Under the pieces are notes generated by a model. It saw only the letters and a list, made by a program, of their open reading frames with translations. It did not search any database and was not told where the DNA came from. A stretch of DNA of 64,000 bases from Antedon mediterranea. Taxonomy: Eukaryota > Animalia > Echinodermata. The translations under genes and the position numbers were made by a program. How positions within the stretch are numbered: position 1 is the stretch's first letter; the number at the start of each line of letters is the position of its first letter. The stretch covers positions 25,562,871 to 25,626,870 of the forward strand of contig NC_092676.1 in the NCBI RefSeq assembly GCF_964355755.1, read 5' to 3'. Below are positions 1 to 64,000 of this stretch, in pieces.

Positions 1-257
1 TCCTTAGCGTTATTAACCAAAAAATCCGGTGGAAGTTCTTCTAAACCATTCATTGGAATTTGGGTTTCCCTTCTACACAAAGCACATTCAATTTTGAATT
101 CATTAGGGTCCTCTCTACATTCTTCATATTGAATTATGCATTTTAAGCAAAACGAGTGTCCACACAAAAGACGTTTAGGCTGTTCCATTTGCTCCAAACA
201 CATTTTACATTGAGTAATCTCCTTTAAAAATGTAATTGGGTCGTCTGGCTCTGCCAT
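1..257 (-). CDS. RING + coiled-coil TRIM-like protein, gene A (5' part only, cut by window edge)
   Basis: Same sequence as 15009-15265; ATG at 257-255; MAEPDDPITFLKEITQCKMC... Confidence 0.9.
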   Translation of the reverse strand, partial: MAEPDDPITFLKEITQCKMCLEQMEQPKRLLCGHSFCLKCIIQYEECREDPNEFKIECALCRRETQIPMNGLEELPPDFLVNNAK

Positions 258-815
258 GTTGTACTTACTTACGATTTAAACTTTTAGCCCTTATATAATA
301 ACTTTATAGGGAGCTGACCTGCTTTCTTCGGTAAAAACAGTAACCAGTCAAATTGATTAACGGACAACCACGTTTCGTACGTCTCACCACGTTTCAGTAC
401 AGTTTAATTATTCTGCGTTATTTCCACCACGATACATTTCCGCGCCTATATTTTGTAAGCATCAGTTTAGGTATCAGTTCGTAGACAAAGATTGTCATCT
501 AGAATAAACAAGGTCTTCCTTTTATTTATTATCAATGATGTGATTATTTATCAAAAGACAAAACTTATCTGTTACTGTCCATCGGTTTCCTACCCTAAAA
601 AACTTTCCATCGGGTAAATCCACTTGAATGTTGGATATTTGAAGATGAATATGCGTCTTTTAAACACCCCCATTTGTAATGGGTTCGTCGGTGCATGTCA
701 TTTCGTGAGTGGCTGGCCGCCACAACAATAAAACAGGTCAGATAAAAGATCTCTGAATACAATTTTCGGCATCGATTATTGTTTTCGACTTTCGACAATT
801 CATTTTCACGTCAAA
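258..815. promoter_or_regulatory. Putative bidirectional promoter between genes A and B (558 bp; copies at 15266-15823 and 30291-30848)
   Basis: Short spacer between divergent ATGs; TATA-like TATATAA near 291-298; duplicated accacgtttc motif at ~368 and ~385. Function inferred from layout. Confidence 0.55.
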
Positions 816-1943
816 ATGTCAACATACGCGGATTCGGAGGAATTGGTTAGATTTTCTACAATATGTTCAATGTGCCGTGAAACAAAGGTAGATCCCAGAC
901 TTCTTGAATGTGGTCATTCGTTTTGCTGTAATTGTTTAGATCAGAAACATAAAACCATGCAAAAGGCGAGTAAATCATTCTTTGCTGTCGATACTAACAT
1001 TAGGTGTGTTGTTTGTCATAGTTCAAGTATAATTCCTAAAAAGGGTGCTAAGGAACTTCAAAAGCCTAATTTGATTGCTACCGCAACTGAATGTTTTAAT
1101 ATAGCTCAGCAAAATGCATTCATTTTTGTTAAACTTCCAGCATGCACAAACCCTCTTCATAACGATGTCTTGTGGTGTGAAACATGTATGGTTTACATAT
1201 GCAGTAGGTGTTCACATAGGCCTAGGCGAGAAGATCATAATCAGTACTGCCACTTTAGTTCAAATATCGATTTCTTAGAGGCCCATGAAAAGGTGAAACA
1301 AAGAATACGCAAAATTGAAAGAGAAAATAAACTATTAAAAGAGTCCAATGAATCAATAGGACAAAAAAAGGAACAAAGAGCCAGGCAACAAGTACAAAAA
1401 CTTCAACGATTGAAAACACAGAGCGACAGTGACTTACAAACGGCCAAGCAACAAGTACAAGAACTTCAACGATTGAAAACACAGAGCGACCGTGACTTAC
1501 AAAGGGCCAAGCAACAAGTACAAGAACTTCAACAATTGAATGAACAAACCGAGAGTGACTTTAGAAACGCTTATGAAAGAATACAACATGTTGATTTAAC
1601 GTTGGAAAAAGTAAACCAGCTTAGAGACAATTCTGAAACACAAACTAGAGACATACACGATCTTGAACAAATAAAAGAACAAAACAATAGTGTAGTACAA
1701 AACGTAAAACAAAAAATAGAAGATCTTGAAGGTAAGATGGAAGAAATTAACCTGAAAACTTCCAGTCTTAAAGAAGATTCTGATGCTCAAACTAAAAATT
1801 TAGAAATTCTTGAAAGAAAGCAAGAACAAATTGAATTACAAGAGCACACTCAAAAAAGAAAAAAGAAAATAAATGTTTTTTCTGCAGCGAGAAATCGATT
1901 CCGAAGACGAAGACATAATTCTTTCGATGATTTCATTGGGTGA
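816..1943 (+). CDS. Intronless TRIM-like RING-B-box-coiled-coil protein, gene B (375 aa)
   Basis: C3HC4 RING CSMC..CGHSFCCNC..CVVC; B-box-like CTNPLH..WCETC..ICSRC..H; long heptad region; basic C-terminus; no C-terminal substrate domain. Confidence 0.92.
   Translation: MSTYADSEELVRFSTICSMCRETKVDPRLLECGHSFCCNCLDQKHKTMQKASKSFFAVDTNIRCVVCHSSSIIPKKGAKELQKPNLIATATECFNIAQQNAFIFVKLPACTNPLHNDVLWCETCMVYICSRCSHRPRREDHNQYCHFSSNIDFLEAHEKVKQRIRKIERENKLLKESNESIGQKKEQRARQQVQKLQRLKTQSDSDLQTAKQQVQELQRLKTQSDRDLQRAKQQVQELQQLNEQTESDFRNAYERIQHVDLTLEKVNQLRDNSETQTRDIHDLEQIKEQNNSVVQNVKQKIEDLEGKMEEINLKTSSLKEDSDAQTKNLEILERKQEQIELQEHTQKRKKKINVFSAARNRFRRRRHNSFDDFIG
1380..1570 (+). repeat. 63-bp (21-aa) coding tandem repeat x3 in gene B
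   Basis: gcca(a/g)gcaacaagtacaa(a/g)aacttcaac recurs at 1380, 1443, 1506. Confidence 0.9.
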
Positions 1944-3555
1944 AGACAGCTTGTGCGGCAAGATGCGGAGCAATCAAAACTCAAACAGTAGCCTACATTG
2001 TATTACAAATTCACGTGTAGATCTCAGTAAATTATCACATTTTGTAAATTTCAGAACAAACAATTTAGGTTCTTTGGATTTTTAGGCCATAATGTAGAGT
2101 AAATGAGTAAATAAAGTAATAAACTCCCAATTCTAAACTTGTTTTCAAAATTTAATGTAACATTATCGGAGTTTAATAATCAAATCTAGCTAAACCATGT
2201 ACGCCTACAGTTGTTTTTTTTTCCCAGTCTTTTTGCAATTGTGTGAGCTGGGACAAATATTTATTAGAAAGTCGATTAATTAAATATGTATAATTTAGTT
2301 AAATTGAAGTTTCCCTGTTGTTTGTAATAATTGGAAGCTACAATTACGTTGTTAGTATTCTTTTAAATACGATATCACCAGACGTTTTATTGTTGTTGTT
2401 TCCGGCGCGGAAAATATGGGTGCACACTGAAAGGCGGAAAAAACGATGCCAGCTCATTATTTCACTTTTTAAACAATACAAAAATGTTTAATTACAAACA
2501 TCATGTAGACCTTTCTTTTAAAACTATTTATCAAGAGTAAAAGAAATTAGAAATGTTGGGATATTTTTTGTTTAACGAAAATGTCGGGAGGAAATTGTAT
2601 TTTATCGGAAGATTATTCAAAAAAAGTAAGGTATGCTTTTCAATCAAATTTTAGAATTAATAAATTGATACTAAACTGTATATGAAGATAACTTTTATTG
2701 ACTATTGTATTATTTTTTCTCTGTGTTAGTTTCAACATCTTGCAAGCATATCATCGTATGAGTATTAACTACTAATAAACAGGTGCAATAAATTAAATTT
2801 AACCCCCATTATAGATAAGCCGATAGTTTGAATCAATAACGAGGCATATACTGACCGTATTAATTCGTAATTAATTTCTGTAATTTTTGGAAAGTGCCGA
2901 AAACGTTACAGTTAAATCAATTAACCCATATCAGGATTACTGTACATTGGTCCAATTGTTTTTTTCCCCATTAGACTGCACGCATCCGTACTGGGGTATA
3001 AAAATGACTGTAATTCATTGCACTCGAAATGTTTAAAGTTTGAAACATTATCCGCCATCCCTGGAGGGAGGTTGGAGGGTTTGGGTGGGGGAGTAATGGC
3101 GTTTCAAAATTACCGGAATCAGTGTACGAATGTTTTAAATACATTGAAAACTGCCAGGGAGAGGTTGTGGGTTGTGACGGTAATGGAGTATCAACATGGC
3201 CAGAATTACTCTGAATTTGTTTGCAGTTGTCCGATTTAGTTGGGAAACGGAAACTCATAGTCCCCCAGTCTTCATTTCATAAATCTTACTTTGTATAAAA
3301 GTACTATGTGGTTTATTCGAGTATAATATGCATATTCATTATAATTGAACATAACGATATTGCAACAAGTGATCTATAAATTGTGAACTTGCCGGTACTG
3401 TCAACAGATAAAGTGATAAAATGTCTAGATTAAAAACTAATAGCGTCAATTATGATTTCGCTTTTGATTAGGTTTATTCACAAACTATAATGTTTGTGAC
3501 TTCGTAAGAATTTACAAAGTTAAGTTGTGTTCAGGACCACCATCGGAAACTCACA

Positions 3556-3878
3556 AGTGAGTGAGTGGCCGAGCGGTTAAGACAGTGGAACCGTAATCAC
3601 GTAGCCGTAACATCGGCAGGGGTTCGAGGCTCACTCACTCCATGGTTCTGGTGGTAGAACGAGTCTTCTCGGATAAGGACTATAAACCGTAGGTCCAGTG
3701 TACACAACTTGCTCGTGTGCACTTTAAAGAACCTAGTACATCTTTCGAGACGAGTAGGGGGTTACCCCGGTGTATTAGTACATCACAGCCACTGATCACC
3801 AACTGGGCCCTCTGGGAGATCAGTCTTTGACTGAAGAGGTCACCCAGTATAAAGATAAAACAAACAAACAAACAAACA
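3556..3878 (+). mobile_element. tRNA-derived SINE with V-SINE-like core
   Basis: A box TGGCCGAGCGG, B box GGTTCGAGGC, self-complementary agtgagtgag/ctcactcact; core ggataaggactataaaccgtaggtcc...gagtagggggttaccccggtgt resembles the V domain; (CAAA)n tail. Confidence 0.8.
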
Positions 3879-4170
3879 AGACAAACATACACACAAGATG
3901 CTCTACATAAACAAAGTCTTATTACAAGTCTTTGGGAGTGGAGTTTGTCCTTAGAAAAAATCCTGACATGTGACGGGACTTGAACCCAGGACCCTTGGAG
4001 TGTTTATTTTTTGTTTGATTGTTTGTTTTATTGTTTGTTGTCCATGGTCAATATCTCATTGCTATGAGAATGTACATGTAATTTCCAGACCATATGCACT
4101 GATTATTATTATGTACCTAACTGTGTTCGTAGGGTGTACAAATAAATGAATGTTTATGATTTGAATAGGA

Positions 4171-4800
4171 AGTGTGCTCCACGAAAAAATGTTTGTACCC
4201 GCTATAGGTTAAATGTCAAAATAAGGTGTTTTTAAACATTTTGTGTATTTCTGTTGTATTAGAGCAAATATAATTATATATATTGCGAGAAATTTGAGAC
4301 TAAAATTATAACTTTCTGACTAGTGGTTGCTGAGATATTGATTTGGCTATTTTCTTGACCAATGGTCAAAAATAAAGTTTCACTGTCATTTTTTGGCAAA
4401 AGTTGTCCATTAAAGTGATAGAAATATGTATATTTTGAGTGTTTTGACACCAACTATGACCATATCTACCCACAAATTTCTGAGATATGAAAAGTGTGCT
4501 CCAAGCCAAAAATATTTGTGCCGGCTATATGTCAAAGGTCAAAATTAAGGGTTTATTGACAGTTTTATGATTTTTATTACATTAGAACAAATATAAACAT
4601 ATACTTTGCGAGTAATTTGAGACCACAATTATCACTTTCTGACCACTGGTTGCTGAGATATTTATATGTCCAATTTATTGACCAGTGGTCAGAAAAGGGG
4701 TTTCTGTCCACTTTTGGCAAAAGTTTGCCATTAGATTGAATAGAAATATGGGTCTTCTGAGTAGTTTGATAAAAAAAAATATTCCAATACACCCAGTAGT
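4171..4800. repeat. Two diverged ~320-bp tandem units (satellite-like or non-autonomous transposon interior)
   Basis: aagtgtgctcca at ~4170 and ~4492; shared tggttgctgagatatt and ttttggcaaaagtt blocks. Confidence 0.65.
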
Positions 4801-5091
4801 TACCAAGTTACGCAAAGTCTTAACTTTGACCATATTGACCTTTTGGCCCTTGTACTGACCGAGCATCCCAATTTTTTTCGGCCAACAGCAAAAAATTGAT
4901 TTGTATTGATATAAGGAAGCAAAAAAACATTGTTGGCATAGTTTGCTAGAGGGTGCAGGTAAACCCCTTGTGGCTCCCCAACTATACGTAGGTCGCACAA
5001 TCAGCATCTTGATACTACTGTACTTTATTCCTCTCTTTAAAGTGTAGACCTATAGCTAGGCCTATGTACTTAATAGCAATGTTAGATAAAC

Positions 5092-5696
5092 ATGTCGGTG
5101 ATATACAAGAATGCTAAGATCAATAGAATGCATAGAATAGATGATGGATGTGTTCTATACAGTGATACACTCAAAAAGAGTGTCGTAATGTGTAATAATA
5201 AATTTGAAGAAATATCTCAATTTGGCAAACAAATATTGAAAGTCCTCCCTAAGTGTTTTTAATTTCGATATTGACGATGGTAACCTTCTGGGTAAGATAG
5301 GTTCAAAAGGTAGTGAAGAAGGACAACTGTATATTCCACAATATGTCACCCTAATAAGGGAAGGTAATTTAATGATTACTGAGTCTGGTAATAATAGAAT
5401 ACAACTGTTTGATGCAAATGGTATGTATTTAGAAACACATATTGATCCGGGCGAAGAAGATGGGAAAGTCCTTTGTGTATAGTAATGGACACGGATGAAA
5501 ATATAATTGTATCCAGTGCTCATAAACTACAATTATTTGATAAAAAATGGTGTTTTTGTCAAACGAATAGATAATAAAGATGATGGAATTTGATGAAATT
5601 AAATTTCCATGCGGCATTACAATAATCGCTAATAGACCAAGACGACTGACAATTGCAAACTTAGGAGAAAATAATGTTAAAATATTTAATTACTAA
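5092..5696 (+). pseudogene. NHL-repeat (TRIM2/3/71-type beta-propeller) pseudogene with 48-bp deletion
   Basis: Fragments KIGSKGSEEGQLYIPQYVTL..MITESGNNRIQLFDANG and ...IANLGENNVKIFNY*; frameshifts and early stop. Confidence 0.85.
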
Positions 5697-6104
5697 ACAG
5701 TATCTTGCTTACTAAATAATTGTAAACACAACTCGAATGATCTCCAAGTGGAATATTCTGTAATCATAGAAAACAATGATACAGAAGAAAATAACAATTA
5801 CACTGTAAGATAGCAAATCCCCTTTGAACTTATCCAATGATAGACTATGGTATTTATGGTGCACTCAAAATCATATTGACAATCAATCTAGTGTAGCCTA
5901 CACACTTTATAACCAATGATAAATATTTATTTCTAATTGATAGGTCCATTTTTATATCTTTATTTGTTGTTCTAGATAGTTTATCCGATTGTATATAGTT
6001 TAATTGTTGTTTTATTAGGATCACGTGAGTAAACACTGCACATTGCAATACAGAATTATAAATTCTTATGAAACAAGTGCATGTTTGCCGACATCGTGGC
6101 AATT

Positions 6105-6195
6105 TGTTTTGAATTTCAATATTGACTATGGTAAAATTTTGGGAAAATAGGTTCAAAAGGTAAAGGGGCAACTGTATATTGCACAAGGTGTCACG
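6105..6195 (+). pseudogene. Older degenerate NHL fragment (present in every sub-repeat)
   Basis: aatttcaatattgactatggtaaaattttgggaaaataggttcaaaaggt aligns by eye with NHL aatttcgatattgacgatggtaaccttctgggtaagataggttcaaaaggt. Confidence 0.7.
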
Positions 6196-6952
6196 TGTTT
6201 GCCGAACCGCTGCACATATACCATTATAATAAAGTTGAGTATTTGTTCATTCATTTTTTATTGTTCCACATAAAGTAAGAAAAGAAAATGATCAAGAAAA
6301 AACCTGTCTTTGTTTATTTGTGGAATCTCAACTAAGCCAAAAAGAGCTTAAAGTCTGAGTTTCCAAAAGACATTAAGGGCCTACATTGTACATGGTAACG
6401 TAAAATTGCTTTCTAAAAAAAAACCAGAAAAGTCAAATAGATTTTATTAGAATATCAATAGAATAGAAAAAGTAATATATAAATTCCATTCAGAGTAAAC
6501 TTATTAACTATCTAATAAATATTAATGGATAAATATTTTTTGTATTTTTTTTTTCAAAAAGGTTAGTGATGATTTAATATTATATCCTTATTTTGTTTTA
6601 TATATCATCGACATAAAAAAAAGCTTGCATTAAATGATCACGTGAATAAACACTGCAATACCCAACCAGAGGATTTTTTTTAACATTTTTATCTAATGTT
6701 AAAAATTTATAACATAAGCACCTATAGTTATTTAAAAGGAGTCAAATAATAAAATATTAGAAACTTGTTCGTATATTGTTGTCTTTATTATTTTACACAC
6801 TCCAAAATATGGTTTATTATTTTTTAAAGGCCTATACGGTACCGTATTGTTTCCACCTATTTGGCAACATGTACACCATGACATGTTGATTGTTATGTAG
6901 GCAGACAATTTATTACTTAAGGCTATACTACAAAAAGTCAAACGTTGAAAGC

Positions 6953-7367
6953 TTAAAGGCCAGGTGCGGGCAAAACATTTCTATTGATCATACATTCCAA
7001 TAATTATCGATCTATAGTTTCCCCTATGTTTCATAATTTTTTGGGATTTTATTTGTGTTACACGAGCTTGTTGAAATTAAGCACTTTCTTATCAGTGGGG
7101 GGATAGTTCAAATTACACAGTAAAATCTCTATTCTTTTGTACACACATTTTGTAAATAGAGAGGCATTTTTTAAAAGCTATGAAAAATAAACGGTGTGGT
7201 AAAAAATGTTATCAGATGACTAAATATAGGTAATATAACTTGAATATTACATTTCTGATATTTTTATTCAACTTCAGATATTTATTTTCATGCAAAAGCA
7301 AAAATTATCCACCGTATATCCCCCATCTTTTTTCACCGTCTAGGGAGTCACAAGACATGTTATTACA
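6953..7367. mobile_element. Truncated TTAA-inserted non-autonomous DNA transposon (Kolobok-like end TTAA-AGG)
   Basis: Starts ttaaaggccaggtgcggg; absent from the corresponding site at ~42076 (gcttaa-gcaaattt). Other end not seen. Confidence 0.45.
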
Positions 7368-7570
7368 AAAAATTGATTTGTATTGATATAAGGAAGCAAA
7401 AAAACATTGTTGGCATAGTTTGGTAGAGGGTGCAGGTAAACCCCTTCTGGCTCCCCAAATATACGTAGGTCGCACAATCAGCATCTTGATACTACTGTAC
7501 TTTATTCCTCTCTTTAAAGTGTAGACCTATAGCTATAGGCCTATGTACTTAATAGCAATGTTAGATAAAC

Positions 7571-8223
7571 ATGTCGGCGATATACAAGAATGCTAAGATC
7601 AATAGAATGCATAGAATAGATGATGGATGTGTTCTATACAGTGATACACTCACAAAGAGTGTCGTAATGTGTAATAATAAATTTGAAGAAATCTCTCAAT
7701 TTGGGAAACAAATATTGAAAGTCCTCCCTAAATGTTTAACGGTTAACAATGATATTCTTATACGTAGCAGAGGCACACAGTGTTTTTAATTTCGATATTG
7801 ACGATGGTAACCTTCTGGGTAAGATAGGTTCAAAAGGTAGTGAAGAAGGACAACTGTATATTCCACAATATGTCACCCTAATAAGGGAAGGTAATTTAAT
7901 GATTACTGAGTCTGGTAATAATAGAATACAACTGTTTGATGCAAATGGTACGTATTTAGAAACACTTATTGATCCGGGCGAAGAAGATGGGAAAGTCCTT
8001 TGTGTATAGTAATGGACACGGATGAAAATATAATTGTATCCAGTGCTCATAAACTACAATTATTTGATAAAAAATGGTGTTTTTGTCAAACGAATAGATA
8101 ATAAAGATGATGGAATTTGATGAAATTAAATTTCCATGCGGCATTACAATAATCGCTAATAGACCAAGAAGACTGACAATTGCAAACTTAGGAGAAAATA
8201 ATGTTAAAATATTTAATTACTAA
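7571..8223 (+). pseudogene. NHL-repeat pseudogene (full length, several frameshifts)
   Basis: MSAIYKNAK..CLTVNNDIL / YVAEAHSVFNFDIDDGNLLGKIGSKGSEEGQL..RIQLFDANG / IVMDTDENIIVSSAHKLQLFDK / NGVFVKRID / FPCGITIIANRPRRLTIANLGENNVKIFNY*. Confidence 0.88.
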
Positions 8224-9586
8224 CCAGTATCTTGCTTACTAAATAATTGTAAACACAACTCGAATGATCTCCAAGTGGAATATTCTGTAATCATAGAAAA
8301 CAATGATACAGAAGAAAATAACAATTACACTGTAAGATAGCAAATCCCCTTTGAACTTATCCAATGATAAACTATAGTATTTATGGTGTTGGGGATTTTT
8401 TAGAAAATTTTCAAAAGATTAAGTGTTTCTTTCTGCTAATGTGTAGGTTTATTTATGTGCCGCAATTAATATTAATTGCACTCAAAATCATATTGACAAT
8501 CTACTGTACATACTTGAACCCAATGATAAATATTTATTTCTAATTTTTATATCTTTATTTGTTGTTCTAGATATTTGTATTTGTATATAGGCCTAGATTG
8601 AGTGCTGTTTTATTAGGATCGCGTGAATAAACACTGCACATTGCAATACAGAAACAAGTTTATTATCGGGGCAATTTGTTTTTAATTTCAATATTGACGA
8701 TGGTAAAATGTTGGGAAAATAGGTTCAAAAGGGGCAACTGTACAAGGTGTCACGTGTTTGTCAAAGCGCTGCATTATATACCGTTATAATAAAGTTGAGT
8801 ATTTGTTCATTCATTTTTTTATTGTTCCACATAAAGTAAGAAAAAAAAGATCAAGAAAAAACCTGATTAAGTCTTTGTTTATGTGTGGAATCTCAAATAA
8901 GCCAATGAGGTCTTTAAGGCTGAGTTTCCAAAACACATTGGGCCTACATTGTACATGGTAACGTAGAATTGCTTTCTAAAAAAAAAAGAAGAAAAAAATC
9001 CAAACAGATTTTATTTGATATCAATAGAATAGACAAAGTAAGATATAAATTCCATAGGAGTAAACTTATTAACTATCTAATCAATATTAATGGTTAAATA
9101 TTTTTGTATTTTTGTTTTAATGTTATATCCTTAATTTGTTTTGTATATCACCGACATAAAAAAAACGCTTGCATTAAATGATCACGTGAATAAACACTGC
9201 AATAACACCAGAGGATGTTGTTAATTCGCTTTTTATTTCTATAATGTTAATATATATTTTAATTATAAACATAAGCGCCTATAGTTATTTAAAGTGAGTC
9301 AAATGATACAATGTTAAACTTGTTTGTATTTTGTTTGTCTTCATTATTTTACACACTCCAAAATATGGTTGTATTATTATTGATAATGCCTTTCTGTTAT
9401 GACTTATGTTATTCGGTGAAATGATATTCACCATGTTGATTGTAGGCAGACAATAAATAATATATCGATACGATTATTATTACTTTTTAGGCCCTATACT
9501 AAAAAAAAGTCAAACGTTAAAAAATTAATTGTATTTTATTACACTTAAGTCTCATTTATATTATTGTAGCAAATTACTTTGATGTC

Positions 9587-9805
9587 CTATATTATCTTTT
9601 TCTTCTTTCGAAAGAATGATAACTTTGTTTTCCTTTATATGTCCGATAAACTCTCTTTTAATTCACTAATTTGAATGTCTAAATCTGTTTTTGTACGGGA
9701 TAACGCCGATTCAAGTTCTTTCGTCGTAGGTTCAAGATTTCGTATTTTTTCGGTAGAGTTTTGTATGTATGTGTGGCCTTGTTCGTTAGGTTTAATAATC
9801 TCTAC
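9587..9805 (-). pseudogene. 3' remnant of a C-type TRIM-like gene
   Basis: Translates VEIIKPNEQGHTYIQNSTEKIRNLEPTTKELESALSRTKTDLDIQISELKESLSDI*RKTKLSFFRKKKK, matching the gene C end IEIIKTNEQRHTAIQKATEK..RTKRDLDTQIRELKESLSDIQRKKKALSFVRKK. Confidence 0.85.
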
Positions 9806-9853
9806 TTTAAATTTTAAATGTTAAAATGTTTTAATTACTAAACAGCATTATAC

Positions 9854-12800
9854 AAACTGAAACTACACCGAATGAATGGAATGAAGGGATAATTATCCCA
9901 ATATTTTAAAAAGGAGATCGACGTGATCTCAACAACTATCGAGGTATCACACTTAATTCACGTGTTTCTAAAATTTATTATCGAATTATTGTATATAATA
10001 TTTCTTAAATTTTAGAAGAAAATGACATCCTTGGTGAAGTCCAATGGGGCTTTCGGACAGACAGATGTGAAGACCCCATTTTTGTCTTGAAAAGCATTAT
10101 CGCCACAAGGCGTGCTGAGGGTAAAAAAAACATTTCTAGTCTTTTTGAACTTTAAAAAAGCCTTTGTTTCAGTTTGGCGATAAGGGTTAATTACTGCTGC
10201 CAAAAGAATTGGTATCCGTGGTAAACTTCTTAACTTAATAAGAAATATGTACTATGATTGATGAGTTTTGTTCAATGACTTTAGTCATTTTAGCATTAAT
10301 GAAGGAGTGAAACAAGGCTGTTCATTGTCACCAGTTCTTTTTCTATTTACATTAACGAACTAAATAACCTAATCAAAAGTTATAAACTAGGTGTTCAAAT
10401 CTATGACACACAAATAGGTGCAATATTCTTTGCTGATGACGTGGTTTTTAATCGGTGACAATGAGTCAGAACTTGTGAAACTACTTAAAGTAACAAGTGA
10501 TTATTCACAAAAATGGAAATTAGAGTTTAATTTTGACAAATCAAATGTGCTCAGGTCACAGGGCAAAGAGTTAATCCACATAGAACATGGAGCCTTGGTA
10601 ATCATTATATCACAGAAATGGAAATGTATAAATATCTTGGTGTAATAATATTACGTTCATACAGATTCAGACAATATCGTTACAATTTGTTTTTGTTTTT
10701 TGGGCCTATTGTAAACCAAGTGTTTTAAAACTACTTATATAAAAAATCCTGTACCCTAATCTTAAATACAGTTACATATTACAAATAAGGGATAATAACT
10801 CTTAACTTTTTTGGAAAAATAAAGCGTTTTGGTTAAGTAGTTTTTTAGCAAATGTAATTTTAGTTTTAATGTTACATTCTGACTGCTCAGGAAAGGTTTG
10901 GCGACTTCGAAAATTTTCCCCTATCCTTTAACACTATCCGGTCACTGACAAACCAAAACACTGCTTCAAAAAAGGGGCTGTGCCGACAAAGTATCTGAAC
11001 CAATCACATTTTACATTAGGTCATTAGAAAGCTTGATTGATTAGCTTTTGCATGGTGGAACAGCCAATATCATTGGATAACTAGGTCAAACGTTATGAAC
11101 GTTTTTGTAAAAATCTCAACAAATTGGCAGAACAAGCCTATTCTTTAAAACAGGGCAATTTTCAAATCGTCTAACTTTAAAAATCAATGCCGACGAAGTT
11201 TTTTTAAATTAAAATATTAAAAAATGTTTAAAATAACATGTTATTGTAGGTACTTAATTAGGCATTACAATGTCGAAACAGCCATAAAAATCGGTCAATT
11301 AATAACAAAGTTACATTGAAAAACCAAAAAAATTGCTGTTTTTTGGTGATTTCATGCCGTTTAGCGGAAATCGCCCGGATTTTTGGGTACATAAAACAAA
11401 TAATAAAAAAGGGAAATAGGATAATAGCCTATAGCTTATTACCTCTATTGTAAACAATCAGAATGATTTCAATAGGGTATAGCATACTACGGTCATCTTT
11501 TATGGAGAACAAGGACTACCAACAATTAATTACGCCTCTGCAATATGGTTATGTAACTTTAAAGGCTCACTAAATAAGTTAGAAAATTTACAATACCAAA
11601 TGGCTTTGAAGGCACCAAGAAACGTTGATGGTGACCTAGGATGGGAGACACTCTACACCATTCAAAATAAGTTTGGGATGTCCTACTTTAACAGAATTTA
11701 AAATATGGACGACCAAATGTGTCAAAAACTCCTATGTAAATCTATAATGGATGTAGAAGCTAAGGTGAAATGGAAGTGGATTAACCATATCAAAGATTTA
11801 TTATGTAAATTTGATTTAGGAAATAAGTTTAATTTAAATCCGGAAAGTCAATGGTTTAAGAGTTTTACACATGCCAACTCTCTAGAAAATATTAAGGAAT
11901 GGTTAAAAGGTGCATAAACAAAGTAAACCCTCTCCGAATATTTGAAATATAAACACGAACCTAAAGCATGCTTGATATGGTGAATTTTGACTCCTTTAGT
12001 TTAAAGTTTAAAGCGAGGTCTAACTCTCTTGATTTAGAAGGTAGATAAAATACATGGTCAGAAAATGAGCCTGGTTTTTGCAAGCTATGCAACAATCAGG
12101 TAATTTAAACTACAGACCATTTTCTACTTGAATGTTCAAACCTTAAAAATGTAGGAGATACACATTTTAACTAAAAATTGATTTATTGTATTGTGGTTAT
12201 GATACATTCTGGGAGAATTTTAGAAGTGGTACAATCGACTACCAACATCATATTTCCATTTGAGAGAATAGGTGAAATTGTAGACAATCACTGTAAACAA
12301 TACTTAGCTGCTGCATGGAGACATAGAAAGACTACACTTATATAATTATATATATAATATATAAATGTTTACCGCCCACCATATTATCTACTAACTTTTA
12401 TTTTACCATTTATCTAATTCAATAATATATATATTATATATATTTTTTTAAATTTTGTTTTCTTTCTCCAAAATTATATAATCTAACCTAAATCTAAATT
12501 AAATAATATAAATAAATAATACAGTACGAAAAATAAGACTAAATAATATAATAAAAATAGTATCACGTTTAATTAAATTACAAATAACTATTAAAATTAA
12601 ATATAATAAGAACAAATAATCATATAACAGTTGCATTAATTTTAATAACAACAGTATATTAAAATTAATTATCAATTATATTTTTTAATAATAATAATGA
12701 TAATATTCGCTTTAAACTTGAAAATATTAATAATACTGACAACAAAAATAATGATAATAAATAGATAATAAAATTAACTACATCATATAGGTCATATAGA

Positions 12801-12955
12801 TTGTTCGATCTGTAAGATTATCTTGTTTTTACTATTTCATTTTACTTGTATAATTCGCTTCTTATTTAAGACTTAAATGTCTTTTCTTTTTGTGTTTAAA
12901 TTGCCTTATAAACGCTGATACAAAAGCGTTTGTTCAATAAAAGTTTTAGTTTTTT
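9854..12955 (+). mobile_element. 5'-truncated decayed non-LTR retrotransposon (LINE; RTE-X/CR1/L2-like RT)
   Basis: Motifs PNEWNEGIIIPIF, NYRGITL, QWGFR, GVKQGCSLSPVLF, FFADD, YKYLGV, and C-terminal CKLC..DHFLLEC; AATAAA then a short T-rich tail; candidate TSD agcattatac (9844)/agcatcatac (12956). Confidence 0.88.
10686..11400. mobile_element. ~715-bp insertion nested in the LINE
   Basis: Short inverted ends TTTGTTTT/AAAACAAA; removing it restores the in-frame read DNIVT-IIKKG. Confidence 0.6.
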
Positions 12956-14371
12956 AGCATCATACTTATAAAATAATTGTAAACTCGGATCGAATGACCT
13001 TTAACAGTCCAATAGGAATATTGTGTAAACATAGCAAACGATAAAGCAAATATCAATACATTAACTTTAAAGCAATATCTCTCTTTGAACTCAGTTTATG
13101 ATTACAAATGGATTGTTTCGAAAATTTACCAAAAAAAGATAGGCCTAATTTGATGATTGGAGTGTTGGTTTTCTTGCTAATCATTTTATATGTATTTGTC
13201 AAACGTTCCGCCTACTAATAGTAAATATATTGGTTTGCTTTTGCACTCATTAGGTTCATAGTTACCACCTTTATAAAGAGTATCTGACTAAACAAACAAG
13301 GTAGATGAAACTCCCTAAAAACAAAATGTTAAATATAACGTTGAGAGGAATACGGTGTGAGTAAAAGAAACTAGATTTAATTCATCCCTATGACGAATTA
13401 TAAGTTATATGCATTGATTTAAATAAGGATAATTTAATTTTTTAAAGATAGTAATTCATTGATTTTGTCAGAATTTATAATTAGTAAAGAAAGATAAAAT
13501 CTTGTTGCCGCAAACACTGAACATCGAGCCACCATACACAACCAGAGATCCTTCCGCGTACGTCGTAAACCATTATGCATATAGATAATTACAATAATGA
13601 AAACATAAATCACTTTTCTCAAAATTTCATTATAAATCATACGTATAACTTATACACTAAGAAACCAAATTGAACAAATGCGGATATAAAACAAAATATT
13701 TATTCGTAAACGCGATCTCGGTACCACGAATATTATTAGACGTGATCAATTTGGAATATTGACATTCATTAGAATTTAAAAAACATCTACTTTGTACACC
13801 AATGTATCATATATAATAATTGTCATAGTATGTCTAAAACAAGCAAAATTCCATTCATTCGGTTGTCACTCGTGACTTCATCTCCTGACTAATGTAAAAT
13901 AATTCATCAATTATTAATAAACAATACAATATCAGTATTACTTTTTGGTACTAGAGGTCAAATGAAAATAAGATCAAATTGTTTATCTTACCCTTTGTAC
14001 GCCAAAATTGTACAAGATATCTAAAAATTAGGCTTTACAAATAACTTTTAAAAATGGAGGTCCCCTTTTATTCCGAGAAGCTCATAGAGATTTAAAAAAA
14101 TGGCATGTTTACACAAATAATTGTTTAGCTTGACGTGGAAATTTAAAGAAAACAATATAACTGTATCAGCTTTATAAAGCAAGTTTTTATTATGTGAATA
14201 ATATTTAAAAAAATGTGAGATTGAAATGTGCTTAGATAATAGGTACAAAAAATCTGTACGAAGAGAAAGATCTGCCGAAATTCAGAAAATAGGAATTGAG
14301 AATAGGAAGTCTGGTGATAGCTTTTGCAATGTGAAATTTCATTACTTGCAGATGAATCATACATAAATTCA

Positions 14372-15265
14372 TCAATCGAAATTTATACTATCTATATCTT
14401 CATAACTTAGGCCTTGATAATAATAAAACGGTATTCCGTTGTTTCCTCTATCTCCTGCAGCTTCACCCTCCTCATCCTGCTGCTGCTCCTCTTGTTCACA
14501 CCGCTGCTCCTCTTCATCATCCTGCTGCTCCTCCTCACCCTCCTCTGGTCGATGAACCGAATGAAGATTATTTAATGATATACAGACAATTTCTATCAAC
14601 CGATTTCGTCTTCGGAATGGATTCATTAGTGCTAAAAACTTCGTTTTAATCCCCTTTCTGTTTTTCTTTTTTATTCTTATTTTAAGATTTGTTATTTTCT
14701 TAGCTCGAGCCTTTAAATCTCTTTCAACACTGGATACTTCTGTAATCCTTTGTGTAAGCGTACTTTCAAGATTTTGTAGTTGTTGAGTAACGTTTTGTAA
14801 TTCATTTTTTAGTTCGTCCCTCGTTCTTGCAAGGTCTTCAATTTGTATAGCTCGGGCATCTGAATTTGTCATCATCTCATCCATCATTGATTTAATTTCA
14901 TTTAGGCCTTGTTCATTTTCTACCTTGTTAAGAGCATCTTTCAGTCTTTCAATGTTCATGTTGTTTCTAGTAAAAGTTCGCCCTGATTCTATAGCTTTAA
15001 TCAAGCATTCCTTAGCGTTATTAACCAAAAAATCCGGTGGAAGTTCTTCTAAACCATTCATTGGAATTTGGGTTTCCCTTCTACACAAAGCACATTCAAT
15101 TTTGAATTCATTAGGGTCCTCTCTACATTCTTCATATTGAATTATGCATTTTAAGCAAAACGAGTGTCCACACAAAAGACGTTTAGGCTGTTCCATTTGC
15201 TCCAAACACATTTTACATTGAGTAATCTCCTTTAAAAATGTAATTGGGTCGTCTGGCTCTGCCAT
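14372..15265 (-). CDS. Intronless RING + coiled-coil TRIM-like protein lacking B-box, gene A (297 aa)
   Basis: RING CKMC..CGHSFCLKC..CALCR; TRIM-type linker IPMNGLEELPPDFLVN; heptads; basic patch; acidic E/Q tail. Confidence 0.9.
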   Translation of the reverse strand: MAEPDDPITFLKEITQCKMCLEQMEQPKRLLCGHSFCLKCIIQYEECREDPNEFKIECALCRRETQIPMNGLEELPPDFLVNNAKECLIKAIESGRTFTRNNMNIERLKDALNKVENEQGLNEIKSMMDEMMTNSDARAIQIEDLARTRDELKNELQNVTQQLQNLESTLTQRITEVSSVERDLKARAKKITNLKIRIKKKNRKGIKTKFLALMNPFRRRNRLIEIVCISLNNLHSVHRPEEGEEEQQDDEEEQRCEQEEQQQDEEGEAAGDRGNNGIPFYYYQGLSYEDIDSINFD

Positions 15266-15823
15266 GTTGTACTTACTTACGATTTAAACTTTTAGCCCTT
15301 ATATAATAACTTTATAGGGAGCTGACCTGCTTTCTTCGGTAAAAACAGTAACCAGTCAAATTGATTAACGGACAACCACGTTTCGTACGTCTCACCACGT
15401 TTCAGTACAGTTTAATTATTCTGCGTTATTTCCACCACGATACATTTCCGCGCCTATATTTTGTAAGCATCAGTTTAGGTATCAGTTCGTAGACAAAGAT
15501 TGTCATCTAGAATAAACAAGGTCTTCCTTTTAATTATTATCAATGATGTGATTATTTATCAAAAGACAAAACTTATCTGTTACTGTCCATCGGTTTCCTA
15601 CCCTAAAAAACTTTCCATCGGGTAAATCCACTTGAATGTTGGATATTTGAAGATGAATATGCGTCTTTTAAACACCCCCATTTGTAATGGGTTCGTCGGT
15701 GCATGTCATTTCGTGAGTGGCTGGCCGCCACAACAATAAAACAGGTCAGATAAAAGATCTCTGAATACAATTTTCGGCATCGATTATTGTTTTCGACTTT
15801 CGACAATTCATTTTCACGTCAAA

Positions 15824-16951
15824 ATGTCAACATACGCGGATTCGGAGGAATTGGTTAGATTTTCTACAATATGTTCAATGTGCCGTGAAACAAAGGTAGA
15901 TCCCAGACTTCTTGAATGTGGTCATTCGTTTTGCTGTAATTGTTTAGATCAGAAACATAAAACCATGCAAAAGGCGAGTAAATCATTCTTTGCTGTCGAT
16001 ACTAACATTAGGTGTGTTGTTTGTCATAGTTCAAGTATAATTCCTAAAAAGGGTGCTAAGGAACTTCAAAAGCCTAATTTGATTGCTACCGCAACTGAAT
16101 GTTTTAATATAGCTCAGCAAAATGCATTCATTTTTGTTAAACTTCCAGCATGCACAAACCCTCTTCATAACGATGTCTTGTGGTGTGAAACATGTATGGT
16201 TTACATATGCAGTAGGTGTTCACATAGGCCTAGGCGAGAAGATCATAATCAGTACTGCCACTTTAGTTCAAATATCGATTTCTTAGAGGCCCATGAAAAG
16301 GTGAAACAAAGAATACGCAAAATTGAAAGAGAAAATAAACTATTAAAAGAGTCCAATGAATCAATAGGACAAAAAAAGGAACAAAGAGCCAGGCAACAAG
16401 TACAAAAACTTCAACGATTGAAAACACAGAGCGACAGTGACTTACAAACGGCCAAGCAACAAGTACAAGAACTTCAACGATTGAAAACACAGAGCGACCG
16501 TGACTTACAAAGGGCCAAGCAACAAGTACAAGAACTTCAACAATTGAATGAACAAACCGAGAGTGACTTTAGAAACGCTTATGAAAGAATACAACATGTT
16601 GATTTAACGTTGGAAAAAGTAAACCAGCTTAGAGACAATTCTGAAACACAAACTAGAGACATACACGATCTTGAACAAATAAAAGAACAAAACAATAGTG
16701 TAGTACAAAACGTAAAACAAAAAATAGAAGATCTTGAAGGTAAGATGGAAGAAATTAACCTGAAAACTTCCAGTCTTAAAGAAGATTCTGATGCTCAAAC
16801 TAAAAATTTAGAAATTCTTGAAAGAAAGCAAGAACAAATTGAATTACAAGAGCACACTCAAAAAAGAAAAAAGAAAATAAATGTTTTTTCTGCAGCGAGA
16901 AATCGATTCCGAAGACGAAGACATAATTCTTTCGATGATTTCATTGGGTGA
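15824..16951 (+). CDS. TRIM-like RBCC gene B, copy 2
   Basis: Protein identical to 816-1943. Confidence 0.92.
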   Translation: MSTYADSEELVRFSTICSMCRETKVDPRLLECGHSFCCNCLDQKHKTMQKASKSFFAVDTNIRCVVCHSSSIIPKKGAKELQKPNLIATATECFNIAQQNAFIFVKLPACTNPLHNDVLWCETCMVYICSRCSHRPRREDHNQYCHFSSNIDFLEAHEKVKQRIRKIERENKLLKESNESIGQKKEQRARQQVQKLQRLKTQSDSDLQTAKQQVQELQRLKTQSDRDLQRAKQQVQELQQLNEQTESDFRNAYERIQHVDLTLEKVNQLRDNSETQTRDIHDLEQIKEQNNSVVQNVKQKIEDLEGKMEEINLKTSSLKEDSDAQTKNLEILERKQEQIELQEHTQKRKKKINVFSAARNRFRRRRHNSFDDFIG

Positions 16952-18562
16952 AGACAGCTTGTGCGGCAAGATGCGGAGCAATCAAAACTCAAACAGTAGC
17001 CTACATTGTATTACAAATTCACGTGTAGATCTCAGTAAATTATCACATTTTGTAAATTTCAGAACAAACAATTTAGGTTCTTTGGATTTTTAGGCCATAA
17101 TGTAGAGTAAATGAGTAAATAAAGTAATAAACTCCCAATTCTAAACTTGTTTTCAAAATTTAATGTAACATTATCGGAGTTTAATAATCAAATCTAGCTA
17201 AACCATGTACGCCTACAGTTGTTTTTTTTTCCCAGTCTTTTTGCAATTGTGTGAGCTGGGACAAATATTTATTAGAAAGTCGATTAATTAAATATGTATA
17301 ATTTAGTTAAATTGAAGTTTCCCTGTTGTTTGTAATAATTGGAAGCTACAATTACGTTGTTAGTATTCTTTTAAATACGATATCACCAGACGTTTTATTG
17401 TTGTTGTTTCCGGCGCGGAAAATATGGGTGCACACTGAAAGGCGGAAAAAACGATGCCAGCTCATTATTTCACTTTTTAAACAATACAAAAATGTTTAAT
17501 TACAAACATCATGTAGACCTTTCTTTTAAAACTATTTATCAAGAGTAAAAGAAATTAGAAATGTTGGGATATTTTTTGTTTAACGAAAATGTCGGGAGGA
17601 AATTGTATTTTATCGGAAGATTATTCAAAAAAAGTAAGGTATGCTTTTCAATCAAATTTTAGAATTAATAAATTGATACTAAACTGTATATGAAGATAAC
17701 TTTTATTGACTATTGTATTATTTTTTCTCTGTGTTAGTTTCAACATCTTGCAAGCATATCATCGTATGAGTATTAACTACTAATAAACAGGTGCAATAAA
17801 TTAAATTTAACCCCCATTATAGATAAGCCGATAGTTTGAATCAATAACGAGGCATATACTGACCGTATTAATTCGTAATTAATTTCTGTAATTTTTGGAA
17901 AGTGCCGAAAACGTTACAGTTAAATCAATTAACCCATATCAGGATTACTGTACATTGGTCCAATTGTTTTTTCCCCATTAGACTGCACGCATCCGTACTG
18001 GGGTATAAAAATGACTGTAATTCATTGCACTCGAAATGTTTAAAGTTTGAAACATTATCCGCCATCCCTGGAGGGAGGTTGGAGGGTTTGGGTGGGAGAG
18101 TAATGGCGTTTCAAAATTACCGGAATCAGTGTACGAATGTTTTAAATACATTGAAAACTGCCAGGGAGAGGTTGTGGGTTGTGACGGTAATGGAGTATCA
18201 ACATGGCCAGAATTACTCTGAATTTGTTTGCAGTTGTCCGATTTAGTTGGGAAACGGAAACTCATAGTCCCCCAGTCTTCATTTCATAAATCTTACTTTG
18301 TATAAAAGTACTATGTGGTTTATTCGAGTATAATATGCATATTCATTATAATTGAACATAACGATATTGCAACAAGTGATCTATAAATTGTGAACTTGCC
18401 GGTACTGTCAACAGATAAAGTGATAAAATGTCTAGATTAAAAACTAATAGCGTCAATTATGATTTCGCTTTTGATTAGGTTTATTCACAAACTATAATGT
18501 TTGTGACTTCGTAAGAATTTACAAAGTTAAGTTGTGTTCAGGACCACCATCGGAAACTCACA

Positions 18563-18885
18563 AGTGAGTGAGTGGCCGAGCGGTTAAGACAGTGGAACCG
18601 TAATCACGTAGCCGTAACATCGGCAGGGGTTCGAGGCTCACTCACTCCATGGTTCTGGTGGTAGAACGAGTCTTCTCGGATAAGGACTATAAACCGTAGG
18701 TCCAGTGTACACAACTTGCTCGTGTGCACTTTAAAGAACCTAGTACATTTTTCGAGACGAGTAGGGGGTTACCCCGGTGTATTAGTACATCACAGCCACT
18801 GATCACCAACTGGGCCCTCTGGGAGATCAGTCTTTGACTGAAGAGGTCACCCAGTATAAAGATAAAACAAACAAACAAACAAACA
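18563..18885 (+). mobile_element. V-SINE-like SINE, copy 2
   Basis: Copy of 3556-3878. Confidence 0.8.
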
Positions 18886-20098
18886 AGACAAACATACACA
18901 CAAGATGCTCTACATAAACAAAGTCTTATTACAAGTCTTTGGGAGTGGAGTTTGTCCTTAGAAAAAATCCTGACATGTGACGGGACTTGAACCCAGGACC
19001 CTTGGAGTGTTTATTTTTTGTTTGATTGTTTGTTTTATTGTTTGTTGTCCATGGTCAATATCTCATTGCTATGAGAATGTACATGTAATTTCCAGACCAT
19101 ATGCACTGATTATTATTATGTACCTAACTGTGTTCGTAGGGTGTACAAATAAATGAATGTTTATGATTTGAATAGGAAGTGTGCTCCACGAAAAAATGTT
19201 TGTACCCGCTATAGGTTAAATGTCAAAATAAGGTGTTTTTAAACATTTTGTGTATTTCTGTTGTATTAGAGCAAATATAATTATATATATTGCGAGAAAT
19301 TTGAGACTAAAATTATAACTTTCTGACTAGTGGTTGCTGAGATATTGATTTGGCTATTTTCTTGACCAATGGTCAAAAATAAAGTTTCACAGTCATTTTT
19401 TGGCAAAAGTTGTCCATTAAAGTGATAGAAATATGTATATTTTGAGTGTTTTGACACCAACTATGACCATATCTACCCACAAATTTCTGAGATATGAAAA
19501 GTGTGCTCCAAGCCAAAAATATTTGTGCCGGCTATATGTCAAAGGTCAAAATTAAGGGTTTATTGACAGTTTTATGATTTTTATTACATTAGAACAAATA
19601 TAAACATATACTTTGCGAGTAATTTGAGACCACAATTATCACTTTCTGACCACTGGTTGCTGAGATATTTATATGTCCAATTTATTGACCAGTGGTCAGA
19701 AAAGGGGTTTCTGTCCACTTTTGGCAAAAGTTTGCCATTAGATTGAATAGAAATATGGGTCTTCTGAGTAGTTTGATACAAAAAAATATTCCAATACACC
19801 CAGTAGTTACCAAGTTACGCAAAGTCTTAACTTTGACCATATTGACCTTTTGGCCCTTGTACTGACCGAGCATCCCAATTTTTTTCGGCCAACAGCAAAA
19901 AATTGATTTGTATTGATATAAGGAAGCAAAAAAACATTGTTGGCATAGTTTGCTAGAGGGTGCAGGTAAACCCCTTGTGGCTCCCCAACTATACGTAGGT
20001 CGCACAATCAGCATCTTGATACTACTGTACTTTATTCCTCTCTTTAAAGTGTAGACCTATAGCTAGGCCTATGTACTTAATAGCAATGTTAGATAAAC

Positions 20099-20703
20099 AT
20101 GTCGGTGATATACAAGAATGCTAAGATCAATAGAATGCATAGAATAGATGATGGATGTGTTCTATACAGTGATACACTCAAAAAGAGTGTCGTAATGTGT
20201 AATAATAAATTTGAAGAAATATCTCAATTTGGCAAACAAATATTGAAAGTCCTCCCTAAGTGTTTTTAATTTCGATATTGACGATGGTAACCTTCTGGGT
20301 AAGATAGGTTCAAAAGGTAGTGAAGAAGGACAACTGTATATTCCACAATATGTCACCCTAATAAGGGAAGGTAATTTAATGATTACTGAGTCTGGTAATA
20401 ATAGAATACAACTGTTTGATGCAAATGGTATGTATTTAGAAACACATATTGATCCGGGCGAAGAAGATGGGAAAGTCCTTTGTGTATAGTAATGGACACG
20501 GATGAAAATATAATTGTATCCAGTGCTCATAAACTACAATTATTTGATAAAAAATGGTGTTTTTGTCAAACGAATAGATAATAAAGATGATGGAATTTGA
20601 TGAAATTAAATTTCCATGCGGCATTACAATAATCGCTAATAGACCAAGACGACTGACAATTGCAAACTTAGGAGAAAATAATGTTAAAATATTTAATTAC
20701 TAA
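20099..20703 (+). pseudogene. NHL pseudogene (48-bp deletion type)
   Basis: Copy of 5092-5696. Confidence 0.85.
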
Positions 20704-22598
20704 ACAGTATCTTGCTTACTAAATAATTGTAAACACAACTCGAATGATCTCCAAGTGGAATATTCTGTAATCATAGAAAACAATGATACAGAAGAAAATA
20801 ACAATTACACTGTAAGATAGCAAATCCCCTTTGAACTTATCCAATGATAGACTATGGTATTTATGGTGCACTCAAAATCATATTGACAATCAATCTAGTG
20901 TAGCCTACACACTTTATAACCAATGATAAATATTTATTTCTAATTGATAGGTCCATTTTTATATCTTTATTTGTTGTTCTAGATAGTTTATCCGATTGTA
21001 TATAGTTTAATTGTTGTTTTATTAGGATCACGTGAGTAAACACTGCACATTGCAATACAGAATTATAAATTCTTATGAAACAAGTGCATGTTTGCCGACA
21101 TCGTGGCAATTTGTTTTGAATTTCAATATTGACTATGGTAAAATTTTGGGAAAATAGGTTCAAAAGGTAAAGGGGCAACTGTATATTGCACAAGGTGTCA
21201 CGTGTTTGCCGAACCGCTGCACATATACCATTATAATAAAGTTGAGTATTTGTTCATTCATTTTTTATTGTTCCACATAAAGTAAGAAAAGAAAATGATC
21301 AAGAAAAAACCTGTCTTTGTTTATTTGTGGAATCTCAACTAAGCCAAAAAGAGCTTTAAGTCTGAGTTTCCAAAAGACATTAAGGGCCTACATTGTACAT
21401 GGTAACGTAAAATTGCTTTCTAAAAAAAAAAACAGAAAAGTCAAATAGATTTTATTAGAATATCAATAGAATAGAAAAAGTAAGATATAAATTCCATTCA
21501 GAGTAAACTTATTAACTATCTAATCAATATTAATGGATAAATATTTTTTGTATTTTTTTTTTTCAAAAAGGTTGGTGATGATTTAATATTATATCCTTAT
21601 TTTGTTTTATATATCATCGACATAAAAAAAAGCTTGCATTAAATGATCACGTGAATAAACACTGCAATACCCCACCAGAGGATTTTTTTTATATTTTTAT
21701 CTAATGTTAACAATTTATAACATAAGCACCTATAGTTATTTAAAAGGAGTCAAATAATAAAATATTAGAAACTTGTTCGTATTTTGTTGTCTTTATTATT
21801 TTACACACTCCAAAATAAGGTTTATTATTTTTTAAAGGCCTATACGGTACCGTATTGTTTCCACCTATTTGGCGACATATACACCATGACATGTTGATTG
21901 TTATGTAGGCAGACAATAAATAATATGTCGATACGATATTATACTTAAGGCTATACTACAAAAAGTCAAACGTTGAAAGCTTAAAGGCCAGGTGCGGGCA
22001 AAACATTTCTATTGATCATACATTCCAATAATTATCGATCTATAGTTTCCCCTATGTTTCATAATTTTTTGGGATTTTATTTGTGTTACACGAGCTTGTT
22101 GAAAATAAGCACTTTCTTATCAGTGGGGGGATAGTTCAAATTACACAGTAAAATCTCTATTCTTTTGTACACACATTTTGTAAATAGAGAGGCATTTTTT
22201 AAAAGCTATGAAAAATAAACGGTGTGGTAAAAAATGTTATCAGATGACTAAATATAGGTAATATAACTTGAATATTACATTTCTGATATTTTTATTCAAC
22301 TTCAGATATTTATTTTCATGCAAAAGCAAAAATTATCCACCGTATATCCCCCATCTTTTTTCACCGTCTAGGGAGTCACAAGACATGTTATTACAAAAAA
22401 TTGATTTGTATTGATATAAGGAAGCAAAAAAACATTGTTGGCATAGTTTGGTAGAGGGTGCAGGTAAACCCCTTCTGGCTCCCCAAATATACGTAGGTCG
22501 CACAATCAGCATCTTGATACTACTGTACTTTATTCCTCTCTTTAAAGTGTAGACCTATAGCTATAGGCCTATGTACTTAATAGCAATGTTAGATAAAC

Positions 22599-23251
22599 AT
22601 GTCGGCAATATACAAGAATGCTAAGATCAATAGAATGCATAGAATAGATGATGGATGTGTTCTATACAGTGATACACTCACAAAGAGTGTCGTAATGTGT
22701 AATAATAAATTTGAAGAAATCTCTCAATTTGGGAAACAAATATTGAAAGTCCTCCCTAAATGTTTAACGGTTAACAATGATATTCTTATACGTAGCAGAG
22801 GCACACAGTGTTTTTAATTTCGATATTGACGATGGTAACCTTCTGGGTAAGATAGGTTCAAAAGGTAGTGAAGAAGGACAACTGTATATTCCACAATATG
22901 TCACCCTAATAAGGGAAGGTAATTTAATGATTACTGAGTCTGGTAATAATAGAATACAACTGTTTGATGCAAATGGTACGTATTTAGAAACACTTATTGA
23001 TCCGGGCGAAGAAGATGGGAAAGTCCTTTGTGTATAGTAATGGACACGGATGAAAATATAATTGTATCCAGTGCTCATAAACTACAATTATTTGATAAAA
23101 AATGGTGTTTTTGTCAAACGAATAGATAATAAAGATGATGGAATTTGATGAAATTAAATTTCCATGCGGCATTACAATAATCGCTAATAGACCAAGAAGA
23201 CTGACAATTGCAAACTTAGGAGAAAATAATGTTAAAATATTTAATTACTAA
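22599..23251 (+). pseudogene. NHL pseudogene (full-length type)
   Basis: Copy of 7571-8223. Confidence 0.88.
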
Positions 23252-24614
23252 CCAGTATCTTGCTTACTAAATAATTGTAAACACAACTCGAATGATCTCC
23301 AAGTGGAATATTCTGTAATCATAGAAAACAATGATACAGAAGAAAATAACAATTACACTGTAAGATAGCAAATCCCCTTTGAACTTATCCAATGATAAAC
23401 TATAGTATTTATGGTGTTGGGGATTTTTTAGAAAATTTTCAAAAGATTAAGTGTTTCTTTCTGCTAATGTGTAGGTTTATTTATGTGCCGCAATTAATAT
23501 TAATTGCACTCAAAATCATATTGACAATCTACTGTACATACTTGAACCCAATGATAAATATTTATTTCTAATTTTTATATCTTTATTTGTTGTTCTAGAT
23601 ATTTGTATTTGTATATAGGCCTAGATTGAGTGCTGTTTTATTAGGATCGCGTGAATAAACACTGCACATTGCAATACAGAAACAAGTTTATTATCGGGGC
23701 AATTTGTTTTTAATTTCAATATTGACGATGGTAAAATGTTGGGAAAATAGGTTCAAAAGGGGCAACTGTACAAGGTGTCACGTGTTTGTCAAAGCGCTGC
23801 ATTATATACCGTTATAATAAAGTTGAGTATTTGTTCATTCATTTTTTTATTGTTCCACATAAAGTAAGAAAAAAAAGATCAAGAAAAAACCTGATTAAGT
23901 CTTTGTTTATGTGTGGAATCTCAAATAAGCCAATGAGGTCTTTAAGGCTGAGTTTCCAAAACACATTGGGCCTACATTGTACATGGTAACGTAGAATTGC
24001 TTTCTAAAAAAAAAAGAAGAAAAAAATCCAAACAGATTTTATTTGATATCAATAGAATAGACAAAGTAAGATATAAATTCCATAGGAGTAAACTTATTAA
24101 CTATCTAATCAATATTAATGGTTAAATATTTTTGTATTTTTGTTTTAATGTTATATCCTTAATTTGTTTTGTATATCACCGACATAAAAAAAACGCTTGC
24201 ATTAAATGATCACGTGAATAAACACTGCAATAACACCAGAGGATGTTGTTAATTCGCTTTTTATTTCTATAATGTTAATATATATTTTAATTATAAACAT
24301 AAGCGCCTATGGTTATTTAAAGTGAGTCAAATGATACAATGTTAAACTTGTTTGTATTTTGTTTGTCTTCATTATTTTACACACTCCAAAATATGGTTGT
24401 ATTATTATTGATAATGCCTTTCTGTTATGACTTATGTTATTCGGTGAAATGATATTCACCATGTTGATTGTAGGCAGACAATAAATAATATATCGATACG
24501 ATTATTATTACTTTTTAGGCCCTATACTAAAAAAAAGTCAAACGTTAAAAAATTAATTGTATTTTATTACACTTAAGTCTCATTTATATTATTGTAGCAA
24601 ATTACTTTGATGTC

Positions 24615-24833
24615 CTATATTATCTTTTTCTTCTTTCGAAAGAATGATAACTTTGTTTTCCTTTATATGTCCGATAAACTCTCTTTTAATTCACTAATTT
24701 GAATGTCTAAATCTGTTTTTGTACGGGATAACGCCGATTCAAGTTCTTTCGTCGTAGGTTCAAGATTTCGTATTTTTTCGGTAGAGTTTTGTATGTATGT
24801 GTGGCCTTGTTCGTTAGGTTTAATAATCTCTAC
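24615..24833 (-). pseudogene. 3' remnant of C-type TRIM-like gene, copy 2
   Basis: Copy of 9587-9805. Confidence 0.85.
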
Positions 24834-24881
24834 TTTAAATTTTAAATGTTAAAATGTTTTAATTACTAAACAGCATTATAC

Positions 24882-27800
24882 AAACTGAAACTACACCGAA
24901 TGAATGGAATGAAGGGATAATTATCCCAATATTTTAAAAAGGAGATCGACGTGATCTCAACAACTATCGAGGTATCACACTTAATTCACGTGTTTCTAAA
25001 ATTTATTATCGAATTATTGTATATAATATTTCTTAAATTTTAGAAGAAAATGACATCCTTGGTGAAGTCCAATGGGGCTTTCGGACAGACAGATGTGAAG
25101 ACCCCATTTTTGTCTTGAAAAGCATTATCGCCACAAGGCGTGCTGAGGGTAAAAAAAACATTTCTAGTCTTTTTGAACTTTAAAAAAGCCTTTGTTTCAG
25201 TTTGGCGATAAGGGTTAATTACTGCTGCCAAAAGAATTGGTATCCGTGGTAAACTTCTTAACTTAATAAGAAATATGTACTATGATTGATGAGTTTTGTT
25301 CAATGACTTTAGTCATTTTAGCATTAATGAAGGAGTGAAACAAGGCTGTTCATTGTCACCAGTTCTTTTTCTATTTACATTAACGAACTAAATAACCTAA
25401 TCAAAAGTTATAAACTAGGTGTTCAAATCTATGACACACAAATAGGTGCAATATTCTTTGCTGATGACGTGGTTTTTAATCGGTGACAATGAGTCAGAAC
25501 TTGTGAAACTACTTAAAGTAACAAGTGATTATTCACAAAAATGGAAATTAGAGTTTAATTTTGACAAATCAAATGTGCTCAGGTCACAGGGCAAAGAGTT
25601 AATCCACATAGAACATGGAGCCTTGGTAATCATTATATCACAGAAATGGAAATGTATAAATATCTTGGTGTAATAATATTACGTTCATACAGATTCAGAC
25701 AATATCGTTACAATTTGTTTTTGTTTTTTGGGCCTATTGTAAACCAAGTGTTTTAAAACTACTTATATAAAAAATCCTGTACCCTAATCTTAAATACAGT
25801 TACATATTACAAATAAGGGATAATAACTCTTAACTTTTGTGGAAAAATAAAGCGTTTTGGTTAAGTAGTTTTTTAGCAAATGTAATTTTAGTTTTAATGT
25901 TACATTCTGACTGCTCAGGAAAGGTTTGGCGACTTCGAAAATTTTCCCCTATCCTTTAACACTATCCGGTCACTGACAAACCAAAACACTGCTTCAAAAA
26001 AGGGGCTGTGCCGACAAAGTATCTGAACCAATCACATTTTACATTAGGTCATTAGAAAGCTTGATTGATTAGCTTTTGCATGGTGGAACAGCCAATATCA
26101 TTGGATAACTAGGTCAAACGTTATGAACGTTTTTGTAAAAATCTCAACAAATTGGCAGAACAAGCCTATTCTTTAAAACAGGGCAATTTTCAAATCGTCT
26201 AACTTTAAAAATCAATGCCGACGAAGTTTTTTTAAATTAAAATATTAAAAAATGTTTAAAATAACATGTTATTGTAGGTACTTAATTAGGCATTACAATG
26301 TCGAAACAGCCATAAAAATCGGTCAATTAATAACAAAGTTACATTGAAAAACCAAAAAAATTGCTGTTTTTTGGTGATTTCATGCCGTTTAGCGGAAATC
26401 GCCCGGATTTTTGGGTACATAAAACAAATAATAAAAAAGGGAAATAGGATAATAGCCTATAGCTTATTACCTCTATTGTAAACAATCAGAATGATTTCAA
26501 TAGGGTATAGCATACTACGGTCATCTTTTATGGAGAACAAGGACTACCAACAATTAATTACGCCTCTGCAATATGGTTATGTAACTTTAAAGGCTCACTA
26601 AATAAGTTAGAAAATTTACAATACCAAATGGCTTTGAAGGCACCAAGAAACGTTGATGGTGACCTAGGATGGGAGACACTCTACACCATTCAAAATAAGT
26701 TTGGGATGTCCTACTTTAACAGAATTTAAAATATGGACGACCAAATGTGTCAAAAACTCCTATGTAAATCTATAATGGATGTAGAAGCTAAGGTGAAATG
26801 GAAGTGGATTAACCATATCAAAGATTTATTATGTAAATTTGATTTAGGAAATAAGTTTAATTTAAATCCGGAAAGTCAATGGTTTAAGAGTTTTACACAT
26901 GCCAACTCTCTAGAAAATATTAAGGAATGGTTAAAAGGTGCATAAACAAAGTAAACCCTCTCCGAATATTTGAAATATAAACACGAACCTAAAGCATGCT
27001 TGATATGGTGAATTTTGACTCCTTTAGTTTAAAGTTTAAAGCGAGGTCTAACTCTCTTGATTTAGAAGGTAGATAAAATACATGGTCAGAAAATGAGCCT
27101 GGTTTTTGCAAGCTATGCAACAATCAGGTAATTTAAACTACAGACCATTTTCTACTTGAATGTTCAAACCTTAAAAATGTAGGAGATACACATTTTAACT
27201 AAAAATTGATTTATTGTATTGTGGTTATGATACATTCTGGGAGAATTTTAGAAGTGGTACAATCGACTACCAACATCATATTTCCATTTGAGAGAATAGG
27301 TGAAATTGTAGACAATCACTGTAAACAATACTTAGCTGCTGCATGGAGACATAGAAAGACTACACTTATATAATTATATATATAATATATAAATGTTTAC
27401 CGCCCACCATATTATCTACTAACTTTTATTTTACCATTTATCTAATTCAATAATATATATATTATATATATTTTTTTAAATTTTGTTTTCTTTCTCCAAA
27501 ATTATATAATCTAACCTAAATCTAAATTAAATAATATAAATAAATAATACAGTACGAAAAATAAGACTAAATAATATAAAAATAGTATCACGTTTAATTA
27601 AATTACAAATAACTATTAAAATTAAATATAATAAGAACAAATAATCATATAACAGTTGCATTAATTTTAATAACAACAGTATATTAAAATTAATTATCAA
27701 TTATATTTTTTAATAATAATAATGATAATATTCGCTTTAAACTTGAAAATATTAATAATATTGACAACAAAAATAATGATAATAAATAGATAATAAAATT

Positions 27801-27980
27801 AACTACATCATATAGGTCATATAGATTGTTCGATCTGTAAGATTATCTTGTTTTTACTATTTCATTTTACTTGTATAATTCGCTTCTTATTTAAGACTTA
27901 AATGTCTTTTCTTTTTGTGTTTAAATTGCCTTATAAACGCTGATACAAAAGCGTTTGTTCAATAAAAGTTTTAGTTTTTT
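24882..27980 (+). mobile_element. Decayed LINE with nested insertion, copy 2
   Basis: Copy of 9854-12955. Confidence 0.88.
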
Positions 27981-29396
27981 AGCATCATACTTATAAAATA
28001 ATTGTAAACTCGGATCGAATGACCTTTAACAGTCCAATAGGAATATTGTGTAAACATAGCAAACGATAAAGCAAATATCAATACATTAACTTTAAAGCAA
28101 TATCTCTCTTTGAACTCAGTTTATGATTACAAATGGATTGTTTCGAAAATTTACCAAAAAAAGATAGGCCTAATTTGATGATTGGAGTGTTGGTTTTCTT
28201 GCTAATCATTTTATATGTATTTGTCAAACGTTCCGCCTACTAATAGTAAATATATTGGTTTGCTTTTGCACTCATTAGGTTCATAGTTACCACCTTTATA
28301 AAGAGTATCTGACTAAACAAACAAGGTAGATGAAACTCCCTAAAAACAAAATGTTAAATATAACGTTGAGAGGAATACGGTGTGAGTAAAAGAAACTAGA
28401 TTTAATTCATCCCTATGACGAATTATAAGTTATATGCATTGATTTAAATAAGGATAATTTAATTTTTTAAAGATAGTAATTCATTGATTTTGTCAGAATT
28501 TATAATTAGTAAAGAAAGATAAAATCTTGTTGCCGCAAACACTGAACATCGAGCCACCATACACAACCAGAGATCCTTCCGCGTACGTCGTAAACCATTA
28601 TGCATATAGATAATTACAATAATGAAAACATAAATCACTTTTCTCAAAATTTCATTATAAATCATACGTATAACTTATACACTAAGAAATCAAATTGAAC
28701 AAATGCGGATATAAAACAAAATATTTATTCGTAAACGCGATCTCGGTACCACGAATATTATTAGACGTGATCAATTTGGAATATTGACATTCATTAGAAT
28801 TTAAAAAACATCTACTTTGTACACCAATGTATCATATATAATAATTGTCATAGTATGTCTAAAACAAGCAAAATTCCATTCATTCGGTTGTCACTCGTGA
28901 CTTCATCTCCTGACTAATGTAAAATAATTCATCAATTATTAATAAACAATACAATATCAGTATTACTTTTTGGTACTAGAGGTCAAATGAAAATAAGATC
29001 AAATTGTTTATCTTACCCTTTGTACGTCAAAATTGTACAAGATATCTAAAAATTAGGCTTTACAAATAACTTTTAAAAATGGAGGTCCCCTTTTATTCCG
29101 AGAAGCTCATAGAGATTTAAAAAAATGGCATGTTTACACAAATAATTGTTTAGCTTGACGTGGAAATTTAAAGAAAACAATATAACTGTATCAGCTTTAT
29201 AAAGCAAGTTTTTATTATGTGAATAATATTTAAAAAAATGTGAGATTGAAATGTGCTTAGATAATAGGTACAAAAAATCTGTACGAAGAGAAAGATCTGC
29301 CGAAATTCAGAAAATAGGAATTGAGAATAGGAAGTCTGGTGATAGCTTTTGCAATGTGAAATTTCATTACTTGCAGATGAATCATACATAAATTCA

Positions 29397-30290
29397 TCAA
29401 TCGAAATTTATACTATCTATATCTTCATAACTTAGGCCTTGATAATAATAAAACGGTATTCCGTTGTTTCCTCTATCTCCTGCAGCTTCACCCTCCTCAT
29501 CCTGCTGCTGCTCCTCTTGTTCACACTGCTGCTCCTCTTCATCATCCTGCTGCTCCTCCTCACCCTCCTCTGGTCGATGAACCGAATGAAGATTATTTAA
29601 TGATATACAGACAATTTCTATCAACCGATTTCGTCTTCGGAATGGATTCATTAGTGCTAAAAACTTTGTTTTAATCCCCTTTCTGTTTTTCTTTTTTATT
29701 CTTATTTTAAGATTTGTTATTTTCTTAGCTCGAGCCTTTAAATCTCTTTCAACACTGGATACTTCTGTAATCCTTTGTGTAAGCGTACTTTCAAGATTTT
29801 GTAGTTGTTGAGTAACGTTTTGTAATTCATTTTTTAGTTCGTCCCTCGTTCTTGCAAGGTCTTCAATTTGTATAGCTCGGGCATCTGAATTTGTCATCAT
29901 CTCATCCATCATTGATTTAATTTCATTTAGGCCTTGTTCATTTTCTACCTTGTTAAGAGCATCTTTCAGTCTTTCAATGTTCATGTTGTTTCTAGTAAAA
30001 GTTCGCCCTGATTCTATAGCTTTAATCAAGCATTCCTTAGCGTTATTAACCAAAAAATCCGGTGGAAGTTCTTCTAAACCATTCATTGGAATTTGGGTTT
30101 CCCTTCTACACAAAGCACATTCAATTTTGAATTCATTAGGGTCCTCTCTACATTCTTCATATTGAATTATGCATTTTAAGCAAAACGAGTGTCCACACAA
30201 AAGACGTTTAGGCTGTTCCATTTGCTCCAAACACATTTTACATTGAGTAATCTCCTTTAAAAATGTAATTGGGTCGTCTGGCTCTGCCAT
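29397..30290 (-). CDS. RING + coiled-coil gene A, further copy (297 aa)
   Basis: Differs from 14372-15265 by R>Q in the acidic tail (EEEQRCE vs EEEQQCE). Confidence 0.9.
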   Translation of the reverse strand: MAEPDDPITFLKEITQCKMCLEQMEQPKRLLCGHSFCLKCIIQYEECREDPNEFKIECALCRRETQIPMNGLEELPPDFLVNNAKECLIKAIESGRTFTRNNMNIERLKDALNKVENEQGLNEIKSMMDEMMTNSDARAIQIEDLARTRDELKNELQNVTQQLQNLESTLTQRITEVSSVERDLKARAKKITNLKIRIKKKNRKGIKTKFLALMNPFRRRNRLIEIVCISLNNLHSVHRPEEGEEEQQDDEEEQQCEQEEQQQDEEGEAAGDRGNNGIPFYYYQGLSYEDIDSINFD

Positions 30291-30848
30291 GTTGTACTTA
30301 CTTACGATTTAAACTTTTAGCCCTTATATAATAACTTTATAGGGAGCTGACCTGCTTTCTTCGGTAAAAACAGTAACCAGTCAAATTGATTAACGGACAA
30401 CCACGTTTCGTACGTCTCACCACGTTTCAGTACAGTTTAATTATTCTGCGTTATTTCCACCACGATACATTTCCGCGCCTATATTTTGTAAGCATCAGTT
30501 TAGGTATCAGTTCGTAGACAAAGATTGTCATCTAGAATAAACAAGGTCTTCCTTTTATTTATTATCAATGATGTGATTATTTATCAAAAGACAAAACTTA
30601 TCTGTTACTGTCCATCGGTTTCCTACCCTAAAAAACTTTCCATCGGGTAAATCCACTTGAATGTTGGATATTTGAAGATGAATATGCGTCTTTTAAACAC
30701 CCCCATTTGTAATGGGTTCGTCGGTGCATGTCATTTCGTGAGTGGCTGGCCGCCACAACAATAAAACAGGTCAGATAAAAGATCTCTGAATACAATTTTC
30801 GGCATCGATTATTGTTTTCGACTTTCGACAATTCATTTTCACGTCAAA

Positions 30849-31976
30849 ATGTCAACATACGCGGATTCGGAGGAATTGGTTAGATTTTCTACAATATGTT
30901 CAATGTGCCGTGAAACAAAGGTAGATCCCAGACTTCTTGAATGTGGTCATTCGTTTTGCTGTAATTGTTTAGATCAGAAACATAAAACCATGCAAAAGGC
31001 GAGTAAATCATTCTTTGCTGTCGATACTAACATTAGGTGTGTTGTCTGTCATAGTTCAAGTATAATTCCTAAAAAGGGTGCTAAGGAACTTCAAAAGCCT
31101 AATTTGATTGCTACCGCAACTGAATGTTTTAATATAGCTCAGCAAAATGCATTCATTTTTGTTAAACTTCCAGCATGCACAAACCCTCTTCATAACGATG
31201 TCTTGTGGTGTGAAACATGTATGGTTTACATATGCAGTAGGTGTTCACATAGGCCTAGGCGAGAAGATCATAATCAGTACTGCCACTTTAGTTCAAATAT
31301 CGATTTCTTAGAGGCCCATGAAAAGGTGAAACAAAGAATACGCAAAATTGAAAGAGAAAATAAACTATTAAAAGAGTCCAATGAATCAATAGGACAAAAA
31401 AAGGAACAAAGAGCCAGGCAACAAGTACAAAAACTTCAACGATTGAAAACACAGAGCGACAGTGACTTACAAACGGCCAAGCAACAAGTACAAGAACTTC
31501 AACGATTGAAAACACAGAGCGACCGTGACTTACAAAGGGCCAAGCAACAAGTACAAGAACTTCAACAATTGAATGAACAAACCGAGAGTGACTTTAGAAA
31601 CGCTTATGAAAGAATACAACATGTTGATTTAACGTTGGAAAAAGTAAACCAGCTTAGAGACAATTCTGAAACACAAACTAGAGACATACACGATCTTGAA
31701 CAAATAAAAGAACAAAACAATAGTGTAGTACAAAACGTAAAACAAAAAATAGAAGATCTTGAAGGTAAGATGGAAGAAATTAACCTGAAAACTTCCAGTC
31801 TTAAAGAAGATTCTGATGCTCAAACTAAAAATTTAGAAATTCTTGAAAGAAAGCAAGAACAAATTGAATTACAAGAGCACACTCAAAAAAGAAAAAAGAA
31901 AATAAATGTTTTTTCTGCAGCGAGAAATCGATTCCGAAGACGAAGACATAATTCTTTCGATGATTTCATTGGGTGA
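30849..31976 (+). CDS. TRIM-like RBCC gene B, copy 3
   Basis: Protein identical to copies 1 and 2. Confidence 0.92.
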   Translation: MSTYADSEELVRFSTICSMCRETKVDPRLLECGHSFCCNCLDQKHKTMQKASKSFFAVDTNIRCVVCHSSSIIPKKGAKELQKPNLIATATECFNIAQQNAFIFVKLPACTNPLHNDVLWCETCMVYICSRCSHRPRREDHNQYCHFSSNIDFLEAHEKVKQRIRKIERENKLLKESNESIGQKKEQRARQQVQKLQRLKTQSDSDLQTAKQQVQELQRLKTQSDRDLQRAKQQVQELQQLNEQTESDFRNAYERIQHVDLTLEKVNQLRDNSETQTRDIHDLEQIKEQNNSVVQNVKQKIEDLEGKMEEINLKTSSLKEDSDAQTKNLEILERKQEQIELQEHTQKRKKKINVFSAARNRFRRRRHNSFDDFIG

Positions 31977-33587
31977 AGACAGCTTGTGCGGCAAGATGCG
32001 GAGCAATCAAAACTCAAACAGTAGCCTACATTGTATTACAAATTCACGTGTAGATCTCAGTAAATTATCACATTTTGTAAATTTCAGAACAAACAATTTA
32101 GGTTCTTTGGATTTTTAGGCCATAATGTAGAGTAAATGAGTAAATAAAGTAATAAACTCCCAATTCTAAACTTGTTTTCAAAATTTAATGTAACATTATC
32201 GGAGTTTAATAATCAAATCTAGCTAAACCATGTACGCCTACAGTTGTTTTTTTTTCCCAGTCTTTTTGCAATTGTGTGAGCTGGGACAAATATTTATTAG
32301 AAAGTCGATTAATTAAATATGTATAATTTAGTTAAATTGAAGTTTCCCTGTTGTTTGTAATAATTGGAAGCTACAATTACGTTGTTAGTATTCTTTTAAA
32401 TACGATATCACCAGACGTTTTATTGTTGTTGTTTCCGGCGCGGAAAATATGGGTGCACACTGAAAGGCGGAAAAAACGATGCCAGCTCATTATTTCACTT
32501 TTTAAACAATACAAAAATGTTTAATTACAAACATCATGTAGACCTTTCTTTTAAAACTATTTATCAAGAGTAAAAGAAATTAGAAATGTTGGGATATTTT
32601 TTGTTTAACGAAAATGTCGGGAGGAAATTGTATTTTATCGGAAGATTATTCAAAAAAAGTAAGGTATGCTTTTCAATCAAATTTTAGAATTAATAAATTG
32701 ATACTAAACTGTATATGAAGATAACTTTTATTGACTATTGTATTATTTTTTCTCTGTGTTAGTTTCAACATCTTGCAAGCATATCATCGTATGAGTATTA
32801 ACTACTAATAAACAGGTGCAATAAATTAAATTTAACCCCCATTATAGATAAGCCGATAGTTTGAATCAATAACGAGGCATATACTGACCGTATTAATTCG
32901 TAATTAATTTCTGTAATTTTTGGAAAGTGCCGAAAACGTTACAGTTAAATCAATTAACCCATATCAGGATTACTGTACATTGGTCCAATTGTTTTTTCCC
33001 CATTAGACTGCACGCATCCGTACTGGGGTATAAAAATGACTGTAATTCATTGCACTCGAAATGTTTAAAGTTTGAAACATTATCCGCCATCCCTGGAGGG
33101 AGGTTGGAGGGTTTGGGTGGGGGAGTAATGGCGTTTCAAAATTACCGGAATCAGTGTACGAATGTTTTAAATACATTGAAAACTGCCAGGGAGAGGTTGT
33201 GGGTTGTGACGGTAATGGAGTATCAACATGGCCAGAATTACTCTGAATTTGTTTGCAGTTGTCCGATTTAGTTGGGAAACGGAAACTCATAGTCCCCCAG
33301 TCTTCATTTCATAAATCTTACTTTGTATAAAAGTACTATGTGGTTTATTCGAGTATAATATGCATATTCATTATAATTGAACATAACGATATTGCAACAA
33401 GTGATCTATAAATTGTGAACTTGCCGGTACTGTCAACAGATAAAGTGATAAAATGTCTAGATTAAAAACTAATAGCGTCAATTATGATTTCGCTTTTGAT
33501 TAGGTTTATTCACAAACTATAATGTTTGTGACTTCGTAAGAATTTACAAAGTTAAGTTGTGTTCAGGACCACCATCGGAAACTCACA

Positions 33588-33910
33588 AGTGAGTGAGTGG
33601 CCGAGCGGTTAAGACAGTGGAACCGTAATCACGTAGCCGTAACATCGGCAGGGGTTCGAGGCTCACTCACTCCATGGTTCTGGTGGTAGAACGAGTCTTC
33701 TCGGATAAGGACTATAAACCGTAGGTCCAGTGTACACAACTTGCTCGTGTGCACTTTAAAGAACCTAGTACATCTTTCGAGACGAGTAGGGGGTTACCCC
33801 GGTGTATTAGTACATCACAGCCACTGATCACCAACTGGGCCCTCTGGGAGATCAGTCTTTGACTGAAGAGGTCACCCAGTATAAAGATAAAACAAACAAA
33901 CAAACAAACA
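33588..33910 (+). mobile_element. V-SINE-like SINE, copy 3
   Basis: Copy of 3556-3878. Confidence 0.8.
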
Positions 33911-35123
33911 AGACAAACATACACACAAGATGCTCTACATAAACAAAGTCTTATTACAAGTCTTTGGGAGTGGAGTTTGTCCTTAGAAAAAATCCTGACA
34001 TGTGACGGGACTTGAACCCAGGACCCTTGGAGTGTTTATTTTTTGTTTGATTGTTTGTTTTATTGTTTGTTGTCCATGGTCAATATCTCATTGCTATGAG
34101 AATGTACATGTAATTTCCAGACCATATGCACTGATTATTATTATGTACCTAACTGTGTTCGTAGGGTGTACAAATAAATGAATGTTTATGATTTGAATAG
34201 GAAGTGTGCTCCACGAAAAAATGTTTGTACCCGCTATAGGTTAAATGTCAAAATAAGGTGTTTTTAAACATTTTGTGTATTTCTGTTGTATTAGAGCAAA
34301 TATAATTATATATATTGCGAGAAATTTGAGACTAAAATTATAACTTTCTGACTAGTGGTTGCTGAGATATTGATTTGGCTATTTTCTTGACCAATGGTCA
34401 AAAATAAAGTTTCACTGTCATTTTTTGGCAAAAGTTGTCCATTAAAGTGATAGAAATATGTATATTTTGAGTGTTTTGACACCAACTATGACCATATCTA
34501 CCCACAAATTTCTGAGATATGAAAAGTGTGCTCCAAGCCAAAAATATTTGTGCCGGCTATATGTCAAAGGTCAAAATTAAGGGTTTATTGACAGTTTTAT
34601 GATTTTTATTACATTAGAACAAATATAAACATATACTTTGCGAGTAATTTGAGACCACAATTATCACTTTCTGACCACTGGTTGCTGAGATATTTATATG
34701 TCCAATTTATTGACCAGTGGTCAGAAAAGGGGTTTCTGTCCACTTTTGGCAAAAGTTTGCCATTAGATTGAATAGAAATATGGGTCTTCTGAGTAGTTTG
34801 ATACAAAAAAATATTCCAATACACCCAGTAGTTACCAAGTTACGCAAAGTCTTAACTTTGACCATATTGACCTTTTGGCCCTTGTACTGACCGAGCATCC
34901 CAATTTTTTTCGGCCAACAGCAAAAAATTGATTTGTATTGATATAAGGAAGCAAAAAAACATTGTTGGCATAGTTTGCTAGAGGGTGCAGGTAAACCCCT
35001 TGTGGCTCCCCAACTATACGTAGGTCGCACAATCAGCATCTTGATACTACTGTACTTTATTCCTCTCTTTAAAGTGTAGACCTATAGCTAGGCCTATGTA
35101 CTTAATAGCAATGTTAGATAAAC

Positions 35124-35729
35124 ATGTCGGTGATATACAAGAATGCTAAGATCAATAGAATGCATAGAATAGATGATGGATGTGTTCTATACAGTGATAC
35201 ACTCAAAAAGAGTGTCGTAATGTGTAATAATAAATTTGAAGAAATATCTCAATTTGGCAAACAAATATTGAAAGTCCTCCCTAAGTGTTTTTAATTTCGA
35301 TATTGACGATGGTAACCTTCCTGGGTAAGATAGGTTCAAAAGGTAGTGAAGAAGGACAACTGTATATTCCACAATATGTCACCCTAATAAGGGAAGGTAA
35401 TTTAATGATTACTGAGTCTGGTAATAATAGAATACAACTGTTTGATGCAAATGGTACGTATTTAGAAACACATATTGATCCGGGCGAAGAAGATGGGAAA
35501 GTCCTTTGTGTATAGTAATGGACACGGATGAAAATATAATTGTATCCAGTGCTCATAAACTACAATTATTTGATAAAAAATGGTGTTTTTGTCAAACGAA
35601 TAGATAATAAAGATGATGAAATTTGATGAAATTAAATTTCCATGCGGCATTACAATAATCGCTAATAGACCAAGACGACTGACAATTGCAAACTTAGGAG
35701 AAAATAATGTTAAAATATTTAATTACTAA
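35124..35729 (+). pseudogene. NHL pseudogene (48-bp deletion type, extra +1 C)
   Basis: Copy of 5092-5696 with aaccttcctggg in place of aaccttctggg. Confidence 0.85.
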
Positions 35730-37602
35730 ACAGTATCTTGCTTACTAAATAATTGTAAACACAACTCGAATGATCTCCAAGTGGAATATTCTGTAATCAT
35801 AGAAAACAATGATACAGAAGAAAATAACAATTACACTGTAAGATAGCAAATCCCCTTTGAACTTATCCAATGATAGACTATGGTATTTATGGTGCACTCA
35901 AAATCATATTGACAATCAATCTAGTGTAGCCTACACACTTTATAACCAATGATAAATATTTATTTCTAATTGATAGGTCCATTTTTATATCTTTATTTGT
36001 TGTTCTAGATAGTTTATCCGATTGTATATAGTTTAATTGTTGTTTTATTAGGATCACGTGAGTAAACACTGCACATTGCAATACAGAATTATAAATTCTT
36101 ATGAAACAAGTGCATGTTTGCCGACATCGTGGCAATTTGTTTTGAATTTCAATATTGACTATGGTAAAATTTTGGGAAAATAGGTTCAAAAGGTAAAGGG
36201 GCAACTGTATATTGCACAAGGTGTCACGTGTTTGCCGAACCGCTGCACATATACCATTATAATAAAGTTGAGTATTTGTTCATTCATTTTTTATTGTTCC
36301 ACATAAAGTAAGAAAAGAAAATGATCAAGAAAAAACCTGTCTTTGTTTATTTGTGGAATCTCAACTAAGCCAAAAAGAGCTTAAAGTCTGAGTTTCCAAA
36401 AGACATTAAGGGCCTACATTGTACATGGTAACGTAAAATTGCTTTCTAAAAAAAAACCAGAAAAGTCAAATAGATTTTATTAGAATATCAATAGAATAGA
36501 AAAAGTAATATATAAATTCCATTCAGAGTAAACTTATTAACTATCTAATAAATATTAATGGATAAATATTTTTTGTATTTTTTTTTTTCAAAAAGGTTAG
36601 TGATGATTTAATATTATATCCTTATTTTGTTTTATATATCATCGACATAAAAAAAAGCTTGCATTAAATGATCACGTGAATAAACACTGCAATACCCAAC
36701 CAGAGGATTTTTTTAAACATTTTTATCTAATGTTAAAAATTTATAACATAAGCACCTATAGTTATTTAAAAGGAGTCAAATAATAAAATATTAGAAACTT
36801 GTTCGTATATTGTTGTCTTTATTATTTTACACACTCCAAAATATGGTTTATTATTTTTTAAAGGCCTATACGGTACCGTATTGTTTCCACCTATTTGGCA
36901 ACATGTACACCATGACATGTTGATTGTTATGTAGGCAGACAATTTATTACTTAAGGCTATACTACAAAAAGTCAAACGTTGAAAGCTTAAAGGCCAGGTG
37001 CGGGCAAAACATTTCTATTGATCATACATTCCAATAATTATCGATCTATAGTTTCCCCTATGTTTCATAATTTTTTGGGATTTTATTTGTGTTACACGAG
37101 CTTGTTGAAAATAAGCACTTTCTTATCAGTGGGGGGATAGTTCAAATTACACAGTAAAATCTCTATTCTTTTGTACACACATTTTGTAAATAGAGAGGCA
37201 TTTTTTAAAAGCTATGAAAAATAAACGGTGTGGTAAAAAATGTTATCAGATGACTAAATATAGGTAATATAACTTGAATATTACATTTCTGATATTTTTA
37301 TTCAACTTCAGATATTTATTTTCATGCAAAAGCAAAAATTATCCACCGTATATCCCACATCTTTTTTCACCGTCTAGGGAGTCACCAGACATGTTATTAC
37401 AAAAAATTGATTTGTATTGATATAAGGAAGCAAAAAAACATTGTTGGCATAGTTTGCTAGAGGGTGCAGGTAAAACCCTTCTGGCTCCCCAACTATACGT
37501 AGGTCGCACAATCAGCATCTTGATACTACTGTACTTTATTCCTCTCTTTAAAGTGTAGACCTATAGCTAGGCCTATGTACTTAATAGCAATGTTAGATAA
37601 AC

Positions 37603-38255
37603 ATGTCGGTGATATACAAGAATGCTAAGATCAATAGAATGCATAGAATAGATGATGGATGTGTTCTATACAGTGATACACTCAAAAAAAGTGTCGTAAT
37701 GTGTAATAATAAATTTGAAGAAATATCTCAATTTGGCAAACAAATATTGAAAGTCCTCCCTAAATGTTTAACGGTAAACAATGATATTCTTATACGTAGC
37801 AGAGGCACACAGTGTTTTTAATTTCGATATTGACGATGGTAACCTTCTGGGTAAGATAGGTTCAAAGGGTAGTGAAGAAGGACAACTGTATATTCCACAA
37901 TATGTCACCCTAATAAGGGAAGGTAATTTAATGATTACTGAGTCTGGTAATAATAGAATACAACTGTTTGATGCAAATGGTACGTATTTAGAAACACATA
38001 TTGATCCGGGCGAAGAAGATGGGAAAGTCCTTTGTGTATAGTAATGGACACGGATGAAAATATAATTGTATCCAGTGCTCATAAACTACAATTATTTGAT
38101 AAAAAATGGTGTTTTTGTCAAACGAATAGATAATAAAGATGATGGAATTTGATGAAATTAAATTTCCATGCGGCATTACAATAATCGCTAATAGACCAAG
38201 ACGACTGACAATTGCAAACTTAGGAGAAAATAATGTTAAAATATTTAATTACTAA
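37603..38255 (+). pseudogene. NHL pseudogene (full-length type)
   Basis: Same motifs and frameshifts as 7571-8223. Confidence 0.88.
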
Positions 38256-40150
38256 ACAGTATCTTGCTTACTAAATAATTGTAAACACAACTCAAATGAT
38301 CTCCAAGTGGAATATTCTGTAATCATAGAAAACAATGATACAGAAGAAAATAACAATTACACTGTAAGATAGCAAATCCCCTTTGAACTTATCCAATGAT
38401 AGACTATGGTATTTATGGTGCACTCAAAATCATATTGACAATCAATCTAGTGTAGCCTACACACTTTATAACCAATGATAAATATTTATTTCTAATTGAT
38501 AGGTCCATTTTTATATCTTTATTTGTTGTTCTAGATAGTTTATCCGATTGTATATAGTTTAATTGTTGTTTTATTAGGATCACGTGAGTAAACACTGCAC
38601 ATTGCAATACAGAATTATAAATTCTTATGAAACAAGTGCATGTTTGCCGACATCGTGGCAATTTGTTTTGAATTTCAATATTGACTATGGTAAAATTTTG
38701 GGAAAATAGGTTCAAAAGGTAAAGGGGCAACTGTATATTGCACAAGGTGTCACGTGTTTGCCGAACCGCTGCACATATACCATTATAATAAAGTTGAGTA
38801 TTTGTTCATTCATTTTTTATTGTTCCACATAAAGTAAGAAAAGAAAATGATCAAGAAAAAACCTGTCTTTGTTTATTTGTAGAATCTCAACTAAGCCAAA
38901 AAGAGCTTTAAGTCTGAGTTTCCAAAAGACATTAAGGGCCTACATTGTACATGGTAACGTAAAATTGCTTTCTAAAAAAAAAAACAGAAAAGTCAAATAG
39001 ATTTTATTAGAATATCAATAGAATAGAAAAAGTAAGATATAAATTCCATTCAGAGTAAACTTATTAACTATCTAATCAATATTAATGGATAAATATTTTT
39101 TGTATTTTTTTTTTTCAAAAAGGTTGGTGATGATTTAATATTATATCCTTATTTTGTTTTATATATCATCGACATAAAAAAAAGCTTGCATTAAATGATC
39201 ACGTGAATAAACACTGCAATACCCCACCAGAGGATTTTTTTTATATTTTTATCTAATGTTAACAATTTATAACATAAGCACCTATAGTTATTTAAAAGGA
39301 GTCAAATAATAAAATATTAGAAACTTGTTCGTATTTTGTTGTCTTTATTATTTTACACACTCCAAAATAAGGTTTATTATTTTTTAAAGGCCTATACGGT
39401 ACCGTATTGTTTCCACCTATTTGGCGACATATACACCATGACATGTTGATTGTTATGTAGGCAGACAATAAATAATATGTCGATACGATATTATACTTAA
39501 GGCTATACTACAAAAAGTCAAACGTTGAAAGCTTAAAGGCCAGGTGCGGGCAAAACATTTCTATTGATCATACATTCCAATAATTATCGATCTATAGTTT
39601 CCCCTATGTTTCATAATTTTTTGGGATTTTATTTGTGTTACACGAGCTTGTTGAAAATAAGCACTTTCTTATCAGTGGGGGGATAGTTCAAATTACACAG
39701 TAAAATCTCTATTCTTTTGTACACACATTTTGTAAATAGAGAGGCATTTTTTAAAAGCTATGAAAAATAAACGGTGTGGTAAAAAATGTTATCAGATGAC
39801 TAAATATAGGTAATATAACTTGAATATTACATTTCTGATATTTTTATTCAACTTCAGATATTTATTTTCATGCAAAAGCAAAAATTATCCACCGTATATC
39901 CCCCATCTTTTTTCACCGTCTAGGGAGTCACAAGACATGTTATTACAAAAAATTGATTTGTATTGATATAAGGAAGCAAAAAAACATTGTTGGCATAGTT
40001 TGGTAGAGGGTGCAGGTAAACCCCTTCTGGCTCCCCAAATATACGTAGGTCGCACAATCAGCATCTTGATACTACTGTACTTTATTCCTCTCTTTAAAGT
40101 GTAGACCTATAGCTATAGGCCTATGTACTTAATAGCAATGTTAGATAAAC

Positions 40151-40803
40151 ATGTCGGCGATATACAAGAATGCTAAGATCAATAGAATGCATAGAATAGA
40201 TGATGGATGTGTTCTATACAGTGATACACTCACAAAGAGTGTCGTAATGTGTAATAATAAATTTGAAGAAATCTCTCAATTTGGGAAACAAATATTGAAA
40301 GTCCTCCCTAAATGTTTAACGGTTAACAATGATATTCTTATACGTAGCAGAGGCACACAGTGTTTTTAATTTCGATATTGACGATGGTAACCTTTTGGGT
40401 AAGATAGGTTCAAAAGGTAGTGAAGAAGGACAACTGTATATTCCACAATATGTCACCCTAATAAGGGAAGGTAATTTAATGATTACTGAGTCTGGTAATA
40501 ATAGAATACAACTGTTTGATGCAAATGGTACGTATTTAGAAACACTTATTGATCCGGGCGAAGAAGATGGGAAAGTCCTTTGTGTATAGTAATGGACACG
40601 GATGAAAATATAATTGTATCCAGTGCTCATAAACTACAATTATTTGATAAAAAATGGTGTTTTTGTCAAACGAATAGATAATAAAGATGATGGAATTTGA
40701 TGAAATTAAATTTCCATGCGGCATTACAATAATCGCTAATAGACCAAAAAGACTGACAATTGCAAACTTAGGAGAAAATAATGTTAAAATATTTAATTAC
40801 TAA
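40151..40803 (+). pseudogene. NHL pseudogene (full-length type)
   Basis: Same motifs and frameshifts as 7571-8223. Confidence 0.88.
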
Positions 40804-42850
40804 ACAGTATCTTGCTTACTAAATAATTGTAAACACAACTCGAATGATCTCCAAGTGGAATATTCTGTAATCATAGAAAACAATGATACAGAAGAAAATA
40901 ACAATTACACTGTAAGATAGCAAATCCTCTTTGAACTTATCCAATGATAGACTATGGTATTTATGGTGCACTCAAAATCATATTGACAATCAATCTAGTG
41001 TAGCCTACACACTTTATAACCAATGATAAATATTTATTTCTAATTTATAGGTTCATTTTTATATCTTTATTTGTTGTTCTAGATAGTTTATCCGATTGTA
41101 TATAGTTTAATTGTTGTTTTACTAGGATCACGTGAGTAAACACTGCACATTGCAATACAGAATTATAAATTCTTATGAAACAAGTGCATGTTTGCCGACA
41201 TCGTGGCAATTTGTTTTGAACTTCAATATTGACTATGGTAAAATTTTGGGAAAATAGGTTCAAAAGGTAAAGGGGCAACTGTATATTGCACAAGGTGTCA
41301 CGTGTTTGCCGAACCGCTGCACATATACCATTATAATAAAGTTGAGTATTTGTTCATTCATTTTTTATTGTTCCACATACAGTAAGAAAAGAAAATGATA
41401 AAGAAAAAACCTGTCTTTTTTTATTTGTGGAATCTCAACTAAGCCAAAAAGAGCTTTAAGTCTGAGTTTCCAAAAGACATTAAGGGCCTACATTGTACAT
41501 GGTAACGTAAAATTGCTTTCTAAAAAAAAACAGAAAAGTCAAATAGATTTTATTAGAATATCAATAGAATAGAAAAAGTAAGATATAAATTCCATTCAGA
41601 GTAAACTTATTAACTATCTAATCAATATTAATGGATAAATATTTTTTGTATTTTTTTTTTCAAAAAGGTTGGTGATGATTTAATATTATATCCTTATTTT
41701 GTTTTATATATCATCGACATAAAAAAAAGCTTGCATTAAATGATCACGTGAATAAACACTGCAATACCCCCACCAGAGGATTTTTTTTATATTTTTATCT
41801 AATGTTAACAATTTATAACATAAGCACCTATAGTTATTTAAAAGGAGTCAAATAATAAAATATTAGAAACTTGTTCGTATTTTGTTGTCTTTATTATTTT
41901 ACACACTCCAAAATATGGTTTATTATTTTTTAAAGGCCTATACTGTTTGTTTCCACCTATTTGGCGACATATACACTATGACATGTTGATTGCTATGAGG
42001 CAGACAATAAATAATATGTCCCATACGATATTATTACTTAAGGCTATACTACAAAAAGTCAAACGTTGAAAGCTTAAGCAAATTTAAAATTTATGACACA
42101 GTCTCATTAAATTAAGACAATTCTTTATTTATAAAACATGGTAAAAATCATGAAAAACCAACTTAAACCCCACCTTACCGATATTGTATGTTGTATTCTG
42201 AGCTTAAATATAGGTAAGGATTGAATCAAAAATTATATCAGCAAAAGGATTGTTGAAGATTAACTAATAATATAAATGTAAACATGAAAAACTTACAATA
42301 AATCTTTAAAAATGCATACATACGATACTAATTTAAGTGATGATATTAAATGAATTATCAATTACGTTATGTAGGCCTACTTGTAGTCATAGAATAAGAT
42401 TAGTATTAGTTATAGTATTTAGGCCTATGTTTCACCGTATATTGAAATGAATGAGAACAAGAATATATATTTATTTTTAAAAAAAAATTTTTGGAAAGGA
42501 TTGCCGTTAAAAAACAATCATCAGTAAAAGGTAGCAAAGGCAAAAATGTTATTATCATGTGATTGTTAAATAATAATTGTACTACTGTATTATTAATATT
42601 TTAAAATGGTTTTGAAAAAAATATATATAAACATACATAAGAATATTACATTAGTCAAAAGAAATAAATTTAAGTGATGATGGTATAGAATAAATTGTCA
42701 CTTCGTTATGTTCTTATTGTACCTTATATTGTTATATTTTTTATGTTGACATATTGAAGTTAATGTTATGAAAACATTTTCTTTGGTCAACAAGAAAAAA
42801 AAAGACCATTCTTGAACATTATTATAGAAATTTACTTCGATGTTTTGTAT

Positions 42851-44095
42851 TTATCGTTTTGACGGCTTCTTTCGAACGAATGATAACGCCTTTTTTTTCC
42901 TTTGTATGTCCGATAAACTCTCTTTTAATTCACGAATTTGAGTGTCTAAATCTCTTTTTGTGCGGGATGTCGCCCATCCCAGTTCTTTTGTCTTAGCTTC
43001 AAGACTTAATACTTTTTCAGTAGCCTTTTGTATGGCAGTGTGGCGTTGTTCGTTAGTTTTGATAATTTCTATTTCTGGAGCTCGGTCCGTTAAAGCTCTT
43101 CCAACGATCGATAAATCCGCAGTTATTTGTTCCTTCGTACTTTTAAGAGTATCTAGTTGTTGATTTGCGTTTTGTAATTTAATGCGGCTTTTTTCCTCAC
43201 TTCTTGCAAGATTTTTTATCTTTTGAGGAGCTTTGACATCTAAGTCTATTTTAACCAAGGATAATTCTGTATTCATTTCTTTCGTTTTACCTTCTAGACC
43301 ATGACATTTTTGAGTGGCGTTACGTAATTCACTGTTCCTTTTTTCATCCGTTCTTGCAATCAATTTGGTTTCTGTAGCTCGGGTACCTAAGTCTTTTTCA
43401 ACTCTGGATAAGGTTGTATCTACTCGCTCTATCATACTATCAAGATTGTTTAATCGTTGAATTGTGTTTTGTAACCTGTTGTTGTATTGTCTCACATTGC
43501 CGTCAAGATTGTTTATTGTTGTAACTCGGGCCAATAAATTTGTCTCGAGATTATAATTCTTCGACTCCATTTGGTTAAGTTTACATTCTACCTTTTTAAC
43601 ATCCTCTATCAGTAAGTCTATTCCACTTTTCTTCTTGTTTCTTTTACATTCATGGTATTTCTCTAATGCCTCTGTTGTACTCACCTGACTTCTTACCACA
43701 TGACCTTCATGTGATATTTGGTTGGAACAATTGAGGCATAATAATTCCTCGCATGTTTCACACCACTTGTCCAAAACAGCATTAGTATGGTCAGGTTTTT
43801 TACAGAATAATAAAGGTATTGTAACTGCGCTGTTAGCTTGTTCAAATAACTCTTTGGAAACAACGATCCAACACGGTGTTGGAAGTGCTTCTAGTCCATT
43901 TAGTGGAATCGGCGTTGTGTCTCTACACAAAGCGCATTCAATGTTCACACGCCAATTTTGGATGCGACAGTGTTGGCGTAAGCATTCTAAACAAAATGTA
44001 TGACGACAAAAAAGATGTTTAGGATGTTCCAATATGTTATAACATATGCTACATGTAATTTGGTCTTTCAAACGTTGCATTCTGTCATCTGCCAT
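42851..44095 (-). CDS. Intronless TRIM-like RING-B-box-coiled-coil protein, gene C (414 aa; paralog of A)
   Basis: RING CSIC..CRHTFCLEC..CALCR; B-box CKKPDH..WCETC..LCLNC..HEGH; 49-aa coiled-coil repeats; basic tail. Confidence 0.93.
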   Translation of the reverse strand: MADDRMQRLKDQITCSICYNILEHPKHLFCRHTFCLECLRQHCRIQNWRVNIECALCRDTTPIPLNGLEALPTPCWIVVSKELFEQANSAVTIPLLFCKKPDHTNAVLDKWCETCEELLCLNCSNQISHEGHVVRSQVSTTEALEKYHECKRNKKKSGIDLLIEDVKKVECKLNQMESKNYNLETNLLARVTTINNLDGNVRQYNNRLQNTIQRLNNLDSMIERVDTTLSRVEKDLGTRATETKLIARTDEKRNSELRNATQKCHGLEGKTKEMNTELSLVKIDLDVKAPQKIKNLARSEEKSRIKLQNANQQLDTLKSTKEQITADLSIVGRALTDRAPEIEIIKTNEQRHTAIQKATEKVLSLEAKTKELGWATSRTKRDLDTQIRELKESLSDIQRKKKALSFVRKKPSKR

Positions 44096-44551
44096 CGTAA
44101 TTTTGTTTGTAGGTCTACTTCGTGTGGCGATTAGTATGTAGCATCAGAGAAGAGTGTAATTTCACTCTTCTCTGGAATAAACCAAGGAGGTATAAAACAG
44201 GCCACTACATGACAGTATACCGATATGAAATCTGCTTATATGCATTATGACCTATAACAATAGCCAATAACAAATTGCCGTAATATTTGGATTTCAACAC
44301 CCGTAATCACATATCAATAATTTTGACAAATCAAAACAATCCTGCATTCAGATTACGGACCACCCCGTTTCGTCAGTGGTCTTCGTGATTATGCAAAATC
44401 GAGCATTCCTGATTGGTTACATGGCACATGAACACACGTATATAAATTAGCGCACGAAACCAGCTTATTGCTACTGAATAGCTGATGAATACTGTAGGTA
44501 ACATCTGCAGTAATGTTTTGTCAAGTAATGACAGTTTATTCTTAAGTCAAA
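44096..44551. promoter_or_regulatory. Putative bidirectional promoter between C and D (456 bp)
   Basis: Divergent ATGs; CCAAT at ~44264, ATTGG at ~44412, TATAAAT at ~44441. Confidence 0.55.
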
Positions 44552-45829
44552 ATGGCAACAAACAATGAGTACGACTCGGAGGCTTTTCGAAGAGCCCTTA
44601 CAACATGTTCAACGTGTGATCAAAGTATGGTATACGATGCTAAACGTCTTGAATGTGGACATTGGTGTTGCTTTAAATGTCTGGATCGGGAAAAAGGCAT
44701 ACAGGAGAGATTCATCCTTCCAGACATTATAACTATCAAATGCATTGTTTGTAAACAAGAAAACGAAATTTCAAAAAAGGGTATGCGACAACTCCAACAA
44801 TTTGATGTGACAGCAAACGCTACTAAATGCCTGGACATTGCTGAAAAACAAGGATTTGTTATTGTTCAAATTCCAGTCTGCAGAAAACCTGGTCATACCA
44901 AGGTCTTGAGCAAGTGGTGTGAAACATGCATGGATTACATTTGCTTCGATTGTTCGAATCAGCCACAACATAGGAACCATGAAATGGTGATGAGTTTCAC
45001 AGAGGCCTATGAAAAGGTAAAACGTAAACTAAAACAACGTGACCTTCAAATAAAAAATGCCAATGAAAAAATACAAACTATTGAAAGAAGAAGAGAAAAT
45101 GACTTACAAATAGCCACTTACAGACTACAAGAGCTTAACAGAAGTATGGAGAGAATGGATGAAGAAACAACCAGGGTCAGAGAGCTTTCAAACAAACAAT
45201 CTACAAAGGTAGCAAATATTCAAAGTATAAATGAAGAAATCGGTAGTAAATTACGAAGAGCCACTGACAGAATACAACATCTTGAAGGAAGGCTACAAGA
45301 ATCGGACGTGAAATCATCAGAACTAAGATCGTATTCAAACAACCAGACCAAAGAAATAAAAAATCTTCAAAGTATGAATACGAACATCAGCAGTGAATTA
45401 CGAATGGCCACTGACAAAATTCAAAATCTTGAAAAAACTCTGCACAAAATGAATGTGGAAACGTTCAAGCTTAGACAGCTTTCAAAAGACAAAATTACAG
45501 AAATAGAAAAACTTGAAAGAATGAAAGAAAAAAGCGACAATAACTTACAAGTAGCCACTGAAAGAATACTGGATCTTGAAAGTGGTTTGCAAGAAGTGAA
45601 AACGGAATCGTCTAGACTTGGGGAGCATTCAGAAACCCAAACTAGAGACATAGAAATTATTCAAAAGGATGAAAAATTACAGGTGGCCACATTTAGAATC
45701 GGGGATCTTGTAAGAAAGTTAGGAGAAATGACAAACGAATCATCCAGACGTAAAGAGCATTCAGATTCCGAAATCCGTGAATTGAAAAAGTGTGTATTGC
45801 AAATGCAAAGTGAAAAAAGTAAAAAATGA
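44552..45829 (+). CDS. Intronless TRIM-like RING-B-box-coiled-coil protein, gene D (425 aa; paralog of B)
   Basis: RING CSTC..CGHWCCFKC..CIVC; B-box CRKPGH..WCETC..ICFDC..HRNH; five ~49-aa coiled-coil repeats. Confidence 0.93.
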   Translation: MATNNEYDSEAFRRALTTCSTCDQSMVYDAKRLECGHWCCFKCLDREKGIQERFILPDIITIKCIVCKQENEISKKGMRQLQQFDVTANATKCLDIAEKQGFVIVQIPVCRKPGHTKVLSKWCETCMDYICFDCSNQPQHRNHEMVMSFTEAYEKVKRKLKQRDLQIKNANEKIQTIERRRENDLQIATYRLQELNRSMERMDEETTRVRELSNKQSTKVANIQSINEEIGSKLRRATDRIQHLEGRLQESDVKSSELRSYSNNQTKEIKNLQSMNTNISSELRMATDKIQNLEKTLHKMNVETFKLRQLSKDKITEIEKLERMKEKSDNNLQVATERILDLESGLQEVKTESSRLGEHSETQTRDIEIIQKDEKLQVATFRIGDLVRKLGEMTNESSRRKEHSDSEIRELKKCVLQMQSEKSKK

Positions 45830-47129
45830 TTTTTTCCCGTAATTAAAGTCAAAGCATTTATTCATTACATTCATGTACAAAAAGACTGATTTTGTTGAAC
45901 TAGGCCTACTAACTACTTGTATACAGTATCATAACTAATTTGGTTACTTTGGTTTTTCTCTGAACCTTTGATGAAGATATACTCAATATGTTCTTTATTA
46001 TTAACAAAGTAACACAACTTATTTGCATTTTTTTCCTTTTAGTAGAGATTAAACATATTGTATGTTTGTCTAAAGTCACAGAAAGGGTATTTTAATTATT
46101 ATTATATACAGAATATTAATGTGAAATTGTAAATACCTGTAGTTTCTTATCATTATGTCATTATTGAGATCTCTCATTATATATCTCAAAGGTTTTTCTA
46201 TGTGAATTTGTTTTTAGCAAGGTCTCGAAGTGTCTGATTGTAAATAATATGTGTCTAAGTGTACCGTATGCGTACCGTAGGCCTATATGCCTAAATAATG
46301 TTGACCCCTTATTTGTTGTATTATTTCTTCCGTTGATTGAATAAATGCATTAAAATCTCACGGAATTACATTAGGTTCCCCACTATAACGTGAGTTGGTT
46401 AATTCCGTGGCCATTCATTCTTTCTTTCTTCCTTGATGTAAATCTCGTATCTCTTAGTACTCTTTGTCTCAGTTTTAATTCAGGGAATGTAAATGGTAAA
46501 TTACACACTACTTGTGATCTGTGTTTCTTGCTAAAATATATTATAGGTTTGTTCAAATAAGATAATGTTTGTTAATTGATTGAACCAATTCGAAATATCA
46601 AATAAGATAGAATTAATACTACTCAATATGTAACATTCAAATTCGGGTCATCGACTGTCGCAATATTCGTGAATATATCCTCCAGTAACCAACAACTTAT
46701 ATTAAAAATTCATATAACGTTGTATAAGATGAAGTAAAAACTCTACAATGTGACGCCGCTTGTTGCTTCCAAAATCATTCATTTTATAGTACTCATACTA
46801 TATGCATGTGAAGGGTCGATTTGATGAAGGGTCATAATTTATATAATATTTGAATTATAATCGCCCTTTCCTGCTAATGTTTAAATATCTTTTTTATTTG
46901 TACCGCAAATAAATCACTTGTTTTGTTTACAGAGCCGATTGCATAGATATATTTGTTATGAGTACAGTTTTTTTGAGTTGAAAGATTGACCTGTTGCGCA
47001 ATATTCATACCTATAATAGCAAATTGAACAACAATTTAAACAAGCTGAGAATGTAATAATACGTTAAATTGTTGAAATAGGAGAAAATAAGTGATACGAA
47101 GCTAACCAATCAAATGGAAAAGATAAACT

Positions 47130-47273
47130 TAAGCTCCACCTACACTATTAAACTTTATGTGACAACAAAAATTGATGTGCCACTATATGGACACGATGAT
47201 GTTATGTACTACTACGGTACCCTATTTGGGCACATCACTCTTTTTTGTCACATAAAGTTTGATAGTGTAGACC
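47130..47273. mobile_element. MITE family 1 (degenerate copy)
   Basis: aagctccacctacactattaaact...agtttgatagtgtagac inverted ends; same family as 58101-58267. Confidence 0.65.
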
Positions 47274-48622
47274 AACGCTCCGATCCGAAAACCCAATCAA
47301 CCAGTTTGCCCGACGTTAAATGAGACTAATATAAAAATAGTCTGCCACTTCAGCCCCACCATAGCTAGAGCTGACGTCAGAACATTTTAGATGTACCTCT
47401 AGATCCCTGGAAATTGAATTTACATTTTTATAGGATAAAAATTACGCGGATCCACCATCCAATCAAGAAAAAAATTCAGCGCAGCCCGAGGTTTCCCTTT
47501 ATAACGTACATGACACCGTTTCGAGTCGTCAGTTCACAGGATTTTACACCACATTGCATTCACCAGTACAAATGCTCCTACTCCAGAAACTTTATATATT
47601 AGTGGAGTTTAGTGGTACAAACCATGTAACAAACAAACATCATTAATAATCTCGACACTTCGCTGTTTGTCATAAGCTGCGTATGGCTAAAATAAAGGCG
47701 CTATAACTAGGCTAAAACAATTTTTCAATTTCTCAAGCCACAGTCCTCCAAAAATGTTTCCGGTCGCGGATCATAGTTTGCGTCGGTGTAGACAGGATTA
47801 GGTGTGTAAAATGGAAGCATAGCATAAGTTGATTCAATATTTAAACAAACGGTTGTTGAATGTGAAAACCATACATTTTATACAAAAAGACCCATTACAA
47901 TTGTACTTGCATGTTTATTAATTAATAGTATTCAATTTCTATATTGGTAAACATAATTTAGTCAATAAACATCTTCGTCTTAATAAAACAAATGTATTGT
48001 GTATCATATTGTTATTTAGTATAATTTCTAATAATATTTATGCATTATTTCAGTTTCAACAAGATAACGCAAAATAAAATTCCTCTCTTTTAAATAAAGA
48101 TAAAATACATTTTTTTTCATTGATTGTATTTTTAGTTTTCATAATTCTGATTGGGAATATCATTATTATAATATTTAAATTATGAATTTATGGAAATGAA
48201 GTCATGCATGTGAGGTAATTGGCCAAATTTGTGCACTTGGGAAGAAAAAATCAATGAAAATTCCCCAAATACTTCAAATAAACCCTGTCTAATGTGTTCT
48301 TATTGCAGATCGGTTGGAATAACCTAAAATCCACAAGCACACTTTATCTTATTTGTTATCAATATCATAATCATAGCATATCATTTTGAAGTCAAATAAA
48401 TAAGTTAAAACTATGACGAAACATCACTGAATAAACTAGGCTGAGAGGTCATTGAATAAGTTCTTTTGGTTTTTATAAAAATAAACACATATGAAAACAA
48501 TATATGGCAACATGTAAACATTATATTATTGTAAATACTATTTCTTTTACAACTATCAACAAATTATGTACACAATAAATTACAACAGAAACAAAATGCA
48601 CGTTGATTGTAGAGATGGCGCT

Positions 48623-48726
48623 CTACAGTTCGGTTGTCATTAGTGGAACATCTACGGGATAATGCGCAACGCTGCTTCCGAAGTACGGAAACGACACACG
48701 TTCAAATGCTTCGTGGCCTTCATCTC
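48623..48726 (-). CDS. RIPOR: RIPOR terminal coding exon
   Basis: DEGHEAFERVSFPYFGSSVAHYPVDVPLMTTEL*; TCAG acceptor. Confidence 0.8.
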
Positions 48727-51700
48727 CTGAAATATATGATAAATATATAAATTATTCTCACTGAAAATATCAATTCTTTGTTACTAGAGGGAAAATGGAC
48801 AAAAGATTAAGTCCTTCTCCTTCAAGCTAAATGTTAAATTGGTTCCTCACTAGGACGCAACGCAAGCGAGTTGACCAATAACAAGTGACAGTTCAAATAA
48901 TCCATCGCTTGTGATTGGTCAAATTCCTTACGTTGCTTTTTGTCATTGTGTTGTGTCTCTAGTGGGAACCGCCATTATGGAGGTAATAAACAATTCAAGT
49001 ATTTTGGTAGCTTTAAGAATGACAAGAAAAAATGAAATTGACTAATAAATAATTTACCAAATGCTTCCAATGCCTCCTTGGCCGTTGTCTTCACATCATC
49101 AACATCACATCTTAGTAAATACACAAGCTGGTCAAGGGCCTCTGATGCCTGGAAGAAAACAAGAAACAGTAAGACATTGCCTGCTAAAAATCAAACACTT
49201 ACTACAGACTATTCATAATATTATAGGAATAACAAGCAGGCATTTTTATTTAATTTTACAAGACATCCATCCTGCAAAGAGAATATTTCCAAAGAAAATC
49301 GTGAGTTATACCATTTTTAATTAATACTTTTTAGTTTGCTAAACAAGTAGCACAATAACTTAGTACAGTTCAGAAAGGTAGAGCACAGGTTATAAAGATT
49401 ACAGTTTGTTTACGTACCTTCATAGCAGCGAGGGCAGCACAACCAGCTTGCCTCATAGATTGGTCTCTCTCTTCCAGACACTCAAGATATATATTAATTA
49501 CCTAAAATAATATAAATAATAACAGATTATTAATATAAACTGGTATATATGAAGCCATAATTTATTCAAGTAAGGATTATTGACTATTTTCGACTACATT
49601 CTGTGTTATCACTTACTTTTGCATAATAATTTCATCATTCGGATTAATAGATTCTAGGTACATTCTAACACAAGTTGCCAGGTTTTCACTTACTTTTTGC
49701 CTAATTTCATCATTCCAATTAATAGATTCTAGGTACATTCTAACACAAGTTGCCAGGTTATCACTTACTTTTTGCCTAATTTCATCATTCTGATTAATAG
49801 ATTCTAGGTACATTCTAACACAAGTTGCCAGGTTATCACTTACTTTTTGCCTAATTTCATCATTCTGATTAATAGATTCTAGGTACATTCTAACACCAGT
49901 TTGGAATGTGGAGCTGCTTTCCAACAGGAGTATTCCAAGAGCTTGGAGGTTTCCAGAGGGAAGCAGAATACCTCTTGGAAGCTTCTTGAGAACCTTGGGA
50001 AGATCTGGATTGGCAGGATGTAGGTTGGCAGTCAGCTCATCTGTAATAGTAGATACAATAAGTTTCTTATACGTATTTATTTTTATTTATTTATTTATTT
50101 CATTCCATAAACCATGGAGAAATTCTCCATGCATAAACACAATAGAAATAAGCTGTTTGGGCTATCCTTGAAAATCTTCTATAAATGTTTTTCTCTGTAA
50201 TTTCAGTAGTTAATGATATCACTTTTGTATTTTTTATACTATTATATGTATTTTTTAGAATGATTTTCCAAAAAATTCAAATCAAATGGGAGTCAGGAGA
50301 ATAGACGATACTATTCTTCTTCTTTGATAATTTGTTTTTATTCAACTTGATAGTAAAAACATAATTAATAAATGAAGGACTGAATGTATATAATTTATAT
50401 ATAAATGATGAATAAATATATGAATAGAGTGAAAATAAATATGCATACATTCATTTGTAATATCTGCTACGTATTTCTCTGGGTTTTTTCTGTCGTCTTC
50501 CAGGAAAAATGTGACGTATTGGAACAGTGTTATGACTGTTTTGGGGTTGAGTAGATTGACAGGCCTCTCAATTATCTGTTGTGTAAGATTTTGAAACACT
50601 GGGAAAAAACAATTATTATTAATTAAATAACAACAAATTAAATATTTCTATTCGTTGTACAAGACACTTTTTACTAACGCCAGAATGGCGAGAGGTCATG
50701 AGGTCAATCGGGTGTGTTTGTTTCTTTCTATGTTAGCAGGATACTCAAAAAGTTATTGCCTGATTTTCATAAGATTTTAAGAAGGTTTCATAGCTAGAAC
50801 ACATGATTCAATTTTCATATGCCTATAGCAGGAATACTCAAAAAGTTATTGCCCGATTTTCATAAGATTTTAAGAAGGTTTCATAGCTAGAACACATGAT
50901 TCAATTTTCATATGCCTATAGCAGGATTAATCAAAAAGTTATTGCCTTATTTTAAAAAGATTGTAAAGGAGGTTTCATGTATGGGAAACATATTTTCATA
51001 TGCCTAGGTAGAGGTTTTCGCTCTCTGAGGCCCTTCTAGTTTCTCTTCAGAGTGGATTAAACAAACTATCTCACCTCTGTCAGCAATGTCTGGATGATTT
51101 GTTCGTAGTTTAGCACCAAACTTAACATCAAGATGTAGCAAGAACGAGTCTGTATTTACATAAAGTATTTCTTTCTCTGAACAACACTCCCAGAAATGAA
51201 CAAGTTCAGCATTTGATTTCAATTCAGGATACACTATAAAGGAAAACAAAACTTGTTACTACATCCAAAGCAAAGAATGGGTAAAATGGTGTGTAACATT
51301 TTAACTATAAATATGTAGGAATAGAATTTGCCTTTTGAATGGATATTAATAACCATATCCAATATGAAGCAAAGGTTCTAAATCAAGTTTTAGCTTAAAC
51401 TACATTTAAAATAATGCCATTTAATTACGATTTAATTACGAATTAATTTACGAATTGTATATTTATCTATACAGTGTTCTAATGTATGCATTAAACTACA
51501 AAATACTGTATATACTATATATCAAAATCATTCTACTGCAGTTAATGCAGTAACTATTTACTCTTAAACCTTTTTATGGCAATTATTTAGCAAGCCTTTT
51601 TTGGTAATCATACACAGCTTATTGCATGGACTGCCTCCAGTAAAAGTTGAAGTTACTGCAGTAACTGCAGCAGAATAATTTGGACATGATCCCTTACCTG

Positions 51701-54700
51701 CTTCAGGTGTAGTAACCTTGATTTTATTTTCAACTAACAAGTTGAGTTGTGATAAAATACTAGCTTGCTTCTGTAACTTCTCTAAAGCTATCGTTTCCTT
51801 CACTTTCAAAGGACCAAACGCACCAAGATGCTATCAAAATAATATTCAAAATAAATTAACATCTATGAGCAAATTTAATTTAAATTCAATACAACATTTA
51901 TTTTATGTGAACGATAATAGAATAAAAAAAGGGAAAAGCACATATATAATAAATATAGGTGAAATTAAGACAGGATTAAAGAAAAATACTTGAGACGGGG
52001 CTGCCTGAGACAAGAGGTACACAGAACAATGGACAAAACATAAATAACATCAACAACAACCAACAAAGAAAATTAAGACTACAGATTCCAATCTAGGATA
52101 TGTAACTTTTCAGGCGTCATTATATTAACATTTTGCATTGGCCTCTTCATAAATCCTAAGACCAGATCAGTAGTACAAGAATTAGATTGTACAATTAGAT
52201 AGAACGATTTTAAAGATATGTTTACAAAAAACTTACTGTTAGTAGGTATTCGATAAACTGAAGATGTTGCACAAGTGCTTGATCAACGCCTTCATCTCCG
52301 GTGGTCAAATGTGCCAAGCTCGTACTTGACTTACCAAGCACATCATCACACATGTCAATCAACCGACACTCTCCACGCTGTTCGGACATTTCAAATAGCC
52401 GACTGGCTCGGAAGTTACCGTCAAACAACCAACTGTCACGTTTTTCCATAAATTCAATAAAGCGGCTCTCTCTTTGCCCGCTCCATGCGGATAATTTGTT
52501 TGTTTTGTCGGATACGTCATCCCGTCCCGTTGCATCGACATGGTTATGAATACTGTTCCTATTATTATTTTGCTTATTTTCTTGTGAGTCGGTAATGCTT
52601 TGTTTGTTTAATAAGCTAGCATCTGTCTCATTAATGTTATTTTTACTGATAGCTAGTTTTGTGAATTCGTCAAGTGTTTTTATCTCCACAGGAGAAGGTG
52701 GTGCCTCTTCATCAATACTAATATTTCTGGAAAGAAGAATTATAATATTTGACATGATATACTGTACATTGTTCTTCAATTATGAAAATTGCAGGGAGTA
52801 TTTGATTTGTGAAGAACCTAGTTACATCATGTTAATTTGTTATGTGCATACATAGACATTGAAATATACTTCTTTGCTTGATTTCTTGAAACATATTTGC
52901 CGATTTTAGTTCCAGACGACAATCAACAATATGCGTAAGGTTCTAAATCGAAATATTTATGAATGAAAATAAAAGGATGACTCACTCATAACTGCTACTG
53001 TCTATTTGATCAGTGTCACTCAACGCTTCCTCGATATCGTCCAGAAAGTCGAAACTATCGAGGGCGTTCTTGATTGACACATTAGCCTCAGTTTCAATCT
53101 TTATGTCTTCTGTTTTCCTCTGTCATAGAAAACATAAGTTGAATTAATAACAATTTATTGATAAAAACACATGTTATCAGTGTAACAATAGTTTTAATGT
53201 GGACTAAACTACCTCAGAACTAATAGGAGGCAATTTTGAAAAGGAAAGAATAGAGAATACACATATCACTGGTATATTTTATTCAATTCAATTTTATACA
53301 TACAAAATACATTCATAAAATTTAGCAGCAGGAAAAAAAGATGGCATGGTAAATGGAATGGTAGAATTCCAGAGGAATAGAAAGATACAGCGATCACTGT
53401 CAAAGATACTTCCTGACATGACCTTTGAACATACCTTCAGCATCCTATCCAAATTGTTAACCTGCATGTCTAGGCATTTTAGCTCTGCATACTGTCCATT
53501 TAAGATCTCCAAAAGTCTATAGACATTATGCAGTGCTTCTTCTAAGGTTAAGATTGGTGCCGTGTGCATATCAAAATGACGTGATTTGGGGCGGTTAGTC
53601 GTTTGACTCATAACTTTTTCTTCCATACTATGTGAACGCTTCTGTAAATTAATTTAAATAAGCAAATTAAATATATGTGCATATATGCATTGGTGGCAGT
53701 ATTCTATGATTCCGATGCCGTAAACTAAAACTAACAAGAATCTATTTACGCATGCTCTAGGCATAGTCAATAGACTTTTCATGTCCAGGTGAGCTGGAAC
53801 TTAAAGCTTCCCACATGAACACAATGCAAGGACGTGACCGCTAACGGAAGGCGAGTCAACCAATGATAAGTGAAAATTTAAATAATCTATCGCCTGTGAT
53901 TGGTCAAATCACTTTTGCTGCGCATTTACATCATAGCGTTACGTCCTAGTGCGAACCAAGCTTTAAGATTGTGCTTAACAGTTTGCTTATCTCATGACAC
54001 GCCGCATATTTTTGTGTAGATGGGTAAAACACTACACTATCAAAAAGATGTACCCATATATGGACATGATGATGTCATATCGCTACCATATTTGGGCATA
54101 TTACTACCATATTTGGGCACATCACACTTTTCTTTTGTCAAACTAGTTTGATAGTGTAGACAGAACTTAAGATTATCAAAGACATACATTTTCTACAGGA
54201 TGACTACCAGATGACTCTGTGTAGGCTCGTTCTCTTCGTCCAAACGTTCCTCCTTTGGGACTGCGTACTTGTTCCTCATCTTGAGTTTGGAATGGGCTTT
54301 AAAAATATTAGAAAAACTTATTAAAAATGCTATACGGGTCCTGGTTTAATGGAATTGCTTAAAATTATATGGAATAATTGTGAGGATCTTCAACCTACAG
54401 TAGAACTATATGAAGAGGCTGTCAGGAGCCACCAATTGGTTCCAAGAATAGAAGTATCAAAACATATATTTCTCCTTTGTATATATTTATTGAAGTGTCT
54501 TCTTAACAAAGGTTTCTTTTAAATAGGGGTGTCCTCTGAATAGAGGTTCAATTGTATTATTTGTTTAGTTCTGACTATATACAATAGTGTGTTCTTAATT
54601 GTCATCAAAACAAACACAAAATCTTACCACCATGACACGGTCATATTCATTTTAATGGTACCATTTTCATTTACGTTAATCGTCAGATTCTGAAACAAAT

Positions 54701-57700
54701 ATAGACAAATTTAATTACAAAAATATAAATAAAATTGCAATTCAGTTTTGCAACAATGAACTAATTGTTGTTCCCCATAAAATACATTGTTTTTATTCCA
54801 GTTTTTTCATTTATTTAACAACATTTATTTAACAACATTTATTTAACAACATTTATTTAACAACATCTTTATCCAGGATTACACCATCAGGTAAAGAAAA
54901 ACCTGCATTGCATTGTGGTCCTGTTCATACTGATAGCTTACCTGTGGTTCCGATTGGTAGAAGTCTGATGTGTCAAACTCTAAATTTCCTATCACCATGT
55001 TGGCTCTGCCGATTCCTCGAATTTCAGTTACCTGTTAAAAACGTTTGCAAATGCATTATTACACACATTTTTAAAACAATCTTTCAAAACAAAAGTATTA
55101 ATTCATTTAAAAACACCCTTGATAAACACAAATTTTTTATGAGAGAAGGGGCCCCTTACGAGTTTTACTCATGCCTCTTTACTTTACTAAGTTAAGAATT
55201 ACTAAGGTAAGAAACAATTATATGAAATAGTGATTATTTATGAGAATTTATTTTTTTGATTATGAAATTTTAAATATCTGCCCGTTTCTAATTTATTCAA
55301 CAGTATTACTGGTGGTTTGTTTTTTTAATTTTTTTACCTTTACAGTAAGGAATTCTCCTATTAATGGAAACAATACTATCTCATCATGTTCCCAGCTTTG
55401 GCTTAAGTCTTTTTCTACTTTGCATCTTGATTTCCACTTTTGCTGTCCATACTTGAACGTAATCTAGAAAGGAAATAGTATTAGATGTTATTTTGGCAAT
55501 AGCATTGAAGCTTAATTTGAATTTCTAATTCAATAACAGCAACAGTGGAGTTGATAAACTATTTCCATTTCCAAACCACTTTTTGTCCTCCAATAAAAAC
55601 ACTTAAAATAGACCATTATAAATTGTTTGTCCTTTTATCATACCTCAAATATATCTCCTCTGCAGACTCTGGCAAAACCTGCGATGCCCTCTATTTTGAT
55701 TAGAAACATTCCAAGATTAGCCTCCAATTCAGCCTCCATGTAGCAAAGAGCCTAAAGAATAAGGACCCGAATTTGAATATATATTAACAAATTACCATTT
55801 TCACTGACAGTGACAAGCTTTAACTGACACCTAGGGACGTAACAATGAATAGAATAAAATAAATAATCATCATCCTAGTATTAGGACTTAAGATCAACTC
55901 AGACAGCGTCATACGACGAGGCCTGACAAAACGTCTTGGCTTGTCGGTGCTGTATGAATTGAATCCCGAAGAGACATCTTGAGAAAGCGTCAGGGCGTAG
56001 TTCTTAGGTCTTTGGGAGAACTTTAAACATGTTTAATTTTCTTGTCAGGCCTCGTCTACGACGCTATCTGAGTTGGCCTTTAGTCAGTTAATTGTGAACA
56101 GGGACATGCTTCTTTATTTAATCTCTTAAGACCATTTTGGTAGATTTTTAGGTGCGTAGGTTATAACAAATCCTTAAGCTTTGTCAACAATATCAAACTA
56201 GTTTGAAAATGTGCCCAAATATGGTAGTGATATGCCCAAATATTGTAGTGATATGACATCATCGTGTCCATATATGGGAACACCACATTTTGTTGTCACT
56301 AGTTTGATAGTGTAAACATAGCTTTAATGATACGTTTTACTAAGACACCTGTATGCTCCTGTATTACCTGTGTACAGTCTTTGACGCCACTCTTTGCTTC
56401 GTTAACAGGTTCTTTCTTTTTACGTGCATGATCAGAATACGCCCTCACCATATTTACTGCACCTAATAATATCAATAAGAAACTTCCTTTATAAAAATAC
56501 TTCCATAGTTGTTTCAATCATTAACGATGGATTGTAGAAAATAATGATTCATTTAATGTTGGCTACTTTTGACAACAATATTTTAATGACTGTATTAGTA
56601 CCTTCTCGCACTTTAAGCTCCTTTTCATAGTGCTCTTGGAGCTCTTCAACTTTTGCTAAATGAAATTGCAATTTCCTAGGGAAAAAATAATAATAATATT
56701 AATAATAAATATAATACCTGTTTTACACAGAAATATCAACAATTAAAAAAAAAGTATTCTACTATTTAAGCAAAATGTGTTTTCTTTCACGGTTACTAAA
56801 TTAAATATTAAAATAATATACATACCTTATGTATCTTTCATTGTTTTTAACTTGCTGTAAGGAAGTAGAAAACAGAATGAAAATTAGAAAATATAGTAAA
56901 ACCCCTACTCAGAGGTACATGCATGGAGCTATAGTAGTTCTAATTTATAGGTCCATGCTCATAGTAAAACATCTATTTCAATTTATAGCGACAAATACAG
57001 TATGTATAAAGTATAGTAATAGGCGTATTGTTTATACTCCTATTAATGGTAAACCTTTTGGTACAACACCGTTTGGTAAACTATAATCGGGGAATCATTC
57101 CATGCCTACAGAGTTTGTCCCTCTAATACTGAAATTACTACATTCCCTGTTGTACAGTTTATTTTTGTTACTGGTCATACATACACATGCAGTTTCATTC
57201 CTTTTTAGATTGAGTGGCATTTATTTATTTAAAATAGAAGACAGGAAAACACATAAAAACTACTACTAAGTCAGAATTTATTAATATAAGGAAATACATA
57301 TTGCACATATTGATTGTAAAATTTATATTATAATGATTCTTACCTTGTCAAGGTTGTAGTGAAAACCCTATAAAAAAAAGACAAAAATTGTTTTGAATTT
57401 GTAAACCACATTAAGAAACATTTAACCCATACTATACACTAACTACAAATAAAGGTTAAACATGAATTAAACAACAGTTAGATTTCGAAAACATAAAGAA
57501 AGGTGTTATATTTAAATACACATGTTTATTTTATTAAAAGGTAACTACCGTACAATACTGACTTATGGATTCATAATTAAGACAGCAACAGTATTATTCA
57601 TCATGGCAAAAATAAAATGTTGGTATTATATTTACTTTGGTTCTAGTGATGTGATGGGTACATTGCCATAAGCCCAGATTTATCACCCCATCTTAAGGTC

Positions 57701-57968
57701 TACGGTCTGCACTATCAAACTAGTTTGACAAAAAAAGGATGATGTGCCCAAATAGGGTAGTGATATGCTCAAATATGGTAGTAATATGACATCATCATGT
57801 CCATTATGGGCACATCACATGTTTTTGTCACATAAAGTATGATAGTGTAGACAGAGCTTAAGTAACAATAGGATTATTCTTACCTGTCTAGAGCTTACTG
57901 TTGATTTTGTATCTAGCTGTCGCACCTTGATTGTCTCTAACTTTTGTTGACTATTTGTAATACTTTCC
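48623..57968 (-). CDS. RIPOR: RIPOR/FAM65-family Rho-interacting cell-polarization regulator; 20 coding exons, ~849 aa visible, N-terminal exons not located
   Basis: GT-AG exons join in phase: 57884-57968, 57344-57367, 56826-56854, 56602-56675, 56368-56462, 55644-55751, 55338-55463, 54942-55031, 54628-54689, 54188-54296, 53435-53641, 52986-53119, 52237-52726, 51698-51830, 51075-51233, 50449-50598, 49844-50040, 49418-49501, 49058-49148, 48623-48726. Motifs GFHYNLDK, GAVNMVRAY, IAGFARVCRGDIFE, KYGQQKWK, NALDSFDFL, LTTGDEGVDQALVQHL, LGAFGPL and QAGCAALAAMK match FAM65 proteins as recalled. Confidence 0.9.
49058..49148 (-). CDS. RIPOR: RIPOR exon (HEAT-like)
   Basis: ASEALDQLVYLLRCDVDDVKTTAKEALEAF; AG/GT boundaries. 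Confidence 0.85.
49418..49501 (-). CDS. RIPOR: RIPOR exon (HEAT-like)
   Basis: VINIYLECLEERDQSMRQAGCAALAAMK. Confidence 0.85.
49610..49895. repeat. 75-bp tandem repeat x~4 spanning an exon end and splice donor
   Basis: cacttac (GTAAGTG on minus strand) at 49610, 49687, 49762, 49837. Confidence 0.92.
49844..50040 (-). CDS. RIPOR: RIPOR exon
   Basis: ELTANLHP..PSGNLQALGILLLESSSTFQTGVRMYLESINQNDEIRQK then gtaagt. Confidence 0.8.
50449..50598 (-). CDS. RIPOR: RIPOR exon
   Basis: FQNLTQQIIERP..VITLFQYVTFF. Confidence 0.75.
50670..51005. mobile_element. Partial Helentron/HINE-like element with ~92-bp internal tandem repeats x3
   Basis: T-run start, short hairpin cgccagaatggcg, GTTT-type microsatellite, agcagga..tcaaaaagttattgcc at ~50736, ~50827, ~50920. 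Confidence 0.55.
51075..51233 (-). CDS. RIPOR: RIPOR exon
   Basis: YPELKSNAELVHFWECC..HPDIADR. Confidence 0.8.
51698..51830 (-). CDS. RIPOR: RIPOR exon
   Basis: HLGAFGPLKVKETIALEKLQKQ.. Confidence 0.85.
52237..52726 (-). CDS. RIPOR: RIPOR exon
   Basis: NISIDEEAPPSP..LTTGDEGVDQALVQHLQFIEYLLT. Confidence 0.82.
52986..53119 (-). CDS. RIPOR: RIPOR exon
   Basis: ..NVSIKNALDSFDFLDDIEE.. Confidence 0.85.
53435..53641 (-). CDS. RIPOR: RIPOR exon
   Basis: ..LEEALHNVYRLLEILNGQYAELKCLDMQVNNLDRMLK. Confidence 0.85.
53801..53966. mobile_element. MITE family 2 (related copy at ~48838-48972)
   Basis: ttaaagctt...aagctttaa ends; shared core accaat..aataatc(t/c)atcgc(c/t)tgtgattggtcaaat. Confidence 0.6.
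54030..54169. mobile_element. MITE family 1 copy
   Basis: ctacactatcaaa...tttgatagtgtagac inverted ends. Confidence 0.7.
54188..54296 (-). CDS. RIPOR: RIPOR exon
   Basis: PFQTQDEEQVRSPKGGTFGRRERAYTESSGSHPVEN; phase fits neighbours. Confidence 0.75.
54396..54556. mobile_element. Degenerate Tc1/mariner(pogo)-type MITE
   Basis: tacagtagaac...gttcaattgta ends; gtgtccYctNaatag motif recurs at ~59005 and ~62960-63110. Confidence 0.45.
54628..54689 (-). CDS. RIPOR: RIPOR exon
   Basis: NLTINVNENGTIKMNMTVSW. Confidence 0.85.
54808..54867. repeat. 14-bp minisatellite x4
   Basis: (atttatttaacaac)4. Confidence 0.85.
54942..55031 (-). CDS. RIPOR: RIPOR exon
   Basis: VTEIRGIGRANMVIGNLEFDTSDFYQSEPQ. 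Confidence 0.85.
55338..55463 (-). CDS. RIPOR: RIPOR exon
   Basis: ITFKYGQQKWKSRCKVEKDLSQSWEHDEIVLFPLIGEFLTVK. Confidence 0.9.
55644..55751 (-). CDS. RIPOR: RIPOR exon
   Basis: ALCYMEAELEANLGMFLIKIEGIAGFARVCRGDIFE. Confidence 0.9.
55888..56082. mobile_element. MITE family 3 with ~40-bp TIRs
   Basis: caactcagacagcgtcatacgacgaggcctgacaa versus ttgtcaggcctcgtctacgacgctatctgagttg. Confidence 0.75.
56175..56326. mobile_element. MITE family 1 copy
   Basis: aagctttgtcaacaatatcaaact...agtttgatagtgtaaacatagcttt. Confidence 0.7.
56368..56462 (-). CDS. RIPOR: RIPOR exon
   Basis: AVNMVRAYSDHARKKKEPVNEAKSGVKDCTQ. Confidence 0.88.
56602..56675 (-). CDS. RIPOR: RIPOR exon
   Basis: KLQFHLAKVEELQEHYEKELKVRE. 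Confidence 0.88.
56826..56854 (-). CDS. RIPOR: RIPOR 29-bp micro-exon
   Basis: ttacag-QVKNNERYI(R)-gtatg. Confidence 0.8.
57344..57367 (-). CDS. RIPOR: RIPOR 24-bp micro-exon
   Basis: tag-GFHYNLDK-gtaag. Confidence 0.85.
57694..57860. mobile_element. MITE family 1 copy
   Basis: cactatcaaactagtttgac...gatagtgtagacagagcttaa. Confidence 0.7.
57884..57968 (-). CDS. RIPOR: RIPOR exon (most 5' exon found)
   Basis: ESITNSQQKLETIKVRQLDTKSTVSSRQ; CAG acceptor, GTAAG donor. Confidence 0.75.
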
Positions 57969-58100
57969 CTGAAGAAGAAAAAATAAATAGATAACCTAAA
58001 AGAATCAGCAATTTTGCTGACAACATTCCAATAATATCATCACAATATCAACATGTATCATTTTAACATTGATATCCTGACTTCATATAACATCTTGTGT

Positions 58101-58267
58101 AAAGCTCTGTCTACACTATCAAACTAGTTTGACAAAAAAAAGTATGATTTAACCAAATATGGTAGTGATATGCCCACATAATGGTAATGATATGAAATCA
58201 TCATGTCCATATATGGGCACATCTGATTTTTTTGTCACATAAAGTTTCATAGTGTAGACAAAGCTTT
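58101..58267. mobile_element. MITE family 1, best-preserved copy (~25-bp TIRs)
   Basis: aaagctctgtctacactatcaaact / agtttcatagtgtagacaaagcttt. Confidence 0.8.
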
Positions 58268-61200
58268 GTGGCATGCTTGAAGGGGTGGGCTTATACCTAA
58301 CATGTATTTACACATGTGGGCTTATGACCAAGTATAGGATTATACCAATCAATATCATCATAACCAATCATCAGCCTCATAAATATTTTTTTTTTCATTA
58401 TTAATAAGGCTGTTGCTATCCTTCATTCATCATAATCATGATATATTCATCATTGACAGACACTCAACAATATGACTACCTCATAAATCACATCAGCTTA
58501 GGCAGTACTGTACGTCACTGCTACAACATTTTAAAACAACATAATAGGCGTAGTCATAATAATTCTATCCCTATTATGTTGTTTTTAACTTAAACATTAA
58601 TAATCTGCTTGTGACTCATTCTAATGTTAAAAGCACCATTAATAATTGCACTTAAAATAATTAAAAAGAATTATCAAAAGAGATTTATTATTTTGTACAG
58701 ATAATGTGTTTGCCAATTATTTCAGTAATAAAGTCTCTTTCTAGCACAACAAAATTGAGCTTGTGAAACTAGAATCATCAAATGAACAACAATTTTCTGC
58801 TAATTACATTGTGCATCTCATTATATTGATCTGTATGAATATTGGGCGTTCACTGAAACTTAATCTTATGTATCTGGCGAGAGCAATCAAATAATTCTTG
58901 CAACTCTAAACACATTGCCTTGTAGGAAATTGTTAGTTAAAAATAATTTGTAAACTGTATAGTAGAATGCTAATATCAAGGGGAAAATTTTAGGCCCCAA
59001 AAAAAGTGTCCCCTTAATAGGGTTGGTTTTAGTGTTTAAATTTTATTTATTTTATTTCAACTACTGTACATCCAAGAGCGAAAAATCACCCAATTATAGG
59101 ATGCCTTAAAAACATTTAGATATAAATATATGTTAAAACACAGAAAAGTACAATAGGAAACATACAAAAAGGTAATTATACTGTATTCGTTTCTCAGGAA
59201 AATGTTCCAAAGGACTGTATTAAAATGAAAATTGGCAAAAGAACCTATCCAAACCCACTTTTAAAAGGATTGGGTCTAAAATCCTGAATAATTTTATCAC
59301 TTGTAAATGTAGGCACCCTAAACATTTTGAGAAGGAAACATAAAACTAGATCCTTTTCCAATTATTCAGTAACGATAAATTTTCCCACTGTAGTGTTAAT
59401 TACGTTACAGCATCTAATTATCATGATTTGTATGCATATTGGGCGTTAACTGTAAGGCAATTCCACAGCTGGTGATATGTCCATTATCTGCTTGTGTATT
59501 CAGTACAGCATAGTACTATTGGAGATGAGTACGATGATTTTAATTTTGTGACTGATTTATTCACACGTTTCACGGATACAAGGATGATGACCCTAAAAAG
59601 TAGCAGTGACCTTTTGTTTGTTTGTTGGTTGCTTTTATTTTGTCTTGGACACACTGGGCATGGTAAAAATGAGGAATGATGTGTCATTTATTTTTCATAA
59701 CTTTGTGTGACAGTACGTTCTATATTTTAGATAATTTTATATTCTCGATATATAAATATGTCTTTGTTGTTTGTTTTTTTATACCTTTTGATATTAAGTT
59801 CATTTTATACCAGAATGTAAATATAACAATTTTAATATTGTACCTTCAATAATAATACGGTAATGTTTGTTTCTCCTGAAATTCAATAAAAAAATGTTGA
59901 TTTTGCCATTAAAAATTAATTAAAGTATTTTTTATTTTATTCAATGGAAAATGAGCACAAATGCATGTCGTATTAAATAGATTGTCACCACAAATAACTC
60001 TTTATGGAGGTGGATATTTCTGTTAGTTCATTTTAAATAAAACAATCAACAATTTTAAAAAATAAATGTGTTTCATATATTACTGTAGCATAAAAAATGA
60101 ATATACTGTACAGTAAAGTACCATAAAAATCAATTCTACTGTATATGATACACATTCATGAATTTGTAACATCATCAGATTAGTTATCTACACTATATAT
60201 GCATGGAGTAATCTTTACTCCATGGTATATGCTAGCAAACACAAGTTGTTGACAAACAGTCAATTAATGAGGCGTTATTAGCACTTTCTGTACCTTTGTA
60301 CAGGGATGAATAATTGCTATGACATCATAGAAGGATCTAATATCAACCAATCACATGGACTCATGTGTTGGATTGTGCTATCTGAGAAAATGCATGAACT
60401 ATGATACAAAAAACAATAGTACAAATATTACAAATAATATTGTAATGTCATCTTTGCCTATGCCTCACTTTTCCCGTGCCATACTATAAGTGATGGGACA
60501 TTATCTTTTTTTTGCCTGAATATAATAACAAATACATATTATATTATATACAGTAAAAGTAATGCCTCCTTGGGAAGATTCATATTAAAGGAGACAGTTT
60601 TAAAATAATACAAGGGGCCATGTTTTATTTAACTACAACTATGAAAGGAGTCATCCCTATAAGGGGACGCTTTGAGGGATATCTCAGGTGTCCCATTAAT
60701 ATCCTACTATATTTCTGTTTTAAAACTAATAAATATTTAGCAGATAAATATTCAAAATTGTCTTTAACTATTGAATTGTGTGCTGATCAACTTATTTGGG
60801 AACTTCTAAAATGTGTTTACAAGTTTACAACATTTAAAAAAGTAATAACCACTTAAGACAATAACTGTAAACAAATAAGTTTCTTAACATCAGTAAAGCA
60901 ACTCAATTACTACAAATTTCTCATTATTGCTTATGTCTTGATAAATGGGTAATAAAAATGAAAATCGGATAGCATTAAATTACAATGTTATTTAAGCAAG
61001 TCTAGTATATTTTACAGCAAGCAACAGCAGGTGACCACGTTCAACAATATAATAAATCCAGGTCTCACATTAATCTTCAAGACGTCTGCTGATATAGTCT
61101 CGCTGCTAAATGATAATAAAATAACCTATTAAACAAATCTATTCAATACTTCTGAAAGGAGTTGTTGACTTGATTTGTACTATTTTCTTATGATGTTATT

Positions 61201-62189
61201 CAAGCTAACTATTTTATTATCTTGTTTGTGAAATAGTACTGTTGTGTAATACTATAATTTAAACAAAAACATGTCACAGACTATAGTATAAGAGTCAAGT
61301 AAACTTATAATAAGACCTCTGTTTGGTATGATGATATTTTTACTCTCAATATAATTTCTTTTACAGACAATTAAAAGAATTTTTTTTGTGTGTAGAATAT
61401 GCCATTTTAATGTCACATATCCACTTTGCCAAAAAATTAGATCGACAAAAATATGATTTACCTGAAAAAAATGTAATTTTAATAAAAAAAATTCAATGGA
61501 TTTTTGGTTGAATTGAATTTAACCATTTATTTTGTCTTTTTTTTAAAAGCAAGTCTAATTTAATTAATCTTCATTTTTCAGGTTTTTGGGGGAGAATACA
61601 TGTTTATGTTTACCTTACTACTAGCAGGTTCAGAGTTTTGTTTCTTATGGTCTCTAATTAGAGGTCTATAAATTATATTTTGTGTTTTTGTAGAGGTATT
61701 CGAGTGCTTTTTATACTTTATATACTTATATTATCAAATATAAGATAGCCAGAAGGCACTAATAAGGTCAAACTAAACTAATATTAAATTACTAATTAAA
61801 AACTACTGTATTAATTTATCAAAATTAAAAGTAATGTTCACATCAGCTGGAGTACATTAGTAACTGTACATGTGTGGTATTCCAATTTATAAAGTAAACC
61901 TATTATCAGTTAATTAACATTATAATTAGGTTAATTACTGGTGCTCAAACAACTTGATTGATTTAAAACACCGACAGTACGCCACTGTTCCGAACGATTA
62001 GATCAAGAGCGTTTGAATCGTGCAGTCAATTTATGCTTGGTTGCAAGTACATTTAACTAGGTGCAAACGTCAATATTGTAGTGTGAAATGTTACAACAAA
62101 TAGCATAGGAAGGTCTCTAGTATATGCATCTGATGCTATCCTACAACAATAGGAACACATAAACAAAAATACAACAATAGGAACACATA

Positions 62190-62792
62190 AACAACTAGAG
62201 GGTACTCCGAGAGTACAAACCTCCGCCTACTGTAAAATTCCCCTACATAAAATTCCCCCTGAATATTTTTTTGTTTACATTTTTTTTTATTAGTTCTAAG
62301 TGTAAATATGTTAAAAACTGCACACTACAAAGTTGTGGATGACAGTGTGGTGTAATGGTTATGTATCCAGCCTCTCACAGTTGAGATCGCTGGTTCAAGT
62401 CCCACTGAGGATTTTTTTTTTTTTTATTATTTTCTTATTTCTTTTTGTTTTTGTTTTTTGTGGACCTTGATCTTTGACCCTGACCCTTCAAAATTTAACC
62501 ACAATTATATGATGTGTCATTGATCATTGTGGCTAAGTTTGGTGACAATCAGATCAAAACTGTGGTCTCTAGGCAGTAAAATAGTTTTTTGTTAGTTGTG
62601 ACCTTGACCTATGACCTTTCCCCCTCAAATTCGAACTCGTCCAAGCTTTTTGGGCATAGATCATTGTGTCCAAATTTGGTTAGAATCGGATAAAAACTGT
62701 GGCCTCCAGGCTGTTCACAGACACACACACAAACACACACACACACAAACATACAGGGGTGAAAACATAACCTCCTTGGCGGAGGTAAAAAT
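62190..62792 (-). mobile_element. Non-autonomous Helentron-associated (HINE/DINE-1-like) element
   Basis: Subterminal inverted repeats acctccgcc (62219)/ggcggaggt (62778), hairpin acctccttggcggaggt, (CA)n microsatellite, tgacctt motifs. Confidence 0.7.
62341..62412 (+). other. tRNA-derived Pol III promoter-like segment inside the HINE-like element (not a functional tRNA)
   Basis: A box TGGTGTAATGG, B box GGTTCAAGTCC, followed by a long T run; acceptor stem does not pair. Confidence 0.55.
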
Positions 62793-64000
62793 ATACTGTA
62801 ATTGAAACACAATAGAATGTAAATGGGGGAATAACCTAGGCTGAATTGCGCAGAAACGTGGACAACACATACCAAAACTTTCTACTCCCCTAAGGGTTTC
62901 CTCGTTGTTGAGTGCTGTCACCAAACGGTGCCTGTACGTCTGTCCACAGTGACAGGGGCTTAATTGAGGGACGCAAGAAAGTATCTGCATAGGAGTGTCC
63001 CCTGAATAGTGAATGGGCCTTAGTGGTAAAACATATATTTTCCTCATTCGTTTCACAAGAAAAGTACCCTCTTAATAGGAGTGTCCCCAGAAGAGGGGTG
63101 TCCCAAAGGAAGGTTTACTTGAATACTGGATAAGCCTTTACAGTATGACCCACTACACTATAAAACTTTAGCAACAGACTATTTAACTATTATATTTTAT
63201 AGACTGTAATTTTAATGCCAAACATGGGTGTGGTGACTAAATTATGATCATTAAATTATAAATAGTACAATACATACAGTAGTATGACTGTTGAATTTTA
63301 ACTGGTAGATTTACATACAAAACAAAAGGGTACACAGATGTGACATGCAAAAACTACCTTTATGTTGAAATGGACCCTTCTGATAATATTGACAAGCATG
63401 TTACAAGAGCTGTTATGTATTACTGATATCCCGTTGCTCGGCCAACCGCCCTACCGTGCTAACTGGTTTTGTATTTCTTGTTGGCAACAAAGAACGTACA
63501 GATTACGTGCGTAGATACCAGTAGCTCTTGAGTATTAGAGCGAGGTCGTAGGTTTGAAATACGATGAGAATAATAATTGTAAAGCGGCCGTCATATGTAA
63601 AGCGACATGTATATGCAATAGATATACCACGTTCATGAATAAATCAACGTTTCATTTTCTGGTCTGTCTCCTATCAGCTTTACTGTAAATGTCTATTTCT
63701 TCCATAAACCTAGAACCTTTAACAACTCTTTGTCTCCTTCTTACAATGCTTTTCTGACAGTTTCTCTATCAATACAGTATATGACAATTATCCATGTACA
63801 ATATTCCTTTCCTACAGGTATCTTGTGCATCATTTTTCTTTGAACCAAGTTTTATTCTGTAAATCATATCACTATTATAAAATGCTTTTAGTTTCTATAG
63901 CACCATTAAATCCTACAGCAATTTTTTCCCCAAAAAAATGTTGAATGAAGTTTTTCACATAAAAAAAGGCAAACTTACACTACAGCAATTTCAATTTTTT

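Follow-up and report, generated by a model that had tools for sequence, protein, structure and literature searches.

A 64,000-nucleotide stretch of the Antedon mediterranea genome (hereafter, the window) contains TRIM-like genes arranged in head-to-head pairs, only two of which, A/B and C/D, are independent. Our preferred reading, to which we tentatively assign a probability of approximately 0.42, is that a TRIM-like pair was copied as a block long ago and again recently within a 15-kb repeat, and that its plus-strand member, predicted to have little or no ligase activity, would tune the minus-strand neighbor through binding. The asymmetry between a canonical-looking and a worn RING is new here and goes beyond the observations of a first-pass annotation of the same DNA. 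Because it is consistent, this asymmetry, as read from the sequences, adds a reason to consider a two-component module.

Results

In the second copy of the A/B pair, gene A (14372..15265, minus strand, 297 aa) is a single ORF encoding a C3HC4 RING with a canonical-looking E2 face, without a B-box, together with a coiled coil of approximately 100 aa, a basic motif, and an acidic tail. Gene B (15824..16951, plus strand, 375 aa) encodes a RING with an altered E2 face, a B-box-like segment, a coiled coil containing a repeat of 21 aa (63 nt), and a basic tail. The 558-bp spacer between them (15266..15823) likely serves as a bidirectional promoter. In the first copy, the start of the window cuts gene A after its first 85 codons (1..257, minus strand), and gene B (816..1943, plus strand) is identical in DNA to that of the second copy. 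In the third copy, gene A (29397..30290, minus strand) differs from the second copy by 2 nt and gene B (30849..31976, plus strand) by 1 nt. Gene C (42851..44095, minus strand, 414 aa) encodes a RING, a B-box, and a coiled coil in which a 49-aa period is weakly marked. It is separated by 456 bp (44096..44551), including a shared element and a 30-bp palindrome, from gene D (44552..45829, plus strand, 425 aa), which encodes a divergent RING, a B-box, and a coiled coil of approximately 270 aa composed of 49-aa repeats. The DNA of the window is AT-rich (26–37% GC).

The first-pass annotation reported divergent pairs 456–558 bp apart, with A/B occurring three times. The coordinates and both spacers (558 and 456 bp) were confirmed; however, the three occurrences constitute one tandem repeat. 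According to the ORF list, every complete ORF of the TRIM-like family in the window is a member of a pair. Some TRIM-like sequence in this region is neither intact nor paired, namely a decayed C-like fragment. The genes were also called intronless, and the sole basis for this is that each of A–D is one unbroken ORF. In all four, the start codon lies in a good context and an AATAAA signal follows downstream. A run that we took by guess to be RNA (X5) gave no cover on A and B and low depth on C and D, and was not counted as evidence.

Pfam matched the RINGs of A, B, and C. The RING of D had no Pfam match at E 0.01, yet all 8 of its zinc ligands are present, and the RING zinc ligands are all retained across A–D. 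A B-box (PF00643) was matched in C at 24.5 bits (cut-off, 24.1), whereas D scored 23.4, just below the cut-off, and in B the Cys/His pattern of the B-box aligned without a Pfam match. In A, the B-box segment was absent by both Pfam and alignment. Therefore, B, C, and D are TRIM-type proteins, whereas A is a TRIM-derived RING-coiled-coil protein and not a full RBCC protein. The coiled-coil periods are multiples of the heptad, being 49 aa in D (weaker in C) and 21 aa in B. The coiled coil of A is approximately half as long as that of B, and those of C and D are of similar length.

The predicted model of D (mean pLDDT 72, pTM 0.27) contains a RING, a B-box, and a long helix, with helices at 149–367 and 377–424, and matched the structures of TRIM21, TRIM28, and TRIM2. 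The best solved-structure matches to the RING-B-box were TRIM2 and TRIM3 (E 2e-17). No C-terminal substrate domain was present in A–D, nor was the intact C-terminal NHL propeller that characterizes TRIM-NHL proteins of class VII. Pfam returned only RING, B-box, and coiled-coil-type matches, and no NB-ARC/NACHT, LRR, integrated sensor, or known toxic domain. An Atlas search with D yielded only generic RING/B-box clusters, all under 0.9.

The RING surfaces of the two strands differ. According to the available text of PMC9732051, TRIM2 contacts E2~ubiquitin through I25, Y50, P61, V62, R64, and F81, and we mapped this numbering onto A–D from the alignment to solved TRIM2/TRIM3 structures. The equivalents of I25/Y50/R64/F81 are M/Y/R/F in A and I/H/R/C in C, versus M/K/H/N in B and T/E/K/D in D. 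The residue after the second cysteine is L and Y in A and C, and R and D in B and D. B and D have kept every zinc ligand of the RING but swapped several residues that contact E2/ubiquitin; A keeps most of these residues, and C is intermediate. R64 and F81 are kept in all eight crinoid relatives described below, five of which have Q at Y50. Further comparisons covered the 140 of 143 other listed matches with a parsable RING: the I25 equivalent was hydrophobic in 137/140, R64 was present in 117/140, and the Y50 position held K in one and E in none. The F81 position was F in 57 of the 98 parsed among 142 other matches listed.

On the basis of these substitutions, B and D, the plus-strand members of both pairs, look like weak or pseudo-ligases. 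However, B and D may be active ligases after all, because, in the parts of the two sources available, His and Lys are described as accepted linchpins (PMC11992055) and the linchpin Arg is absent in 30 of 66 (45%) human RING TRIMs (PMC13591260). The minus-strand side would not be assured of activity either, since C lacks the F81 aromatic residue, and A, C, and 8/8 crinoid relatives lack the P61 proline, which is present in 129/140 of the other matches listed.

The first-pass annotation proposed that the pair, not the single gene, was the unit of duplication. This is supported by equal A–C and B–D distances, the split of informative sites, and the spacer element shared by the pairs, and A/B and C/D probably go back to an early duplication that took in both genes. 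Across 88 ungapped codons of the RING region, p(A,C) and p(B,D) were both 0.379, and the four cross comparisons ranged between 0.43 and 0.53. Informative sites were divided 26 (AC|BD), 5 (AB|CD), and 5 (AD|BC), a split that would also arise from a long B/D stem alone. Long RING-region DNA matches were found only between A and C (219 nt, 65%) and between B and D (381 nt, 65%). The strand-wise resemblance of the peptides held in part: the best partner of A is C and that of B is D, but C is closer to D and B than to A (bit scores in the window: A–C 76, A–B 53, A–D 50, B–D 176, C–D 114, and C–B 85). At E 0.01, the coiled coils of A–D matched one another but had no match in the eight crinoid relatives. 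In read contigs, pieces 84–85% like the 3' end of C and like the 5' and 3' parts of D hint, by this similarity, at a further pair.

Reciprocal A/C and B/D clades had been expected in a RING phylogeny. B+D was recovered at 100/100, whereas A+C was not recovered. With distant outgroups, A+C was rejected (p-AU 0.033 with 20 non-window rows and 0.039 with 17), whereas without them it was not (p-AU 0.26 with 8 non-window rows). The trees took subsets of 150 listed matches, with 60 non-window rows in the quick tree and the 20, 17, and 8 rows given above.

A 24-nt element is common to the A/B and C/D spacers, where it has the same orientation (21/24 identical; 0/300 shuffles reached this score); its core lies at 15368..15386 (plus strand) and also at 360-378, 30393-30411, and 44355-44373. 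Its pattern matched 4 times in 64 kb with ≤3 mismatches, always in spacers, and the spacer matches arise by construction. The remaining spacer sequence aligned no better than chance (13/200 shuffles reached the score). Neither spacer contains a consensus NF-kB or ISRE motif.

A tandem array (1..38420) with a unit of approximately 15.0 kb carries the A/B pair; at least 2.5 units fall within the window, and 1-23416 is 99.5% identical to 15009-38420. The copies of A differ at 2/894 nt and those of B at 0–1/1128 nt; between the two full units compared, there were 48 substitutions (3 in ORFs) and 6 indels (0 in ORFs). The first-pass annotation read the open ORFs as a signal of preservation. Since only 0.9 disabling events are expected under neutrality since the recent duplication (P of none given neutrality = 0.40), ORF intactness is uninformative in these young copies. 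Read contigs from one sample, which may be the one that was assembled, had depths of 108 and 139 over A/B versus 24 over C/D; this difference agrees with the A/B array being genuine and multi-copy, and depth itself does not give a copy number.

The claim that neighboring NHL sequence has decayed was borne out. A frameshifted NHL-repeat remnant lies at 5190..5480 (plus strand), with more copies near 7750, 20200, 22780, 35280, 37780, and 40330, and the NHL DNA downstream of B carried frameshifts and stops in the 4 copies translated of 7. A splice joining B to this NHL DNA was rejected, as the NHL copies are broken. The repeat unit also contains, judged by its motifs, a LINE-like remnant, for which Pfam had no fitting match. 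The decayed C-like fragment is a 3' fragment (9560..9807, minus strand; second copy, 24588-24835) that holds stops, is 82% identical to C in nucleotides, and has no D-like neighbor. We rejected the possibility that this fragment is a displaced or spliced 3' end of A, because the similarity of A to C is only 62–67%, against 82% for the fragment, and because the LINE-like remnant lies between them. Rfam gave no match within 8000-48000.

A profile built from the N-terminal parts of A–D, searched against 1.84 billion representatives, gave 6472 matches at E 0.001, of which 150 were listed. The proteins nearest to A–D are TRIM-like, come from crinoids, and are uncharacterised: eight of them, the best matches among those listed, form one clade with A–D (99/93). 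Seven are from A. mediterranea (XP_071952720.1, XP_071956991.1, XP_071955378.1, XP_071961013.1, XP_071949111.1, XP_071955983.1, and XP_071955376.1), and one is from Anneissia japonica (XP_033114749.1). They belong to the same RING-linker-B-box family as A–D. However, A–D lack the hydrophobic, likely membrane-spanning tail found in 5/8 relatives and the dynein-light-chain domain found by Pfam in 2/8, and have another coiled-coil repeat. A RING of the B/D type was found in 0/8, and none of the eight groups with B+D. The relatives are spread over at least 4 contigs. XP_071955376 and XP_071955378 have near-consecutive accessions on one contig, which hints at adjacency and was not used as evidence.

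Other searches returned little beyond this set. A word-based homolog search found 0/76 candidates for D and 0/65 for C, an alignment search of 7993 candidates gave 4 known relatives and one distant TRIM-NHL, and of 203 candidates in metagenome contigs, 2 were RING loci, both distant.

We estimated dN/dS by NG86 from pairwise alignments, values that are rough at such distances. The ratio was 0.41 (95% CI 0.17–0.72) for the RING-B-box of B–D and 0.67 (CI 0.33–1.23), not different from 1, for the RING of A–C. The coiled coils gave 0.89 and 1.13, also not different from 1. By these estimates, purifying selection appears in the N-terminus of B–D only.

Discussion

We tentatively propose that the pairs arose through the following steps. 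An inverted duplication would have produced the first pair around a single promoter. The plus-strand copy would then have diverged rapidly, changing its E2/ubiquitin contacts while keeping the zinc fold, and the block would subsequently have been duplicated, with both daughters retaining the polarity of their RINGs. The genes may be co-expressed through the shared cis-elements, and their products may form non-obligate hetero-oligomers through their coiled coils, which are long and related, and the helices that flank the RING. In such a putative hetero-oligomer, the minus-strand RING would recruit E2~ubiquitin, and the plus-strand protein would dampen its activity or act as a scaffold. Only the family background makes an immune role plausible.

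TRIM2 and TRIM3 carry filamin and NHL domains. The available parts of three sources describe repression of TRIM49 by TRIM51 and heterodimers of TRIM2 and TRIM3 (PMC11992055, PMC13591260, PMC9732051). These pairs are close paralogs of unequal activity that bind and regulate each other, as is only predicted for A–D, and the pattern in A/B and C/D would fit an active/weak TRIM pair such as TRIM49/51 or TRIM2/3. However, TRIM2/3 are assigned to class VII (PMC9732051, in the text available), unlike A–D, and the sources, in the parts consulted, do not describe TRIM2/3 or TRIM49/51 as head-to-head or co-duplicated, whereas A/B and C/D are head-to-head. The portion of PMC13591260 available also notes that heterodimers of close TRIM paralogs may be relics without function, and states the in vivo importance of such hetero-oligomers as an open question. 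Among the literature titles and abstract openings searched, with subscription papers thinly covered, none concerned this crinoid family or repeated co-duplication of a TRIM pair arranged head-to-head.

Passive co-duplication is only slightly less probable than the preferred reading, although in our estimation it too falls short of even odds. Physical linkage alone accounts for co-duplication, since genes 0.5 kb apart are copied together passively. An inverted duplicate at this distance would be taken whole by segmental copying, each protein would function as a separate homo-oligomer within a cluster subject to birth and death, and a shared promoter or cross-binding would have little functional weight. 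The recent copies lie in a 15-kb block together with dead NHL and LINE-like DNA, and the intactness of their ORFs is expected by chance. The dispersal of the eight relatives over at least 4 contigs and the failure of any to group with B+D agree with this account, as does one relative (P0001) in which one gene model merges two same-strand copies. A precedent is the eutherian TRIML1/TRIML2, head-to-head TRIM paralogs of which one has lost catalytic parts (PMC6993854, available text). The same text presents them as PRY/SPRY proteins in which TRIML2 lost the whole RING, and in these respects they differ from A–D; it reports different regulation of the two genes and, in the part available, describes no repeated co-duplication. 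However, passive copying does not readily explain why both pairs have the same RING polarity across a dS of approximately 0.8–1.1, why conservation in the spacer is confined to the shared element, or why the RING-B-box of B–D shows purifying selection.

The first-pass annotation favored an obligate two-component module, namely a BRCA1-BARD1-like E3, a guard/effector, or a toxin-antidote system in which one gene alone is harmful or useless. We consider this unlikely. In its favor, all complete family ORFs in the window are paired, the unpaired C-like piece is dead, one RING of each pair is canonical-looking and the other worn, and the coiled coils of C and D are of similar length. Moreover, A and B have a tail DNA segment in common that is absent in C (0/300 codon shuffles reached its score). 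However, only two independent pairs exist (n=2), A lost the B-box and much of the coiled coil while B kept both, and Pfam found no sensor, NB-ARC, or known toxic domain. Furthermore, no B/D-type partner occurs among the crinoid relatives found, a C-like fragment has decayed within the repeat, the coiled coils have dN/dS of approximately 1, passive copying would carry along any two genes 0.5 kb apart, and TRIML1 and TRIML2 are regulated separately (PMC6993854, in the text available).

The models for such a module also differ from A–D. BRCA1 and BARD1 are encoded by unlinked genes and lack a B-box or a long coiled coil. Their complex joins an active RING with a supporting inactive RING, like the pair proposed here (PMC13591260, available text). 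Plant paired NLRs, as far as the partial sources describe them, are linked lineage-specific paralogs with unequal roles, and the head-to-head linkage of unequal paralogs is also found in A–D; the C. elegans pals ON/OFF modules are likewise linked lineage-specific paralogs with unequal roles (PMC10353827, available portion). However, A–D have no NB-ARC, TIR, LRR, or integrated decoy and no homology to either system. The likeness is one of arrangement only: the NLR analogy drawn in the first-pass annotation therefore stands for gene order and not for sensor domains, which were absent by Pfam.

A further reading, in which A/B is an offshoot of the cluster that is decaying or under hardly any constraint, was amplified by chance, and may not be expressed, is very unlikely. 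The missing B-box and low-complexity acidic tail of A, dN/dS values not below 1 for A–C and the coiled coils, and a repeat unit full of pseudogene debris point in this direction. However, the ORFs of A and B (894 and 1128 nt) have remained uninterrupted since a split at a dS close to 1, the zinc ligands of the RING are all kept, and start contexts and AATAAA signals are present. That a virus or a large mobile element carries the pair as cargo is most improbable: the genes are single ORFs within a repeated block, but no relative was found in viral contigs, the closest relatives are crinoid proteins annotated on contigs of 1–41 Mb, and no ORF of ≥120 aa in the unit encodes a capsid, polymerase, or transposase.

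A bolder reading would be a self-contained crinoid-lineage E3 switch cassette, in which one bidirectional promoter serves a catalytic TRIM-like protein and a dedicated pseudo-ligase guard, binding is cognate-only through co-evolving coiled-coil repeats, and the cassette spreads by duplication because each half would be harmful or useless on its own. We regard this reading as unlikely; if true, the cassette would give animals an E3 equivalent of the plant paired NLRs. A linked, block-duplicated pair with kept RING polarity represents a natural experiment on cognate versus non-cognate combinations (A/B, C/D, A/D, and C/B). If binding and regulation are not cognate-specific, these genes would constitute an ordinary fast-evolving TRIM cluster. 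If they are, the pairs would show that ligase/pseudo-ligase modules can evolve as genetic units in an animal.

Results and Discussion

A and B, the head-to-head TRIM-like genes at 14372-15265 (-) and 15824-16951 (+), have a basic tail segment in common at the DNA level (14600-14700 [-] in A and 16820-16920 [+] in B). In the codon-shuffle test, none of the 300 shuffles reached the observed score; in the same test, the score was reached in 234/300 for C (42851-44095, -) and 5/300 for D (44552-45829, +). The common segment may have arisen by gene conversion between these oppositely oriented genes, or A may be chimeric. Further variant copies of two segments occurred in read contigs at lower depth: the acidic tail of A (14459-14625), with 13 differences over 170 nt, and the repeat of B (16482-16548), with 3 differences over 67 nt. 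The C/D spacer carries a 30-bp palindrome (44145-44174, 28/30) that has no counterpart in the A/B spacer.

A sub-repeat of approximately 2.5 kb (4889-8388, 19896-23416, and 34921-42077) is present within the 15-kb tandem unit and also outside it. Its plus strand carries frameshifted NHL-repeat remnants (best E value 3e-9, tblastn against TRIM-NHL proteins); these may represent a C-terminus that an ancestral TRIM-NHL gene has lost. Immediately upstream of the decayed C-like fragment (9560-9807, -) is a broken remnant (approximately 10400-11920, +, with a copy one unit further), which we take from its motifs to be a LINE-like reverse transcriptase; no fitting Pfam match was found for it.

The exons of a multi-exon gene (48155-53641, -) were joined in a single contig of sequencing run X5 (depth 170). 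One exon resembles the RIPOR/FAM65 C-terminal repeat, a likeness with no Pfam support. Very high-copy short interspersed repeats occupy 46864-47657, 48849-49245, and 53613-58267.

In crinoid proteins belonging to the A-D family (P0008, P0013, and P0001-P0005), RING-B-box-coiled-coil is fused to a dynein-light-chain domain (Pfam PF01221) or a hydrophobic C-terminal tail. These fusions are uncommon TRIM architectures.
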